NCBI GenBank assembly: GCA_963741905.1
Contig: CAVUJZ010000012.1
Span: forward strand, 80,758 to 144,757
From: an uncultured Acidobacteriota bacterium
GTDB lineage: Bacteria > Acidobacteriota > Thermoanaerobaculia > Gp7-AA8 > CAVUJZ01
Length of the DNA: 64,000 nucleotides
Direction of reading: 5' to 3'
In this document: one piece after another, positions 1 to 64,000 of the stretch
Position numbering within the stretch: position 1 is the first letter of the stretch
Layout of the letters: the number at the start of each line of letters is the position of its first letter
The notes under the pieces: model-generated
Databases searched by the model: none
The model's input: only the letters and a program-made list of their open reading frames with translations
Told to the model about the DNA's origin: nothing
Translations under genes and position numbers: made by a program

Positions 1-1487
1 TGGCCAGCCGTCCCGAGATCGAGCTGGATCTCGATCTGGCGAGAATCCGGGACCGGATCCGAACCTTCGACGGCATCGATCCTCTGGAGCCACCTTCCGG
101 CTTCCAGGGCGAGCTCCGCCCGTATCAGAAGGAAGGGCTGGGCTGGTTCGCCTTTCTCGAGGAGGTCGGATTCGGTGGTTGCCTGGCGGACGACATGGGA
201 CTGGGCAAGACCATTCAGGTTCTCGCCCTGCTCGAATCGCGGAGAGAGAAGGGGGTGGGGCGGCCGTCTCTCGTGGTGGTCCCACGCTCGCTGCTGTTCA
301 ACTGGCGGGAAGAGGCGCGTCGATTCACGCCCCGACTTCGGGTGATCGATCACACCGGCGCGGACCGGAAACGTCAGCAGCCCGATTTCTCGGATGCGGA
401 TCTGGTGCTGACGACCTACGGTACGCTGCGCCGGGACATCGGTCATCTTTCCGGGACAGCCTTCGACTATGTTGTTCTGGACGAGGCGCAGGCCATCAAG
501 AACTCCTCGACCCAGGCGGCGAGAGCGGTGCGTCTGCTCCACTCCTCGCACCGGCTCGCGCTCAGCGGAACCCCCATCGAGAACCATCTCGGTGAGCTGT
601 GGAGCCTGTTCGAATTTCTCAATCCGGGCATGCTCGGGCGCGCCGCGGCATTCCGCCGCTCGGCGATGACCCGGGGAGGAGATGACGCCTCCCGCGAGCT
701 TCTCCGGCGCGCACTCCGCCCGTTCATTCTTCGCAGAACGAAAGCCCAGGTGGCGCGCGATCTTCCGGAGAAGGTGGAGCAGACCGTGTTCTGTGATCTG
801 GAAGCCAGGCAGCGGAAGCTCTACGATGAGCTGCGGGATTTCTATCGGGAGTCGCTGCTCGGGAAGCTGGACTCCGACGGACTTCGCCGGTCACGCATCC
901 AGGTCCTCGAGGCGCTCCTCCGGCTGCGCCAGGCGGCCTGCCATCCCGGACTGATCGATCCCGCCCGACGAGGACATGCCAGTGCAAAGCTCGATGTGCT
1001 GATCCCGGAGATCCAGGTGGTGCTCGAAGAAGGCCACAAGGCACTGGTCTTTTCGCAGTTCACCTCCATGCTGAGTATTGTGAGGGAACGGCTGGAGGAA
1101 CTGGGCATCGATTACGGCTACCTCGATGGTAAGAGCCGGGACCGCCAGCAGCAGGTCGAGCGGTTCCAGAGCGATCCTGACCGGAAGCTGTTCCTGATCA
1201 GTCTTCGCGCCGGAGGCCTCGGATTGAATCTCACCGCGGCGGAGTACGTGTTCCTGCTCGATCCATGGTGGAATCCGGCGGTCGAAGCCCAGGCCATCGA
1301 CCGGGCGCACCGGATCGGACAGCAACGCAACGTCTTCGCCTATCGGCTGGTGGCACGGGATACGGTGGAAGAGAAGATCCTCGAGCTCCAGGGGTCCAAG
1401 CGGGACCTCGCCGATGCGATCATCAACGAGGACAACAGCGTGCTGGGCAACCTGAGTCTCGAAGACCTCGAGCTGCTGCTTTCCTGA
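1..1487 (+). CDS. SNF2/Swi2-family helicase, C-terminal ~495 aa (5' end outside window)
   Basis: Frame 3 is open from the window edge. Motifs: LRPYQKEG, ADDMGLGKT, LDEAQAIKN, LSGTPIEN, LDPWWNPAVEAQAIDRAHRIGQ. Confidence 0.9.
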   Translation, partial: ASRPEIELDLDLARIRDRIRTFDGIDPLEPPSGFQGELRPYQKEGLGWFAFLEEVGFGGCLADDMGLGKTIQVLALLESRREKGVGRPSLVVVPRSLLFNWREEARRFTPRLRVIDHTGADRKRQQPDFSDADLVLTTYGTLRRDIGHLSGTAFDYVVLDEAQAIKNSSTQAARAVRLLHSSHRLALSGTPIENHLGELWSLFEFLNPGMLGRAAAFRRSAMTRGGDDASRELLRRALRPFILRRTKAQVARDLPEKVEQTVFCDLEARQRKLYDELRDFYRESLLGKLDSDGLRRSRIQVLEALLRLRQAACHPGLIDPARRGHASAKLDVLIPEIQVVLEEGHKALVFSQFTSMLSIVRERLEELGIDYGYLDGKSRDRQQQVERFQSDPDRKLFLISLRAGGLGLNLTAAEYVFLLDPWWNPAVEAQAIDRAHRIGQQRNVFAYRLVARDTVEEKILELQGSKRDLADAIINEDNSVLGNLSLEDLELLLS

Positions 1488-1492
1488 ACACG

Positions 1493-1527
1493 AAAAAGCC
1501 CGGCAAGGCAGTCGTGCCTTGCCGGGC
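1493..1527 (-). terminator. Rho-independent terminator (hairpin usable on both strands)
   Basis: Perfect 13-bp stem GCCCGGCAAGGCA/TGCCTTGCCGGGC with a 4-nt loop. On the minus strand it is followed by TTTTT, just downstream of the 1550..2002 ORF. Confidence 0.6.
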
Positions 1528-1549
1528 CGTCAAACCGGATCGGATTGCG

Positions 1550-2002
1550 CTACTTCTTGAGTGCAGTCTGCATCTTCCTGATTGCTTCTTCCCGCCCCTT
1601 CTTCTCGGCAATCGTCTTGAATCTGGGGCGATCCGACTCGGGAATCTGCTTGATCAAAGAGATGTAACGGCCCTGGAGCGCGCGGGACGCCCGGGTTTCG
1701 GGGCTCAGATTGGGCTTGGCGCGGGTGCCCTTCTTCGCCGGAGCTGCGGCCGCCTTGCGGGAGCGGCGCGATGAAGCGGGTCGAGACGCTGCCGGTGCGG
1801 GAGCCGGGCTGGCATCTCCTTCCCGGGCGTCCTTGAGCATTCCCAGTCGCTGCTCGAGGTCCCGGATCTCGTCCTCCATCCGGTCGAGATACTCTGAGAT
1901 CTCCCGCTGATTGATCTTTCGATCTTCGGCCATCCGGGCAAGGACGTATTGCGCCTGGCCTGGACTGAGGGACTCTACCGCTGATGCATTCTTCATCCTC
2001 AT
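1550..2002 (-). CDS. Hypothetical basic protein: coiled-coil N-terminus, Ala/Pro/Ser/Arg linker, Lys/Arg-rich C-terminus
   Basis: ORF 1550..2125. The internal ATG at 2002 is preceded by GAGGAAAGG. No family recognised. Confidence 0.5.
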   Translation of the reverse strand: MRMKNASAVESLSPGQAQYVLARMAEDRKINQREISEYLDRMEDEIRDLEQRLGMLKDAREGDASPAPAPAASRPASSRRSRKAAAAPAKKGTRAKPNLSPETRASRALQGRYISLIKQIPESDRPRFKTIAEKKGREEAIRKMQTALKK

Positions 2003-2281
2003 GGGTCCTTTCCTCGAAGTTCTTCTGGATTGTCCTCTTCCACTGCTGGATGTCGACCTTTTACTGCCTCTCGAAGTCATACAGGTCTCGATTCCTGGTG
2101 CCGACTCTGTCCGGAACAGCACCATAGCTACATCCTAGCAAAGAAAAACTAAGGGGTAAATCAAATCCGGGGGTAAGGAAATTGCCTTACCTGTCACTCC
2201 TCTAGTGCAGGTTTGTCTCGAAAGGACTCACACCATCGAAAATTGGAGTGCGACTATGTCTGTGAAAGGAAGCCCCGCATC

Positions 2282-2602
2282 ATGAATCAAGAGCGATTGA
2301 GAAAGTTCTCAAACACCGCAGACCGGCCGAGTGAAGAGAAGACAGTGGCCGTCCTCGAACCGGATGAAGTGATGAATTTCGCTCGACTGGACGTCCTGGT
2401 GACCTTGTTCGACGGGGATCCCGATGCCTGGCTGGACCACATTGTCTCCCTTCCCGTCCATCCCGGGAGCATGAATGACGTCGTCTTTCTGCGCCAGGTC
2501 AAGCGTTGTCTCGATCGCAACACGGGGATGTCGCGGCGGCTGCGTGAGCTGGTTCGCGAGGTGAGAACGATTCTCGACGAACTTCAACCGGTTTCGAACT
2601 GA
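2282..2602 (+). CDS. Hypothetical protein
   Basis: ORF 2213..2602. The ATG at 2282 follows AAGGAAG. Locally lower GC. No recognisable motifs. Confidence 0.35.
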   Translation: MNQERLRKFSNTADRPSEEKTVAVLEPDEVMNFARLDVLVTLFDGDPDAWLDHIVSLPVHPGSMNDVVFLRQVKRCLDRNTGMSRRLRELVREVRTILDELQPVSN

Positions 2603-2650
2603 TCGCCTTTGATTGTCCGGTCACGATCGGGGAATCGCCGCAGCCCTGAA

Positions 2651-3307
2651 TCAGGCGCGCCGGCTCTTCTCCACGCAAATGCGTCGACGAGTGGCAGCCC
2701 ACGAACAGATGGGGCAGCGCTCCAGGTCGTGTCCCCGCGCCGGACAATGCTCCCGGCCGAAGTAGATCATCTGGAGATGAAGGCGCGACCAGCTGTCGCG
2801 CGGAAATACCCGTTTGAGGTCTTTCTCGGTCCGTTCCACGTTTTGTCCGCTGGACAGCCCCCACCGGGAGGCCAGCCGGTGAATGTGAGTATCCACCGGG
2901 AACGCCGGTTCGCCGAACGCCTGGGCCATGACCACGCTGGCTGTCTTGTGACCGACTCCCGGCAATGATTCGAGCTGTTCGAGTGAGCGCGGTACTTCAC
3001 CGCCGAACTGATCGAGCAGGATCTGCGAGAGGCGATGAATGTTCCGGGCTTTCCCTGGAGCGAGGCCACAACTGCGGATCAACTGGTGGATCTGCTCGAC
3101 GCTGAGTCGCGCCATCGCCCGCGGTGTCGCGCCGCGGCGAAACAGTTCCGGTGTGACCCGGTTGACCTGAGCGTCCGTGGTCTGAGCTGAGAGGAGTACG
3201 GCCACCAGAAGAGTGAACGGGTCGCGGTGAACGAGGGGAATCGGCGGCGCGGGATACCGCTCGTCGAGAATGCTCTGGATCTTCACCGCTTTGTCGGCTC
3301 GCTTCAC
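2651..3307 (-). CDS. nth: Endonuclease III (HhH-GPD base-excision glycosylase/lyase)
   Basis: Motifs: LLSAQTTD, LPGVGHKTASVV, VDTHIHR. C-terminal 4Fe-4S cysteine ligands CPARGHDLERCPIC. Confidence 0.9.
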   Translation of the reverse strand: MKRADKAVKIQSILDERYPAPPIPLVHRDPFTLLVAVLLSAQTTDAQVNRVTPELFRRGATPRAMARLSVEQIHQLIRSCGLAPGKARNIHRLSQILLDQFGGEVPRSLEQLESLPGVGHKTASVVMAQAFGEPAFPVDTHIHRLASRWGLSSGQNVERTEKDLKRVFPRDSWSRLHLQMIYFGREHCPARGHDLERCPICSWAATRRRICVEKSRRA

Positions 3308-3352
3308 CGGCCCATCCTAACCCCGGGGACCACGTCGATCCCGGACCGAAAG

Positions 3353-3817
3353 TCATCCGGCCGCGGGCTGGACGGTGACCCTTACCGATGCGATGGCCGG
3401 AGATCCGGACTCATCGACCCCTTCGACCTGAACATTGGCCGAGATCCGATCGAAGTAGCTGGCATCCGGAACCGTCTCTTTCGGACTCAGCGGGTACTCC
3501 ACCTGACGCCCCGCTTCGATCACGACCGGAACTCCCCGCTTCGCCAGTTCAGTCTGCTCCATCCTGTCGGAGTAGACCCGGAAGTTACCGGCGTAGACGT
3601 CGACGCTGACCTGTTGGACATTCACGGCACGTCCGCCGATGTTGGTCAGGGTGACGGTAAAGGGAAAACGGTAGACGGAGCCCGCCTCCGGATAGGCCAC
3701 GATCGGATTCGGATTCACCGCGATCCGGAGATTTCCCTGAGCGGGCTGAATTCCGGCGCCCGAGCTGCAGGAGAGTGCGGCGAACAGGAGCAGCATGAGG
3801 CTGGAAATCCTCTTCAT
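3353..3817 (-). CDS. Hypothetical lipoprotein
   Basis: Internal ATG at 3817 gives MKRISSLMLLLFAALSCSS (signal peptide plus lipobox Cys). The upstream part of the ORF is Arg/Pro-rich GC read-through. Confidence 0.6.
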   Translation of the reverse strand: MKRISSLMLLLFAALSCSSGAGIQPAQGNLRIAVNPNPIVAYPEAGSVYRFPFTVTLTNIGGRAVNVQQVSVDVYAGNFRVYSDRMEQTELAKRGVPVVIEAGRQVEYPLSPKETVPDASYFDRISANVQVEGVDESGSPAIASVRVTVQPAAG

Positions 3818-3854
3818 GCTGCCCCGTTGTGCATACCGCCTGCCACTGGATCGA

Positions 3855-4649
3855 TCACTGCTTCCGGATGGTGATGCCACCGTTGGTCGTACGCAGCCGG
3901 AGCAGGCGGCCGCCTCCGTTGATCGTTCCCGACACTCGTGTCCGGCTGAAGTGGGTGGAGGTGACCGGAAAGTCGGTGTCGATCGAGCCGTTCGTCGTGC
4001 CGGCGTCGACATCACCCCGGAAGTTCGCGGGCAGGACCACTCCGATCCGGCCGTTCGTCGTGGTGAAGCTCATGTCCTTCCCGTTGGTGACCTCGACGAG
4101 CTCGGCGTGAATCGAGCCGTTGGTGGTCGACGCGCTGACTGAACCTTTCAGATTGTTCAGGTCGATCGGTCCGTTGGTGGTCCCGAAGCTCAGTTCGCCG
4201 GAAAGATTCTCCGCCTCGACCCGGCCGTTGACCGTTTCCACCTCGACGTTGAAGTTCGAGGGCACGGTGACGCGATAGCTCACTTCGTACTCCACATGGG
4301 AACCGGCAAGCCAGTGAAGAAAACCCTCACCACCACTGCCGTTCGGCTTCCGCGTCTCGACGACCAGGGTATCTCCCTCCTGACGAACTTCGATCCGAAG
4401 CGCCTTCATCGCCTCACGGGCGTTGTCCCCGTGACCCTTGATGGTCTTCTCCGCCTCGATCCGGACCGCCGGCCGATCCCAGGACGTGACCTGAACGATT
4501 CCGTTCTCGTTCGACAGGACCAGCCGGGCACCCGGTTTGACCGTCCAGGTCTTGTCGAATTGTTCCGTCAGCCGTTCGGCCAGGGCGGTGGTGGCAAATG
4601 CCAGCATCAGCCCGGCGGCGAGCACCAGTACGTGGGATCGATTTCGCAT
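3855..4649 (-). CDS. DUF4097-type beta-repeat protein (putative adhesin fold), secreted
   Basis: Signal peptide. Repeated TTNG(S/P/R)I strands (STTNGSIH, FTTTNGRIG, AGTTNGSID, RTTNGGITI). Confidence 0.8.
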   Translation of the reverse strand: MRNRSHVLVLAAGLMLAFATTALAERLTEQFDKTWTVKPGARLVLSNENGIVQVTSWDRPAVRIEAEKTIKGHGDNAREAMKALRIEVRQEGDTLVVETRKPNGSGGEGFLHWLAGSHVEYEVSYRVTVPSNFNVEVETVNGRVEAENLSGELSFGTTNGPIDLNNLKGSVSASTTNGSIHAELVEVTNGKDMSFTTTNGRIGVVLPANFRGDVDAGTTNGSIDTDFPVTSTHFSRTRVSGTINGGGRLLRLRTTNGGITIRKQ

Positions 4650-4695
4650 GTGATACCTCCTCTGGGAGCAAGTACGCTGCGAAAGGGCCGGGGTT

Positions 4696-5647
4696 TCAAA
4701 ACGGGAGGATCAGACCCTCGCGCGCAACGCCGAAACCCGCATCCACAATCCGCCTGCAGGCCTCGCTCCGAGGATCGATCGCCGGATTGGTGTGGTTGAG
4801 GTGAATGAAGCGGATTCGCTTCCGGATCGACAGCGGCAGAGGCTGGAACCGCTTCATGCTCTCGACGATGAAGGGGTGCGGAATCTCCGCCATGTTTCTC
4901 CCGGGCAGCTCGCCTTCGGCGAAGAATGTTCCGTCGACCAGGGCCACGTCCACATCGCGAATCAGATCCTCGATCGGCGTGGAGAAACGCTCCCACTTGT
5001 CGATGTCCGGGATGTAGAGCAGCGACCCCTGGGGTCCCTCGATTCGAAATCCCACCGTCTCGCTGTACTCGTCGCGATGTGGGACCAGGAAGGGGACCAC
5101 CGAGATCCGGTCATTCAACGCGATCCTCCGGCCATCCTCCATCGGAACGAGACGGATATTGTGCAGGGTGAGGAGTTGGTCCCACGGGCCGTTCCGCGAG
5201 AGAAATGCGCGCATTCGTGGCATCGCGTAGACCGGGACCTCGGTCGCGCCGAGCGCCTCGCGTCCGAGGTACATCAGACCGGTGTAGTGACCGATGTGGG
5301 CGTGAGTCAGAAGCACGCCGTCGAGGCCGGGGGCCCTGCCGGTCGACCGGATGGATCCCGTCGAGCCGCCGGAGCTGCAATGGAAAGTCCGGGGTGGCAT
5401 CGATGACCCAGCGCTGATCGGAGACCGGATCGACGATCGCGAGCGAGGCCACCTGATGACGGAGCGACGGATCGTGTGCCGCGGCGATGCAGTCCGCGCG
5501 GGTGCACCCGATATGAGGATAGCCGCCATCCTGCGCAATGCCGAGAACGATCACGTAAGGCGACGACGGCTCGGACGTCGCGGCCGGAGGGGGGAGGATC
5601 GTGCATCCCACCAGCAGCAGAACCGGGAGCAGAACCCAACGTTTCAT
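4696..5647 (-). CDS. PqqB-like metallo-beta-lactamase-fold hydrolase (lipoprotein), one apparent frameshift
   Basis: N-terminal half (LLLVGC lipobox, DATPDFPLQL) lies in ORF 5111..5647. C-terminal half (LLTHAHIGHYTGL, PHRDEYSET) lies in ORF 4696..5538. The frames join as ...RQGPGLDGVLLTHAH if one G is removed from the G5 run at 5329-5333. Confidence 0.7.
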
Positions 5648-5803
5648 CCATTCACTCTACACCGCCTCTTCACCGCGCAGGACCATCCGGCGGTCCGGCT
5701 TCCCGTCGCGCGGGGAGTGAACTCCTGTCATACTGTGCCGGCATCGCGACCGGTGGCGAGCGGGTGGCGATGCGTCCGCGCCGGCACGCGCACTCCACCG
5801 AAC

Positions 5804-7021
5804 ATGCGCCGTCAATTCATCCGGACCTTTCAGGCCTTCCGCTACCGCGACTTCCGTCTGGTCTGGTTCGGCGCGTTCGTCTCCACCACCGGAACCTGGA
5901 TGCAGACGGTGGCGCAGAGCTGGGTGGTGCTCGACCTCACCGGCTCCCCCTTCTATCTCGGACTGGATGCGTTCCTCGCCACCTTCCCGATGATTCTCTT
6001 CTCTCTGGTGGGCGGGGTGATCGCCGACCGGATCGACCGGCGCAAGCTCCTGCTCGCCTCCCAGGTCCTGCAGATGACCTTCGCGCTCACCCTCGCCGGA
6101 TTGATCTGGTTCGGCGTCGTGGAGGTCTGGCACATCTTCGTTCTCTCCTTCCTGACCGGAACTGTGCAGGCGTTCGGAGGGCCGGCCTATCAGGCGCTGA
6201 TTCCACTGCTGGTCGAACGGGAAGACATGCCGAACGCGATCGCGCTGAATTCGATGCAGTTCAATCTCGCCCGGATGCTGGGTCCGGTGCTCGCGGGCCT
6301 GGCTCTGGCGGCATGGGGTGCGGCCGCCTGTTTCGGCCTCAACGGACTCTCTTTCATCGCGGTGATCGTGATGCTGGTGATCGTGAGCACGAGCTTCGTT
6401 CCGGAGCGGCAGAAAGGGCGGACGATCCTCGAGGACATGCGCGAGGGCTTCCATTTCATGGGAGACAACCGCGCGCTGATCCACCTCAGTTTCCTCGCCT
6501 TCGCCGGAACCTTTTTCGGGATTCCTCTGGTCACGATGTTGCCGGTCGTGGCGAAGGGAACCTTCGGGATGGGAGCGACCGTCTACAGTTGGATGATGAC
6601 CGCCTCGGGTGCAGGCTCGGTCACCGGCGCTCTGATCGTTGCGGGCGCCGGCTACGTGGAGAAAAAAGGGCGGCTCACCCTGATCTTTCAGCTCGCCTTC
6701 GCCGGATTCCTGCTGGCGTTCTCGTTTTCGCACGTCCTCTGGCTGAGCCTGGTGCTGCTGTTCTTCACCGGCGCCTCGCTGCTCGGGGTGATCGCGATGG
6801 TGAGCTCGCTGGTTCAGCTCGCGACGGAGGAGCGGATGCGGGGGCGGGTGATGTCGATTTTCATGATGGCGTTCCGCGGCGGGATGCCGCTGGGAAATCT
6901 GCTCGCGGGATGGATCGCGGAGCGATGGTCGGTGAGCCTCGCGCTCACGATCAACGCGGTGGCGCTCGGGGCGGTGGCGCTGGCCTATCTGGTGGGCTCA
7001 CCCCGGGTACGCCGGATGTGA
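5804..7021 (+). CDS. MFS transporter
   Basis: ATG at 5804 gives MRRQFIRTFQAFRYRDFRLVWFGAFVSTTGTWMQ, typical of EntS/MFS_3-like exporters. About 12 hydrophobic segments. The ORF part upstream of 5804 is antisense to the neighbouring gene. Confidence 0.85.
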   Translation: MRRQFIRTFQAFRYRDFRLVWFGAFVSTTGTWMQTVAQSWVVLDLTGSPFYLGLDAFLATFPMILFSLVGGVIADRIDRRKLLLASQVLQMTFALTLAGLIWFGVVEVWHIFVLSFLTGTVQAFGGPAYQALIPLLVEREDMPNAIALNSMQFNLARMLGPVLAGLALAAWGAAACFGLNGLSFIAVIVMLVIVSTSFVPERQKGRTILEDMREGFHFMGDNRALIHLSFLAFAGTFFGIPLVTMLPVVAKGTFGMGATVYSWMMTASGAGSVTGALIVAGAGYVEKKGRLTLIFQLAFAGFLLAFSFSHVLWLSLVLLFFTGASLLGVIAMVSSLVQLATEERMRGRVMSIFMMAFRGGMPLGNLLAGWIAERWSVSLALTINAVALGAVALAYLVGSPRVRRM

Positions 7022-7041
7022 CCCGTGTCAACGCCGCCGGT

Positions 7042-10000
7042 TCACTTCTTTTCCACCAGGATCCCGAGCTCGCGGATCTGATAAGCGAGGGACTGTCGCG
7101 AGATTCCGAGGATCTTCGCCGCCCGATTCTGATTGCCTGCCGCTTCGCTGAGGGAGCGCTCCACGAGGGTCCGGCGGAATCGGGTCACTTCGTCGTAATA
7201 GGTTCCGGCTCTTCGGGCGGTCAGGGAGACGCCGCGGAGGCGCTCGGGCAGATGCTCGAGATCGATTCGCCGCGCCTCGCCGGCAATGGCATGGGCGGCT
7301 CGCACCACGTTCTGCAGCTCCCGCACATTTCCCGGCCAGCGGTGAGAGAGGAAGGTCGCCTCGACCTCCGGTGAGAAGCGGTCCGGTCCGGAGCGGTGAA
7401 TTTCCTGCTCGTGCAGGAGGAAATGTCGCGCAAGGATCAGAATGTCGCCGCCTCGCTCCCGAAGGGGCGGAACCGCGAGATCCACGACCTTGATCCGATA
7501 GTAGAGGTCCTCCCGGAAGAGGCCCTCGTCCACGGCCTTTTCCAGCCGGCGGTTGGTGGCGGCGACGATGCGGACGTCGGCGCTGCGGTTGCTGGTCTCG
7601 CCCACCCGCCGGAGCTCGCCCTCCTGGAGAAATCGGAGCAGTTTCGCCTGGGAAGCGAGAGGCATCTCGCCGATCTCATCGAGAAACAGGGTTCCTCCGT
7701 CGCTCGACTCGATCAGACCGATCCGGTCGCGGTCCGCGCCGGTGAATGCTCCGCGAACATGACCGAACAATTCGCTTTCGATCAGCGTCTCCGGCAGCGC
7801 GGCGCAATTGACCGCGGTAAACGAGCGGCTCTTGCGCCGCGAGCCCTGATGGATCGCTCGCGCGACCAGCTCCTTTCCCGTTCCCGATTCCCCCTCGATG
7901 CAGACCGGGATGTCGCGTACGGCGACCCGAGCGATGCGATCGAGAATCTGGCGAATCGCTTTCGACTCGCCGACGATGCCGGCGATCTGACCCGCCGGCC
8001 GGTCCGCCACCGTCGACTGTTCCTGCTCGATCAGACGGCGGTAGTTGTGGTGCTCGGCGCGGAGCCGGATCAGAGAGCCCAGCGCGGCTCGAGATTCCAC
8101 GCTCATCTCGGACAGGCCTTCCAGATAGAACCACCGCCGTTCGCCCGCCGATACCCAATCGGCCGGGAGCTCGATCACCAGCGGCTCGAGATCCTCCTTC
8201 TCGAGAGGAGCCAGTGGGCCCACCTGCTCCCATGAGCCGAGCCGGTTGCGGCTGACCAGCCGCCATGCCCCATGGTCGAGCGCGTCGGGAGCGGGTGGAT
8301 AATCGGCGACGGCGAGGCGCCGCAAGAGGCGCAGCTCGATCCCATCGACCACGGCCTCTCCGCCCGGGACGGTCAGCTCCAGCGCGGCGGCGAGCCCATC
8401 GCGCCGACCCTCCAGCCCATGACCATACCCCCGGCGAAGCAGCGCCAGGATGGAGCGCAACAGGCGAGCCTTTTCCGCTCCGCCACCCGGCTCCGGCGGC
8501 GGGTCCTCACTTCCCCCCAGGCGCGAAGCTTCCCACTCTGCAAGCGAACGGGAGAACCCGTCCAGTCGATCATCCACCTGGCCCGTCAGCCGGGCCTGAT
8601 GGACCAGATGGCGGCGACGAAGCTCCACGCACGGAATCTCCGGCGAGGTGCGGAGAACCGAGAGCCGTCCGTCGATCCAGTCGCATTCGTCGAGAATCAG
8701 GTGCGCCGCGTGAGCGATGTCTCCGGAAACGCCGGAAGCGCTCAGGCGTGCTGCCCGCCGGCGCGCTTCGTCGAATTCGAGATGGCCCAGGGCGAGATGA
8801 GCCGAGAGCAGGTCCACCTCCGCCAGCCGACGCTCATCGCCATGCGACCGATAGAAGCGAGCCAGACGCTCGATCTCGCCCTCCGCCTCGCCCCACAGCC
8901 CTTCGTCGGCACAGAGATAGGCGAGGGTGAACAGAAATCCTCCGCCGGCACGATCCCCCTGGGTCTCCTCTACCAGCGAAAGCCCGCGCCGTGCGTTCTG
9001 ACGCGCCTCGTCCCACCGTCCGGCGAGAAAGAGGGCATAGACGAGGTCGAGCTCCGCGTCGATCCGATCGGCGAGGCCGGGCGACGACTCCACGGCGCGG
9101 CGGGCCTCCCCAATCGCCTTGTCGTAGGCTCCCTCGTCGAGGGCGACATAGGAACGCACCCGGGCAGCCTGATACCCGCCGGGACTGCTGGCCAGCCAGT
9201 CACGGTCCGGTGGACGGTTCATGTCCAGGGCGAGCATCGCCCGCTCGAACCTGAACGCGGGCCGGTCCGCGGGGGCCGCCAGCTCGTCGGCACGGTTCAA
9301 CGCCTCCTCTGCCGATCGGGTATCACCCCGCAGCCGGTGCAGCTCCGCCGCAAGCACGAGACCTTCGAACGACCGATTCTCCACGCTTGCCAGAGCCTCC
9401 AGCGCGGATGCGTAGTTCCCCAGGCGCCGTTCGATCTTCGCGACGACCAGCGGGCGGTCCGCAGCGTCGAGATGGTCGACCACCTCCCGCGCGTCGCGAT
9501 ACCGCCCTCGCGCGATCTGATCTTCACACCACAAGGCCGCGACACGGGGACAGGTGAGGATCAGCTCCCGCGGGAGGTTCAGCTCTTCGAAGCTCCACCC
9601 TGTGATCTCTTCGAGGCTCCTCTCCAGAAGCGATCGAGCTCTGGCTGCGTCGCCCGACTGCCATGCCAGAACCGACGCCCGCAGCAGATCGCCGGAGCGC
9701 TCGACGAGTTGGGCGGCGAGATGAAGCAGAGCCGTTCGCGACCCTTCGGGAAGATCGGACACCAGTTGCTGCCGGATCTCTTCCGACTCGAACTGGAAGC
9801 ACGAATCATCCAGCGACACCGCGGGCTCGAACGCGAGCTCTTCAGGATCGATCCTGGCGCCGAGCTCGCCGAGCAGGGTCGTGGCGAGGCTTCTGTCGAC
9901 CCGCCGCCCGATCAGAGCGAGCGCCGCCAGATAGGAACGGCCCGGCTCCTTGAGACCCTCGAGGCTCCCCCGCATCCGCGGATCCGGAATCTCGCATTCA

Positions 10001-11085
10001 TCGAGGAATCGATCGAACAACGCTCCCTCGACGAAGCCGACGGACCAGGCACGCCGCTGGTCCGGCTGCAGTCGCTCCAGTTGCTGATCGAGGAGCCGTT
10101 GCGCCTCGAGGGAGGGCGAGAGGACGAACTGCCGGGACGGAATCACTCGCTGTACGTTCCGTCCGGTGAACCACTCCGCGGCGCTCTCCGGCGCGACCCA
10201 GCTGCTCTCGGAGGGAGTGGAGGCAAGCATTCGGATCACGGTTCGCGAACGGTCATCGAACATCTCCGGTGAGACGATCAACAGAAGGCAACGCCGGCGC
10301 TCCAGGGCACGCAGAATCCGCTCGACCCTCTCGGGCTCCTCGCCGTCCCCCGGCTCTCCCAGGTGTGCCTCGAGCGAGGCGATGGCCGAATACGGTCGGA
10401 GAGGGGAAACTCCCTCGCCCCCCACAATGACGGTCTCCAGTCCGTCACTGGCGGCAGCGAACCTGCGGCAGACATCGATCATCATCGCCTCGTCCGAGAG
10501 CAGAACAGTCGGTTCCTCGACCGCGGCAGAGAGCTGATCAGGGCCGGGACTGCAGGCGACTCCGACGGCCGCGCGTCGCAGCCATGACACGTCGGCGGCC
10601 ACGTTGTCCCGGAGGCGCCGCAGAACCTCCTGGTAGACCGCCTCCGGCTTTCCCCACGAGTCCCCCAGAGAACGCAGATCCGAAACGCCCAGCCGCTCCG
10701 CCATCTCCTCCAGAAGGGTCAGTCGAGGAATGTCTCCCGTCGAGAACGGCTGGTTTCCGGAGAGCCGGATCAGGCGGCAGTCGGACCCGCGGCGGGTGAT
10801 CACCGACCATTGTTGTGGATCGAACCGGCAGTCCTCGATTCCGGCAAAGCGGAGGAAGGCGAGATGGGCGGCATACTGCCCGAGAATCGAAAGCGCATCA
10901 CGGCCCCCCCAGCGGCGCTCCTCCAGACCGGCCGCACGAATCTCGATCTCTTCGTCGAACCGGTCGTACCACGGAAAGGATGGATGAACCGAGGTCGCCA
11001 GTGTGGCGGGATCCCATCCGAACCCGGCGAGAGAAACGCGTTGCGGGGCGCGATCCGGCCGCGCCGAAGAGCGTCTCATCGGCAT
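7042..11085 (-). CDS. Sigma-54-dependent transcriptional activator with a very large (~1000 aa) N-terminal region
   Basis: C-terminal third has GESGTGKELVARAIH (Walker A), ESELFGHVRGAFTGA (GAFTGA loop), DVRIVAATN and a Fis-type HTH (NQNRAAKILGISRQSLAYQIRELGI). The N-terminus is helical/TPR-like. No frameshift across 4 kb. Confidence 0.85.
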   Translation of the reverse strand: MPMRRSSARPDRAPQRVSLAGFGWDPATLATSVHPSFPWYDRFDEEIEIRAAGLEERRWGGRDALSILGQYAAHLAFLRFAGIEDCRFDPQQWSVITRRGSDCRLIRLSGNQPFSTGDIPRLTLLEEMAERLGVSDLRSLGDSWGKPEAVYQEVLRRLRDNVAADVSWLRRAAVGVACSPGPDQLSAAVEEPTVLLSDEAMMIDVCRRFAAASDGLETVIVGGEGVSPLRPYSAIASLEAHLGEPGDGEEPERVERILRALERRRCLLLIVSPEMFDDRSRTVIRMLASTPSESSWVAPESAAEWFTGRNVQRVIPSRQFVLSPSLEAQRLLDQQLERLQPDQRRAWSVGFVEGALFDRFLDECEIPDPRMRGSLEGLKEPGRSYLAALALIGRRVDRSLATTLLGELGARIDPEELAFEPAVSLDDSCFQFESEEIRQQLVSDLPEGSRTALLHLAAQLVERSGDLLRASVLAWQSGDAARARSLLERSLEEITGWSFEELNLPRELILTCPRVAALWCEDQIARGRYRDAREVVDHLDAADRPLVVAKIERRLGNYASALEALASVENRSFEGLVLAAELHRLRGDTRSAEEALNRADELAAPADRPAFRFERAMLALDMNRPPDRDWLASSPGGYQAARVRSYVALDEGAYDKAIGEARRAVESSPGLADRIDAELDLVYALFLAGRWDEARQNARRGLSLVEETQGDRAGGGFLFTLAYLCADEGLWGEAEGEIERLARFYRSHGDERRLAEVDLLSAHLALGHLEFDEARRRAARLSASGVSGDIAHAAHLILDECDWIDGRLSVLRTSPEIPCVELRRRHLVHQARLTGQVDDRLDGFSRSLAEWEASRLGGSEDPPPEPGGGAEKARLLRSILALLRRGYGHGLEGRRDGLAAALELTVPGGEAVVDGIELRLLRRLAVADYPPAPDALDHGAWRLVSRNRLGSWEQVGPLAPLEKEDLEPLVIELPADWVSAGERRWFYLEGLSEMSVESRAALGSLIRLRAEHHNYRRLIEQEQSTVADRPAGQIAGIVGESKAIRQILDRIARVAVRDIPVCIEGESGTGKELVARAIHQGSRRKSRSFTAVNCAALPETLIESELFGHVRGAFTGADRDRIGLIESSDGGTLFLDEIGEMPLASQAKLLRFLQEGELRRVGETSNRSADVRIVAATNRRLEKAVDEGLFREDLYYRIKVVDLAVPPLRERGGDILILARHFLLHEQEIHRSGPDRFSPEVEATFLSHRWPGNVRELQNVVRAAHAIAGEARRIDLEHLPERLRGVSLTARRAGTYYDEVTRFRRTLVERSLSEAAGNQNRAAKILGISRQSLAYQIRELGILVEKK

Positions 11086-11297
11086 CTTATGAATCTCCTG
11101 TCGCTGATCGAGGACTCGATTGTAGCATCCGGTGGTGCGACCAGCGGTGACGGCTGCATCAGCGTCCGGCAGCGCATTGACACCGGCCGCGGCTTCCGCG
11201 ATGCTGGAATTCGCGCCGCCCCCTCGAAGCTTTCGGCGAGCTGAGTCGTCTGAACTGTCGACGCCGGCGCCCTGGCCGATGAGTCATTTCCGGAGGA

Positions 11298-12677
11298 TTG
11301 ATGAGATCGAAACCGTGGATCGCAATCGTGGCTGTTCTGCTGTTCGCAGCAGTCGGAACGGCCCAGGAACAGCCCGCGACCGACCCCTGCGAAGTGTTCT
11401 GTATTCGCGCCGCCGACCTTCGCCCCCTGAAGGGTTTTGAAAAGCACATCGTCGCCGGCAGCGACCGCGTCGTCTACACCTCGCCCCAGGCGGACTTCGG
11501 ACCGGAAGTGGCCCGCTCCGCCGAGTTCGCGAAGGCGCCGAATGGCAAGGCCGGCGTCCTGGTCCACCTGACCAGCCAGGGCCGGAGCGATCTCGAAAAG
11601 TACACCCGGAGCAAGGTCCGGCACACCATCGCCATCTTCGTCGGCGGGAAGCTGGTGGTTGCACCACGGGTCACCGCACCCTTCACCGATCAGGATGTGG
11701 TGATTGCCGGCGATCTGACCCAGACCGAGGCAATCGAGCTGGCGACGAAACTCAACGCCGCGCTGCAGAGCGCCCACGAACCCTCCGCCCGGCGCGCCCG
11801 TCCCGACTCCCGCGCTTCCGGGTTCGATTTCTACAGCGGCATGTGGATCAACCTCCACCATCAGCTTCTCGCCGGCATCGACCCGACCTCCGGCGATCCA
11901 TCCGACGATCTGATCGATTCGGAGAAAACCGCGTGGAACGAGTCGCTGAACTTCTATCGGGAACGCTTCCGAGGAAAATCAGCGGCCGTCGATCCGGAAT
12001 TGATCCGGATCGATGACGCACTCTCCCGGTTGAGCGACGACTCGTATCCATCCGAGATCGATCCCGCCGTGGCCGAGGCTCTCGACCGCGCGGCCGTGGT
12101 CTACCGCCGCTGCTGCTGGAGCCAGGACAACCGCACGAACCGCTTCTGGATCAGCGTCGCCGGCGGAATGCTCCGTCGCCTGGGCGATGATCTCGCCGCC
12201 GAGAACGCCCGCGCCCTCGGAACCGAGTGGCCCCGGAACTTCCGCGTCGACCTGATTGCCACCGCTCATACCCCGGCGGCCTGGGCCACCGGCTCAGGCG
12301 AGTCCACGCACCTGATGCTGTCGAGCGTGGAATCCGGAAATCAGGGCTTCAACACCCTCGAGTCGCTCTTCCGGGAGGCGGCAGGGGCGGTCGTCGAGCC
12401 GCTCCGCAGGGAGATCGCCGCCCGCGCGGAGCGTCTCCACGTCTCCCCGCCCCCGGATCTCGCAGATGCGATCGTCACCTACACCGCCGGAGTCTTCACC
12501 CGTCAGTCGCTCGAATCCCGCGGCGTGACCGGATGGATCTCCGAGGCGCAGAACGACCCCGCCGTGATGCGCTGGCGCGACGCCCTCGATGCTCACTGGG
12601 CGCCCCATCTTCGTGGCGACGAGCCACTCGGTGATGCGATCAACGGGATACTGTCCGGGACGAAGGAGACGCAGTGA
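11298..12677 (+). CDS. Secreted hypothetical protein with an N-terminal SecD-P1-head-like module
   Basis: Signal peptide MMRSKPWIAIVAVLLFAAVGTAQ. Segment GVLVHLTSQGRSDLEKYTRSKVRHTIAIFVGGKLVVAPRVTAPFTDQDVVIAGDLTQTEAIELATKLN resembles the SecD/SecF periplasmic head pattern. Confidence 0.6.
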   Translation: MMRSKPWIAIVAVLLFAAVGTAQEQPATDPCEVFCIRAADLRPLKGFEKHIVAGSDRVVYTSPQADFGPEVARSAEFAKAPNGKAGVLVHLTSQGRSDLEKYTRSKVRHTIAIFVGGKLVVAPRVTAPFTDQDVVIAGDLTQTEAIELATKLNAALQSAHEPSARRARPDSRASGFDFYSGMWINLHHQLLAGIDPTSGDPSDDLIDSEKTAWNESLNFYRERFRGKSAAVDPELIRIDDALSRLSDDSYPSEIDPAVAEALDRAAVVYRRCCWSQDNRTNRFWISVAGGMLRRLGDDLAAENARALGTEWPRNFRVDLIATAHTPAAWATGSGESTHLMLSSVESGNQGFNTLESLFREAAGAVVEPLRREIAARAERLHVSPPPDLADAIVTYTAGVFTRQSLESRGVTGWISEAQNDPAVMRWRDALDAHWAPHLRGDEPLGDAINGILSGTKETQ

Positions 12678-13186
12678 AGAGAGGAATTCCGGCGCTGACG
12701 GCAATCGCGATCACGATCCTGCTGGCCGTTTCAGCTTTCGCCGGGGAGCCCGTGGATCCCTGCCGGCAGTTCTGTATCCGAGACGCGAACAATCACCCGA
12801 TGCTCGGATACACCCTGGAAACGATCGCCGGCCGGCGCACCCAGATCTTCGTCGCCCCCCGCGTGGCCTTCGGACCGGAGATCGGCAGAAAAGCCGAGGT
12901 CACCACCGGGGCAGACGGCAAGCCGGCGATCCTGATTCATCTCACCCGGGAAGGGGCCACCGGGCTGGAGAACTACACCCGGCGACGGGTGGGACACAAA
13001 CTCGCCATCTTTCTCGGTGGTGAGCTGGTCATCGTTCCGGTCGTCCGCGCACCGTTCACCGAACCCGACATCGTCATCGGCGGGACGTTCACCGCCGAGA
13101 AGGCTGCTTCGCTCGCCCACGATTTGAACGACATCTTCGAGGCAAACTCGAAGACTGACGGGGCTGACGAGGCAAGCCACCGCTGA
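12674..13186 (+). CDS. Secreted paralogue consisting only of the SecD-P1-head-like module
   Basis: GTG start overlaps the upstream stop (GTGA). Shares DPC..FCIR and ILIHLTREGATGLENYTRRRVGHKLAIFLGGELVIVPVVRAPFTEPDIVIGGTF with the N-terminus of 11298..12677. Confidence 0.6.
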   Translation: MKRGIPALTAIAITILLAVSAFAGEPVDPCRQFCIRDANNHPMLGYTLETIAGRRTQIFVAPRVAFGPEIGRKAEVTTGADGKPAILIHLTREGATGLENYTRRRVGHKLAIFLGGELVIVPVVRAPFTEPDIVIGGTFTAEKAASLAHDLNDIFEANSKTDGADEASHR

Positions 13187-13201
13187 GCTGGAGGGCCGAA
13201 C

Positions 13202-13417
13202 ATGAAAGTGTTGTTTGCCGTCGGACTGATCGTGCTCATCATCGGAGTCGGACTGCTCTTCGTCCCGATCCCGCACAAGCAGACCCACGGGTTTCAGGCT
13301 GGAAAGGTGAAGGTTGGATTCCAGACCGAGACCTCCGAGAAGGTGTCGCCGATCGTGAGTGCCACCCTGATCCTGGCCGGAGCCGCGATGATGGTTGCCG
13401 GAAGACGCCGGCGCTGA
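13202..13417 (+). CDS. Small two-TM membrane protein
   Basis: 71 aa with two hydrophobic helices flanking a polar loop. C-terminal RRRR. Confidence 0.4.
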   Translation: MKVLFAVGLIVLIIGVGLLFVPIPHKQTHGFQAGKVKVGFQTETSEKVSPIVSATLILAGAAMMVAGRRRR

Positions 13418-13424
13418 TTCCGCG

Positions 13425-13922
13425 ATGAGCCCGGTCCGATCGATCCGCGGCCTTCCATGGAAGAAGCGGATCCGGTTCCGCCTGATCAACTGGTGGCCAC
13501 CCTTCCGGGGAGCCGGGATCCGGGTCACCCGCATTGCTCCGGATCTCTCTTCTTTCGACGTGGAGATGACCCTCCACTGGTGGAATCGCAACTACGTCGG
13601 AACCCACTTCGGAGGATCGCTCTACTCGATGTGCGATCCGTTCTTCATGCTGATTCTGATCGAGCGGCTTGGTCGGAACTACATCGTCTGGGACAAGGCA
13701 GCGAGCATCCGATACCTTCGCCCCGCACGCGGCCGGGTGCGGGCACACTTCGCGATTCCGGACAGCGAGGTGGAGAGGATCCGGGCCGCGGCCGACCGCG
13801 AGGGAAAGATCGAACCGGAGATGAGCGTGGCGATCATCGACGAGGAAGGACAGCGGGTGGCCGAGGTGACCCGCATCCTCTGGGTGAAACGGAAACCGGA
13901 CGCCACGGCTGGTTCGCGCTGA
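13425..13922 (+). CDS. DUF4442/YiiD-C-like hot-dog-fold (thioesterase-like) protein
   Basis: NWWPPFRGAGIRV, NYVGTHFGGSLYSMCDPFFMLILIERLGRNYIVWDKAASIRYLRPARG. Confidence 0.65.
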   Translation: MSPVRSIRGLPWKKRIRFRLINWWPPFRGAGIRVTRIAPDLSSFDVEMTLHWWNRNYVGTHFGGSLYSMCDPFFMLILIERLGRNYIVWDKAASIRYLRPARGRVRAHFAIPDSEVERIRAAADREGKIEPEMSVAIIDEEGQRVAEVTRILWVKRKPDATAGSR

Positions 13923-13971
13923 GCCCTCACCCGACCGAAACTTCCGGGCGATTCCGCCGTATCAGAAACAG

Positions 13972-14241
13972 ATGGCAAAGGAAGAAACGATGGCTCGCGA
14001 TGAAACTCCGCGTGATCGCTCGCGCGTCTGTGCGTGGTTCGGCGAAGAGGCACGAAATCCGGTTCTACGGAAACTTCTCATCGGGCACGGACTGATCTGG
14101 GCGGCGTTGATGCTCGGTACCAGCATGATTGTCTCGAGCCGCGACATGGGTGGTCATTTCGACCAGCTCCTGGTTCTCGTCTACATCCCTTGCTGGTGGG
14201 CCTCGGAGCAGCTTCTCCGCCGTGCGGCTCGGCGGGATTGA
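13972..14241 (+). CDS. Small membrane protein (hypothetical)
   Basis: 89-aa ORF with two hydrophobic segments. No homology recognised. Confidence 0.35.
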   Translation: MAKEETMARDETPRDRSRVCAWFGEEARNPVLRKLLIGHGLIWAALMLGTSMIVSSRDMGGHFDQLLVLVYIPCWWASEQLLRRAARRD

Positions 14242-14290
14242 TCACCGCCTGAACCCTGACCAAATTTCCCATTTTGCTGCACACCCTCTT

Positions 14291-15295
14291 GTGGCCGGAC
14301 TTTGTCTCGGATGCGCCGGGTGAAGGTTGGGGTTGACCGACGAGGGCGAAGCGCGTCCGGGGCAAGTTCGGCAGCGTGGAGGAGAGCTCGGGCCCTGCGA
14401 GTTTTCATCATCCGGGAGCCGAACTTGTCTGCTCCGGCGGGTGCCGGCGTCGTGGGGGTGGGCGGTCGGGGCGTGCCGAAGCAGACAAAGTCCGCCCACT
14501 TGGGGAAAGGCAAAGTGGGCGGACTTTGTCTCGGATGCGCCGGGTGAAGGTTGAGGACGGGCGACGAGGGTCAAGCGCATCCGGGACAAGTTCGGCAGCG
14601 TGGAGGAGAGCTCGGGCCCTGCGAGTTTTCATCATCCGGGAGCCGAACTTGTCTCTGCTCCGGCGGGTGCCGGCGTCGTGGGGGTGGACGGTCGGGGCGT
14701 GCCGAAGCAGACAAAGTCCGCCCACTGGGGAAAGGGGGTTGACCGACGAGGGTGAAGCGCATCCGGGACAAGTTCGGCAGCGTGGAGGAGAGCTCGGGCC
14801 CTGCCAGTTTTCATCATCCGGGAGCCGAACTTGTCTGCTCCGGCGCGTACCGGCGTCGTGGGGTGGGCGGTCGGGGCGTGCCGAAGCAGACAAAGTCCGC
14901 CCACTTGGGGTTGACCGACGAGGGTGAAGCGCATCCGGGACAAGTTCGGCAGCGGGGAGGAGAGCTCGGGCCCTGCCAGTTTTCATCATCCGGGAGCCGA
15001 ACTTGTCTGCTCCGGCGGGTGCCGGCGTCGTGGGGTGGACGGTCGGGGCGTGCCGAAGCAGACAAAGTCCGCCCACTTGGGGTTGACCGACGAGGGGAAG
15101 CGCATCCGGGACAAGTTCGGCAGCGTGGAGGAGAGCTCGGGCCCTGCCAGTTTTCATCATCCGGGAGCCGAACTTGTCTGCTCCGGCGGGTGCCGGCGTC
15201 GTGGGCGTGGACGGTCGGGGCGTGCCGAAGCAGACAAAGTCCGCCCACTTGGGGTTGACCGACGAGGGGAAGCGCGTCCGGGACAAGTTCGGCAT
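14291..15295. repeat. Tandem array of a 172-nt unit (~5.3 copies) with internal inverted repeats
   Basis: Unit starts at 14331, 14545 (192-nt variant), 14737, 14909 and 15081, with a partial copy at 15253. The last full units differ at only 3-5 positions. Each has GACAAGTTCGGC/GCCGAACTTGTC around a 45-nt loop. Confidence 0.9.
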
Positions 15296-15420
15296 CCCCG
15301 AAGGAATTTCGGGCGGCCCGGGATCTGCTGGTTGAAGAAGGACAGGCTCCGGGCGCAGCGTCGCCCGTTTCGCCGCTGCGCGTCTGACGCCTCATAATGG
15401 CTGCAGAAGGATGAGGATGA

Positions 15421-17271
15421 ATGATGACGAATGAATCGGAGCAGTCCGCGTTCGGCGCTCTGGGCCTGCGGTCCGAGATCGCCGACACTGTCGCTGATCT
15501 CGGCTACGAGGTACCCACACCGATCCAGGAACAGACCATTCCCCTGCTTCTGGCCGGCAGGGATGTGATGGGTCAGGCACAGACCGGCACCGGAAAGACC
15601 GCCGCGTTCGCGCTCCCCATTCTCCAGGGGATCGATCCAAAGAGCCGGTCGACCCAGGCGCTGATCCTCACTCCGACGCGTGAGCTTGCGATGCAGGTCG
15701 CCGAGGCCATCCACTCCTACTCCCGCAGACTGGGACCGGTGAGCGTGCAGCCGATCTACGGGGGGGCGCCGATCGGGCTGCAGCTCCGGCATCTTCAGCG
15801 TGGAGTTCAGATCGTGGTCGGCACGCCCGGACGCCTCCTCGACCATCTCGATCGCGGCTCGCTCGACCTCGGTGGCATCCGCGTGCTGGTGATCGACGAG
15901 GCGGACGAGATGTTGCGGATGGGCTTCATCGAAGATGTCGAGCGGATTCTCGCAGCCACCCCGAAACAGCGTCAGGTCGCCCTCTTCTCCGCGACCATGC
16001 CCCCGGAAGTGACCCGGATCGCGAAGGTGCATCTTCGCGATCCCGAGCGGGTCGAGATCCGGCACGGAGCGGGGACCACACCGGCGATCGAGCAGCGGGT
16101 GCTGAACATTTCCGAAAACCAGAAGCTGGAGGTCCTGACCCAGATCCTGGAGCTCGAGCCGAGCGAAGCCGTTCTGATCTTCAGGCGGACCAGGGTCGGC
16201 GCCGCGGAGCTCGCCGACAAGCTCGAGGCCCGCGGCTTCGCCGCCGTCGCGCTGCACGGCGACATGAACCAGTCGATGCGCGAAGGGGTGGTCCGGAAGC
16301 TCCGCAGCGGCCAGGTCGAGATCGTGGTCGCGACGGATGTCGCCGCCCGCGGACTCGACGTCGAGCAGATCGCACACGTCATCAACTACGACATCCCCAA
16401 TGATGTGGAGGCCTACGTCCACCGGATTGGCCGGACCGGCCGAGCCGGGCGGAGCGGAGTCGCCACCCTCTTCGTCACTCACCGCGAACGCCGGATGTTG
16501 CGGGAGATCGAACGCTTCACCGGCACCTCGATCGCGACCATGAAGATGCCGACCCAGGCGGACGTCGCGGCGCGGCGCGTTGATCTGCTGAAGGAGAGCA
16601 TCCGGGAGGAGGTCCTTCGCGGAGATCTCGATCTCTATCACCAGCTCGTCGAACAACTGGTCAACGAAGGCGCTCACGACATCGCGGAAATTGCCGCCGC
16701 GGCGGTCCGGCTCGCCAGCGCCGGAAGGGCTCCGGCCATCACCGGCGAGGCGGCCTCTCCGGGCGAGGGAGCGACGGCACGAAAGGCATCCGCCTCCACC
16801 CGACAGGCGACGGCGCGGGCGAAAGATCCGGAGGAACCGAAAGTCCAGCTGATGCTGAGTATCGGACGCGATGCCGGAATCCGGCCCGCAGACGTGGTCG
16901 GATCGATTGCGAACGAGGCGGATATCCCCGGGAGCGTGATCGGCCCGATCGACATCCGCGACGAAATCACCCTGGTCGGTCTTCCGGAACGTTACGCGAA
17001 ACACGTGATCAGTGCGCTGCAGGGTGTGCGCTTTCGCGGCAACCGGGTCGAGATCCGGATTGCAACCGACGCCGACCGGAACAAGCCTGCCCGGCCGACC
17101 GCGGCCGGCCGCCGCGCCGCCTCCGCGGATCGCGGGAAGAAGCGCTCCGACGGGCCGGGTACCCGCGGTCCGGGGAATCGCACCGATCGAAAGAGTGGAC
17201 CGAAACGAGGCGGAGGTTCCAAACCGCACAAGCCCGCGGGAGGCCCGAAGGGTCCGAAGAAGAAGCGATGA
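15421..17271 (+). CDS. deaD: DEAD-box ATP-dependent RNA helicase with DbpA-type C-terminal RNA-binding domain and basic tail
   Basis: Motifs: PTPIQ (Q motif), AQTGTGKT, DEAD (VIDEADEM), SAT, HRIGRTGRAG. Gly/Arg/Lys-rich C-terminal tail. Confidence 0.9.
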   Translation: MMTNESEQSAFGALGLRSEIADTVADLGYEVPTPIQEQTIPLLLAGRDVMGQAQTGTGKTAAFALPILQGIDPKSRSTQALILTPTRELAMQVAEAIHSYSRRLGPVSVQPIYGGAPIGLQLRHLQRGVQIVVGTPGRLLDHLDRGSLDLGGIRVLVIDEADEMLRMGFIEDVERILAATPKQRQVALFSATMPPEVTRIAKVHLRDPERVEIRHGAGTTPAIEQRVLNISENQKLEVLTQILELEPSEAVLIFRRTRVGAAELADKLEARGFAAVALHGDMNQSMREGVVRKLRSGQVEIVVATDVAARGLDVEQIAHVINYDIPNDVEAYVHRIGRTGRAGRSGVATLFVTHRERRMLREIERFTGTSIATMKMPTQADVAARRVDLLKESIREEVLRGDLDLYHQLVEQLVNEGAHDIAEIAAAAVRLASAGRAPAITGEAASPGEGATARKASASTRQATARAKDPEEPKVQLMLSIGRDAGIRPADVVGSIANEADIPGSVIGPIDIRDEITLVGLPERYAKHVISALQGVRFRGNRVEIRIATDADRNKPARPTAAGRRAASADRGKKRSDGPGTRGPGNRTDRKSGPKRGGGSKPHKPAGGPKGPKKKR

Positions 17272-17310
17272 CGCAGGGCAGCGTCTCCCTACCCGGAGAC
17301 CTCGTGTTCT

Positions 17311-17709
17311 TCACCTCGAGAAGGGATGCATCGTCAGGTGGAGCGCCCGGCCCGCGAGAAGATCCACTCCACCCCCGCGGAGCTTTCGGGCACTCGATCC
17401 CATCAGCAGAAACCGCCGCGGCGGACCCGATTCCATCAGATCGTGCACCACATTCAGAAGCTCCGGAACCCGCTGCACCTCGTCGATGATCACGTCGACC
17501 GACGACGAGCCCGCGACCTGATGCCGCAATCGCTCCGGCCTCGCACTCAGCTCGCGGTACGCCTCCGGACGCAGCAGGTTGATTATCAGTGCGTCCGGAA
17601 GCGCGTGCCGGAGCCAGGTTGATTTCCCGGTTCCGCGCGGGCCGAGAATGAAGGCACTGGACCGGGAAGTATCAAAAAACCGACCTACGAATTCCATTTT
17701 GGGTCTCAA
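17311..17709 (-). pseudogene. Truncated AAA ATPase (N-terminal third of a DUF4143-type ATPase)
   Basis: GPRGTGKST Walker A and VIIDEVQRVPELL Walker B. Only 132 aa, whereas I recall this family as ~380-400 aa. Confidence 0.55.
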
Positions 17710-17764
17710 AACGGAATTAGCGATTCCGTAATCTCCGAAGTCGCCGCGAAAACATCCGGCTTTC

Positions 17765-18656
17765 TTACTCCCGATGATCCGCTTCCAGAACGAGCAGCTC
17801 CGCGCGGGCCGCGGCGTTCCGGTAGCTCGGCTCCAATAGCTCGATCAGCGGTCTCTCCCCACGCCAGAAGGGAAACGGCCCGAGGCGCCGGAGCAGCGGA
17901 GCGGCTTCGCTCGAGGCCTCCACCGTGCCGAACAGATCGATTGCCGGCCGCGATGCATTCCAGAACTCCGGCGATGCCTCGTCTCCGGCCCGCAGCCGCG
18001 CTGCTCCGGATTCTTCGTCCTCCAACGCTTCCTTCTCCACTCGAGGTTTCGCTCGAGGTTTCGGCGCGGCGATCATCGAGCTGAGATCCTCGCGGTCCAG
18101 GCCGCGCAGCCGGAAGATCAGGAAGGGATCACGATCGAACTCCTCACCGAGCAGGTAGTACACCGCGGCGATGTGCTTGCACGGGTTCGACCAGTCGGGA
18201 CAGGAACACTCGGTGCGGATCTCGCGCATCCGAGTGGGAAAGAGCGGGATCTTCGCCCGCTCGAACAGCATCTCCACATCCTCCGGCATTTCTCCCGCCA
18301 GAAGCTTCGCCAGATGAATCGGACTGGAGGAGAATTCAACGGCGAGACGCTTCCATGCAGGCCGGGTCAGAGGAGCGATTGCAATCGAGACGCGGTAAGG
18401 CTTCGGCCGTGAGCCCTGGACCGTCGCCTCGACCTTTCCGGGCTCGATCTCGATCGAGACGACCTGCCCACGGCGGGCATAGCTCTTCCCCCGTCCGAGC
18501 CGGGCCCCGAGGTTGAAACCTTCGAGCACCGAGATCCAGCGCCGGGCCCACCAGCTCTCACCGAACCGGCCCCGCTTCGAACTGGCGCGGATACCGCCTT
18601 TCACGTCACGCGGAGTCGATTTCGGATATCTCTCCCATTCGTACCAGGGCATCACT

Positions 18657-18676
<20 letters not shown>
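17765..18676 (-). CDS. SWIM zinc-finger protein
   Basis: CSCPDWSNPCKHIAAVYYLL (CxC...CxH SWIM signature). Overlaps the 3' end of the upstream SNF2 gene by 20 nt. Confidence 0.8.
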
Positions 18677-21784
<3,108 letters not shown>

Positions 21785-22062
21785 TCCAGATCCGGGGACA
21801 TTCTAGCCCGGATTTCTCAAACTTGAGGACCCGCGAAACGGGAAATCGGAACGCCGGCTTCCAGCCGGCTTGCCGGAGCGTGCATGGCAATGTGACCGGT
21901 GGGTCCCGGGACGTCCGGCGGCCCGGGCGTCAACGCCATTGGGGTAGCTCAGACGTAGGCATCGCGGTGACGTTGTTGAGGAGCCGAAGCTGCGCGCAAC
22001 GCAGCAGACAGCCCGCGATCTGCATCCGCAGCAGAGACGGTGTGATCCGGGCTTCGGTCCGA

Positions 22063-22485
22063 TCAGGAGCGACTGCTCTTCCTCGATCCTCCCGCCGAGC
22101 TCGTCCGCGTCGAGCGCCAGAGCTTGCGACAGGTCGCGTCGAAGGATTGCTGCTCCGATTCACCCGAGTGGCCGCTCAACAGAGGTCCGCCCTCTTCGTC
22201 GACGAATCGGAGCAGAAGCTGGCGACCCTTCAGTCGTCGAATGGCCGGATCCATGTGCGCCGCCCTGACAATCTCGCCACCGAGAAGCCATGCGTTCCCG
22301 AAGTGGCGTCGCAGGGAGGTCTCAGCGGCATCGCCACTCGCGAGCTGTTCGAGAAACGGCGTCATGGCTGCAACGATCGCTCTGCCGAGTGGGACGTCGC
22401 CGTCGTCGAATCGCCAATGCTCGGGCCACTCGGCCATTTCTGCGACGAGGCGCTCACCGACTTGCGCTGCAGAAGCTCGAGGCAT
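22063..22485 (-). CDS. Hypothetical protein
   Basis: Internal ATG at 22485 (MPRASAAQVGERLVAEMAEW...). No family recognised. The C-terminus may be frame-shifted. Confidence 0.4.
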   Translation of the reverse strand: MPRASAAQVGERLVAEMAEWPEHWRFDDGDVPLGRAIVAAMTPFLEQLASGDAAETSLRRHFGNAWLLGGEIVRAAHMDPAIRRLKGRQLLLRFVDEEGGPLLSGHSGESEQQSFDATCRKLWRSTRTSSAGGSRKSSRS

Positions 22486-22552
22486 CGTGCTCTCGCTAGT
22501 GTAGTGTCTCGTAAATTCGGTACATTTTGCTGGTGGTGCTTGCGAGTCGAGA

Positions 22553-23068
22553 TCAAGGAGCGAGGAGGAGTCGAGGTGGTTCCTCGGCGACGACAAGCGA
22601 CGCAGAGATCGGCCGCAACCACCACCATCCCGAAGGGTTGCGGCGAAAAGCGGCCGCTCGCGTTGTCGCGACGGCACTGCCGACAAGCGTCGAAAGAACC
22701 GTCAGGTCGATGTCGGCGAGCCTCTTGATGTACAGGCATCCCTTCCCGGCCTTGTGCCTGCCGAGTTTCGGGAGGAGCGCGGCGACGTCGGTCGCGGCAT
22801 TCAGCCCGTACACGCTGATGTCGCCCTTTCGCGACGAGAAGCCCACGAGGCAGGAGTCTCCCTCCCGACCACTGTCGTACCTGTAGTGATCGCTGCCGAA
22901 GCCTACGATGCTCGAGCCCCACATCTTCGGGGGATGCCGCGAAGCGCTGGCCATCAGTTTCACCAGGGCTTCGCAGTCCCGGCGTCGCGGGTCGTCATCG
23001 ATGCCGTCGAGGTAGGCCTGCACGCTCGCGTCTGTTGCCACCGTCTTGTTCTCGGCCACGATCAGCAC
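22553..23068 (-). CDS. DUF1801 (YdhG-like) domain protein
   Basis: VQAYLDGIDDDPRRRDCEALVKLM...KMWGSSIVGFGSDHYRYDSGREGDSCLVGFSSRKGDISVY. Confidence 0.7.
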   Translation of the reverse strand: MLIVAENKTVATDASVQAYLDGIDDDPRRRDCEALVKLMASASRHPPKMWGSSIVGFGSDHYRYDSGREGDSCLVGFSSRKGDISVYGLNAATDVAALLPKLGRHKAGKGCLYIKRLADIDLTVLSTLVGSAVATTRAAAFRRNPSGWWWLRPISASLVVAEEPPRLLLAP

Positions 23069-23107
23069 TCCTCATCGAAGGGTACGGGCGCCCCACCCGC
23101 GCTTCAG

Positions 23108-23830
23108 CTATGCCGGGCTATCGTACACCGGCCGCGAGCTCGGGCCACGACTTCGTGACTGAGGTTCGGCGGACCTCCAGGAGACCGCCACCGCGCGCTT
23201 CGCGCTTGCCGTGCAGACGATTCGCGCGGCTCCATCGCTTCGCCTCGATCCCTGTGCTCCCGAGATCGGACCCCGCTCCCGGCCGGCCGTGGGAACGGCC
23301 GCCCCACCTGACGTGAACGCAACGGGCCACGGCCAAAACCGAGGCGCTCTTTCCCGCCTGATGCCTCGCCTTCGGTTTTTGGCACCATCACTCCGGCGCT
23401 GTCTGGACCGCGGTGTCGGACGGGGTCGCTGGAGCAGCAGATATCCGATCAGGACGTTGTAGACGCCGAAGGAGACAATGTGCATCCAGAGAACCTCGGA
23501 CTCGACCCGGTCCTTTGCGCTGGACCGTCGCGATGCTTTTGCAGCACGTTCCAATCCGTAGAAAAAGGCCAGACCCGATAGCGCGACGAGGTAGACCCAG
23601 GCCTCGGCGGCATTGTCACCGACTCGCAGCCCCCGCGCAAAGGTCTGCTGGTGCGAGCTCAACTCCGGCAGGATGTGAAGGAAGACGTAGGCGACGGCGA
23701 CCCCACCGGAAAACGACAGCCATCGACTGCGTGGCAGGACATCGAGAAAGGCCAGTTTTCCGATGAAGAGATGGATCAGCACGAACGCGACGGAACAGGC
23801 TCCAGCCAGGATCAGCATCTGAATCTCCAA
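23108..23830 (-). CDS. Membrane protein, probably only the first ~135 aa are genuine
   Basis: Four hydrophobic helices up to ...NVLIGYLLLQR (~23430). The remainder is Arg-rich read-through. A GAGGCG/CGCCTC hairpin followed by GGTTTT on the minus strand lies at ~23335-23385. Confidence 0.45.
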   Translation of the reverse strand: MEIQMLILAGACSVAFVLIHLFIGKLAFLDVLPRSRWLSFSGGVAVAYVFLHILPELSSHQQTFARGLRVGDNAAEAWVYLVALSGLAFFYGLERAAKASRRSSAKDRVESEVLWMHIVSFGVYNVLIGYLLLQRPRPTPRSRQRRSDGAKNRRRGIRRERAPRFWPWPVAFTSGGAAVPTAGRERGPISGAQGSRRSDGAARIVCTASAKRAVAVSWRSAEPQSRSRGPSSRPVYDSPA

Positions 23831-24031
23831 CTTGTGCGACGCGCCTCATCGTCGTCGCCGCCAATGGATCGAGACCCGCCCGGGCGGCGAGCCCGTGCCT
23901 GGGCGGTGGCAGGTATGAACCTGTATCAAGTTGAGTGCCGCCTATCGTTTCGCCGCGTTCGCAGCCGCACCTGCCCGGACGCGATGTCCCGAGCCGCGCC
24001 TGCACGACGGCCTTTCTGAGGTCCGCCCGTT

Positions 24032-25261
24032 CTAGCGGTATCCGATGATGTAGAGCACCCCTCCGATTGCGACGATCGCCATCGCGACCAGGGCGAGGAT
24101 TCGTTTGATGCCCCAGCCGCCGTGGTCCATTCCCTCACCCTCCATGTCCTTCTTCATGTGCAGACGGTGCAGCACCGTCATCGCCCCCGCAACCAGGCCG
24201 AAACCGAGGTTCAGCCAGAAGGTGTAGTCGATCGCGAATTGCGTCATTCCCCCCGCATCCCGGCCCGACCCCTCGGGCAGCAGGCCGAGAACCGCGAACC
24301 CTCCATGCAGAATCAGGGCGGCCGCGATGATGCTGACGAACATCACGCCGGCAATGTAGAGGGCGACCCGCCACCCGTAGTACTTCGCGTTGACCGCGAC
24401 CAGCGGCGGCACCATCAGGTCGGAGTAGATGAAACCCATGATGCCCGCGAACATCACTCCGCTGCCGTGGAGAATCGTCGCGAGCGGGATGTTTCCCATC
24501 GAGCCGATGAAGGTCGTGGCCGCGACGAACGGAGCGACCGCCGCATTCTCGAGCGCCACGGCCCACCCCGGAATCGAGTCGACACCGACCAGAAACAGCT
24601 TCTCCCAGAACCATGCAGGGACGAGGACGGCGACGAATCCCGCGACGGTGAACCCGATGGCGATCTCCTCCCACACCATCTGCCATTCGCCGACGAATCG
24701 ATGGCCGACCATCCGCCATCCCATCCCGCTCTTCACCCGCCTTCTCCAGTCGAAATCCTCTTCCTCCTCGGGAGCGCCTTTCTCGGCGATCTCGCGAGCT
24801 GCATCCATCCAGTTTTTCGGGTAGGTCAGGCGTATCAGGATGCTCGAGATCGTGACCAGCACCAGTCCGCCGACGATCTCGGCGGCGAGAAACTTCCAGC
24901 CGAGAAAGATCACGATCAGGATCCCGAGCTCGATCACGAGATTCGTCGAGGCGAACATGAAGGCGACACCGGCAACGAAATGCGCCCCCTTGACGACGAG
25001 CGAGCGGGCGGTCGCCAGCGCCGCGAACGAACAGGACGACGAGATCGAGCCGAAGAGCGTCGACAGAGCGATACTCTTCGCACCGGGATCGCCCATGTGC
25101 CGCGTCAGCCGCGCCTTCGGAACAAAGGCCTGAATTCCCGCACTGACCGCGTATCCGAGAATGAACGCCCAGCCCGACTTCCAGAAAAACCCCGCCGCCG
25201 TCTTCGCGGACTCCGCCCACGATGTGAGAAATCCGTCCATCTCGTGACCAGCCGGCTGCAA
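24032..25261 (-). CDS. Permease of the DUF318/ArsP-like family
   Basis: Polytopic. FILGYAVSAGIQAFVPK, LFGSISSSCSFAALATARSL, MFASTNLVIELGI are typical of this permease family. Confidence 0.8.
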   Translation of the reverse strand: MQPAGHEMDGFLTSWAESAKTAAGFFWKSGWAFILGYAVSAGIQAFVPKARLTRHMGDPGAKSIALSTLFGSISSSCSFAALATARSLVVKGAHFVAGVAFMFASTNLVIELGILIVIFLGWKFLAAEIVGGLVLVTISSILIRLTYPKNWMDAAREIAEKGAPEEEEDFDWRRRVKSGMGWRMVGHRFVGEWQMVWEEIAIGFTVAGFVAVLVPAWFWEKLFLVGVDSIPGWAVALENAAVAPFVAATTFIGSMGNIPLATILHGSGVMFAGIMGFIYSDLMVPPLVAVNAKYYGWRVALYIAGVMFVSIIAAALILHGGFAVLGLLPEGSGRDAGGMTQFAIDYTFWLNLGFGLVAGAMTVLHRLHMKKDMEGEGMDHGGWGIKRILALVAMAIVAIGGVLYIIGYR

Positions 25262-25340
25262 CGATCAGGCCGCCACCAACCGGTTCATCGCTGTCATCTC
25301 GACAGACCGTTCCACGGCTCCGAATCCGCGATGATCTCGA

Positions 25341-25781
25341 TCAGTGTCCGGTGTCGGGCATTTCGTCCGAGTGCATATTCATCATCGGACACTCCTTCAT
25401 CGACTTCATCCCGTGCGCCGTCCCCGGCTGCATGTGCCCCATCATGTGCTGCATCATCATCGGCTGCATCGTCTCCATTGCGTTGCGCATCTGCGTGCGC
25501 TGTTCGACCATCGCGTTGATGACGTCGGCCATCGCCTGGAGTTTCGCGTCGCCGGTCGCGGCGTTCATCGTTGCAACCAGTCCGTCGAGCTTCTGATCCA
25601 TCAGCATCATGTGCTCCTGCATGATCCGACGGTGCTCGACCATCTGCTCGCAGGACATCACTGCCTCGTCGTGGTCCGACGATTCCATCTTCATCTCCTG
25701 CTGATGCTCGTGCTGAGCGGCGAAGGTCGGTGCCGCGAGTGCCATCAGGATCAGGACCGGAACGACTGCTGTCTTTTTCAT
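25341..25781 (-). CDS. Secreted Met/His-rich protein (putative periplasmic metal-binding protein)
   Basis: ATG at 25781 gives the signal peptide MKKTAVVPVLILMALAAPTFA. The mature part is rich in M and H (MQPMMMQHMMGHMQPGTAHGMKSMKECPMMNMH). Confidence 0.65.
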   Translation of the reverse strand: MKKTAVVPVLILMALAAPTFAAQHEHQQEMKMESSDHDEAVMSCEQMVEHRRIMQEHMMLMDQKLDGLVATMNAATGDAKLQAMADVINAMVEQRTQMRNAMETMQPMMMQHMMGHMQPGTAHGMKSMKECPMMNMHSDEMPDTGH

Positions 25782-25890
25782 CAGTTTTCTCCTCTCTTCC
25801 GGGAACCTCGCTGTGCGAGAGCCGCACCAGCGTGCGAGCCGGCGGTTCAGGTCTGTCGGCGTTCGACAAAGGCCGCGAGATTGGCGAGTG

Positions 25891-28800
25891 ATGAGCTCAA
25901 CCCGGCCTGCTGCGCGAACGCTTCGACGTCGACTTCGGACACTACAAGGCTCCGAGCATCCACCGGCGGATTCTCCGTCGCATCCTGCTCGACGGCCACG
26001 GAACGGTCGAACGGTATGCGCGCGCGCTCGCCTCGAACGGGGAGCTGCTCGACGTCCTCTACCAGGACCTGCTGATCGGGGTGACCGCGTTCTTCCGGGA
26101 TCCGAAGCAATTCGCCGCGCTGCGGGATTCGGTCCTCCCGGAGATTCTCGAGGGTCGTCAGTCCGATCCGATCCGCATCTGGATCGCGGGTTGCTCGACC
26201 GGCGAGGAGGTCTACTCACTGGCGATCACCCTGTTCGAGTCCCTGCACGACAGCAACGTTCGCGTAACCATCTTCGGCACCGACATCAACAACAAGGCTC
26301 TCGAGATCGCACGCGCCGGGATCTTACTCGGAGAGTGCACTCGCGGAGGTCTCACCGGAGCTCCGTGATCGCTATTTCACTGCCGTGCCTGCCGGTTTTC
26401 GCATCAGCAAGAAGGTGCGGGAGCGATGCGTCTTCGCGAAGCACGATGTGACGAGTGATCCGCCGTACTCGAACATCGATCTGGTGATGTGCTGCAACCT
26501 GCTGATCTACCTCGGCGCCGACCTCCAGAACAGGACGTTGAGCTCCCTCCACTACGCTCTGGTCCCGGATGGATTCCTCGGCCTCGGTAACGCGGAGAAT
26601 CTCCGTACATCGTCGATGTTTGCCCCAGCCGAGGCCAGACCGTGGTTTTATCGGAAGCTGCCATTCCGGGATGCGGCAATGTCTCGCTTTCAGGGTCAGA
26701 GAGAGACAGCGCATCCCTCTCCAGAGACACCAGACGAATCGCCCGGCTCGGCCCGGCATGAGGCGGATCTGTTTCTTTCCGATCACCTCGCGCCATGCGG
26801 CGTCCTGGTCGACAGTTCGATGGAGATCGTCCGCTTCCGGGGCCATGTCGAACCTTACATCCAACTGATCCCCGGAGACGCGAACCTGAATCTGTTCCGC
26901 CTTGTCCGCCATCCCGAGATGCTCGCCGAGCTGCGACCGGCAGTGCACCGTGCCAGTCAGGACGGTGACGAGGTCGTCAGGACCGGAATCGCCATCACGG
27001 CGGATGGAGAGCGTCGTAACGGTGCATTCCGAGTCATTCCGTTTCCGCGAAGGATCGGGCCGCCGATGTTCTGGGTGCTGTTCAGCACTCTGGGCACGTT
27101 GGGAGAGTCGGACGCCAGCGACGCCACGGCCGAACGGCCGAGCGAAGTCGACTCGCTGCGGGCGTCGCTCGCGGCAGCGGTTGAGGATCGCGAACGGCTC
27201 GCCGACGAGGCCGCGGCCGCCGCGGAAGAGGCGCAGTCGAGCGACGAGGAGCTTCGGAGTACCAACGAGGAGCTCGAGACGGCAAAGGAAGAGCTCCAGT
27301 CCGCCAACGAAGAACTGATCACCCTCAATGGCGAGCTCCTGGACCGAAACGCGGCGCTGACCACGATGAACGATGATCTCGAGAACGTTCTTTCCGCGAT
27401 CGAGATCCCGATGCTGTTCGTCGGTACCGGCGGCGAGATCCGCCGGTTCAACGAGCCGGCCGCGGCGCTCTTCAATCTCAACGCCGACAATCGTGGACGA
27501 TCGCTCTCCGAGGTTCGAGGCGAGATCGTCGTGACGGACGACCTCCTCCGCCCGTTCCGCGAGGCAATCACCTCGAAGAGGGCGATCAATCACGAAATCC
27601 TCGACGCTCGCGGACAATGGCGCCTGCTCCGTATCCATCCCTATCTGACGAGCGATGGAGTCGTTGATGGCGGTCTGATCGCGATCAGCGACATCGATAC
27701 ACTCAAACGGAGCGTGCTCGCGGCAGAGAAGTCGGCGAGACTCAGCACTCTGCTGGCCGACGCCGGAGCGCTTCTGGCCTCGTCGCTCGATTATGAAACC
27801 ACCCTCGATTCGCTCACCAGGATGGCGGTTCCCGATTTTGCGGACTGGTGCGCCATCGATCTGATCGACGAGGAGGGCTCGATCCGTCACCTTTGCCGTC
27901 TCCCACGCAAACCCGTTCATGCGCGACGTCGCCGAGAAGTTTCAGGAAATGGTCTGGAACGATGCAGCTCCTCTTCTCGATCCCCGACCCACTGCATTAC
28001 GCGAACCGGTTCTCCTGTCCGACATCTCCAGCTCCGCGGGCACCGGCGACGAGGTGGAGACTCGATACAGCCAGCTCGTCGGGGCCCTCGGCCTCAAGTC
28101 TCTGATTCGCGTCCCCCTCAGAACGCGAGACCGGACCTTCGGCACGATGACATTCTCAATCACCGACCTGACCTACGACGACGATGACCTCAGGTTCGCG
28201 AACGAGCTCGGACGTCACGCGGCCATGGCGATCGACACCGCTTTGCTGTTCCGCGAGGCGGAGGAGGCGAACCGCTACCTCCGCGCTTTGCTCAGTACGG
28301 TTGCTCACGAGATCCGCACGCCGCTCACGACCATCCTCGGCTGGGCCGAGCTGGCCACACAGAATCCCGACGAGGAAACGACCGCGCGGGATGCCGTGAT
28401 CCAGATCGATCAGTCGGCGAAACTACTCCGGGTGTTCGTCGACGATCTGCTCGATACCGAACGGATTGCCCAGCGCAAGTTGCGAATCGAAAAGCATGAC
28501 ATCGATTTGAAGGACGTCGTCCAGGTGGGAGTCGACATTACCAGGCCGACAGCGGAGGCACATTCGATCCGGCTGAGTTTCGCGGCTCCCCGCTCTCCTA
28601 TCGCCTTCCATGGAGACCAGGCGCGCCTGATCCAGGTCGTCTGGAATCTCGTCAGTAACGCTATCAAGTTCACCCCGGCCGGCGGCGAGATCGAGGTCGC
28701 ACTGAAACGGGACGGCGCGGAAGCACGGTTGTCAGTCCATGACAACGGCAGAGGGATCGAGCCCGCCCTGCTCCCCCATGTCTTCGACCGTTTCCACCAG

Positions 28801-28983
28801 GGCGACAGCAGCTCCGAGCGCACTTCGGGCCTCGGCCTGGGCCTGGCCATCGCCAGGGAGGTCGTCACCCTCCACGACGGTTCCATCCAGGCCGAAAGCC
28901 CCGGTCGTGACAAAGGCGCGACCTTCACCGTGACCCTCCCCCTCGAGCAACGCCGGCGCAAAGGCTTCCGCAGACGGAAATGA
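25891..28983 (+). CDS. CheR-type methyltransferase / coiled-coil / PAS / GAF / histidine kinase fusion, with >=3 apparent 1-nt indels
   Basis: FGHYK...LLIGVTAFFRDP, IWIAGCSTGEEVYSLA and CCNLLIYL (CheR). EELRSTNEELETAKEELQSANEEL. C-terminal HisKA (STVAHEIRTPL) and HATPase (DNGRGI, GLGLGLAI). Frame breaks near 25905, 26329 and 27892. Confidence 0.75.
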
Positions 28984-29212
28984 CGTGCGCTCCATCCGGA
29001 GGTTGCGATCCTGGCTGGAATGTCCCACGGATCGACTTCTGCGATTCGCCGGCGCCTCTTGCGCTGGTGGCGGCCCGTGGCCGCGCAGCCGGCTCCCCGC
29101 CAGGGCAGCAGTCGAACGCGCGAAATGCCGGAAGTCGATTCCCGGGTTCTCATGCCCGATGTTCCATGAGGGTGGAACCCGTCCCCCCTGGAACGTCGCA
29201 TGACGAACACCG

Positions 29213-30106
29213 GTGAGAGACGCGATGGACGACGAAGGACCTCTTGAACGCCTTCGCAGGGCGAAGCGAATCGGCTGGATTTTTTCCGGCGGCGGGATGC
29301 GATGCACGTTTCAGGTCGGCATCGTCGAGATGCTGCGCGAGCTCGGCGTGCATCCCTCCCTGACGATCGGCGTCTCCTGTGGAGTCTGGAACGCGGCCGC
29401 GGTGGCCGCGGGAACCGACGCACGACTGCGCAACTACTGGCGCGCTTACGCCCGGATGCCTCGGTTCGACCTGCGCAATGTGCTGGGCCCTCACCGTTCC
29501 CCCTTTCTCTACGGAAAACTTCACGAGCGAACGTTCCCGAAGTATGTCGGTGCAGAGCGGCTTTGCTCGTCCGAGGCCCTGCCGTGCTGGGTCGGTCTGA
29601 CCCGACTGCGCGATCGCGCATCTGTGATCAGGCTCGTCAACGATGCGGAGGACCCGCTCCGGATCTTCCTCGCAGCCAACTATCTCCCTCCCTGGTACAC
29701 GCGAACGCCTCCGATCGACGGGGAGCGTTACGGAGACGGTGGCGTCTCGGACAATGCTCCCTACGACAAGGCATTTGCCGAGGGATGCGACGCAGTGGTG
29801 ATCATGACGCTCAAGGGCGAGAGCGAGGGCGGACTCTATCGAAGCGTCGACGACATCGAGCACGAGATTCCCGCGCCGCTTCGTGACCGGGTCGTCGTGA
29901 TCCGGCCGCGGCACCGGGTCCCGGTCGGATTCACCGAACGGAGATGGAGCATCCATTCACGACTGATCGAACTGGGACGCCTGCGTGCGCGTGAGGTCCT
30001 GCTCGGGGAACGCCATCCCGAAACGGACTGGCGGGCCCGCGGCCAGTCACCCACGGTGCGGCTGCTCCGGGTTTTTCGCCGAGGACCTCGTTCGACCGCA
30101 GGCTGA
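29213..30106 (+). CDS. Patatin-like phospholipase
   Basis: FSGGGMRC (oxyanion GGG), GVSCG (GxSxG), DGGVSDNAP (catalytic Asp). Confidence 0.8.
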   Translation: MRDAMDDEGPLERLRRAKRIGWIFSGGGMRCTFQVGIVEMLRELGVHPSLTIGVSCGVWNAAAVAAGTDARLRNYWRAYARMPRFDLRNVLGPHRSPFLYGKLHERTFPKYVGAERLCSSEALPCWVGLTRLRDRASVIRLVNDAEDPLRIFLAANYLPPWYTRTPPIDGERYGDGGVSDNAPYDKAFAEGCDAVVIMTLKGESEGGLYRSVDDIEHEIPAPLRDRVVVIRPRHRVPVGFTERRWSIHSRLIELGRLRAREVLLGERHPETDWRARGQSPTVRLLRVFRRGPRSTAG

Positions 30107-30194
30107 ACGCGGCCGCTGAATCGAACTGATTTTCGGTCAGGGCTTTCCTGCCGGCAGCGAGCTCTTCGAGATCGGTCTCAAAGGTGCTGAGAGC

Positions 30195-30371
30195 TCAAAG
30201 GCCTTTGACCTGCACGGCCACCAGAAGCAGTGCATAGCCGATGATCCAGGACCATGTCGCGATCTCGCCGCCGACGTGAATGATTCCGAAGTGGGCGATG
30301 ATCGCGATCACGAAAAGAACGAGCGAGATGATCCAGGTGATGAATTTCGGGGCATTGGTCTGTTTCGCCAT
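30195..30371 (-). CDS. Small two-TM membrane protein
   Basis: ATG at 30371 (MAKQTNAPKFITWIISLVLFVIAII...). 58 aa. Confidence 0.4.
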   Translation of the reverse strand: MAKQTNAPKFITWIISLVLFVIAIIAHFGIIHVGGEIATWSWIIGYALLLVAVQVKGL

Positions 30372-30787
30372 GAGTTCGAGCTCCACGCGGCATCGCCGCT
30401 GTTCAGGATGTTGACGGGCCGTTGCGCTTTGATGTCCTGCGAGTCTAGTGGCCTCATCCCCCGCCTGGAAGCGTACTAATTACCCCTCTGCGCATGCGCT
30501 CCAGGTGGAAACTACCGTCGCATCCCGACGCTGCGGTTGGACGGCCCCCGGCGGAGCCCCGGGAGTGTCGCGGTCGGGACCGTAGTGACTACCTGATCGC
30601 GAACCACGATGGGCGTATGAACTACGCTTCCGAAGCCCGCTCATCCGGCCGACAATCGACAACATGGATCCGGCTTCCGGTCGACACCCGGAACCGCGCG
30701 AGCCGCATCGTTCGCGCGCCTCTGGCGGCGGGTCAACGAACCTCACCGGTGTGACTCGCGGGTCGCCGCATCGAACACTCCGGCAAC

Positions 30788-31819
30788 ATGAAAGAAGGCA
30801 CACCGATGAATTCGAAACTGCGAGTCCTGATCCTCGGCTTCGCGCTGGCGCAGGTCCTTCTGGTCATCCCCCCGATGGACGCCGCGTCCCGTACCCCTGC
30901 GAGGAACGCGAAGCCGACGGCCGCCTCGACGAACCGCAGCACCGGTCAGCCCATCGTCAGGTCGTCCGCGCAGAATGGTGCCGCCGTTGTGCGGGCCCAG
31001 ATCCTTCTCGACCGCGCACACTTTTCGCCGGGCGAGATCGACGGCCGTTTCGGCTCCAACACGGCCAGCGCCATCGCCGCGTTCAACCTGGCGAGAAGAA
31101 TCACCGCCGGCGCGGAAGCCAACGCCGCGACGTGGCAGGCGCTCAACCTCGACACCGCGGCCGTGATCGTTCCCTACACACTGACGGAAGAGGATCTTGC
31201 CGGCCCGTTCGTTTCCATCCCGCCGGAGGTCGCCGATCAGGCAAAGCTCTCCGCTCTCGGCTATGAAAACGTGGCCGAGGCCCTCGGCGAGAAATTTCAC
31301 GCGAGTCCGAAGCTTCTTGCGGCGCTCAATCCCGGTCGGGGGTTCAATCGGGTCGGAGAGATCATCGTGGTCCCGAACGTTGCGCGGCCGGCGTTCGAGA
31401 AGATCGCCGGGTTGACCATTCGGATCAGCGAGAGCCAGCGGGCGGTCGAGGCGGTCAATGCTGATGGTGTCGTGCTGGCTCGATACCCCGCAACCACCGG
31501 GAGTACGCACGACCCGCTTCCCCTCGGCACGTGGAAGGTCAACGGTGTCGCCTGGAATCCTACGTTCAGCTACAACCCCGACCTCTTCTGGGATTCCGAA
31601 GCGGGGGATGAGGCGACCAGGCTCGCGCCGGGTCCGAATGGTCCGGTAGGACCGGTCTGGATCGACCTCTCGAAACCGCACTACGGGATCCACGGTACGT
31701 CCACTCCCGCGACCATCGGCAAGACCAGCTCGCACGGCTGCATCCGTCTGACGAACTGGGACGCCATCGAGCTTGCGACGATGGTGACGCCCGGGATGTC
31801 CGCGATTCTGGAGAAGTAA
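30788..31819 (+). CDS. L,D-transpeptidase (YkuD) with PG-binding domain
   Basis: Signal peptide. [30 protein letters not shown] (PG_binding_1). [24 protein letters not shown] (YkuD active site). Confidence 0.85.
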
Positions 31820-31841
31820 TGGACGAGACGAGGGAACGCGT

Positions 31842-32594
31842 ATGAGAAACGTATCGGTATTCGTGATCGGACTGATGCTTGCCGCCCTGCTCGGCTGGGT
31901 TGCCAGGGGACGGTACCAGTTCGCGCGTGTCGGTCCGGTCGAGGTGCCGCGGACGGCGACCGCTGCGACCCCGGTCGTGCATGAAATTCCGGCCAGGGTC
32001 GCCGTTCCGGAGGACCTGCCCCGGCCTCCGGCCGGGGTCGAGTTGCCGGAGGCATTCGTTCCGGTTGAAGTCCTCGCGGCGATCGCTCCCGTTCCGGATG
32101 CGCCGCCACCCCCGGACCCGGCGAAGGACCCGCAGCCGACTCCGACAGGCGCCGCCCCTCGCCCGATCATCGTCCCGGTCCAAGGCGTCGCCGCTTCCTC
32201 CATGCACGACACGTTCGACCAGGGCCGCGGTGATCATCGCCACGAAGCGATCGACATCATGATGCCGCGCGGCACGCCCGTCATTGCCGCCGACGACGGC
32301 TTCGTGAGGAAGCTCTTCACCAGCGTGCCGGGAGGCCTCACCATCTACCAGTACGATCCCGACGAGCGCTTCTGCTACTACTACGCGCACCTCGATCGGT
32401 ACGCGACCGGCCTGCGGGAAGGGCAGCAACTACACCGGGGGGAGATCATCGGTTACGTCGGGTCCACCGGGAACGCCTCCGGGGACGCGCCTCATCTCCA
32501 CTTCGCCCTGATCCGGCTCGACCCCGAGAAGCGCTGGTGGAAGGGGACGTACGTGAATCCCTACCCGCTGCTCATCGACTCGACCTCGCATTGA
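31842..32594 (+). CDS. M23 family metallopeptidase
   Basis: HEAIDIMMPRGTPV, YYYAHL, GYVGSTGNASGDAPHLHF. Confidence 0.85.
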   Translation: MRNVSVFVIGLMLAALLGWVARGRYQFARVGPVEVPRTATAATPVVHEIPARVAVPEDLPRPPAGVELPEAFVPVEVLAAIAPVPDAPPPPDPAKDPQPTPTGAAPRPIIVPVQGVAASSMHDTFDQGRGDHRHEAIDIMMPRGTPVIAADDGFVRKLFTSVPGGLTIYQYDPDERFCYYYAHLDRYATGLREGQQLHRGEIIGYVGSTGNASGDAPHLHFALIRLDPEKRWWKGTYVNPYPLLIDSTSH

Positions 32595-32606
32595 TTCGTC
32601 GGAACA

Positions 32607-32834
32607 GGGGGTCGGAGCTAAGAAATCAAATTTCCCGTTCGCTCCGCCCGCCTCCGGGCGGAGGAGTCATCGCCCGGCAACGTCCCCCGTGCCTTTCTTC
32701 CCGGTGGAGCCCCCTGCCGCCTGGCCGCATCCGCCTCTCACTCGGCATCGACCGGCCCCCATGCTGATGCCCGATCTGCCGGGTTCGCCTCTTCGCATCC
32801 CCCGCTGAGTTTTTTATTTTTTAGCTCCGACCCC
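32607..32834 (+). mobile_element. MITE-like element, copy 1 (228 bp)
   Basis: Terminal inverted repeats GGGGTCGGAGCTAAGAAAT ... ATTTTTTAGCTCCGACCCC. The internal sequence is shared with 35035..35360. Confidence 0.7.
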
Positions 32835-32937
32835 AGGTTTCTCCCACCTGCTCTACGCCTCGCGCGGCCAGGAGTTGCAGCGCCTCGCGGGCGGCATCGC
32901 GCATGTGGAGCAGACGCTCCTCATCAGTCGGCTTCAT
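32821..32937 (-). pseudogene. HEPN (DUF86) toxin gene remnant, truncated by the MITE
   Basis: MKPTDEERLLHMRDAAREALQLL... (38 aa). Its start overlaps the MNT stop by 14 nt. The reading frame runs into the MITE terminus, where the stop lies. Confidence 0.5.
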
Positions 32938-33253
32938 AAATCGGCTCGGACTCGGCGACGACTTCCTGCCGGAAGTAGCGACTGAGATCCTCCGGAGTCC
33001 TGAGGTCCACGCGTCTGCCCAACAATGCGGAAAGTTCGCTCTCGATCCGCACGATTCTGAACAGTCCGGGAATCTTTTGCTCGTCGAATTCCACCAGGAG
33101 ATCGATATCACTTTCCGGTGTCGCGTTACCGTGCAGCGTCGATCCGAAGAGTGCAAGACGTCGAACACCGTGAGAGCGGCACAGGCGCTCCAGATCGCCG
33201 CGATCGAATCGCACCCGCGCTGATGCCAACGGTGAAGTCGACCGTTCTGTCAT
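32924..33253 (-). CDS. Nucleotidyltransferase (MNT-type antitoxin of HEPN/MNT pairs)
   Basis: RLALFGSTLHGNATPESDIDLLVEF (GS...DxD nucleotidyltransferase motif). Confidence 0.8.
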   Translation of the reverse strand: MTERSTSPLASARVRFDRGDLERLCRSHGVRRLALFGSTLHGNATPESDIDLLVEFDEQKIPGLFRIVRIESELSALLGRRVDLRTPEDLSRYFRQEVVAESEPIYEAD

Positions 33254-33259
33254 CCGTCC

Positions 33260-33690
33260 ATGGTATCAGGGAACCGTCACTGCTCGAACATCGCCGGTCT
33301 CCAACGGAGTTCCACGAGCCGAAAGGATTGTCGGACGGGGCGGCCATCGTCGATGCGGTGATCGACACGCTCCGTTCCCCGCCGTCGCGGCGGAGAGGCG
33401 TGCAGCGGATCGGGGCGATGTAGTCGGCAGCCTCTTCGAGTGCCTGGATCGCCGACTCGGCCCGGCGTCACGGTGTACTTCGCCACGCCGTACCACTCCT
33501 GGGAGCGTGGCACCAACGAGAACACCAACGGGCTGATCCGGCAGTACCTCCCGAAGCGAGCTTCCATGCAAGGGCTGACGCAGGACCGCTGCAACGGGAT
33601 CGCACGGAAGCTCAACCACCGCCCCAGGGAACGCTACGACTTTGCCACACCACTCGAGCGACTCGACGAACTCCTGGATAGCCACCCGGG
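33260..33690 (+). pseudogene. IS30-family transposase remnant (C-terminal part, frameshifted)
   Basis: SLLEHRRS (cf. TLVER.SR) in one frame. VYFATPYHSWERGTNENTNGLIRQYLPK...LNHRPRERYDFATPLE in another. No N-terminal half. Confidence 0.7.
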
Positions 33691-33848
33691 ACGCGAGAGC
33701 GACGAAGATCCCACCGAAGGGCGACACCCCCTCCTCGATCCTCCCCCTCGAGGGGGAGGAGGAAAGACAACGGCGCCGAAGAAGCGCTACTACAGGCGAC
33801 GCGCCTTATCGAAGTCCCGCCAGCGAAATAAGGTAGGATCCGCTCACG

Positions 33849-34409
33849 TCAGTGTTGCACTTCGCCCTTGACCTCAGACGCGCCGTCCGATTCGCCAGGC
33901 ATCGAGGAGACGCTGAGGGCAAGCCGGTATGCGGCGGCCGCGAACTGCGGATTCGATGTTCGATAGTGGAACAGAAGCAGCGATGGGCTTTCCCAACCAT
34001 CGCTCGAACGCGCAGTCCAGGATGTGACACCACACTGGACCCCGGCCTCGAAGGAGTGTCGCGAGCGTGATACCAGGAACGCTTCACGATCGGCATATCG
34101 CATCACCTGTCCCGACTCTTTCTCCTTTGTCTCGCCACCGCACGCCTCCCCGGGTTCTTCCTCCTCGAATTGCTCTACCGATGGACCCGCGTTGCCAGCG
34201 TAGAAACGGAGCAATTCCTTGCCATCCTCGATTCTGATGACATGCCCAAAACCGAAGTCCACCTGAGGAATCTCGCTCAAGCAGTACCCGTTGGGTACGG
34301 TGACCGAGAGGCCATTGTCCAGAACTGTCGTCCCCACGCGGCACTCTGGGACCGGCTCCGCGGTCAACACCACAGCAACAGATGCGAGCAATATGATCGC
34401 TCTCTTCAT
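33849..34409 (-). CDS. Secreted hypothetical protein (cassette-borne)
   Basis: ATG at 34409 gives MKRAIILLASVAVVLTA. It starts 17 nt after the GTTATCC box of the attC-like site at 34426..34525. Confidence 0.5.
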   Translation of the reverse strand: MKRAIILLASVAVVLTAEPVPECRVGTTVLDNGLSVTVPNGYCLSEIPQVDFGFGHVIRIEDGKELLRFYAGNAGPSVEQFEEEEPGEACGGETKEKESGQVMRYADREAFLVSRSRHSFEAGVQCGVTSWTARSSDGWESPSLLLFHYRTSNPQFAAAAYRLALSVSSMPGESDGASEVKGEVQH

Positions 34410-34425
34410 GACGGTCACGTACGGT

Positions 34426-34525
34426 GGATAACGATTCCCGCTCAGGCGCGGGGACGCACCGGAGACGGTGAATTGATGAGCAATGGTACCGCGTGCCCGC
34501 GTCCGGTGGAACGGGTTTGTTATGT
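34426..34525 (-). other. attC-like recombination site (100 nt)
   Basis: Minus strand reads ACATAAC...GTTATCC. Arms pair with two one-sided bulges. The 3' arm GCGCCTGAGCGGGAATCGTTATCC closely matches the 38785..38886 site. Confidence 0.65.
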
Positions 34526-34549
34526 GCCGGTCCGAGGTATCCTGCAGCG

Positions 34550-34783
34550 ATGCATTTCGAGATTCTCGGCGAGTTGCGGAGCGTGGAGACGATCGCCTCC
34601 GGACCAGGGATTCGGGATCTGGCGATCCTGCAGAAGAAGTTCGGCCGCGGGAACTGGCGGAAGCTGAAGGCAGTCGCAACGATTCGGCTCGCCAATGGCG
34701 ATGTCGTGGATGCGGAGCTACACTGGTACGAGGCGCACGGGATCGGGAAGCGCTGGATGAAGGTGAAACGTTACCTGAGCTGA
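34550..34783 (+). CDS. Small basic protein, module gene A (77 aa), unknown family
   Basis: MHFEILGELRSVETIASGPGIRDL...WRKLK...ELHWYEAHGIGKRWMKVKRYLS. Paralogue of 38532..38759. Confidence 0.6.
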   Translation: MHFEILGELRSVETIASGPGIRDLAILQKKFGRGNWRKLKAVATIRLANGDVVDAELHWYEAHGIGKRWMKVKRYLS

Positions 34784-34785
34784 CG

Positions 34786-35016
34786 ATGAACGAAACGAAG
34801 CATTTTGCAATCTGCATCCGGAACGAGGGGTACGAAGGTGCCCTGGAGCTGCGGAAGCTGTACGAGATCATCGACGACCCCACCGCCGCACGCCACGATT
34901 CGATCAGAGTCGTCGACGAATCCGGCGAAGACTACCTCTACCCGAACGACTGGTTCATTCGCCTCGATCTGCCCACCACCGTCGAAGAGCGACTCGTTGA
35001 GCTGCAATCGCCTTGA
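34786..35016 (+). CDS. Small acidic protein, module gene B (76 aa), unknown family
   Basis: Starts 2 nt after the gene A stop. FAICIRNEGYEGALELRKLYEIIDDP...RVVDESGEDYLYPNDWFIRLDLP. Paralogue of 38293..38529. Confidence 0.6.
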   Translation: MNETKHFAICIRNEGYEGALELRKLYEIIDDPTAARHDSIRVVDESGEDYLYPNDWFIRLDLPTTVEERLVELQSP

Positions 35017-35034
35017 GGCACATAAGGGAAAAGT

Positions 35035-35360
35035 GGGGTCGGAGCTAAAAAATCAAATTTTCAGTTCGTTCCGCTGGCCTCCGGGCGAAGGACTCATCCG
35101 GCCAAAGTCGCCCGTGCCTCTCTCCCCGGTGGCGCCTCCCCTCAGGTGGTCAACTTCGAATCCTTCGCAGTGGGTCACTCTTCCATCTTCATGGACAAAT
35201 GGCTCGACCTGACCGAACAGGAGGACGATGGCTACGCCTACCGCCTGCGCCAGATCCGCCTCTCACTCGGGATCGACCAGGCCCCATTTCTGAAGATCGA
35301 TCTGCCGGGTCCGCCTCTTCGCATCCCCCGCTGAGTTTTCTATTTTTTAGCTCCGGCCCC
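35035..35360 (+). mobile_element. MITE-like element, copy 2 (326 bp, longer variant)
   Basis: Same termini (GGGGTCGGAGCTAAAAAAT ... ATTTTTTAGCTCCGGCCCC) and the same 3' ~110 nt as copy 1, with extra internal sequence. Confidence 0.7.
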
Positions 35361-35487
35361 GGATTTGCCTCGGCTCTTGAACTCTTCTGGATATCTTCCG
35401 ATCGTGGGCTCTCCTTCCAAATCTTCAGGTGTCCACGAAACCGGGTCAACTCCAGTCCCCAAAAGGTGGTCCTTTTGCTCGGTCCCC

Positions 35488-36318
35488 CTACTGCGGTGTG
35501 ATGACCGTGATCTGCTGAGTCTCGTTGTTCGTGATGCTGACGAAGGCCCAGTATCTCAACCCCTCGGTCAATGGCTGGATACGAACACGTAAACGGGACG
35601 CCGTGACGAGCTGCGGAAACGCCGCGACGAGATCACCGATCTCAGCGTAAGCCGGCTTTTCCGGATAGAGAGGTTCACGGGTGGGATCCGTTCCGCCCCG
35701 GAGCGGAAGAACCGAATCGACCAGGGTCACTGCAGGCTTGCCCTGCTCGCTGGCGATCTGGTCGTCGATCAGAACCCGAACCTCAGCCGCGTTCGTCGGA
35801 ATGGGCTCATAGATCCGCAGGGTCAGCCGATACCGCGAATCCGTTGGCGCACCAGTGAGCTCCACGGGACTGGTGAGAAAATCCGGATCACGGATGACCG
35901 GAACTTCCGTCCCCCAGCTTCCATTCATCCTCGAGTCATCCCAGACCCTGAGGAAGAACTGAACCTGGGACGCATGCTCTTCCTCAAGCACGAAGATCGC
36001 GCCTGGATTCTGCGCAGCGTTGGATCCTGCAACTCTGAATGCGCTATTCGGGGGGATCGTCACGAAGTCGCCATCGCAGCCGGTTGTGATCAGGCAAAAT
36101 GGAGATCCCCAGGAAAAGACCACCGGGGCGGGAGCACCGTTGCTGACTGTCAGTTCGGTTCGCCAGTCGGCACCGAACCTGCCGGGCGTCTGCTCGATGA
36201 TGAGGGGTACCAGGACCTTCTGCAGAGGGGGAGGCGCAGGCAGCTGCGCCCGGACATGGACGGAAAGCAGGGTGGTGAACAGCCAGCAAGCAAGGCACCA
36301 GAACTTTCGCATCTCCAC
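35488..36318 (-). CDS. Secreted hypothetical protein (276 aa)
   Basis: Signal peptide MRKFWCLACWLFTTLLSVHVRA. GGAGGTGA lies upstream. No family recognised. Confidence 0.55.
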   Translation of the reverse strand: MEMRKFWCLACWLFTTLLSVHVRAQLPAPPPLQKVLVPLIIEQTPGRFGADWRTELTVSNGAPAPVVFSWGSPFCLITTGCDGDFVTIPPNSAFRVAGSNAAQNPGAIFVLEEEHASQVQFFLRVWDDSRMNGSWGTEVPVIRDPDFLTSPVELTGAPTDSRYRLTLRIYEPIPTNAAEVRVLIDDQIASEQGKPAVTLVDSVLPLRGGTDPTREPLYPEKPAYAEIGDLVAAFPQLVTASRLRVRIQPLTEGLRYWAFVSITNNETQQITVITPQ

Positions 36319-36400
36319 AGATCACCTCCGCTGGACCAGGTACTGTCCATCCGGTGACTAGTACCGTTCGCCCGTGTCCGGTGCTCAGCGTGTCTCGGAC

Positions 36401-37015
36401 CTAGGTCTGCTTCCCCTTCATGATCGCTACCTTCGCCAACTTGTTCGCGAATTCTCCGATTTCTCGGAGCATATCGGCCAGCTCGGCGAACGACAATTCG
36501 GCAGTCGCGGAATGCACCGCTCGGTTGCTGAGCCAGACAGGGTGAAGATGACCAGCTGGGAGTTCGTCTGGATCGAAGTGGCGAGCCGTGTTGTAGATGA
36601 AGTTCAGCCTCTCGTGAGGGGAGCCACCGCCCTTGGTGAATACATCCTCATTGAACACTCGACGCGCGAAATCGAAGGCCTGCCAGGCAGCGGCGATAGT
36701 GGATTCCAAATGATGGATGCACCGAAAGTACTGCGACGGTCGGAGCGGCGTGGTTGAGATGTACTCGATCAGGGCCGTACGGAAGAGCGCGTGTTCCATG
36801 AACGCTGCCTCGGCGCGACGGAGAAACCCTAAACCGAACCGGCGGCGTCCGTGATCGATTGGGTGGCCAAATGTCGAGTTCAGAATGAATTCAGAGAGCC
36901 AGCCGCCAGCCCTGAAGGGCTCGGACGCAAGGTCTGGTACGTGGCACTCCGTCAGATTGGAGAGCTCCTGTGAGATGTACCGGTCAAATGCGAAGTTAGA
37001 AAGTGGCATGGGCAT
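36401..37015 (-). CDS. Hypothetical cytoplasmic protein (204 aa)
   Basis: Clean ORF with locally lower GC. Starts 17 nt after a GTTATAC box. No family recognised. Confidence 0.5.
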   Translation of the reverse strand: MPMPLSNFAFDRYISQELSNLTECHVPDLASEPFRAGGWLSEFILNSTFGHPIDHGRRRFGLGFLRRAEAAFMEHALFRTALIEYISTTPLRPSQYFRCIHHLESTIAAAWQAFDFARRVFNEDVFTKGGGSPHERLNFIYNTARHFDPDELPAGHLHPVWLSNRAVHSATAELSFAELADMLREIGEFANKLAKVAIMKGKQT

Positions 37016-37031
37016 GGCCTCGGCGGAGGGA

Positions 37032-37092
37032 GTATAACGGCCCGGCGGTCAGCCGCGAGGGGCGCACTCGAAGACTACACCGATAGTTATGC
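37032..37092 (-). other. Short attC-like site (61 nt), weak
   Basis: Minus strand reads GCATAAC...GTTATAC. The 3' part GGTGTAGTCTTCGAGTGCGCCCCTCGCGGCT resembles the 38197..38298 site, but arm pairing is poor. Confidence 0.35.
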
Positions 37093-37203
37093 GGAGTGTT
37101 CGATGGCGCAATCCACTACGGATATTCGAAGACTCTCGATTGCCCGATCACTCTGCTGGTATGGGGCGCCAGCTTTCAGTCCAGGAAACTGCGTACAGCG
37201 CGC

Positions 37204-37461
37204 TCAATAGGCTCGAGGCTCGCGCAACTCGCACTCCCAGAGCACGAGCACCGACCATCCCTGCGTCTCGAGCCGCGTCAGGTTGCGGCGGTCCCGTTCA
37301 ACATTCGAGCAACGCTTCGCCTGCCAGACCTTCGCGTTCGTTTTCGGCGCAACCCGACCGTACCGACAATCATGCATGTGCCAATAGCAACCGTGAACGA
37401 AAATCACTTTCTTTCGGCCGGCAAAGACGAGATCCGGTTTCCCGGGGGCCCTCGGGGTCAC
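37204..37461 (-). CDS. Very-short-patch-repair (Vsr) endonuclease, C-terminal catalytic part; N-terminus degenerate
   Basis: GKPDLVFAGRKKVIFVHGCYWHMHDC...PKTNAKVWQAKRCSNVERDRRN...GWSVLVLWECEL. Upstream (to ~37600) only frame-broken traces of the N-terminal region remain. Confidence 0.7.
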   Translation of the reverse strand: MTPRAPGKPDLVFAGRKKVIFVHGCYWHMHDCRYGRVAPKTNAKVWQAKRCSNVERDRRNLTRLETQGWSVLVLWECELREPRAY

Positions 37462-37699
37462 ATCTTCGGTTGTTGGTTTGCCTACCAGATGTAGAGGCGA
37501 ACTGTGAAAACGGGCGAATTGCCCCAGACTCCCGGAATTCCGAACACCGAAGATATGACCCCGAGGAGCCTGTTACTTGTTTCCTGTCTGTCGTCAACTA
37601 GAACCGCGTGCCGCGTTGAATCAGGTATTCTATTACCAGGCGTCGGTCGTTGCCTCATGAACTGTGCTACCGCCGTCGAGAACGGTGGGAGAAGGAATG

Positions 37700-37870
37700 G
37701 GGAACACGGATCAGGAAAATTGGGAAGAATAGGGGATTCGGCGGGGATGGGACCGGGGGATCAGGCTGGTCGGGCCTTCAGAATGGGACCTGTTCGATGC
37801 CGAGGGAGAGGCGGATGCGGCGCAGGCGGGAGGCGTAGGGGAAGAATTGGGGTCTACCCAGCTCCGACCC
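37700..37870 (-). mobile_element. MITE-like element, copy 3 (degenerate, opposite orientation)
   Basis: 37740-37830 is the reverse complement of the CCGCATCCGCCTCTC.CTCGGCATCGA... core of copies 1 and 2. Ends in AGCTCCGACCC at 37870. Confidence 0.4.
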
Positions 37871-37989
37871 GAGGTTTCCCCGGCGATCTGTCCTTTTGTC
37901 GTCTCCTTGGTCCCGCCGGGGTTCTGGAACTCGGGGCGGTGCCAGCGGGTGATGGCGCGGCTCTATTCCTCGGCGCGCTCGGAGTTATG

Positions 37990-38187
37990 TTAAGCGCGGA
38001 ACTTAAAAAGGAGGCGTCTGTCGTAACGATCCCTCGCAGTCCCCACAAGCTTCCACAGCCTCCCCAGATCCTCGCTGACGATCTCAGCTCGGAGATAGGC
38101 GTCTGCTGCTTCGTTTGCTGGCTGCCATCCTTCTCCCCTATCCGGAAGGAGCGGGTGAAACGCAACTGAGTCGGAGGGATATCCCAT
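37990..38187 (-). CDS. Possible small ORF (65 aa) in a cassette
   Basis: ATG at 38187 lies 10 nt after the GTTATCC box. The TAA stop lies inside GCTTAAC. No homology recognised. Confidence 0.25.
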   Translation of the reverse strand: MGYPSDSVAFHPLLPDRGEGWQPANEAADAYLRAEIVSEDLGRLWKLVGTARDRYDRRLLFKFRA

Positions 38188-38196
38188 GGCTGAGGC

Positions 38197-38298
38197 GGAT
38201 AACGGCTTCGCGATGAGCCGCGAGGCCCGCACTGGAAGACTACACCAGGTTACAGCCACGCCGATGCGGGCTGAGTCGGCTCGATCGCAAAGTTATGC
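38197..38298 (-). other. attC-like recombination site (102 nt)
   Basis: Minus strand reads GCATAAC (contains the TAA stop of gene B') ... GTTATCC. The 5' arm GCGAT[C]GAGCCG[A]C pairs with the 3' arm; the bracketed bases are unpaired. Confidence 0.75.
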
Positions 38299-38529
38299 GG
38301 GCGTGGCCTCGGCGTCGAGAACCGCCTTTTCCACTGAGGATGGAAGGTGGACGCGCACGAAGAAATCTTCAGGGAAAAAGTAGTCTTCGCCCGACTCATC
38401 GATGACGCGAAGCATCCCATCCCGTTCGGCACGGGGGTCGCTGATGACCTGGTAGATCTTCCGCACTTCGAGGGAGCCCTCGTTGCCGGTGTTCCGCACG
38501 CAGATGACGAAATCGTATTTTTTCGGCAT
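38293..38529 (-). CDS. Small acidic protein, module gene B' (78 aa)
   Basis: MPKKYDFVICVRNTGNEGSLEVRKIYQVISDP...RVIDESGEDYFFPEDFFVRVHLP. Starts 2 nt after the gene A' stop. Confidence 0.6.
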   Translation of the reverse strand: MPKKYDFVICVRNTGNEGSLEVRKIYQVISDPRAERDGMLRVIDESGEDYFFPEDFFVRVHLPSSVEKAVLDAEATPA

Positions 38530-38531
38530 GG

Positions 38532-38759
38532 TCAGTCGAGATAACGCTTGATTTTCAGGTCTTTCTTTCCGATCCCGTGAGCTTCGTACCAGTGTAGCTC
38601 CACTCGACGAACGTCGCCACTCGGCACGCAGACGAGCGCGGTACCCTTCAGTTTGCGCCATCGGCCCTTCCCGAACACCTCGATCAGTCGAGGCAACTCG
38701 CGAATGCCACGACCCGTCGCGATCGTTTCGATTTCGGAGATCTCACCGATGAGTTCCAC
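38532..38759 (-). CDS. Small basic protein, module gene A' (75 aa)
   Basis: GTG start. ELIGEISEIETIATGRGIREL...GRWRKLKG...ELHWYEAHGIGKKDLKIKRYLD. Confidence 0.6.
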   Translation of the reverse strand: MELIGEISEIETIATGRGIRELPRLIEVFGKGRWRKLKGTALVCVPSGDVRRVELHWYEAHGIGKKDLKIKRYLD

Positions 38760-38784
38760 GCGCGAAGACTACCATTCCCGGCCC

Positions 38785-38886
38785 GCATAACGCTTCCGCT
38801 CAGCCGCGATAACGCGGCCGCGCCGCCCGAACAGTTTACCAAACCTTGAGTGCCGCGTTATCGTCGGCTGCAGCGGATAGTTAGGC
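38785..38886 (-). other. attC-like recombination site (102 nt)
   Basis: Minus strand reads GCCTAAC (perfect RYYYAAC, contains the TAA stop of 38881..39408) ... GTTATGC. Arms are TCCGCT[G]CAGCCG[A]CGATAACGCGGC / GCCGCGTTATCGCGGCTGAGCGGA. Confidence 0.8.
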
Positions 38887-39408
38887 GCGCCGGACGGCAA
38901 TGGCTATCACTCCCGCGAGGGCCATGAGTATTCCGGCTAGGACTACTACCAACGTGACCGTGGAAATGAGAGTGCGCAGCGACGGCGGTGCGAAGATTGA
39001 GGAAGACAGATGAACCAGAACGGCACCGACGGCTGCGTAGAGTCCAAAGGCCGCGAGGAACCACCGCGGGCGAGGCGTCGTTGACCTCACAAAATAGACC
39101 CCAGGGACGATGAGGAGCAACTGAAGTGCTGGGAGGTAGTTTGACGCCGTGAAGGCCGGCTCCGAGGGAAACCGGGACACAACCGCAGATAGCAGGAGGA
39201 GACCGTCGAAGGCTGCCGCGGTTAGCAGATAGGGAAATGTCCGGGCCCTCTTCATCGCCAGCGGCACGAGGACGGCATATGCCGCGAGCGACCAGACGGT
39301 GAGAAGACCTGCCTGCGCTGGCGGCATGTCCAAGTGGTAGTGAAACCACCGCGCGCCAGCGAACGTTAGAGCAAGCAATGTAATCGAAAGAATACGCATA
39401 CTTATCAA
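38881..39408 (-). CDS. Polytopic membrane protein (175 aa), hypothetical
   Basis: Five to six hydrophobic helices. Cassette-borne. Confidence 0.6.
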   Translation of the reverse strand: MISMRILSITLLALTFAGARWFHYHLDMPPAQAGLLTVWSLAAYAVLVPLAMKRARTFPYLLTAAAFDGLLLLSAVVSRFPSEPAFTASNYLPALQLLLIVPGVYFVRSTTPRPRWFLAAFGLYAAVGAVLVHLSSSIFAPPSLRTLISTVTLVVVLAGILMALAGVIAIAVRRA

Positions 39409-39412
39409 GAGC

Positions 39413-39514
39413 GCCTAACGATCGTGGCTGAGCCGCCAGCGCACGGCTCGGCAATGTCTCAAAAGTGAGTAGCGGCTGAACGTGCGCTGGTCGGCCCGAG
39501 CCACCTTGTTATGC
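39413..39514 (-). other. attC-like recombination site (102 nt)
   Basis: Minus strand reads GCATAAC ... GTTAGGC. Arms are GTGGCT[C]GGGCCG[A]CCAGCGCACG / CGTGCGCTGGCGGCTCAGCCAC. Starts 6 nt after the stop of 39521..40027. Confidence 0.8.
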
Positions 39515-39520
39515 GCCGGG

Positions 39521-40027
39521 TCACTCCCACCAGTACACATCTCGGTGGTTCACGACGATGACATCATAGGTGACCTCAGGTCCTGGCGGAAGCGTAACCC
39601 TGAGCAGGTGGCGCTCCCCCTGCTTCAGAAGACGATCGATCGGCAACAAACCATTGTCGTCGATGTTCGATGCGAACGGAGGATGCAGAGTGTCAGCCCG
39701 CCAGTACAACTTCCGATGCCCATACTTCTGCGACTTTTCGGGAGCTGACTCTTCCAAACGGACCGTCTTCTCCACTATCCCCGCGCCTCGATGCAGAATC
39801 CCAATACTGAAGGTTTCCGGCCACGGTACTTCAGTCCCGGGATCCTCAATGAAGGCGAACAACGTCCAGTCGCCCTCATCGACAAATTCGAGTTCGGCTT
39901 CGACGGATTGGCCACTCGGACGGTGAATCTCTCCGATCACACGACCGACCTGCATTCTTTCGGAGCATCCGAGGAGGCAGACTGTGAGGCCCACCAGAAG
40001 TCGTAACCGGTATCTCATTCGGCGCAT
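39521..40027 (-). CDS. Hypothetical lipoprotein (168 aa)
   Basis: MRRMRYRLRLLVGLTVCLLGCS lipobox. The ATG lies inside the GTTATGC box at 40024-40030. Confidence 0.6.
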   Translation of the reverse strand: MRRMRYRLRLLVGLTVCLLGCSERMQVGRVIGEIHRPSGQSVEAELEFVDEGDWTLFAFIEDPGTEVPWPETFSIGILHRGAGIVEKTVRLEESAPEKSQKYGHRKLYWRADTLHPPFASNIDDNGLLPIDRLLKQGERHLLRVTLPPGPEVTYDVIVVNHRDVYWWE

Positions 40028-40152
40028 AACTTGTTGCTCAGCGATTGTATCTGAGCTATCCAAAATGGAGAAGCCCGGCCAGTCTTGACCAGTATCGCCG
40101 GAAGGAGCTCTCCGCCGGTGGAGGCTCAATGTCCTGAGCCAACTGGGTTTGC
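40024..40152 (-). other. Degenerate attC-like site (129 nt)
   Basis: The 3' arm AATCGCTGAGCAACAAGTTATGC matches the family. The 5' arm GTTG[G]CTCAGGACATTG pairs with it. The R''-type box (CGCAAAC) is non-canonical. Confidence 0.45.
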
Positions 40153-40301
40153 GGCTGGCTGTTACAGGTCGGTTCCGGGCATATCCGCTCGCTCGGCGAC
40201 CCGTAGCACGGCGCCGCAGGAGTGGTGCTCGCCCATTCCTCAATCCGGTCCACCGGGCTCCAGTTCGCGCCGTTGCCCGGACGATTCAGTACGGGAAACG
40301 G

Positions 40302-40875
40302 GGGGTCGGAGCAAAGAAGGCAAATTTGCATTCATCCCGTGTGTGCCGCCCCCTTCGGGGCTCACGGGAGGTTCCAGGACGCCATCCGGGCCCTCACTGG
40401 CCCGGCTGAACAAGGTTCCACCCTTCGGGCTCAGGCCTTCATCGCCAGGGCCGGATTTCTTACGCCGTCTCGTCGGCGGGAAGACGTGGCCGCAGCGGCT
40501 CGGCCTGGAATGTTCATTCGTCGTTCTCTTCGGAAGCGGGTTGCCCCTCACCCCGGCCCTCTCCCCGAAGTTCGTTCGCGCTTCGAGGGAACGGTTCGAC
40601 GGGGAGAGGGGGATCGCCTCGGGCGGGTTTCGCTTCGTGGAGCGCGCCCTCGGCGGCGGGACGCCGTCCTCCTCCGCTTCGCTACGGCGCGACAAGCCGG
40701 GGATCGGGCCAGCGGCCCGACCCCCACAGGCTCTTGGGGCCGGAGCTAAAAGTTCAAATTGGCATTCATCTCGTGTGTGCCGCCCCTTCGGGGCTCCGGA
40801 AGATTCGAAGACGCCATCCGGGCCCTCACGGGCCCGGCTAAACAAGGTTCCGCCCTTCGGGCTCAGACCTTCATC
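40302..40875. repeat. Two ~140-nt direct repeats (40302-40444, 40737-40875) that open with the MITE-type terminus
   Basis: GGGGTCGGAGCAAAGAAGGCAAATTTGCATTCATCCCGTGTGTGCCGCCCCCTTCGGGGCTC... versus GGGGCCGGAGCTAAAAGTTCAAATTGGCATTCATCTCGTGTGTGCCGCCCCTTCGGGGCTC... A CCCCTCTCCCCG...CGGGGAGAGGGG hairpin lies between them. Confidence 0.6.
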
Positions 40876-40899
40876 GGGCAATGCCCGTTTCCCTCCCCA

Positions 40900-40940
40900 C
40901 AGAGATGAAAGGCCTCCTGCCCGGGAGGGACAGGAGGCCT
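40900..40940 (-). terminator. Probable terminator of the RND operon
   Basis: 10-bp stem AGGCCTCCTG/CAGGAGGCCT, followed on the minus strand by TTTCATCTCT. Confidence 0.5.
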
Positions 40941-40960
40941 GGGGAGACTTCGGTCGTTGC

Positions 40961-43900
40961 GGCTTACTCGGCTGAGTAGGCGGCGGTGGGCGAGGTCTCG
41001 GGGCGGGGGATTCGCCTCCGGCGAGCCGGGAACGGAGCTTCTTCCAGATCGGCGCCTGGGCCCAGTCGTCGAAGATGCTGTACATCACCGGGGTTCCGAG
41101 CAGCGTGAGCAGAAGCACGAGCGTCTGCCCGCCGATGATGGTCGAGCCGATCGCGCGGTTGGTCCCCGCGCCGGCTCCGCTCGAGGCGACCAGCGGGATC
41201 ATGCCGGCGACGAAGGCCATGGTGGTCATCAGGATCGGCCGCAGGCGGTCGCGGTTCGCATGCATGATCGCATCGAGGCGGCTCATCCCCGCGCTCGCGC
41301 AGCTGGTTGGTGTGGTCGACCTGGAGGATCGAGTTCTTCTTCACGACGCCGAAGAGCACCAGGATGCCGAGCGAGCGAGAAGATGTTCAACGACTGGTTG
41401 AGCACCAGGATCGAGAGCAGCGCGAAGGGCAACCGTCAGAGGCAGCGACGATCAGAATGGTGATCGGGTGGATCCAGCTCTCGAACTGCGCCGCGAGAAT
41501 CAGGTACATGAAGATGATCGAGAGAATGAAGGCGAGCATGAAGTTCTTCGCCGCCTTCCCCTGCTCGCGCGAGCGGCCGGTGAGCCCGGAGGAGTAGTCC
41601 GCCGGGAGCTTCATCTGGTCGACCGTTTTCGCGATCTCGTCGAGCACCGCCTGGGACGAGTATCCCGGCAGCATGTTGGCCATGATCATCACCTGACGGC
41701 GGCGGTTGATCCGGTTGATCACCGAGGGACCGGTCCCCTCGTCGAGGGTGACGACGTCGGTCAGCGGAACCGTTCCGAGTTTCGACGAAGGCACCTCCAT
41801 CCGGCCGATCCGGGCGGCATCGTTCCGCTCACTCACCTCGGCGCGTGCATGCACCTCGTACTCCTCGCCGCCCTCGTAGTAGCTGGTGACGTACTGGCCG
41901 CCGACGAGCACATTGAGCGCGGTGGCGATGTCCTGAACCCGGACTCCGAGGTCGGCGGCCTTGTCCCGGTCGATGTGGACGCCGAGCTCCGGCTTTCCGA
42001 CGATGTAGTCGGTGTCGATGTCGGCCACACCCGGCACCTTGCCGGATTCTCTCCACGATCTTCTCCGAGTACTGATCGAGCTGTTCGAGGTCCGGACCGC
42101 CGAGCCAGAACATGATCTCGGCGTTGCGGCCCGCCGCCGAAGGTGTTGACCGGCGCGACCTGCGCCCGGAGGTTCAACTTCTCGTACTGCGGCAGAATCT
42201 CGGTCCGGACGCGCTGCATGATCTCGAACTGATCCTGATCGCGATCGCCGACATCCTTGAGGCTCACGTAAAGCGAACCGAGGTTGCGGGTCTTCTGAAA
42301 GTCGTCCCCGATGGTCAGAACGGTGGTCTTGACTCCCGGAAGCTCGCGGACGCGCTTGTCGATCGACTGCAGGATCGTCTCGGTGGTTCCCATGCTGGAC
42401 CCTTCCGGCGCGCGGACACTGATCGAGAACTGCGACTCGTCGTCCACCGGCAGGAAGTTCTTGTTGACCGCAATGAACAGCGGCACGGTCGAGAGGAACA
42501 CCAGCACCATGATGGTGACGATCACCCAGCGGTGGGCCATGGACCATTCGAGCATCTTCATGTACCGCCGCTCGAAGAACGAATAGAACCCGGTGTCCCG
42601 CGAGCCGCCGCCGTGGGCCAGATCCTTCCGGGTCAGCCAGCGCGACGAGAGCATCGGGGTGAGCGAAAAACTGACGACCAGCGACACGGCGATGGCGAAC
42701 GCCATGGTCACGCCGAACGAGTACATGAACCGTCCGACGATGCCTCCCATGAACGCAACCGGAAGAAAGACCGCGATCAGCGACAGACTGGTCGCCATGA
42801 CCGCCAGACCGACTTCCTTCGTGCCGGCGACCGCGGCCTGCATCGGGGTCATGTTCTTCTCTTCCATGAAGCGGAAGATGTTCTCCAGCACGACCACGGC
42901 GTCGTCGATGACGATCCCGACGGCGAGGGTCAGCGCCAGAAGTGACAGAACGTTCAGGGTGAAGCCCATCAGCTTCATCGCGGCGAACGTCGCGATCAGC
43001 GAAGAGGGAATCGCAATCGCCGCGATCAGCGTGGGCCGGAATCTCCGGAGGAAGAGCCAGACGATGAACGCCGCGAAGATGGCGCCGAGCAGAAGGTGCT
43101 CCTTCACCGCGTCCAGAGCGGAGTGAATGTAGGTGGACTGGTCACGGACCATCTCCATCTTCCATCCCGCCGGGAGGGTCGGCGCAACTTCATCGACCCG
43201 CTCCTTGATCGCATCGACCACCGCCACGGTGTTCGTTCCGGACTGTTTGAGCATCGACAGAACGACGGCCGGCTTTCCGCCCACCCGGGCGATGGACTCC
43301 GGCTCGGCGGTGCTGTCCTCGACGGTGGCCACGTCGCGGATCCGGATGGTCTCGCCATTGCGCTTCGCCACCGCGATGTCGCCGAACTCGGCAGGATGAT
43401 CGACCCGGCCGTAGGTGCGCAGCGAGAGCTCGCGGAGCGACTGCTCCACCCGTCCACCCGGGATCTGTACGTTCTGAGTCTTCAGGGCGGCGACCACATC
43501 GTTCGAGGTCAGCCCGAGGCTGGAGAGCTTGCCGGTATCCAGCACGATGTTGATCTGCCGTGGCTGGGCGCCGACCATGGTCACCTGACCTACGCCCGAG
43601 ACGGTCTCGAGGCGGCGGCGCAGAACCTTGTCGGCATACTCGGAGATCTCCCTCGACGAGGCCGGACCGGAGAGGGCGACGGCGAGCACCGGGACCGAAT
43701 CCGACTGGATCTTCTGAATGATCGGAGGATCGGCGTCGTCGGGGAGCTCACCGAGAATCGAGCTGACCCGGTCACGCACTTCCTGCGCGGCGACGTCCGG
43801 ATCCTTCTCCAGAACGAATCCGATGTTGACCACCGAGATGTTCTCCGAGGAGGTCGATCGAAGCTCGTCGATGCCACTGATGGTGTTGACCGCTTCCTCG

Positions 43901-44103
43901 ATCTTGTCGGTGATCTCGGTCTCCACCTCCTCCGGAGCGGCGCCCGGAAGCACGGTGGTGATGGTCACGAAGGGGAACTCGATTTTCGGAAACCGGTCCA
44001 CTCCGAGGCTGTAGTAGGAGAAGCCTCCGACGACCACCAGTGCCAGAACCAGCACGGAGGCGAAGACGGGGCGTCGAACACAAATTTCAGCGAGTTTCTG
44101 CAT
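40961..44103 (-). CDS. RND (AcrB/HAE1-type) efflux pump inner-membrane subunit, multiple apparent frameshifts
   Basis: N-terminal ~650 aa intact in ORF 41833..44103 ([29 protein letters not shown]). The rest is spread over ORFs 41829..42113, 41387..42547, 40964..41359 and 40240..41286 ([33 protein letters not shown]). Breaks cluster at ~42045-42125 and ~41285-41460. Confidence 0.85.
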
Positions 44104-44129
44104 GAGATCTCCAGTCGGTGAATCGGGGC

Positions 44130-45036
44130 TTACTGCATTCCTCCGTTCGCGGCGAGGGTGGTCTCGACGCGGGCGAAGAGCCCGGGACGGAGGCGGCCAT
44201 CCTGGTTCGGGAACTCGGCCTCGACGAACATGGTCCGGGAGGTGGGATCGATCACCCCTCCCACCGCGGTGACCTTGCCGGTGAAGGACTCTCCGGGATA
44301 GGGATCCACCTTTGCGCTGACGGTCTGTCCGGGATGGATCGGCGCGAGCATCCGTTCGGGCACGGTGAAGCGCAGCTTGAGCGGCGCGGTCTGGATCACC
44401 ACGAAGGCGACACCGGCCTCGCCGAGATGTTCACCAACGTCGGTTCTGCGCTCCGCGACCACCCCTTCGAGCGGGCGACCGGAGCACGACGTCCGCAAGG
44501 CGCTGACGTGCGATTCCCACCGCCGCTTCCGCCGACTGGCGGGCCGCGGTGGCCTGCTCCCAGGCGGACTGGGTCCGGTCGAAGAGCGACTGCGGGATGG
44601 AGTCCTTCGCCCGAAGCTCCTTCTTCCGGTCGAGCTCGCGGGATGCGTCGGCTTCGGCGGCGCGGGCACGAGCCAGTTCCGCCTCGGCGCGCTGCAGGTC
44701 GAGCCGGGCGTAATCGGTCTCGAGCTTCGCGAGAGGCTGCCCCCGATGAACCCGTGCTCCCTCGTCCACATAAACCTCGGCCACCCTTCCGGGAATCTTC
44801 GGAGCGACCTCGGATCGGGAGGGCGAGATGAACTCGCCGCTGGTCGCCCAGGTGCCGTTGGCTTCGGTGCCATTGGACGGAGTGGGCGCGTTTTCCGGGG
44901 TGACGGCCGCGGCGGCCACCGACTGCACGTCGTCCGGAAGATTCGCGTCGCCCTGAGGCTCTGTCGCGGTCTTCTTCGAGCAGGCCCCGGCGATCGTCGC
45001 CAGGGTCAGAATCAGAATGAATGAGAGTTGTTTCAC
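44130..45036 (-). CDS. RND membrane-fusion (periplasmic adaptor) protein, one apparent frameshift near 44470
   Basis: Lipobox LATIAGAC. GRVAEVYVDEGARVHRGQPLAKLE in ORF 44431..45036. C-terminal beta-barrel part (FTGKVTAVGGVIDPTSRTMFVEAEF) in ORF 44130..44873. GTG start overlaps the tolC stop (GTGA). Confidence 0.8.
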
Positions 45037-46361
45037 TGGGTTTCCTCCGTCATCAGGACAGGTTCGAGTGTTCCGGTGGCGTACCAGACGGACAGGCGCG
45101 CGAGATCGAGGTCGAGCTCGCCGGTGGCGACGGCCCGGCGGGCCTCCGCGAGGGAGGTTTCCGCCGATTCAAGATCGAGTGCGGTCGCCTCCTGCGCACG
45201 ATAGAGATCGAACATCTGCTGGTATTCGGCCTCACTCGCGGCGAGCTGGTCGCGGGCGAGATCGAGATTGGTCTGCGCGGTCTTCAGATGAATCAGCGAG
45301 AGATCGACCTGCTCCCGCACGCCCCGTTTCATTTCCTCCAGCGCGAGCGACGCCTGGGTTCTCTGCTGGGTGGCGATGGCCACCTGGTGTGCGATCTCGA
45401 AGCTGTCGAAGATCGGCAGGTGCAGGTTGAAGCTCAACGCTCCGTACTGGGGTGCCGGAAAATCCGAGGCCTGCGTGGTGTAAGTCGCATCGCTGGTGAT
45501 TACCGGCAGATATTTGCGCTTTTGCTTTTCCACTTCGATCTGGTTGAAGCGGAGATTCAGCTCGGCCTGACGGATCTCCGGCCGGGCTGAAAAGGCCTGA
45601 GCCAGAAGCGCGGGGCGCTCGGGGACTGCCGGCAGGCTCAGCGCGCCCGAGGCGACGGCCACCGGCTGATCCACGGCCAGGTCGATCCGGAGCTCGCTGG
45701 CGGCCGATTCCTTTGCCTGAACCGCGGCGGCGAGACGCCGTTCGGAGGCCTTGACGGCCGATTCGGCACGCAGAACATCGACCTTCGTCGATTCCCCGGC
45801 GTCGTAGAACGCCTTCGCCTGCTCGAGGCGTTTGCGGGCGAGCTCCACGTTCTGGGTCTCGACCGTGACCAGCGCGGCGCCCTGGATCACGCCAAGGTAG
45901 TCGGAGGTGGTCCGGAGCAGGACGCCCTGGCGGGTGCCGAGGGCCTGCTGGCGCGCAACGTTGATGCCGATGCCGGCCTGTTCCAGCGCCCGGGTGGCGC
46001 GTCCCCCGGAGTAGATCGGCTGGCTCAACTTGAGCTCGTAGCGCCAGCTCGTCGCCGGGAGAATGGTCGCGGCGTTGTCATCCGATCCGAACGTCACGGT
46101 CCGGTCGTTGAACGTGGTGCTGGCGTCGAGACCGAGGTGAGGAAGGACCGACGAGCGGAGCTGGCTTCTCTGCTGCTCGGCAACGTCGACACCGATCTCG
46201 GAGCGCTGGACGCTGATGTTTAGCCTCCAGCGCACGCTGGAGTGCCTGCTGAAGGGTGAAGGTGACCGGTGCGGGCGCCTCTTCCGCTCCGCTCTGAGCC
46301 AGAGCGGCGAGCGGCAGGGCAGCAGCATTCCGGCCAGAACCATACGCAGAGAACTTCTCAC
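45033..46361 (-). CDS. TolC-like outer-membrane efflux protein, two compensating frameshifts in the signal-peptide region
   Basis: Two OEP repeats. The N-terminus reads MVLAGMLLP|LAALAQSGAEEAPAPVTFTLQQALQRALEA|NISVQRSEIG only if the frame is switched at ~46315 and ~46225. Confidence 0.8.
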   Translation of the reverse strand: MRSSLRMVLAGMLLPCRSPLWLRAERKRRPHRSPSPFSRHSSVRWRLNISVQRSEIGVDVAEQQRSQLRSSVLPHLGLDASTTFNDRTVTFGSDDNAATILPATSWRYELKLSQPIYSGGRATRALEQAGIGINVARQQALGTRQGVLLRTTSDYLGVIQGAALVTVETQNVELARKRLEQAKAFYDAGESTKVDVLRAESAVKASERRLAAAVQAKESAASELRIDLAVDQPVAVASGALSLPAVPERPALLAQAFSARPEIRQAELNLRFNQIEVEKQKRKYLPVITSDATYTTQASDFPAPQYGALSFNLHLPIFDSFEIAHQVAIATQQRTQASLALEEMKRGVREQVDLSLIHLKTAQTNLDLARDQLAASEAEYQQMFDLYRAQEATALDLESAETSLAEARRAVATGELDLDLARLSVWYATGTLEPVLMTEETQ

Positions 46362-46986
46362 AAAGACTCCTCCTCTGTTTCCCGATTCCCTGAAGAACCA
46401 TCTGCACGAGCCAGTCGACCTCGCCCTCCAGCGGGGAAGGGGTCTGTTCGCCGACCCGCTGCACCGTGACCGCCACGATCCCCTCCTGGAGGAAGATGGC
46501 GAGACGGCTCGCATCGAGTTTTCTGATCTCGCGTTTCTTCATTGCCTCTTCGAGGAACGCAACCAGCCGTCCCATGTACTGCTGGTATTGAGGTCGCGAC
46601 GCACGATCGCAATGGGCGTGATGGCTGGCGGGCTCCCCGCTGAGTTTCGACGAGCGATAGATGTGAAAGAGATCCGCATGACTCTGGAAAAACTCCAGGT
46701 GCGCGCGCAGCAGAAGACGGAACCGCTCTTCGAAGGTCCCGGGCGCTTCGAGAGCGCCGGTGAGAGTCTCCAGGAGACGATCGAGCGATTCGTCGACGCT
46801 CGCCTCCAGCAACTCCTGCTGATTGCGGAAATAGAGATAGATCGTTCCCTTGGAGATGCCGGCTTCGTCGGCGATCTCCTGCATGCTCGCGCCAGACATC
46901 CCCTTGCGGGCGATGACCCGGATTGCGGCATCCCGGATGGTCTGGACGCGAAACGCCTCCACCACTTCTTCTTTGGATTGAGTCAT
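46355..46986 (-). CDS. TetR-family transcriptional regulator
   Basis: HTH ASMQEIADEAGISKGTIYLYF. The 3' end is inferred: adding one G to the G3 run near 46378 ends the frame at a TGA overlapping the tolC GTG (GTGA). Without that the frame runs on to 46078. Confidence 0.75.
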
Positions 46987-47085
46987 AGCCCTCGTACCGG
47001 TGGTTCAGTGATCTGACCGAGCGGTCAGTATGCACGACTCTACGGTCAGTGGGAACGAAAAGTTCCCGGTGAGGGGCAGGCGTAA

Positions 47086-48064
47086 CGGGATGTTTACATA
47101 TCGTGGCCGAATCATTCCGATGTTCGGCCATCGCTCCACTTGCCAATCAGCTCCGGCCCCCGCGCGAGGTCCGCCCGCAGCGTGACCAACACCGCCAGCT
47201 CCGTGGAACCCTCGACCCGAGCTCCGCCCTCACGCTCCGTCGCACCCTGGCCAAACATCAGAATGTTTGCCCACATCGTGGCCGAATCATTCCGATGTTC
47301 GGCCATCGCTCCACTTGCCAATCAGTTCCGGGCCCCGCGCGAGGTCCGCCCGCAGCGTGATCAACACCGCAGCTCCGTGGCACCCTCGACCCGAGTCCGC
47401 CCTCACGCTCCGTCGCACCCTGGCCAAACATCAGAATGTTTGCCCACATCGTGGCCGAATCATTCCGATGTTCGGCCATCGCTCCATTTGCCAATCAGTC
47501 CGGCCCCCGCGCGAGGTCCGCCCGCAGCGTGACCAACACCGCCAGCTCCGTGGCAGCCCTCGACCCGGCTCCGCCCTCACGCTCCGTGGCACCCTGGCCA
47601 AACATCAGAATGTTTGCCCACATCGTGGCCGAATCATTCCGATGTTCGGCCATCGCTCCACTTGCCAATCAGTTCCGGGCCCCGCGCGAAGATCGCCCGC
47701 AGCGCGAGCAACACCGCCAGCTCCTTGGCACCCTCGACCCCAGTGCCGCCGTCACCCTCCGTGGCACCCTGGCCAAACATCAGAATGTTTGCCCACGTAG
47801 CACCTGCCCACAACATCAGAACGTCTGCCCACATCGTGGCCGAATCATTCCGATGTTCGGCCATCGTTCCACTTGCCAATCAGTTCCGGCCCCCGCGCGA
47901 GGCCCGCCCGCAGCGTGAGCGACACCGCCAGCTCCGTGGCACCCTCGACCCCAAGTGCCGCCGTCGCCCTCCGTGGCACCCTGGCCAAACATCAGAATGT
48001 TTGCCCACGTAGCACCTGCCCACAACATCAGAATGTTTGCCCACATCGTGGCCGAATCATTCTG
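47086..48064. repeat. Tandem array of a ~175-nt unit, left block (about 5.5 units)
   Basis: Units start at 47086 (degenerate), 47259, 47432, 47606, 47781 and 47993. The conserved head is CAGAATGTTTGCCCACATCGTGGCCGAATCATTCCGATGTTCGGCCATCG, containing the hairpin GGCCGAA-N11-TTCGGCC. Confidence 0.9.
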
Positions 48065-49585
48065 ACGGTAAATCCTCAGTTGGGAAGCAGGGCTCGCAAG
48101 GGGTTGGTGCGCAGTCTCCAGGGTGAGGGCGAGTAGAAGTTGTTTGTTTCGAGTAACTCGGCGAACTGCGCCGCAGTTGAAGCGGTCATTGCGTCCAAGC
48201 GTGTGAGGATGCGCTGAAACTCGTCTCTCCAGCGCCCCTTCAACCCAAGTCGGAGCAGGATCTGTCGCCCCCGGGAGCCGACCAGCGCGCCGATGACGAG
48301 AATCCTGTTCCGGATCGTGCTCAGAGTCAGCGACGGATCCTGCAGTACGGTCGCCTTGAAAAAGGCGATCAGGTTGAATGTGAAGATGATCAGGCGGAAT
48401 GCGGCCTCGGTTCCTTCAAATTTTTTCAGACAAAATCCGTCCGCATTGAAGTCGTACTTGAGTTCCTTGATGCGGTTCTCGCAGTCCCCTCGCCCGTTGT
48501 AGAACCGCCACACCTGGACCGGATCGGTCGTCAGGCTCGTCACCATCGCACGGTATTCGTAGTCGATGATCTCGAACAGCCCGTTTTCCTTCCGCACGAT
48601 CCTGCGTCGGACGATCATCCGTCGCGGAGCGTCCCACTTGGACGACTGGTACATCGCTTCGGTGATCTCTTCATCGGTGCGGAGTCGTTGCCATCCATCC
48701 AGCCCGGCGCACCACTTCTTGAACGGCTTCGACATCTTCGCCACCACGACATAGGGCAGATTCAATGACTCGAACTTTCTGAGAAGCGCGTCCGAATAGA
48801 AGCCTGAGTCCGCTCGCACGGCCTCGATTTGAAACCCCGGAGGAATCCGCTCCCACAGCTCGCTCATGAACTCACAGACGCCTCGGTGTGGCGACGCGGC
48901 TCCGGATCGCATCCACGCATGCACGATCATCTTGGATTTGGACAGCATGGCCAGTAGGGGGTGGTGGGATCGCGCACCTGGACGAACCGGGTTGTATCCC
49001 TTGGTGCTCCCCTCCTGGTTCCCATGCCGTTGAAAGACTGTCGAGTCGAGGTCGAGAACGTCCCGCGACGTGATGTGGCTCAAAGCCTGGAATACCCACT
49101 GGCTCAGACACTCATGCAGGTGTTCTCCCTGGCTGGGAAGCAGGTTGCCCAGGTATCTCGTCACCGACGATGCAGAGCCGAACCGCTTCGCTCCCGCCGC
49201 TGCCCGCACCACCTCATCCTCGCGGATCCGCTCCACGTGTTCGAACCGTCGTCCGCCCATCAGCACTGTGAACATCAGTTGCACCATCATGTCCACGACC
49301 GGAACCTGATTCGGCGAGGTCCGCCCATCGGGCAAGGCGCGCCGAAGAAGCTCCCGCACTCCCAGCTTTTCCATTAACCGCCCGATGCTGACCAGCCCTC
49401 CCCACCCGCTGACCGGCTTCGTTGTGTACTCCACTCCCAGCTCGCTTGCTCTGCTATCATTCGTTCGCACCGTTCTGTCCCTACCTTCGCTTGTTTGTTT
49501 TTGATCCAAACGAATGATACCGAAGGAGTTCGGGGCGGTGCATCATCCTCTCTCCTCCTCCAACTGAGGATTTTCCGTCAGAATG
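48058..49585 (-). mobile_element. IS1380-family insertion sequence
   Basis: Inverted repeats CATTCTGACGG[T/A]AAATCCTCAGTTGG at both ends (25 of 26 bp match). The outer 7 nt also match the tandem-repeat unit, so the ends could be 48065/49578. One transposase ORF. Confidence 0.8.
48076..49509 (-). CDS. IS1380-family DDE transposase
   Basis: QEGSTKGYNPVRPGARSHHPLL and FYNGRGDCENRIKELKYDF match the family signatures (cf. ISEcp1 GASKGYNPKK / YYEKRGNAENYIKEAKYD). Confidence 0.85.
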   Translation of the reverse strand: MDQKQTSEGRDRTVRTNDSRASELGVEYTTKPVSGWGGLVSIGRLMEKLGVRELLRRALPDGRTSPNQVPVVDMMVQLMFTVLMGGRRFEHVERIREDEVVRAAAGAKRFGSASSVTRYLGNLLPSQGEHLHECLSQWVFQALSHITSRDVLDLDSTVFQRHGNQEGSTKGYNPVRPGARSHHPLLAMLSKSKMIVHAWMRSGAASPHRGVCEFMSELWERIPPGFQIEAVRADSGFYSDALLRKFESLNLPYVVVAKMSKPFKKWCAGLDGWQRLRTDEEITEAMYQSSKWDAPRRMIVRRRIVRKENGLFEIIDYEYRAMVTSLTTDPVQVWRFYNGRGDCENRIKELKYDFNADGFCLKKFEGTEAAFRLIIFTFNLIAFFKATVLQDPSLTLSTIRNRILVIGALVGSRGRQILLRLGLKGRWRDEFQRILTRLDAMTASTAAQFAELLETNNFYSPSPWRLRTNPLRALLPN

Positions 49586-50135
49586 TTTGCCCACATCGTG
49601 GCCGAATCATTCCGATGTTCGGCCATCGCTCCACTTGCCAATCAGTTCCGGCCCCCGCGCGAGGCTCGCCCGCAGCGTGAGCAACACCGCCAGCTCCATG
49701 GCACCCTCGAGCCCGAGTTGCCAACCCTCACGCTCCGTGGCACCCTGGCCAAACATCAGAATGTTTGCCCACATCGTGGCCGAATCATTCCGATGTTCGG
49801 CCATCGCTCCATTTGCCAATCAGTTCCGGCCCCCGCGCGAGGTCCGCCCGCAGCGTGAGCAACACCGCCAGCTCCGTGGAACCCTCGACCCAAGTTCCGC
49901 CCTCACGCTCCGTGGCACCCTGGCCAAACATCAGAATGTTTGCCCACATCGTGGCCGAATCATTCCGATGTTCGGCCATCGTTCCACTTGCCAATCAGTT
50001 CCGGCCCCCGCGCGAGTCTCGCCCGCAGCGTGAGCAATCCCACCAGCTCCGTGGCACCCTCGACCCCAAGTGCCACCGTCGCCCTCCGTGGCACCCTGGC
50101 CAAACATCAGAATGTTTGCCCACGTAGCTCGAACC
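49579..50135. repeat. Tandem array of the ~175-nt unit, right block (3 units plus a partial)
   Basis: Units start at 49579, 49757, 49932 and 50108 (partial). Same unit as 47086..48064. Confidence 0.9.
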
Positions 50136-50314
50136 AGGGGCCGCTTCCCAACTGAGATACCGTCGGAATCCTGATCCACAGCCGGGAACAAGGGCATGGG
50201 TCGTGCTGTTGAGTAAAGCGTACCGTTGTGGTACTGTTTCCCGCCCTTCGTCCGGGATGGCCTGGCGACGCCCTCAGGTGCACGGTTCGTGGACCACAAC
50301 CAACGGAACAGACG

Positions 50315-50793
50315 ATGCTCAAGATCTCACGACTCACAGACTACGGACTTCTCGCCAGCGTCTATCTCGCCCGCAAGACGGGAGAGGTGGTCGCATCGCG
50401 GGAGATCGCGGAGTTCTATGCGCTTCCGCTTCCGATGGTGTCGAAGGTGCTGAAGGTTCTCCAGGAGGGGAACATGATCAGCTCGCACCGGGGAGTCGGG
50501 GGAGGCTATTCCTTCGACGCAGATCCGGAGTCGATCAGCCTCGGTGATCTTCTGGCGGTTCTGGAAGGTCCGTGGGATCTGGTGGAGTGCGAGACTCTGG
50601 ACGAGGCGGGACATGCGGTCTGTACGATCCGGTCCTGCTGCCCGTCCCGCAGCTTCATGTTCGGAATCAACCGGGCGATCAAGCACGGATTCGACAAGAT
50701 TACTCTCGGCGACCTGGCCCGCGGCGTGAGCCCCGAGGTCTGGTCGATCGGCGACGGCGCGGTGCCGTCCGAACCCACGGAGGAGATGCAGGT

Positions 50794-50797
<4 letters not shown>
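50315..50797 (+). CDS. Rrf2-family transcriptional regulator (IscR/SufR-like)
   Basis: MLKISRLTDYGLLASVYLA, LPMVSKVLKVLQEGNMISSHRGVGGGY. Cys cluster CTIRSCC. Confidence 0.85.
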
Positions 50798-52241
<1,444 letters not shown>

Positions 52242-52288
52242 GCGGACCGCCCCGCCCACGAACGAAGAAAGAAGGAAGACGAAGTCTG

Positions 52289-53046
<758 letters not shown>

Positions 53047-53050
<4 letters not shown>

Positions 53051-54390
53051 TTGGGGATTGGATGACTGTCGTCACTGAACGAGACTCGAAACTCGACCAT
53101 TTTCTGGATCTGCGATCACCCCTGGCCGACGTGCCGGAATGGGTGAACCGGATGCGGGAAGAGGGACGCGAACAGTTCGCCGCTCTCGGCTTCCCCACCA
53201 CGCGCCAGGAAGCGTGGAAGTACACCAGCGTCAATCCGATTGCCGCCACCCGCTTCCATCCCGCCGCAAACACGGCCGACAGGCTCGGCGCCGCCGTCGC
53301 GGCCCCTCATCGCCTGCCGGATGCGGCCATGGAGCTGGTCTTCGTCAACGGGCACTTCAGCAAACCGCTCTCGACGGTCGGCGAGCTTCCGTCCGGAGCT
53401 CTGGTCGGCAGCCTGGCCGGCTCCTTCGGAGAGGCGGACGTTGAACGACACCTCGGGTCGCTCGGAAACGCCGCCGAGGAGCCGTTCGTCGCTCTGAACA
53501 ACAGCCTGGTGACCGACGGTGCGGTGATCCGCATCCCGGACGGCGTCGCCATCGAGGGAGCGATCCACCTGCTTTTCATCTCCGTTCCCGAAGAGGAGCC
53601 GGTTCTGAACACACACCGGATCCTGGTCATCGCCGGCCGCAACAGTCAGGCGTCGATCGTGGAGAGCTGGGTTGGCGCGGCCGACGGAACGGTCTTCAAC
53701 AACGTGGTGACCGAGATCATCGCCGCGGACAACGCCGTGATCGATCACACCAAGCTGCAGATGGAGACTCCGGGCGTCTTCCATCTGGCGAGTATCGATC
53801 AGCGCCAGGGACGTTCGTCGTCCTACACGCATCATTCGATCTCGGTCGGTGCCGGGCTCGCCCGCAACGACATCCGGGCGGTGCTCGATGGCGAGGGTGG
53901 CGATTGCGTTCTGAACGGTCTCTATCTGCTCGATGGCGATCAGCATCTGGACAACGAGACGGTGATCGATCACGCGAAACCTCACTGCACCAGCCGGGAG
54001 CTCTACAAGGGAATTCTGGACGGTCGCTCTCACGGGATCTTCCAGGGACGGATCATCGTCCGACCCGACGCGCAGAAGACCAACGCGCGGCAGACGAACA
54101 ACAATCTGATCCTCTCCGCGAACGCGATCGCGAACACCACACCGCAGTTGGAGATCTACGCCGACGATGTGAAGTGCAATCACGGGTCGACCATCGGCCG
54201 GCTCGACGATTCAGCGATGTTCTACCTGCGCTCGCGGGGCATTCCACTGGAAGAGGCGCGGGAGATTCTGACCTACGGATTCGCCAGCGAGATCGTTGCC
54301 CATATCGGGGTCAAAGCAGTCCGGGAACGGCTTCAGGACATGTTGCTGTCCCGCCTGCCTTCGCCGGTCGGCCGGGAGGAGCGGGCATGA
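53047..54390 (+). CDS. sufD: Fe-S cluster assembly protein SufD
   Basis: GTGA overlap with the sufC stop (alternative ATG at 53062). C-terminal beta-helix motifs HTKLQ, QTNNNLILS, PQLEIYADDVKCNHGSTIG. Confidence 0.85.
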
Positions 54391-55631
54391 CCAGCGCGGT
54401 GAGTCCATCGGTCGCACTCGATCCGGCGGTGGTTCGCGAGGATTTCCCCATTCTCCGCGAGATCGTCCGCGGGCATCCCCTCGTCTATCTCGACAACGCC
54501 GCGACCACCCAGAAGCCGCAGGCGGTGATCGACGCGATCAGTCACTTCTACACGACCAGCAACTCGAACGTTCATCGCGGGGTTCACCTGCTGAGCCAGC
54601 GGGCCACCGATGCCTACGAGGGGGCGCGAGAGAAGGTTCGCCGCATTCTCAACGCGGGCGAGGATCGCGAGATCATCTTCGTCCGGGGGGCGACCGAGGG
54701 CATCAACCTGGTGGCCAACACCTTCGCGCGCTCCCGGGTCAGCGAAGGCGACGAGATTCTGATCAGCGCCATCGAACATCACTCCAACATCGTCCCCTGG
54801 CAGATGCTCGCCGGAGAGACCGGCGCGCACCTTCGGGTGATTCCCGTCTCCGACCAGGGCGAGCTGAAGCTCGACGAATACCGGAAGCTGCTGACCGAGC
54901 GGACGAAGCTGGTTTCCATCGTCCACGTCTCCAACTCCCTCGGCACGATCAATCCGGTGCGGGACATGATCCGCATGGCCCATGAGCGGGGGATTCCGGT
55001 GATGGTGGACGGCGCGCAGGCGATGCCTCACCTGGCGGTGGACGTCCGGGAGCTCGACTGCGACTTCTACGTCTTTTCCGGCCACAAGATGTTCGGGCCG
55101 ACCGGCATTGGGGCGGTCTACGGGAAGGCGGAGCATCTCGAGGCGATGCCTCCCTGGCAGGGGGGCGGAGACATGATCGCCTCGGTGACCTTCGAGAAGA
55201 CCGTCTACAACGAGATTCCATTCAAGTTCGAGGCAGGCACGCCGAACATCGCCGACGCGGTCGGCCTCGGCGCCGCGATCGATTATCTGCTCGGTGTCGG
55301 GCTGGATCGGATCGAGGCACACGAGCACGACCTGCTCGGATACGCGACCGAGACTCTCCGCGGGATCCCCGGGCTTCGAATCATCGGAGAGGCCGAGCGG
55401 AAGTCCGCGGTCATCTCCTTCGTGCTCGAGGGAATCCATCCGCACGACATCGGAACCATCGTGGATCAGGAAGGTGTGGCCATCCGCACCGGACATCACT
55501 GCACTCAGCCGGTGATGCAGAGATTCGGAGTGCCGGCGACGGCGCGCGCTTCCTTCGCGCTCTACAACACGCGAGAGGAAGTCGACGCCCTGGCCGCGGC
55601 GCTGCAGAAAGTGAAAGAGCTCTTCGGATAA
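54387..55631 (+). CDS. sufS: Cysteine desulfurase SufS (PLP-dependent, group II)
   Basis: ATGA overlap. YLDNAATTQKP, SNVHRG, FSGHKMFGPTGIG (PLP Lys), RTGHHCTQP (catalytic Cys). Confidence 0.9.
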   Translation: MTSAVSPSVALDPAVVREDFPILREIVRGHPLVYLDNAATTQKPQAVIDAISHFYTTSNSNVHRGVHLLSQRATDAYEGAREKVRRILNAGEDREIIFVRGATEGINLVANTFARSRVSEGDEILISAIEHHSNIVPWQMLAGETGAHLRVIPVSDQGELKLDEYRKLLTERTKLVSIVHVSNSLGTINPVRDMIRMAHERGIPVMVDGAQAMPHLAVDVRELDCDFYVFSGHKMFGPTGIGAVYGKAEHLEAMPPWQGGGDMIASVTFEKTVYNEIPFKFEAGTPNIADAVGLGAAIDYLLGVGLDRIEAHEHDLLGYATETLRGIPGLRIIGEAERKSAVISFVLEGIHPHDIGTIVDQEGVAIRTGHHCTQPVMQRFGVPATARASFALYNTREEVDALAAALQKVKELFG

Positions 55632-56083
55632 TGGACGAAATGCTTCGCGAGCTGTACCAGCAGACCATTCTGGATCACAACCGGAATCCTCAGAACTTCC
55701 GGCGTCCGGAACAGACCAACCGCTCCGCCGAGGGTTACAACCCGCTCTGCGGCGATCACTACACCATCTACCTGGTGGTGGAGGGCGACGTGGTGCAGGA
55801 AGTCGGCTTCGAGGGCTCCGGCTGCGCGATCTCCAAGGCCTCGGCCTCGGTGATGAGCTCGGTGGTGAAGGGGAGGAGCGCGGAAGAGATCGAGGCGCTG
55901 TTCCGCAAGTTCACCGCGATGGTCAAGGGCGATCTTTCCGCGGAGGAAACCTCGAACCTCGGGAAGCTTGCCGTGTTCGGCGGCGTTCGGGAGTTTCCGA
56001 CCCGGACCAAGTGCGCCACCCTTGCCTGGCATGCGGTGATCAACGCACTTCAGGGCACCCAGCAGACCGTCAGCACGGAATGA
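55631..56083 (+). CDS. sufU: SufU/IscU-like sulfur-acceptor scaffold
   Basis: NPLCGD, GSGCAISKASAS, CATLAWHA. Confidence 0.85.
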   Translation: MDEMLRELYQQTILDHNRNPQNFRRPEQTNRSAEGYNPLCGDHYTIYLVVEGDVVQEVGFEGSGCAISKASASVMSSVVKGRSAEEIEALFRKFTAMVKGDLSAEETSNLGKLAVFGGVREFPTRTKCATLAWHAVINALQGTQQTVSTE

Positions 56084-56102
56084 GAAGAGGGAAGGAATTG
56101 CG

Positions 56103-56654
56103 ATGAGAGAACAGGTGGAAGTCAGTCGGGACGCAACGGCGGTTCTGATCCCGAGCGGTGAGCCGGTGGTTCTTCCAAAGGGAACCCAGGCGACGATCAC
56201 GCAGTCCCTTGGAGGCTCCTACACGCTGATCACCGACCATGGAATGATGGTTCGCCTCTCCGGACAGGAAGTCGAGGCGATCGGCAAAGAGCCGCCCCAG
56301 CAGCAGCAGATCGAGGGAGAAGTCACACGCGAACAGCTCGAGCCGATGGTCTGGGATCAGCTCAAGACCTGTTTCGATCCGGAGATCCCGGTCAACATCG
56401 TCGATCTCGGTCTGGTCTATCTCTGCGACATCGAGCCGGCCGAACAGGAAGCGGGCACCTTCGACGTCAACATCAAGATGACGCTGACCGCGCCCGGTTG
56501 CGGGATGGGTCCGGTGCTCGCGAACGACGTGAAATCCCGGCTGGATCCGCTGCCGGGGGTGCGGGAAGCCCGGGTGGAGATCGTCTTCGATCCGATGTGG
56601 GACCGCAGCATGATGTCCGAGGCGGCGAAACTTCAGCTCGGCATGATGTGGTGA
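56103..56654 (+). CDS. sufT: SufT-like Fe-S assembly protein (DUF59/MIP18 domain)
   Basis: VWDQLKTCFDPEIPVNIVDLGLVY, TLTAPGCGMG. Sits at the end of the suf operon. Confidence 0.75.
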   Translation: MREQVEVSRDATAVLIPSGEPVVLPKGTQATITQSLGGSYTLITDHGMMVRLSGQEVEAIGKEPPQQQQIEGEVTREQLEPMVWDQLKTCFDPEIPVNIVDLGLVYLCDIEPAEQEAGTFDVNIKMTLTAPGCGMGPVLANDVKSRLDPLPGVREARVEIVFDPMWDRSMMSEAAKLQLGMMW

Positions 56655-56708
56655 CGCGGGCGACTCCTGCGGCCTGGAGGTGGCGCATTCGAGCCGCGAT
56701 CGCGCGGC

Positions 56709-57551
56709 TCATCCCAGATCGACGGCTTCCTCGAACTCCTGACGCATGAATGAATAGCATTCGCAGGCCGCCCGCTCGAGCCGGCGCCGGTCGAGAATGG
56801 TGATCCCTCCGCGGCGGGTCTGGACCAGGCCTTCGTCCCGCAACCGCTGGAGCGCTTCGTTTACCCCGGCCCGCCGCGCTCCGAGCATCCGGGAGAGAAA
56901 CTCCTGGGTCAACTGCGTCTCCCCGACCTCGATCCGCTCATCCATCTGCAGAAGCCATCGCGCCAGCCTCTGATAGACGGAGTGTCGGCGATTGCAGGCG
57001 GCGGCCTGAGAGATCTGAGTGATGAACGCATGGACGTATCGGAGGACGAGCTGCTGGAACATCTCCCCACGGGCGAACTCCTCGACGACCACTTCCGACG
57101 GAACCCGGGAACAGATTCCGGAGTGTTGCACGAGAGCCTGATTGGGCTGGTGTGAGACTCCCATCAACGCGTGAACACCGACCATTCCTTCGTTCCCCAC
57201 GACCCCCACCTCCACCGTGGCACCGTCTCCGAATTTCCAGAGGAGCGAGATGACTGCATCGTGGGGAAAGTAGACGTATTCGGAGGTACCGTTCGGCTCC
57301 ATCAATACGTCACTTCGAGTGACCTCGTGATGGGTCAGATGGCTCTCGATTCTCTCGCGCTCTCCGGCGGTCAGTGCCGCGAGAAGCTGGTTTTCACGAA
57401 CTCGGTGAGGCTGGTGTCTTCGTACGGCCAAATCTTCCTCCACGCCGGCGCCCTGAGTGGCTCTCAATTGTCGTACCAGGAAAAGTGCCAGCCGGAAACT
57501 GAACTCTGATGACACCAATTCTGCAACTTTTTCGTCGGAAATGGAAACCAT
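56709..57551 (-). CDS. Crp/Fnr-family transcriptional regulator
   Basis: cNMP-binding-like beta-roll. C-terminal HTH LTQEFLSRMLGARRAGVNEALQRLRDEGLV. The true start may be internal. Confidence 0.75.
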   Translation of the reverse strand: MVSISDEKVAELVSSEFSFRLALFLVRQLRATQGAGVEEDLAVRRHQPHRVRENQLLAALTAGERERIESHLTHHEVTRSDVLMEPNGTSEYVYFPHDAVISLLWKFGDGATVEVGVVGNEGMVGVHALMGVSHQPNQALVQHSGICSRVPSEVVVEEFARGEMFQQLVLRYVHAFITQISQAAACNRRHSVYQRLARWLLQMDERIEVGETQLTQEFLSRMLGARRAGVNEALQRLRDEGLVQTRRGGITILDRRRLERAACECYSFMRQEFEEAVDLG

Positions 57552-57707
57552 CCATCATCCCGGAGGTCGTTGGGCGGTGGCTTTGGACTGCGGGGCAGCG
57601 CACCGCTTTCCTTGAAGGTCCATCGGCGTCCTGAGCACGACCTTCAACGAAAGCGGCGCTTGTCGGGCTCGGCGAGGGTTGATCGGGTGTCGCTTCTGGC
57701 GGCTGCA

Positions 57708-57799
57708 GGGGACGGGTCAGGAGACCCGTCCCACACGGGGGGAGGTTGGTCGGGTCTCGTTTCTGCCCCCGTGTAGGACGGGTCTCCCGACCCGTCCCC
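57708..57799. repeat. Nested palindromic REP-like element
   Basis: Two 34-nt arms, GGGGACGGGTCAGGAGACCCGTCCCACACGGGGG and CCCCCGTGTAGGACGGGTCTCCCGACCCGTCCCC, are inverted copies. Each arm is itself a hairpin (GACGGGTC/GACCCGTC). Confidence 0.6.
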
Positions 57800-57965
57800 T
57801 GGGCTCCACGAAGCGAGGAGCTCGGGTCTCGCGAGGAAGGCGGAGCACATCATGAGGTTCGCTCTCCGAAAGAGCAGGGCGCTGCAATATCCAAATCGGC
57901 GTCACCCTGTGGGGTGGGGCGGCGCAGCACTCCAAAGGGAGCCGAAAAGAAGCCGGCCCGACCAC

Positions 57966-57997
57966 AAAAAAAGGGACGGCGATCGGATCGCCGTCCC
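57966..57997 (-). terminator. Rho-independent terminator
   Basis: Minus strand: GGGACGGCGATC/GATCGCCGTCCC stem followed by TTTTTTT, 25 nt downstream of 58022..58378. Confidence 0.7.
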
Positions 57998-58021
57998 TCG
58001 AGGATTCCCCTCACCGGAAAC

Positions 58022-58378
58022 TCAGCGGTGGTCCTTGAAGAATGTCCACTGGGCGAGCGGATGCCCCGCCTTCAGCTCTTCGGCCTGCATGTATCCGTCG
58101 ATCGCGGTGAAGACCGCGACCAGGCCGACGCCGAATCCGCAGGTGATCACTCCGAGAACGATGGCGGCGACGATCGCCGCGATCCCCTTCTGCCATTGGC
58201 CGAGAATGAAGTAGCCGACGCAGACGATGATCAGATTGAGGACCAGGATCAGAACCGGATCCTTCGGAGGAGTGGAAGGGTAGATCAGTTCCCCGCCACC
58301 GGAAGCCGGCGGAGGGGGAGGTGCGCCGCCAGGGGGCGGCGGAGTGGCGGAACCACCAGGTGCATTCGTATCCATCAC
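58022..58378 (-). CDS. Pro-rich N-terminus plus TM2-like two-helix membrane protein
   Basis: PPPPGGAPPPPP, then VGYFILGQWQKGIAAIVAAIVLG. Confidence 0.55.
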   Translation of the reverse strand: MMDTNAPGGSATPPPPGGAPPPPPASGGGELIYPSTPPKDPVLILVLNLIIVCVGYFILGQWQKGIAAIVAAIVLGVITCGFGVGLVAVFTAIDGYMQAEELKAGHPLAQWTFFKDHR

Positions 58379-58391
58379 AATCTTCTCCTCT

Positions 58392-58808
58392 CTACATCTT
58401 GTCCGCGAAGTCGCTGATGACCGGATAGCGCATCCGCTGTCCGTTGACGCCCTTCATGATGCCCATGATCATCAGGGCAAGATAGCCCAGCCAGAGAATG
58501 CAGCCGACGAACGAAAGGCCGCAGCTGATGGCGTCCGGCAGGAAATAGGTGATGACCCACCAGACGATGTAGATGACGACCCAGGCGGCGAACAGCATCA
58601 GACCGTTCTTCGCATGCCACTGCACTTCACGGTCGTCCTTCTTCACGATCAGGGGAATCAGCGAGAGCAGTCCGAGATACGACAGCACCACCATGAGGGT
58701 GCGATCGGAGCTCGACCCTCCACCCGGCGGTGGGGGCGGCGGCTGCTGGGCGGGCGGCGGTGGTGGTGGCGGAGCGCTGTTCGGTGGGTTCGGCGGCATG
58801 TCGGTCAT
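58392..58808 (-). CDS. Pro-rich N-terminus plus DUF4870-like membrane protein
   Basis: APPPPPPPAQQPPPPPP, then VLSYLGLLSLIPLIVKKDDREVQWHAKNGLMLF. Confidence 0.6.
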   Translation of the reverse strand: MTDMPPNPPNSAPPPPPPPAQQPPPPPPGGGSSSDRTLMVVLSYLGLLSLIPLIVKKDDREVQWHAKNGLMLFAAWVVIYIVWWVITYFLPDAISCGLSFVGCILWLGYLALMIMGIMKGVNGQRMRYPVISDFADKM

Positions 58809-58857
58809 GAATTCTCCCTCCTGTTATCCCTCGATTTTAACAAAGCGGTTATCTGCC

Positions 58858-60516
58858 TCAAGAGGCTTCGAGACGAAACCGGGCGATTTCCAGTGGAATC
58901 AGAGCCAGGGCGGCCGAAAGGACCAGCCCCAGAAGCATCGGCGTAGCATGGCCGATCCAGGCGGCGTCGTCGGCCATACCGAAGACAATCCTGACGAAGA
59001 AGCGCTGCATCGGACGGGCGATCAGAAACATGATCAACCCCACGTAGAGCATCGAGACCGCCATGTATCCGAGCCCTCCGAGCGAGAGGGCGACCTCGAC
59101 GGGATTCTCGGTATCGAACCGAGGCGCGATCGCTCCCATCCCCACCCCCGCGGTGACCAGGGTGCAGGTGATCAGCATGGTGCCCGGGAGGGTATAGGCC
59201 CAGATCACCGCGGGCGCGGCAAGGATGATGTTCGCGAGGATGGTGAGGGCCAGAGAGATCGCCAGCAGCGGCAGCAGGTAGACGATCACCTTGACCCAGA
59301 GGAGCCGGCGCATCGAGACCGGAGCGCTCTGCAGCATCCAGAACTGCCGTCCCTCCGCTGAGATGGAGGGGTAGGCGAACCGGAGGCAGATCGCCGAGAC
59401 GACGAACCCCGCCATCCCCAGGTTCAGATACGCCAGGATCGGCGCGCGATAGTCTCCCTCCAGCGGCATCATCCGGATGTTGTAGAGATAGAGAAAGAGC
59501 AGCGCAATCATCATGAAGAGCTGAGACCATTGCGTTGCATCCCGGCTCACCACCCGCACTTCCTTGGCCATCATCGCCCGGGTCTGCGGATGAATATTGC
59601 GGGTCATCCGATCGAGAACCCGGGTCATTCCTCCCGATCCGATCGCCGTCGGAGCGATGCTCTCCCGGGCGCGGACGAATGCGTGGTAGTAGGTCGTCCG
59701 TCCCACCAGGAGGAACAGCGCGAATGCGGCCACGCCAATGGCCGCGATGGGAGGATCGGGATAGGCGGGTGAGCCTTCGAGCGCACGGGAGGCCGTCGCC
59801 GCCGCGAGCATTCGACCGGGATCCCCGGCGAATGTCGGCAGGTCGACCGCCTGAAGGACCGCCTGGAGCTGATCCGTCCCGACTTCCGTGAAGAGACGTT
59901 CCGGACGCGCCATCCGGATCCCCACCACCACCAGGGTCAGCACCAGGATGGCGAGCGTGGCGGCGATCTGGTGAACGCGGCGAACCGGAAAGAACCGCAC
60001 CAGCAGAAGAACCGCCGTGCTCGAGAGACTGACCGGAATCGAGATCAGCACGAGGAGATCGATCGCGGAGATCAGCGCGAACCAGCCCGGCGCCTGGTAC
60101 TGGCGGGCAAGGGCGACGAACATCGGCAAGAGGAAGAACACCACCAGATAGGAGCTCTGGATCATCGTCTTGAGCCAGCGGCCGACGATCAGTCGGGTGC
60201 GGGAAACGGGAGCCGCGTGATAGATCTCCAGATCGAGATCGGTGAAGAACGCGCCGATCGCACTGGTCAGCGAGGAGAAGAACAGAACCAGAACGGCAAC
60301 GAAGAAGACCAGGCCGAGAAAGTTCTCGATCAGTCCCAGGGCGAAGAACGGATTGAGCGCCTCGATCCGGCCGGCGGCCGCGAAGACCCGTCGGAAGATT
60401 TCATGATCACCCCAGAGAAACAGGATGAACAGGAGTCCCACGAAGGTGATCTTGAACGCAAGCGCCGCCCCCACCGGCCGCAACCGGGCCAGCCACAGAC
60501 GAATCGGCCACAGCAT
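58858..60516 (-). CDS. Large polytopic membrane protein, ABC-2/exporter-permease-like; no ATPase partner adjacent
   Basis: About 12 or more hydrophobic helices. The ATG at 60516 is preceded by AGGAG. Functional assignment is weak. Confidence 0.5.
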   Translation of the reverse strand: MLWPIRLWLARLRPVGAALAFKITFVGLLFILFLWGDHEIFRRVFAAAGRIEALNPFFALGLIENFLGLVFFVAVLVLFFSSLTSAIGAFFTDLDLEIYHAAPVSRTRLIVGRWLKTMIQSSYLVVFFLLPMFVALARQYQAPGWFALISAIDLLVLISIPVSLSSTAVLLLVRFFPVRRVHQIAATLAILVLTLVVVGIRMARPERLFTEVGTDQLQAVLQAVDLPTFAGDPGRMLAAATASRALEGSPAYPDPPIAAIGVAAFALFLLVGRTTYYHAFVRARESIAPTAIGSGGMTRVLDRMTRNIHPQTRAMMAKEVRVVSRDATQWSQLFMMIALLFLYLYNIRMMPLEGDYRAPILAYLNLGMAGFVVSAICLRFAYPSISAEGRQFWMLQSAPVSMRRLLWVKVIVYLLPLLAISLALTILANIILAAPAVIWAYTLPGTMLITCTLVTAGVGMGAIAPRFDTENPVEVALSLGGLGYMAVSMLYVGLIMFLIARPMQRFFVRIVFGMADDAAWIGHATPMLLGLVLSAALALIPLEIARFRLEAS

Positions 60517-60609
60517 CCCGAGAGTGTACTCCTGGAGATGGGAAGGCAGAAGGAGCAATCCGTACCAATTTGACCAGACTCCCGAAACGGTACGATTTCT
60601 CACCCGCTG

Positions 60610-61125
60610 GTGTACTGTGAAACGACAATGAATTCTGATCGATCGACCGCCGGTCTGCAGTCACCCCGGATCGCTCTGCGCGGTGTCCACGAGAGCGATC
60701 TCCGTCAGTTTTTCGAGGATCAGTGTGAGCCCGAGGGAGCCGCCCTGGCGGCATTCACTCCGCGGGAAGAGGCGGAATTCTTCGCCCACTGGGCGAAGAT
60801 CCTTGCGAACCCCACCAGCCTGAACCGGACCATTCTCTGCGATGCCCGCATCGCGGGCAACATCGTGAGCTTCGAGCAGGATGGCCATCGGGAAGTGGGA
60901 TATTGGATCACCCGCGGGCTGTGGGGACGCGGCGTGGCCAGCGAAGCGCTTCGCCAGTTTCTTCTCGAAGAGACCAGGCGTCCTCTGCTGGCGTTCGTCG
61001 CGGAGCACAACCGGGGGTCGGTCCGCGTGCTCGAGAAGTGCGGCTTCCGGATCGTCGGGAAGCAGGAGCACTTCGCCCTCCGGGGAGATCAGTCCATCAC
61101 GGGAGTCATTCTCCGGCTCGAATGA
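60610..61125 (+). CDS. GNAT-family N-acetyltransferase (RimJ/RimL-like)
   Basis: GYWITRGLWGRGVASEALRQFL, NRGSVRVLEKCGFRIVG. Confidence 0.8.
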   Translation: MYCETTMNSDRSTAGLQSPRIALRGVHESDLRQFFEDQCEPEGAALAAFTPREEAEFFAHWAKILANPTSLNRTILCDARIAGNIVSFEQDGHREVGYWITRGLWGRGVASEALRQFLLEETRRPLLAFVAEHNRGSVRVLEKCGFRIVGKQEHFALRGDQSITGVILRLE

Positions 61126-61149
61126 TCGGGCGGAGCATCGTCCTCGGCT

Positions 61150-61623
61150 ATGATCGAAGGGATGACCACCCTTCAACTCGAGACCAGGATCGCGGCACCG
61201 GTCGAGCTCTGCTTCGATCTGGCCCGCGACGTCGGCGCGCACGCGGAGTCCGCCGCGTTCACCTCGGAACACCTGGTTCCGCCGGGCCGGATGTCCGGGC
61301 TGCTCGAGCTCGGTGACCTGGTGGCGTTCGAGGGGAGACACTTCGGCATCAGGCAGCGATTCGTCGCCCGGATCGTGGAGATGCAGCGGCCCTCCTTTTT
61401 CGTCGACGAGATGGTCCAGGGCACCTTCCGGAGCATGCGTCACACCCATCAGTTCGAGCCATCCGGGACCGGAACGCTGATGCGGGACACCCTCCTCTGG
61501 ACCGCGCCTCTCGGACCCCTCGGGCGGCTGGCGGACGCTCTGTTCCTGCGGCGTCACATGGAGTGGTTCGTCCGGACCAAGCAGGACCGGCTCCGGACGA
61601 TCGCCGAGGAGCGCGCGCGGTGA
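61150..61623 (+). CDS. SRPBCC (START/cyclase-dehydrase-like) family protein
   Basis: LETRIAAPVELCFDLARDV... Size and pattern are typical of the family. Confidence 0.7.
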   Translation: MIEGMTTLQLETRIAAPVELCFDLARDVGAHAESAAFTSEHLVPPGRMSGLLELGDLVAFEGRHFGIRQRFVARIVEMQRPSFFVDEMVQGTFRSMRHTHQFEPSGTGTLMRDTLLWTAPLGPLGRLADALFLRRHMEWFVRTKQDRLRTIAEERAR

Positions 61624-63269
61624 CCGCCACCCCGGATCGCTCCTCCCCCCGAAGATTCTCGTTCGGATGGTGGATTCCTCTGCTGATGTCCCTGACTCTG
61701 CTGGGCCTTGGCTTTGCTGCACTCGATCAGTACAACATCACCTGGGACGAGGGTGTCGGAGATCTCTTCTTCGGACAGCGCAACTTCCTCTACTTCACCA
61801 GCGGCAACCGGGAGTGGCTGCAGTTCGACCGGGACCTCGAGGTTCCCGCGCCGCTCCCCGACCTCGATGCAACACCGCTTCGCACCTCACCTCAGGAACA
61901 CTACCCGGTGGCGAGCACGCTCGCGACGGCAGTTTCGCTTCTTTCGACCCGCCTGGAGCTCACCGACCCGTTCGACGGCATTCATCTGTTCAACCTTCTC
62001 CTTGCCGCTCCGTTCCTCTTTTTCTTTTTCCGGCTGATCGAACGGGAGAGGGGACGTCTCACGGCGGTGGCCGCAACCCTTTTTCTGTTCACCTCGCCTC
62101 GAATCGTTTTCGCGATGATGGCGAATGTGAAGGATTTCCCGGAGATGATCCTTTTTGCCGCGAGTCTCGGGGTGTTCTGGATCTTCGATCGCAGGAGCTC
62201 GCCCGCAGGGGTGATGCTCGGAGGGGTGCTCTGGGGGCTGGCACTCGGCACCAAGGCGAATGCCTGGTTCGTCCCCCCGATCATTCTGCTCTACCTGATC
62301 GTGAGCATCGGATCGAACCGAAGGAGCGAGCTCTTGCGCCGCTGGCTTCCAGCGGGTGTGGCGGTTCTGCTCGGGCTCGCGGTGCTGGTGATGGCGTGGC
62401 CGTGGTTGCAGCAGGATCCGATCGCCCGGCTGCTCGAGAACCTTCGCTACAACGCGGCGCGGGCGGGGTCGGTCCGTCCGGATGTGTTTGCCCCGCCTCT
62501 CCGGATGCTGCTCTTCACCACCCCCTTGCCCTTTCTGGCCAGCGCGCTGGGTGGACTGGTGTTGTGTGTGGCCGGGCTGAGGCGGACGAAGTCTTTGGAA
62601 CTGCTTGCGCTGCTCTGGATCGCGGTGGTTGGAGTGCGGGTCTTTTTCACGGCGAATTTCGACGGTGTGCGGCACTTCCTGGAGATCTTTCCGCCTCTCG
62701 CGTTCCTGGGTGGCGTGGGCGTGAATGCCGGAGTCGAAGCTCTGCGCCGGTTTTCCCGGGCATGGATCGCCGGGACGGCGGCAACCGTTCTGCTCGTCCT
62801 CCAGATGGTTCCCATGCTTCTGACCCATCCCTTCGAAGCCGCCTACTGGAATTCTCTGGCAGGAGGCGCCCGGGGTGCCCGTGAACGAAACATCCCGCAG
62901 TCCGGCGACTACTGGGCGGCGAGCTACCGGCTCGGCATGCGGTGGCTGAACGAGAACGCGCCGGAACACTCTGCGCTGGTGGTGCCGATCTCAGAACATA
63001 AGGTACGCCTAGTCGCACCCGATCGACTGAGAGGGGATATCGACCTTCTGCACACCACCTCCGCCGCAAGCCCGCGGGTCCCTCGGGGAGTGATCCCGGC
63101 AATCGACCGGATCAGCCGCGAGCGGGCGGTGTTCGTGATGTTCGTCCCGCGACGGGAGTGGATGAACGCCCTGACCTATCGGGTGGCGAGGGCGAGCGAT
63201 CCTGTGGCCGTCTGGTCCCTCGAGGGTGAGCCGCTGCTCCTGATCTACCGCTGGCCTCAAGGAGAGTAG
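61620..63269 (+). CDS. Polytopic GT-C-type glycosyltransferase (ArnT/PMT-like)
   Basis: GTGA overlap with the upstream stop. Multiple TM helices with an early DE-containing loop (ITWDEGVGD) and a soluble C-terminal domain. Assignment is by architecture only. Confidence 0.5.
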   Translation: MTATPDRSSPRRFSFGWWIPLLMSLTLLGLGFAALDQYNITWDEGVGDLFFGQRNFLYFTSGNREWLQFDRDLEVPAPLPDLDATPLRTSPQEHYPVASTLATAVSLLSTRLELTDPFDGIHLFNLLLAAPFLFFFFRLIERERGRLTAVAATLFLFTSPRIVFAMMANVKDFPEMILFAASLGVFWIFDRRSSPAGVMLGGVLWGLALGTKANAWFVPPIILLYLIVSIGSNRRSELLRRWLPAGVAVLLGLAVLVMAWPWLQQDPIARLLENLRYNAARAGSVRPDVFAPPLRMLLFTTPLPFLASALGGLVLCVAGLRRTKSLELLALLWIAVVGVRVFFTANFDGVRHFLEIFPPLAFLGGVGVNAGVEALRRFSRAWIAGTAATVLLVLQMVPMLLTHPFEAAYWNSLAGGARGARERNIPQSGDYWAASYRLGMRWLNENAPEHSALVVPISEHKVRLVAPDRLRGDIDLLHTTSAASPRVPRGVIPAIDRISRERAVFVMFVPRREWMNALTYRVARASDPVAVWSLEGEPLLLIYRWPQGE

Positions 63270-63320
63270 CCGCGGGCGAAGGGGCCGGGAGGGGGAGTCC
63301 GGCAGACGATCACGGGGGGG

Positions 63321-64000
63321 TTACTTCAGCTTCTCGACCTCATCGAAGAAGCGCATGGTGGATTCGAACCGGCGTCTGCGCGCCTCGCCGCGCTCCAACC
63401 CGAGGTCGATCAGACGTTCGATCACTCGTGGGTACTTCAGTTCGGTCGCTTCCCACAGCTTCGGGTACATCGAGATGCGGGTGAACCCGGGGATGGTATT
63501 GATCTCGTTCAGATAGAGACGGTCGGTGCCCCGCTCCATGAAGAAATCCACCCGCGAATAGCCGGAGCCGCCGATGGCCCGAAAGGCGGCCACGGCGAGC
63601 CTGCGAATCTCCTCGGCTTTCTGCGGTGATACCTTCGCGGGGATGACCAGCGACGAGCGGTCATCGATGTACTTGTCCTTGTAGTCGTAGAACTCGCCAC
63701 CGGTCATGACTTCGCCTGGAACCGAGGCTTGCGGATCCTCATTACCCAGGACCGAGACCTCGATCTCGCGGGCATCGATCCCGCGCTCGATGAGGACTTT
63801 TTCGTCGAACCGGAGAGCAGCTTCCATGGCGCGGTCGAGGTCCTCTTCGGCCTTGACCTTGGTCACGCCGACCGAGGATCCGGCATTGGCGGGTTTGACG
63901 AACCAGGGGAGGCGGAATCCGTTTCTGATGGAGCGCTGAATTCGCTCCGGGTCGTGGAGCCAGTCGTGCTCGGAGACGGGAATCCAGTCGACGATCGGCA
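63321..64000 (-). CDS. ddl: D-alanine--D-alanine ligase, C-terminal ATP-grasp part (5' end outside window)
   Basis: FVKPANAGSSVG, EIEVSVLGN, YDYKDKY, SRVDFF, YLNEINTIPGFT. The frame is open to the window edge. Confidence 0.85.
   Translation of the reverse strand, partial: PIVDWIPVSEHDWLHDPERIQRSIRNGFRLPWFVKPANAGSSVGVTKVKAEEDLDRAMEAALRFDEKVLIERGIDAREIEVSVLGNEDPQASVPGEVMTGGEFYDYKDKYIDDRSSLVIPAKVSPQKAEEIRRLAVAAFRAIGGSGYSRVDFFMERGTDRLYLNEINTIPGFTRISMYPKLWEATELKYPRVIERLIDLGLERGEARRRRFESTMRFFDEVEKLK

Follow-up and report, generated by a model that had tools for sequence, protein, structure and literature searches.

The question raised by the window (the whole 64-kb stretch of DNA analysed), which belongs to the chromosome of an uncultured, soil-type Acidobacteriota bacterium, probably of the class Thermoanaerobaculia, is whether the hairpins and short units lying on the minus strand at ~33.85-40.03 kb, with an RND efflux operon on one side and an M23 peptidase gene on the other, represent an integron-type gene-cassette array, and in what state. 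As far as can be judged from sequence, the segment is very probably such an array, decaying and of the CALIN type, with four full attC sites, one internally deleted attC, four two-ended cassettes and at least four truncated or fused cassettes. Its G+C content was 0.59 against 0.64 in the core, and its GC3 ~0.68 against 0.80 in core genes. Relatives were too distant for a useful presence/absence comparison of the interval: even the nearest reach no more than 72% identity in the M23 protein beside it, and synteny with them ended at the M23 peptidase stop codon. Integrons have been reported previously in the Acidobacteriota (PMC8618304).

The attC sites and their folds

Two covariance models containing no site from the window were used: R2, trained on 12 attC sites of class 1 integrons from resistance plasmids, and R3, trained on seven attC sites from three soil-metagenome contigs. 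When the whole 64-kb window was searched on both strands, the top three R2 matches were 38886-38785, 39514-39413 and 38298-38197. The first of these, site C (38785-38886, minus strand, 102 nt, GCCTAAC...GTTATGC), at the 3' end of cassette 2, scored 34.3 bits with R2 (E = 7e-7), its boxes aligning gap-free to the class 1 consensus, and 49.4 bits with R3 (E = 8e-14; R3 E-values are rough throughout). Site B (39413-39514, minus strand, 102 nt, GCATAAC...GTTAGGC), at the 3' end of cassette 1, reached 86.2 bits with R3 (E = 2e-26) and 18.7 bits with R2 (E = 0.014), and was 84% identical to a metagenomic attC (positions 1306-1407 of contig L020). Site D (38197-38298, minus strand, 102 nt, GCATAAC...GTTATCC), at the 3' end of cassette 3, scored 34.7 bits with R3 (E = 8e-9) and only 14.1 bits with R2 (E = 0.26). 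Site F (34426-34525, minus strand, 100 nt, ACATAAC...GTTATCC), which closes a cassette with an inverted gene pair, was missed by R2 in the window search and scored 53.0 bits with R3 (E = 4e-15).

The earlier note, written from the letters alone, had also proposed a weak attC at 37092-37032. This 61-nt remnant E (minus strand) retains both boxes and is attC-derived by R3 (17.8 bits, E = 0.005), but ~41 nt of its 5' arm are deleted, 7 nt standing in place of the central 47 model positions, and its 3' half (37029-37081) is 81% identical to 38194-38246 in site D; it is a real but internally deleted attC derivative, not a full site. All five sites (39514, 38886, 38298, 37092 and 34525) are on the minus strand, the widest gap between neighbours being 2.5 kb, and B, C, D, E and F share the form xxxTAAC...GTTAxxx with mutually complementary box ends. 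R3 scores on the minus strand far exceeded those on the plus strand. The coordinates, boxes and strand given in the earlier note were all correct, and the two outside-built models matched the proposed sites on that strand and with those ends (R2 sites B, C and D; R3 these and also E and F), 40152-40024 excepted.

An integron integrase inserts a circle at attC after binding the bottom strand in its folded form, which it recognises by the pairing of the R and L boxes, the spacer left unpaired between them and the bases that stay extrahelical. The sites were folded as DNA, the attC bottom strand corresponding to the plus strand of the window, and the hairpins with bulges on one arm described in the earlier note were reproduced. 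Fold z-scores were -4.8 for site B, -5.75 for site C and -3.1 for site F, and weaker (-2.2) for site D, whose stem is weakened by a 3x3 internal loop. In the folds the TAAC/GTTA box was paired and the spacer was not, and one T, confined to the 3' arm, was extrahelical in each of sites B, C, D and F. A second bulge lay at a distance of 6 bp and was a C in site C and a G in site D, a multi-base bulge taking its place in sites B and F; between the R and L helices were internal loops with 2-3 nt facing 1-3 nt. The identification of the array sites as attC is supported by every sequence-level criterion tested.

Cassette boundaries, cargo and erosion

A cassette is formerly a circle closed at G/TT, and the proposed complementarity between the start of each of four units and its own inverse core was found, by hand and by script, to be exact and partner-specific: 11 nt for 40030-40020 against 39518-39508, 9 nt for 39419-39411 against 38888-38880, 11 nt for 38791-38781 against 38302-38292, and 9-10 nt for 35025-35017 against 34528-34520. 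All of the units having both ends (n = 4/4) were thus complementary in this way, and in the all-against-all table the lengths of the own pairs (11, 9, 11 and 10) topped their rows and columns, the others being 4-9. As proposed, ORFs 38881-39408 and 38293-38529 end with TAA codons that fall inside the GCCTAAC and GCATAAC boxes of the sites at 38886 and 38298. Because each start complements its own inverse core, the match of TTRRRY to RYYYAA that is the signature of a circular intermediate, the units behave as cassettes, and each would once have been a circle closed at G/TT and inserted by an integron integrase.

Searches against Pfam, NCBIfam, PADLOC and PHROGs yielded mostly orphan proteins. 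Cassette 1 (39419-40029, minus strand, 611 bp, G/TT-bounded) encodes a predicted lipoprotein of 168 aa (39521-40027) with a signal peptide and an LLGC lipobox, for which no family was found in these four collections. Cassette 2 (38791-39418, minus strand, 628 bp, G/TT-bounded), with its stop inside the inverse core, encodes a multi-pass membrane protein of 172-175 aa (38881-39408) with no family match in Pfam or NCBIfam. Cassette 3 (38203-38790, minus strand, 588 bp, G/TT-bounded) carries two genes, of 75 aa (38532-38759) and 78 aa (38293-38529).

In the segment from 38.2 to 35.4 kb, fused and truncated cassettes were found and not an intact series; erosion of the middle of the array shows in the MITE fragments, the truncated vsr and the loss of attC sites. 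Its first part (37038-38202, minus strand) combines a 65-aa ORF (37990-38187), an inverted partial MITE (37743-37880), a hairpin (37450-37566), a vsr remnant and remnant E. The vsr (37204-37461) is 5'-truncated, its Vsr match being restricted to residues 47-120, and no partner inverse core was found for the start of this unit, GTTATCCGCC. The second part (35371-37037, minus strand) starts with GTTATACTCC, for which no partner inverse core was found either, and holds two orphan ORFs without a remaining attC, of 204 aa (36401-37015) and 276 aa with a signal peptide (35488-36318); neither R2 nor R3 matched in it, and neither ORF had a family in Pfam or NCBIfam. The MITE-like repeat M2 (35026-35370) follows, with inverted terminal repeats at 35025-35064 and 35331-35370, and its end lies directly against the first base of the following cassette. 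That cassette (34432-35025, minus strand, 594 bp) starts with TTATGTGCC, which is exactly complementary to the cassette's own inverse core, and carries its genes on the plus strand (34550-34783 and 34786-35016). The last cassette (33849-34431, minus strand) starts at the G/TT of site F and encodes a secreted orphan protein of 186 aa (33849-34409); it is truncated, no downstream attC being detected with R2 or R3.

An IS30-family transposase remnant (33440-33871, plus strand) comes next and cuts the distal end of the array; only its last ~55 residues are left (NCBIfam NF033563, profile positions 212-266 of 267, E = 3e-22). Further on, the MITE-like repeat M1 (32603-32841), to which M2 is 87-88% identical, separates the stop codon of the M23 peptidase gene (32594) from a truncated HepT/MntA pair, with MntA at 32924-33253 on the minus strand (NCBIfam NF047752, PADLOC PDC-S09). 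The terminal inverted repeat of this MITE-like family is GGGGTCGGAGCTAAAAAAT, and the family is separate in sequence from the attC sites. The proximal end is cut by two tandem MITE-like repeats, M3 and M4 (40295-40990), which adjoin the RND efflux operon and separate the 3' end of its pump gene from the array, with direct repeats at 40302-40359 and 40736-40793 and at 40341-40444 and 40773-40876. The RND gene beside the array is split over three frames, and some of the apparent decay could therefore be sequencing error.

Upstream of cassette 1, the 129 nt at 40152-40024 had been proposed as a related, degenerate site. As an attC it found no support, since neither R2 nor R3 matched and its similarity to the other sites was no better than that of shuffled sequences; only its GTTATGCGCCG end was validated, that is, the GTTATGC crossover box that opens cassette 1 (40024-40030, minus strand), an 11-nt exact complement of that cassette's own inverse core. 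Apart from their GTTATGC end, the 265 nt that precede cassette 1 match neither R3 nor the other sites, and attI sites are not known to share a general consensus; the sequence at 40031-40295 could be a degenerate attC or what remains of an attI.

The two-gene module

The gene pair of cassette 3 (75/77 aa plus 78 aa) occurs twice in the array, the second time inverted in the cassette at 34432-35025 as paralogues whose products are 56% and 47% identical to the cassette 3 pair. The closest homologue of cassette 3 (76%), a cassette with an identical layout, is flanked by attC sites on contig L020, and this two-gene cassette was found in unrelated metagenome contigs, there too with attC sites on either side that belong to the ~100-nt family. 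The module has >8,000 homologues across phyla, with no family in Pfam, NCBIfam, PADLOC or PHROGs. A confident fold was predicted for the 75-aa protein, with no match in the PDB. The toxin-antitoxin label previously given to these genes has context as its only basis; no family or known fold was matched. We offer tentatively, as a rather unlikely reading, that the pair forms a two-component module, new and very widespread, of the addiction, toxin-antitoxin or defence type, which travels as an integron cassette and perhaps stabilises integrase-less arrays. A weaker reading than this one is that the MITE-like repeat whose end exactly abuts the G/TT crossover point might target attC sites.

The missing integrase and the origin of the array

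The earlier statement that the window has no integrase held: tblastn with IntI1 (a query 100% identical to the database IntI1) gave nothing below E = 1 in the whole 64-kb window of the 158-kb contig, no integrase domain was found with Pfam in the six frames of 39950-41050, no attI was recognisable in the window, and no intI pseudogene was found near the array. There is thus no intI (a tyrosine recombinase gene with the IntI-specific insertion) next to the array, as there would be in a complete integron, and, no integrase or recognisable attI being present in the window, the array qualifies as a CALIN under the operational definition that Cury et al. gave in 2016 (IntegronFinder; PMC4889954), one of the options named in the earlier note. 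Like CALINs, it has at least two attC sites <4 kb apart on one strand with integrase and intI pseudogene absent nearby, and also some 5-6 attC sites and a cargo that is mostly unknown and free of resistance genes; no essential difference was seen, the array lying in an uncultured Thermoanaerobaculia-like genome and being visibly eroded by the MITE-like repeats and the IS30 remnant.

Sedentary chromosomal integrons, such as the Vibrio cholerae superintegron with its VCR sites and the Xanthomonas arrays, resemble it in their chromosomal location and orphan cargo, in attC sites of one length class (here 100-102 nt) and in having a two-gene addiction-like module, one copy here being inverted; unlike them, the array has no integrase or recognisable attI and 4-5 sites instead of tens to hundreds. 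Assignment to that class (>19 attC or highly homogeneous attC, with a species-wide integrase) was rejected, given the 4-5 sites, an attC-to-attC identity within the array of 57-68% and no integrase. The loop sequence of the array attC is shared with sites on other contigs, at up to 84-87% identity. The box register is identical to that of class 1 cassette attC (cmlA1, blaVIM-2, aadA1/2 and aadB), the array, cmlA1, VIM-2 and aadA sites having in common a 7-nt R'', 9 nt, xAGCCGAC ... GGCTxA, 9 nt and GTTRRRY. Both groups have bulges 6 bp apart and the GTTRRRY crossover box, and the L boxes of the cmlA1 attC and site C are near-identical (CGCTGCAGCCGAC ... GGCTGAGC in both), whereas the array sites have a longer variable loop (100-102 nt against 60-72 nt), other cargo, no resistance genes and a host of another phylum.

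It is hardly credible that the likeness to attC is a coincidence and the hairpins belong to the ordinary palindromic repeats of intergenic DNA (REP/BIME-like elements or terminators). Repeated imperfect palindromes in intergenic positions are common to the array sites, REP/BIME elements and MITEs, MITE-like elements are present, and the genome has other repeat families and GC-rich hairpins, such as 57707-57800 (R3, 25.7 bits). This last hairpin, however, has no TAAC/GTTA and scores on both strands, whereas the array site scores are strongly strand-asymmetric and a model of plasmid class 1 attC ranks exactly these sites top; moreover, the strand-asymmetric bulges on one side, the AAC/GTT boxes and the unit-specific complementarity of the ends distinguish the attC sites from REP/BIME elements and MITEs and are foreign to REP elements and terminators.

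Granted that these are cassettes, the array may be the detached part of a working integron whose intI and attI lie elsewhere on the 158-kb contig or in the genome, split off by a rearrangement through the MITE or IS copies, and that still excises and reshuffles these cassettes in trans. This origin is possible, though on the unlikely side: each start is perfectly complementary to its own R'' over 9-11 nt, which points to little decay after insertion, the fold of three to four attC sites is still good, the array has repeats and an IS remnant at its flanks, and about half of the CALINs lie in replicons encoding IntI, rearrangement being a proposed origin (PMC4889954); yet no intI was found within 24 kb upstream or 32 kb downstream, and several cassettes without attC, together with one internally deleted attC, argue against recent turnover. 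A more improbable origin is that an integrase encoded elsewhere placed the cassettes beside the RND operon, using a secondary site other than attI, at a locus that never had its own integrase. Integrase-mediated insertion outside att sites is documented (bioRxiv 10.1101/2022.09.11.507474; PMC4889954), and no recognisable attC lies upstream of cassette 1, but at least eight units in shared orientation are more than such events usually yield, and the original junction is gone, MITE copies now bounding the 265 nt upstream.

The preferred reading remains that of a decaying CALIN. CALINs are a known, already described kind of element, about as frequent as complete integrons among sequenced genomes (PMC9024848), of which the present array is a further example. 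We infer that its units were assembled in the past by an integrase that has since been lost or relocated; excision of the intact cassettes could still be possible if an integrase were supplied in trans.

attC sites and cassette ends

Thirteen attC sites (aadA1, aadA2, aadB, blaVIM-2, aacA4, cmlA1, estX, psp, qacL, dfrA12, gcuF, aac(6')-29a and arr-3) were extracted from class 1 integrons of resistance plasmids, and a covariance model (R2) was trained on 12 of them, one long, with arr-3 left out and dfrA12 trimmed (both were misaligned by MAFFT at full length). In an unfiltered search of all 64 kb on both strands, its three best matches were full length, on the minus strand and exactly at the coordinates that the earlier note had listed for site C (38886-38785; 34.3 bits, E 7e-7), site B (39514-39413; 18.7 bits, E 0.014) and site D (38298-38197; 14.1 bits, E 0.26); across these 64 kb and both strands, the matches ranked below site D were noise. 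A first model (R1), from class 1 sites cut to 55 nt, gave no match in the window, which we attribute to its being too short to span the 100-nt sites, and no Rfam family matched any part of the window at gathering thresholds. A third model (R3) was trained on seven metagenomic sites from outside the window (five on the contigs L020 and L021, and one each in L024 and L081), and its stem comprised 11 covarying pairs. On the minus strand it matched sites B (86.2 bits, E 2e-26), F (34525-34426; 53.0 bits, E 4e-15), C (49.4 bits, E 8e-14), D (34.7 bits, E 8e-9) and, more weakly, E (37092-37032; 17.8 bits, E 0.005). The plus-strand scores were far weaker at every site, defining the attC orientation.

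The boxes lay on the minus strand as they had been listed, and side by side the register of the window sites was identical to that of the class 1 sites: a 7-nt inverse core, 9 nt, xAGCCGAC, a variable loop, GGCTxA, 9 nt and GTTRRRY. Site C and the cmlA1 site have CGCTGCAGCCGAC...GGCTGAGC in common. When the bottom strand (the plus strand of the window) was folded as single-stranded DNA, B, C and F gave the expected hairpin (z -4.8, -5.75 and -3.1): a paired TAAC/GTTA box, a short unpaired spacer, a 6-bp L helix, a lone extrahelical T confined to the 3' arm, and then a 10-12-bp stem. Site D, whose stem carries a 3x3 internal loop, folded more weakly (z -2.2). In sites C and D another single base bulges out 6 bp from the T, at the same position as in aadA1.

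The two ORFs that end at 38881 and 38293 do have their TAA stop codons within GCCTAAC and GCATAAC. The claim that the start of a unit is the exact reverse complement of its own 3' box was reproduced, by hand and by script, for four minus-strand units: 40030-40020 vs 39518-39508 (11 nt), 39419-39411 vs 38888-38880 (9 nt), 38791-38781 vs 38302-38292 (11 nt) and 35025-35017 vs 34528-34520 (9 nt, or 10 in the all-against-all table). In that all-against-all comparison the correct pairs reached 11, 9, 11 and 10 nt and the wrong pairs 4-9, so the signal is specific to the unit and exceeds a shared consensus. For the unit starts after sites D, E and F there was no partner inverse core anywhere, as truncation would predict.

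Three other candidates were rejected. The degenerate 129-nt site proposed at 40152-40024 was missed by both R2 and R3, and its alignment to the other sites was at the level of shuffled sequence; only its GTTATGCGCCG end stands, validated through cassette 1. An additional inverse core, ACATAAC at 37993, was supported by neither model. A GC-rich, near-perfect 94-nt hairpin at 57707-57800 was scored by R3 on either strand (25.7 and 17.6 bits) and has neither TAAC/GTTA nor the asymmetry.

Organization and decay of the array

On the minus strand, a TetR gene and an operon for an outer-membrane factor, a membrane-fusion protein and an RND pump (47.1 to ~40.99 kb) are followed by two MITE-like repeats (40990-40295) and a 265-nt stretch with GTTATGC at its end, after which the array begins. 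Cassette 1 (39419-40029), cassette 2 (38791-39418) and cassette 3 (38203-38790) encode a predicted lipoprotein, a membrane protein and a pair of 75-aa and 78-aa proteins, respectively. They are succeeded by a fused region (38202-37038, minus strand) comprising a 65-aa ORF, an inverted MITE fragment, a hairpin, a vsr fragment and the remnant site E; by two minus-strand orphan ORFs without attC (37037-35371); by the MITE copy M2 (35370-35026); by a cassette with an inverted paralogous gene pair closed by site F (34432-35025); and by a final cassette whose attC is gone. Beyond it lie an IS30 transposase remnant, MntA with a truncated HepT, the MITE copy M1 and, on the opposite strand, the M23 peptidase and YkuD genes. 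G+C falls to 0.59 in the array, down from 0.64, and GC3 is ~0.68 in the cassette ORFs vs 0.80-0.82 in neighbouring core genes.

The MITE-like family, with terminal inverted repeats (approximately GGGAAAnnnGGGGTCGGAGCTAAAAAAT), both flanks and interrupts the array, with copies at 32603-32841, 35026-35370, 37743-37880 (partial, inverted), 40295-40735 and 40736-40990; those at 40.3-41.0 kb have only their first 60-100 nt in common with the others. No target-site duplication was visible at the copies, and no member of the family was found among the 105 fetched loci. The end of M2 directly abuts the first base (TT) of the site F cassette, that is, the G/TT crossover point. Site E, which the earlier note had called a weak 61-nt site, was recognized by R3 and is not intact: 7 nt take the place of 47 central model positions in the alignment, the 3' half matches site D at 81% identity, and judged from its sequence it is an attC that has lost its 5' arm.

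Several other irregularities were observed. An inverted repeat (21 bp, 95% complementary, 75-nt gap) occupies 37450-37566, precisely where the vsr fragment is cut off on its 5' side, and may be one end of a further small element that was inserted. The RND pump gene (40990-44103, minus strand) falls into three reading frames (ORFs 41833-44103, 41387-42547 and 40240-41286), and these two frameshifts mark either a pseudogene or assembly indel errors; in the latter case, other apparent truncations in the window should be read with caution. Tandem ~175-nt units, all containing a conserved 58-nt core, lie at 47100-48062 and 49578-50123 (about 4, 2.3 and 3 copies, 93% matches), and an IS that carries a DDE_Tnp_1_4 transposase (48076-49509) interrupts them. 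A 172-nt unit at 14562-15294 (4.2 tandem copies, 95% matches) overlaps minus-strand ORFs and may encode a repeated protein domain.

Cassette cargo and related metagenomic arrays

The lipoprotein label of cassette 1 was consistent with a signal peptide and an LLGC lipobox, and the membrane-protein label of cassette 2 with its sequence. The orphan Vsr is a fragment (residues 47-120). Exact-protein look-ups of four cassette products found none on record. The toxin-antitoxin label of the 75/78-aa pair is contextual only (small, adjacent and always paired genes); no family was matched in Pfam, NCBIfam, PADLOC or PHROGs. This two-gene module occurs twice in the window (38293-38759, minus strand; 34550-35016, plus strand) and in the fetched loci L017-L021 and L098-L105, always with both genes, encoding 75-77 aa and 76-84 aa. 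Homologues of the 75-aa cassette 3 protein, which has no Pfam family, number more than 8,000; those of the module come from Gemmatimonadota, Methylomirabilota, Planctomycetota, Chloroflexota and other phyla, and are found in integron cassettes, in attC-free small-gene islands or alone in chromosomes. The island of L098-L105 was discarded as an attC array, since it carries the module and no attC sites. The predicted structure was confident for the 75-aa protein (pLDDT 93), for which no PDB match went below E 0.48, and only moderate for its 78-aa partner (pLDDT 72), likewise unmatched; by structure and by sequence neither protein had a PDB relative.

The closest homologue of the 75-aa protein (76%) lies on L020 and L021 (JGI metagenomes 3300078498 and 3300078354), where R2 found five attC sites of 98-102 nt bracketing the same two-gene unit as a cassette; one of them is 84% identical to site B, loop included. 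These arrays of the same ~100-nt family (L020, 33-3290; L021, 807-2165; also L024 and L081) include DUF4160, ParE/antitoxin and glyoxalase genes among their cassettes. A DNA-pattern scan of metagenome contigs with the 19-mer CGTGCGCTGGCGGCTCAGC returned 76 loci, only two of which (L024 and L081) had attC sites, one further site in each; the remainder are probably chance matches in GC-rich DNA.

Integrase, origin and significance

The absence of an integrase from the window was upheld: tblastn with IntI1 (the query was 100% identical to the database IntI1) gave nothing below E 1 over the whole window, and Pfam found no recombinase domain in the six frames of 39950-41050. Ten kilobases on either side of the array are occupied by identified genes. 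By IntI1 tblastn no integron integrase was found in the fetched metagenomic or relative loci, the single weak match (L057; 27% identity, E 2e-6) being on a contig without attC site; in the metagenomic array an integrase is not visible because the array extends past the contig end. The interval is an integron cassette array without integrase and, by the definition of Cury et al. 2016, a CALIN, one of the options that the earlier note had offered.

That study (PMC4889954) names four ways in which a CALIN may arise: loss of the integrase, rearrangement, insertion at a secondary site, or creation of cassettes independently of an integrase. The integrase may also lie elsewhere in the genome: the window covers 64 kb of a 158,090-nt contig. 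Relatives offer no useful comparison of cassette presence or absence. For DeaD and the M23 peptidase, every one of the best named homologues comes from Thermoanaerobaculia (Acidobacteriota; 57-71% identity), the two nearest genomes (only 72% identity in M23) share the YkuD and M23 genes alone, with synteny stopping at the M23 stop codon, where M1 starts, and the M23 look-up returned a 4.5-kb contig broken at the MITE. The erosion, seen at each end as well as in the middle, speaks for an old array that lost its platform or became separated from it.

In RefSeq, CALINs and complete integrons are roughly equally frequent (PMC9024848), and integrons have already been reported in Acidobacteriota (PMC8618304), so the array belongs to a known kind of element, not a new one, and leaves the general understanding of integrons unaltered. 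What it adds, for the poorly sampled Thermoanaerobaculia of a phylum whose integrons are reported yet little described, is a well-documented array and a ~100-nt attC family common to soil-metagenome contigs. It also exemplifies the decay of arrays, in which repeats and IS elements insert, attC sites suffer internal deletions and cassettes fuse. These attC sites come from a distant phylum and still show exactly the box register of clinical class 1 cassettes, so that cassettes of this sort could, in principle, be recruited by mobile integrons.

Follow-up and report, generated by a model that had tools for sequence, protein, structure and literature searches.

The tandem array between a tetR-efflux operon and a suf operon is probably a non-coding tandem repeat, a bacterial minisatellite of REP-doublet type whose units carry hairpin-forming palindromes. 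In the window, by which we mean the whole 64-kb stretch of DNA that was analysed, Tandem Repeats Finder recovers a period of 175 nt with 93% matches on either side of an insertion, and the 35-nt core sequence CATCGTGGCCGAATCATTCCGATGTTCGGCCATCG occurs eight times against 0.00 expected, always within the array. The array extends from about 47086 to 50127 and is split by an IS element at 48063-49580; it begins about 100 nt upstream of tetR and finishes 188 nt upstream of the Rrf2 gene. Its parts and neighbors are as follows.

46078..46986, minus strand: tetR-family regulator, which leads the tetR-OMP-MFP-RND operon
47086..48062: left array block, made up of U1-U5, the U6 stub and an edge copy of the palindrome apex
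47089-47104: diverged copy of the palindrome apex at the left array edge
Start 47099: unit U1, 175 nt
Start 47274: unit U2, 173 nt
Start 47447: unit U3, 174 nt
Start 47621: unit U4, 211 nt
47796..47831: 36-nt insertion in U4, which partly duplicates the P1 region and adds a third palindrome-like copy
Start 47832: unit U5, 212 nt
48008..48043: 36-nt insertion in U5, the same as in U4
48044-48062: U6 stub of 19 nt, truncated by the IS
49581..50127: right array block, made up of a duplicated palindrome apex and U7-U9
Start 49594: unit U7, 178 nt
Start 49772: unit U8, 175 nt
Start 49947: unit U9, about 176 nt
50315..50797, plus strand: Rrf2-family regulator, which leads the suf operon

Each unit consists of a 67-nt invariant module and a linker of ~108 nt that bears almost all of the variation, and the linkers are homologous to one another (about 85-95% identical). 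The right block stops 14 nt into the next unit (GAATGTTTGCCCAC). An earlier note on this DNA had described about nine units; the array itself is real, but its full units number eight, with lengths of 173-212 nt, and there are stubs in addition. Its placement of the array between the efflux and suf operons is confirmed, and it was right about the starts of tetR (46986) and Rrf2 (50315), about the interruption by an IS, here an IS1380-family element, and about a 36-nt insertion, which is present in two units. Its caution that 1-nt indels may be technical is justified, as local indel errors affect the assembly (frameshifts occur in SufB, in the RND pump and in a TolC-like gene), and unit lengths are uncertain for this reason. 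At the Rrf2-suf loci of relatives, the array is absent, the upstream regions span 110-160 nt and the neighbors differ.

The conserved part of the unit is the core, which is the same in all units and is constrained beyond the rest of the unit: 39 of 40 substitution events fall outside its 67 nt (P ~ 1e-7). The earlier note's view that most substitutions lie in the remainder of the unit stands, as does its almost invariant stretch of ~70 nt, now measured at 67 nt; that stretch does not occupy the first part of the unit, however, but wraps around the unit junction. Nonetheless, core invariance could stem from recent homogenization and not from selection. The core comprises two ~28-nt palindromes, P1 and P2, in inverted orientation with a 3-nt spacer between them, and a representative copy is located as follows.

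49746..49804: 59-nt core, P1 plus inverted P2, of the kind that sits at every unit junction

P1 (GGCCAAACAT-CAGA-ATGTTTGCCC, 24 nt) holds the perfect 6+4+6 palindrome AAACAT-CAGA-ATGTTT, and P2 is GGCCGAA-N11-TTCGGCC (25 nt). Read from the sequence, 23 of 28 positions agree between P2 and the reverse complement of P1, versus 19 of 29 in direct orientation. The P2 hairpin had been noticed before; it is present, but forms only half of the longer, imperfect 59-nt palindrome. The core is predicted to fold either as two small hairpins or as a single 59-nt hairpin or cruciform, with DNA fold z-scores of -4.6 for the plus strand (two hairpins) and -7.0 for the minus strand (one long hairpin). No other copies of P1 or P2 were found elsewhere in the 64-kb window.

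RNA folding favors the minus strand (-83.8 versus -64.3 kcal/mol for the plus strand) because G.U pairs on the minus strand take the place of two A.C mismatches on the plus strand. This difference would suit an array of small-RNA genes, in which each unit, or alternatively a read-through transcript after processing, gives rise to a minus-strand hairpin RNA of ~60 nt with a function in trans, such as that of a regulator or nucleoid-associated RNA. The invariance of the core, its occurrence in the related array P0125 (see below) and the transcription of REP325 units as naRNAs (PMC4550694) point in the same direction. We nevertheless consider this reading unlikely, since a scan for sigma-70 promoters and terminators found no consensus of either kind in any unit, and inspection of the array by eye gave no convincing match to sigma-54 or ECF-type motifs. 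Nor does the core belong to an Rfam family: the whole window has no match at the gathering threshold, and the sub-threshold matches, of which the best is mir-9436 (28.9 bits versus 80), are to miRNA-precursor models only, which match any long hairpin. There is also no covariation in the core hairpin, in which pairs never vary and outer pairs are disrupted by substitutions, and two wobble positions of the same polarity arise by chance half the time. An extended rod-like fold was likewise rejected, as its covariation term is unfavorable (+1.23) and its outer pairs are disrupted by substitutions.

The location between tetR and rrf2, together with the operator-sized perfect palindrome within P1, also raises the question of whether the palindromes are TetR or Rrf2 binding sites that were amplified to titrate a repressor. 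This seems very improbable to us. A better operator candidate is the perfect palindrome CTGACCGAGCGGTCAG at 47013-47028, which lies 27 nt upstream of tetR. The Rrf2-suf loci of relatives are without a palindrome like those of the array, and the P0125 array has a different flank.

The earlier note had left two readings of the array, a family of tandem micro-genes or a structured non-coding satellite, and our results support the second. The reiterated ORFs at issue are these.

47112-47321, minus strand: reiterated ORF
47634-47879, minus strand: reiterated ORF
49607-49819, minus strand: reiterated ORF
49785..49994, minus strand: reiterated ORF of 69 aa, an example judged incidental

The four ORFs (69, 81, 70 and 69 aa) are exactly where the note had drawn them, with stop codons in the hairpin loop, and all have TTG starts. 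Their retention in four units is what a family of 54-81-aa proteins ending ...GPELIGKWSDGRTSE would predict, as are the in-frame length differences of +3 and +36 and the prediction of the ORFs by a gene caller (P0001-P0004), and some of the 1-nt indels could be assembly errors. The pattern of substitution, however, is not that of coding sequence. The 25 clean substitution events are spread 7/9/9 over the codon positions, with no third-position excess, and 7-8 of them (28-32%) are synonymous versus a random expectation of 31% (binomial p = 0.83); the note's hand count for units 1 and 8, in which three of six differences are synonymous, was right, but coding is unsupported once all events are included. 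All six reading frames are alike, with none standing out. ORF length is also expected by chance, as 98% of shuffled tandem units yield an ORF of at least 69 codons, and GC content by codon position (0.61/0.56/0.67) is unlike that of real genes (about 0.65/0.47/0.78). The bias of indels toward multiples of three that the note had suggested did not hold up, with at least five events of 1 nt versus two of 3n, four of eight units out of frame and a frameshifting +1 indel common to the non-adjacent units U5 and U9. Because the assembly has frameshifted genes, we draw the coding verdict from the substitutions and the related array and not from the indels. In addition, the starts and stops fall within the invariant palindrome, no canonical Shine-Dalgarno sequence precedes either start, as the note had also observed, and the array ORFs have no Pfam family. 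The micro-gene reading is thus close to refuted, and the small ORFs look accidental, by-products of a stop-poor, GC-rich repeat. A type I toxin-antitoxin system of the Ldr or Ibs/Sib type was rejected because the ORF has no hydrophobic stretch of at least about 18 residues.

Database searches further argue against a conserved protein. A search of 5.8 billion proteins returned no relative beyond the window's own contig, and an exhaustive HMMER search found a sole relative, P0125, on another contig, where three identical 59-aa (177-nt) units are read through as one ORF. Residues 1-27 of P0125 align with the array unit in frame 0, residues 28-41 in a second frame and residues 35-59 in the third, and the core stretch is identical at 24 of 24 residues. 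Thus, the homologue search proposed in the earlier note did uncover one related array, but in that array it is the nucleotides that are conserved and not the frame. The flank of the P0125 array differs from that of the array in the window, and P0125 used as a query retrieved nothing but itself. The 506-aa protein P0126 (E 3e-4) was discarded as an unrelated repetitive protein. A scan for GTGGCCGAA-N11-TTCGGCCATCG gave 11 single matches in genome contigs and 10 in metagenome contigs, all of them chance matches that are unlike the array beyond the pattern, although the outer CG of the pattern may have caused the P0125 array to be missed. There were no matches in viral contigs and no match to the array unit in plasmids. 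One practical consequence is the removal of a false lead, as gene callers do report the ORFs P0001-P0004, and P0125 is annotated as a 311-aa 'protein'.

The IS element bears directly on the palindrome. The features concerned are as follows.

48063..49580, minus strand: IS1380-family IS of 1518 bp, with terminal inverted repeats TGACGGTAAATCCTCAGTTGG / CCAACTGAGGATTTTCCGTCA
48076..49509, minus strand: transposase gene, 477 aa, DDE_Tnp_1_4 / DDE_Tnp_1
48031..48062: left copy of a perfect 32-bp direct repeat beside the IS (GAATGTTTGCCCACATCGTGGCCGAATCATTC), corresponding to the core palindrome's apex
49581..49612: right-hand counterpart of this 32-bp repeat
50143..50169, minus strand: remnant of the left end of the same type of IS, in inverted orientation

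The transposase ORF matches DDE_Tnp_1_4 (E 4e-52), and the assignment to IS1380 follows the annotation of its plasmid relatives. The IS occupies mirror-image positions of the core palindrome, with a perfect 32-bp duplication on its flanks, and its junctions show the same motif, CATCR^GAATG, on both strands. The remnant, which sits 16 nt beyond the array, matches at 27 of 30 aligned positions, a score reached by 0 of 500 shuffles. The sequence thus shows the core palindrome to be a landing site for an IS1380-family element. Target duplications of IS1380 elements are 4-5 bp, far shorter than the 32 bp here, and REP-targeting elements, ISPpu9 and IS1397 among them, are mainly of the IS110 and IS3 families. 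REPs are documented as IS targets (Tobes & Pareja 2006, PMC1525189), and no IS1380-family member is among the IS names in the abstract of that paper. As in those cases and in that of IS1397 in BIMEs, an IS here lies inside a palindromic element, with a second IS-end remnant adjoining it; the present case differs in the family of the IS and in its 32-bp flanking duplication.

This close association suggests a further possibility, that the array consists of tandem MITEs of the resident IS1380-family element, with the palindrome arms being IS ends abutted tail to head. The IS fills exactly one unit-body place, between identical junction sequences, and read from the sequence the unit arm CATTCCGATGTT agrees with the IS end CATTCTGACGGT at 9 of 12 positions and with the remnant end ATTCCGACGGT at 10 of 12. 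We find this origin quite improbable, as the likeness is confined to about 12 nt: the unit body is not significantly similar to the interior of the IS or to the 60 nt next to its ends, since equally good scores come from 50/300, 232/300 and 283/300 shuffles, and the units have no flanking target duplications.

For the non-coding repeat that we favor, we infer both the mode of origin and any cellular role. The array may have begun with a duplication that used two short direct repeats, GGATGTTTAC on the left edge and GAATGTTTGC on the right, which would explain why the array amounts to a whole number of units and 14 nt more. It would then have grown and been partly homogenized via unequal recombination or gene conversion, which fits the sharing of variant blocks by non-adjacent units. 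A second hairpin-bearing array, with a period of 172 nt, lies at 14.3-15.3 kb in the window; it is unrelated to the first, to which it has no significant similarity, and shows that this genome readily forms arrays of this kind. Any action of the array would be at the nucleic-acid level, via palindromes that could serve as cruciforms or nucleoid-protein binding sites or, alternatively, as hairpins in read-through transcripts; roles of this sort have been demonstrated for REP325 and its naRNAs in E. coli and put forward for the P. fluorescens tandem REP arrays.

A more far-reaching proposal is that the 67-nt double palindrome is a functional, Thermoanaerobaculia-specific module, acting as a cruciform or hairpin RNA, and that the IS transposase recognizes it as a cruciform and joins its own two ends 32 bp apart. 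This proposal, which includes arrays kept at more than one locus or genome and a counterpart of REP325 and its naRNAs in nucleoid organization, is a speculative one that we would not expect to hold. To our knowledge, joining ends 32 bp apart at mirror-image sites is a target geometry that has not been described for DDE transposases. The 32-bp duplication around the IS would accordingly offer a concrete case for integration by a DDE transposase across a cruciform, and if the core is functional, tandem palindrome clusters as nucleoid or RNA elements would extend beyond Proteobacteria. At the level of the non-coding repeat itself, our study documents a REP-array-like architecture in a little-studied acidobacterial class, the Thermoanaerobaculia. 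This array and the array at 14.3 kb could be used as VNTR-type markers, and assemblies of the lineage may go wrong at either of them.

Several known kinds of repeat were compared with the array and set aside. CRISPR arrays likewise have a regularly spaced, partly palindromic repeat, but in the present array each 'spacer' is a copy of the others, conservation covers 67 nt and the window has no cas genes. The sole CRISPR-DR match lies within the IS (23.7 bits versus a threshold of 45). Integron attC sites or CALINs were rejected, as position 4 departs from the box consensus in both GCCAAAC and GTTCGGC, the stem runs without a bulge, every 'cassette' is homologous to the others and there is no Phage_integrase among the ORFs scanned. 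A DGR was rejected because the 14 transitions and 11 transversions show no adenine specificity, and known ribozymes were likewise discarded. Mycobacterial MIRU/VNTR loci are tandem repeats between genes, tens to about 150 nt in length, MIRUs with incidental small ORFs, but MIRU units are shorter than the array unit and are not built from palindromes. In Neisseria NIME/dRS3 mosaics, short inverted-repeat elements flank semi-variable blocks and are targets of mobile elements; the NIME blocks, however, belong to several unrelated families, whereas the linkers here are all homologous.

The array has its nearest known counterparts in the 184-bp tandem REP arrays of P. fluorescens and in REP325 of E. 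coli. REPs are by definition dispersed and numerous, whereas the present array has no copies outside it in the 64-kb window and one related array on another contig. No RAYT (Y1_Tnp) was found among the 45 window ORFs scanned, and the GTAG tag is confined to the 36-nt insert and the right array edge. In other respects the array is REP-like, with imperfect palindromes of 24 and 25 nt in an extragenic position between tetR and rrf2, and with the two palindromes in inverted orientation and predicted to form a 59-nt hairpin. P. fluorescens SBW25 has extragenic, highly ordered tandem REP arrays with a period of 184 bp (112 + 72) (Bertels & Rainey 2011, PMC3116915), in which the inverted REPs of a doublet fold into one long hairpin and REPIN clusters are tandem repeats of near-identical doublets plus flanks (PMC3116915). 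The SBW25 arrays likewise have two short palindromes and spacers per unit, compared with a period of 175 nt (143 + 32) here; they differ in sequence, to which ours is unrelated, in the spacer between palindromes, which is only 3 nt here, and in belonging to hundreds of dispersed, RAYT-linked copies. E. coli REP325, which is of BIME-2 type, comprises six highly homologous intergenic units that are transcribed as naRNAs (Qian et al. 2015, PMC4550694). Its unit is 77 bp versus about 175 nt here, it is part of a dispersed family of 355 REP elements, and HU binding and a nucleoid role have been demonstrated for it. In its architecture, REP325 resembles the array, as it likewise has two different palindromes per unit (Y and Z2) that are cruciform-capable and separated by constant spacers (PMC4550694).

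The array between the tetR-efflux and suf operons (47086-50127) is most likely a non-coding tandem repeat centred on palindromes. To either side of the insertion, Tandem Repeats Finder gave a period of 175 and 93% matches. The window contains eight copies of a 35-nt core, all of them in the array, where shuffling would predict 0.00. These counts bear out the tandem array of the earlier note, but its "about nine" units with periods of 173-178 nt must be revised to eight full units and a stub of 19 nt truncated by the insertion sequence (IS); after re-cutting at CATCGTGGCC, the unit lengths are 175, 173, 174, 211, 212, 178, 175 and ~176 nt (173-212). The interruption by an IS that it described is confirmed as a 1518-bp element. 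The features concerned are as follows.

P1, eight occurrences, in the array only: GGCCAAACAT-CAGA-ATGTTTGCCC
P2, eight occurrences, in the array only: GGCCGAA-N11-TTCGGCC
48063-49580: IS, 1518 bp, with 21-nt terminal inverted repeats
48031-48062 and 49581-49612: the two copies of a 32-bp perfect direct repeat flanking the IS, identical to the apex of the core palindrome
50143-50169, inverted orientation: left-end remnant of an IS of this type, 16 nt past the right array edge

Conservation is concentrated in a 67-nt invariant block spanning the unit junction: in the eight-unit alignment, 39 of 40 substitution events fall outside it (binomial P ~ 1e-7). Within this block, P2 agrees with the reverse complement of P1 at 23 of 28 positions and with P1 read directly at 19 of 29, so the pair is best described as an inverted doublet, 3 nt apart. 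As DNA, the plus strand is predicted to form two small hairpins (-17.5 kcal/mol, z = -4.6) and the minus strand one long hairpin (-22 kcal/mol, z = -7.0). RNA of a junction-centred unit is also predicted to fold stably on either strand (z = -5.4), with the minus strand more stable (-83.8 vs -64.3 kcal/mol) because two A.C mismatches turn into G.U pairs. The core pairs are invariant and thus uninformative on structure; for an extended rod-like fold, the covariation term was unfavourable, with substitutions breaking the outer pairs. Rfam returned no family at threshold, the sub-threshold mir-9436 matches reflecting just a long hairpin, and the units contain no sigma-70-like promoter or terminator-like site. 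Strand asymmetry is strong across 47000-50000, where GC skew is -0.18 to -0.28; the G-rich strand of the array is the minus strand, and the units contribute several G3-G5 runs each.

The alternative raised in the earlier note is a family of tandem micro-genes, each encoding a minus-strand micro-protein of 69-81 aa. The four open reading frames (ORFs) with a stop codon in the hairpin loop are present as described, and two length differences, +3 in U7 and +36 in U4/U5, are indeed in frame. Overall, however, one-nucleotide indels outnumber these multiples of three by at least five events to two (-1 and -1 in U2, -1 in U3, +1 in U5 and U9), and four of the eight units are out of frame. The caution that such indels may be technical was well placed, since conserved genes are frameshifted in the same assembly: SufB has at least two frame switches within 51227-51490 (~260 nt), the RND pump (40240-44103) lies in two or more separate ORFs, covering profile positions 2-644 and 953-1020, and the TolC-like gene begins in the tetR frame, with tetR extending to 302 aa (45033-46986). 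These are either local assembly indel errors or pseudogenes; SufC, SufD, SufS and NifU show no such damage. Indels of one base thus carry little weight in either direction, and the verdict rests on the substitutions, on the ORF lengths expected by chance and on a related array elsewhere.

With the indel-rich columns 52-69 left out and each column-by-allele event counted once, 25 substitution events remain, distributed 7/9/9 over codon positions 1/2/3. Seven are synonymous in consensus context, or eight in a tandem-context recount, as expected at random (31%; binomial p = 0.83), and the other five frames give 5-9, so that no frame is exceptional. ORF length is equally unremarkable: when a unit is read as tandem, ORFs reaching 69 codons appear in 98% of dinucleotide shuffles, and ATG-initiated ORFs reaching 54 codons in 95%. 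GC at codon positions 1/2/3 is 0.61/0.56/0.67, compared with ~0.65/0.47/0.78 for real genes of the window. Pfam holds no family for the small ORFs, and a word-indexed search of 5.8 billion proteins matched only the window's own four ORF calls.

Among 1.84 billion cluster representatives, an exhaustive HMMER search did retrieve one relative, P0125 (E 4e-57, five matched stretches), a predicted "protein" of 311 aa on a 58,640-bp NCBI/ENA contig. A 59-aa repeat, corresponding to a 177-nt unit, occurs in it three times without change, accompanied by a diverged edge unit and a tail of unrelated sequence, a structure indicating read-through translation of a related array; the tail has no match in the window, which places that array in a different context. 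By tblastn, residues 1-27 match the unit in frame 0 (MWANILMFGQGATE...VEGATEL), residues 28-41 in a second frame (CGLDHAAG vs CGVDHAAG in the window) and residues 35-59 in a third (GEESRGARIWLAGATMAEHRNDSAT vs GR.SRGGRN*LASGAMAEHRNDSAT). Conservation along the unit thus concerns the nucleotides and does not extend to the reading frame. The sequence ...ELIGKWSD, with which the proposed micro-protein would end, is not retained, and the stretch identical at 24 of 24 residues (~72 nt) is exactly the palindromic core. We also observed that P0125 diverges after its third unit, following MWANIL, exactly where the IS joined in the window. With no coding signal in the substitutions, ORF length expected by chance and the frame not kept in the only homologue found, the micro-gene reading is not supported. 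The other option of the earlier note, a structured non-coding satellite, is the one that agrees with this lack of signal and with the conserved palindromic core.

The edges suggest how the array may have arisen. On the left is a diverged junction copy, GGATGTTTACATATCGTGGCC, and on the right the array ends after GAATGTTTGCCCAC, so that its length exceeds an integral number of units by 14 nt, with a short direct repeat at its boundaries. This pattern would be the usual signature of a founding duplication through slippage or illegitimate recombination. Non-adjacent units have blocks of variants in common, six being shared by U5 and U9, the +1 indel among them, and others by U1-U3; such sharing would fit later unequal exchange or gene conversion. 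The 36-nt insertion in U4 and U5 is a partial copy of the neighbouring palindrome. The window contains a second array, unrelated in sequence.

14335-15299: second tandem array; units of 224, 182, 172, 172 and 172 nt and a 43-nt stub, ~95% identity

An 89-aa ORF borders it on one side and, just downstream, a DEAD-box helicase gene (15421-17271, plus strand) on the other. This array carries inverted repeats (GACAAGTTCGGC/GCCGAACTTGTC) and hairpins including a perfect 19-bp stem at 14483-14531, and has no match in Rfam. This genome evidently makes such arrays repeatedly.

The IS encodes a 477-aa transposase (DDE_Tnp_1_4, E 4e-52) whose plasmid relatives carry the IS1380 family annotation. Because IS1380-family elements usually make target duplications of 4-5 bp, the 32-bp repeat is anomalous. 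Both joints lie at CATCR^GAATG, one on each strand. One reading that fits is a staggered joining reaction at sites placed as mirror images in an extruded cruciform; another is an ordinary insertion into one arm and a subsequent deletion, next to the IS, that reached the equivalent site of the following unit. The 27-nt remnant agrees at 27 of 30 positions, a score that none of 500 shuffles reached, which indicates two or more arrivals of the element at this site. The outer flank of the remnant shows a weak likeness to the palindrome apex (13/22 positions). We considered whether the units are MITEs of the resident IS. Their arm tips resemble its tips at 9-10 of 12 positions, but the unit body has no significant similarity to its interior or sub-terminal regions, and we do not class them as such.

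The flanks are ordinary chromosomal genes, a tetR-OMP-MFP-RND efflux operon (minus strand) and rrf2-sufBCDS-nifU (plus strand), with tetR and Rrf2 starting at 46986 and 50315, as noted earlier (ORF and domain scan). The closest Rrf2 homologues, at up to 78% identity, are named as Thermoanaerobaculia, a class of Acidobacteriota; in relatives with 72-76% identical Rrf2, the upstream regions are 110-160 nt long, with other neighbours, and the unit is absent. Two short elements precede the array.

47013-47028: perfect palindrome CTGACCGAGCGGTCAG, 27 nt upstream of the tetR start
47051-47067: 6-bp hairpin GGGAACGAAAAGTTCCC, between this palindrome and the array

The first is a likely TetR operator, and a stronger candidate for that role than the palindromes of the array; a further half-site lies nearby at ~47040-47050. 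A scan of 45 ORFs in the window gave no integrase, RAYT, reverse transcriptase or cas gene.

Three described systems come closest. The 184-bp period of the tandem REP arrays in P. fluorescens SBW25 arises from two palindromes in alternation, spaced by 112 and 72 bp, and REPIN clusters are repeated along with their flanks (PMC3116915). In E. coli REP325, a 77-bp unit containing two palindromes able to form cruciforms is present six times in tandem, and the units give rise to naRNAs, which function together with HU (PMC4550694). REPs are also documented as hot spots for IS (PMC1525189). Our array likewise has an inverted palindrome doublet plus spacer and is tandem, extragenic and IS-targeted. 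It lacks, within the 64-kb window, the dispersed high copy number that defines REPs, and no RAYT is in view; we therefore liken it to a tandem REP or REPIN cluster rather than class it as a member. By this analogy, the array would work like such a cluster.
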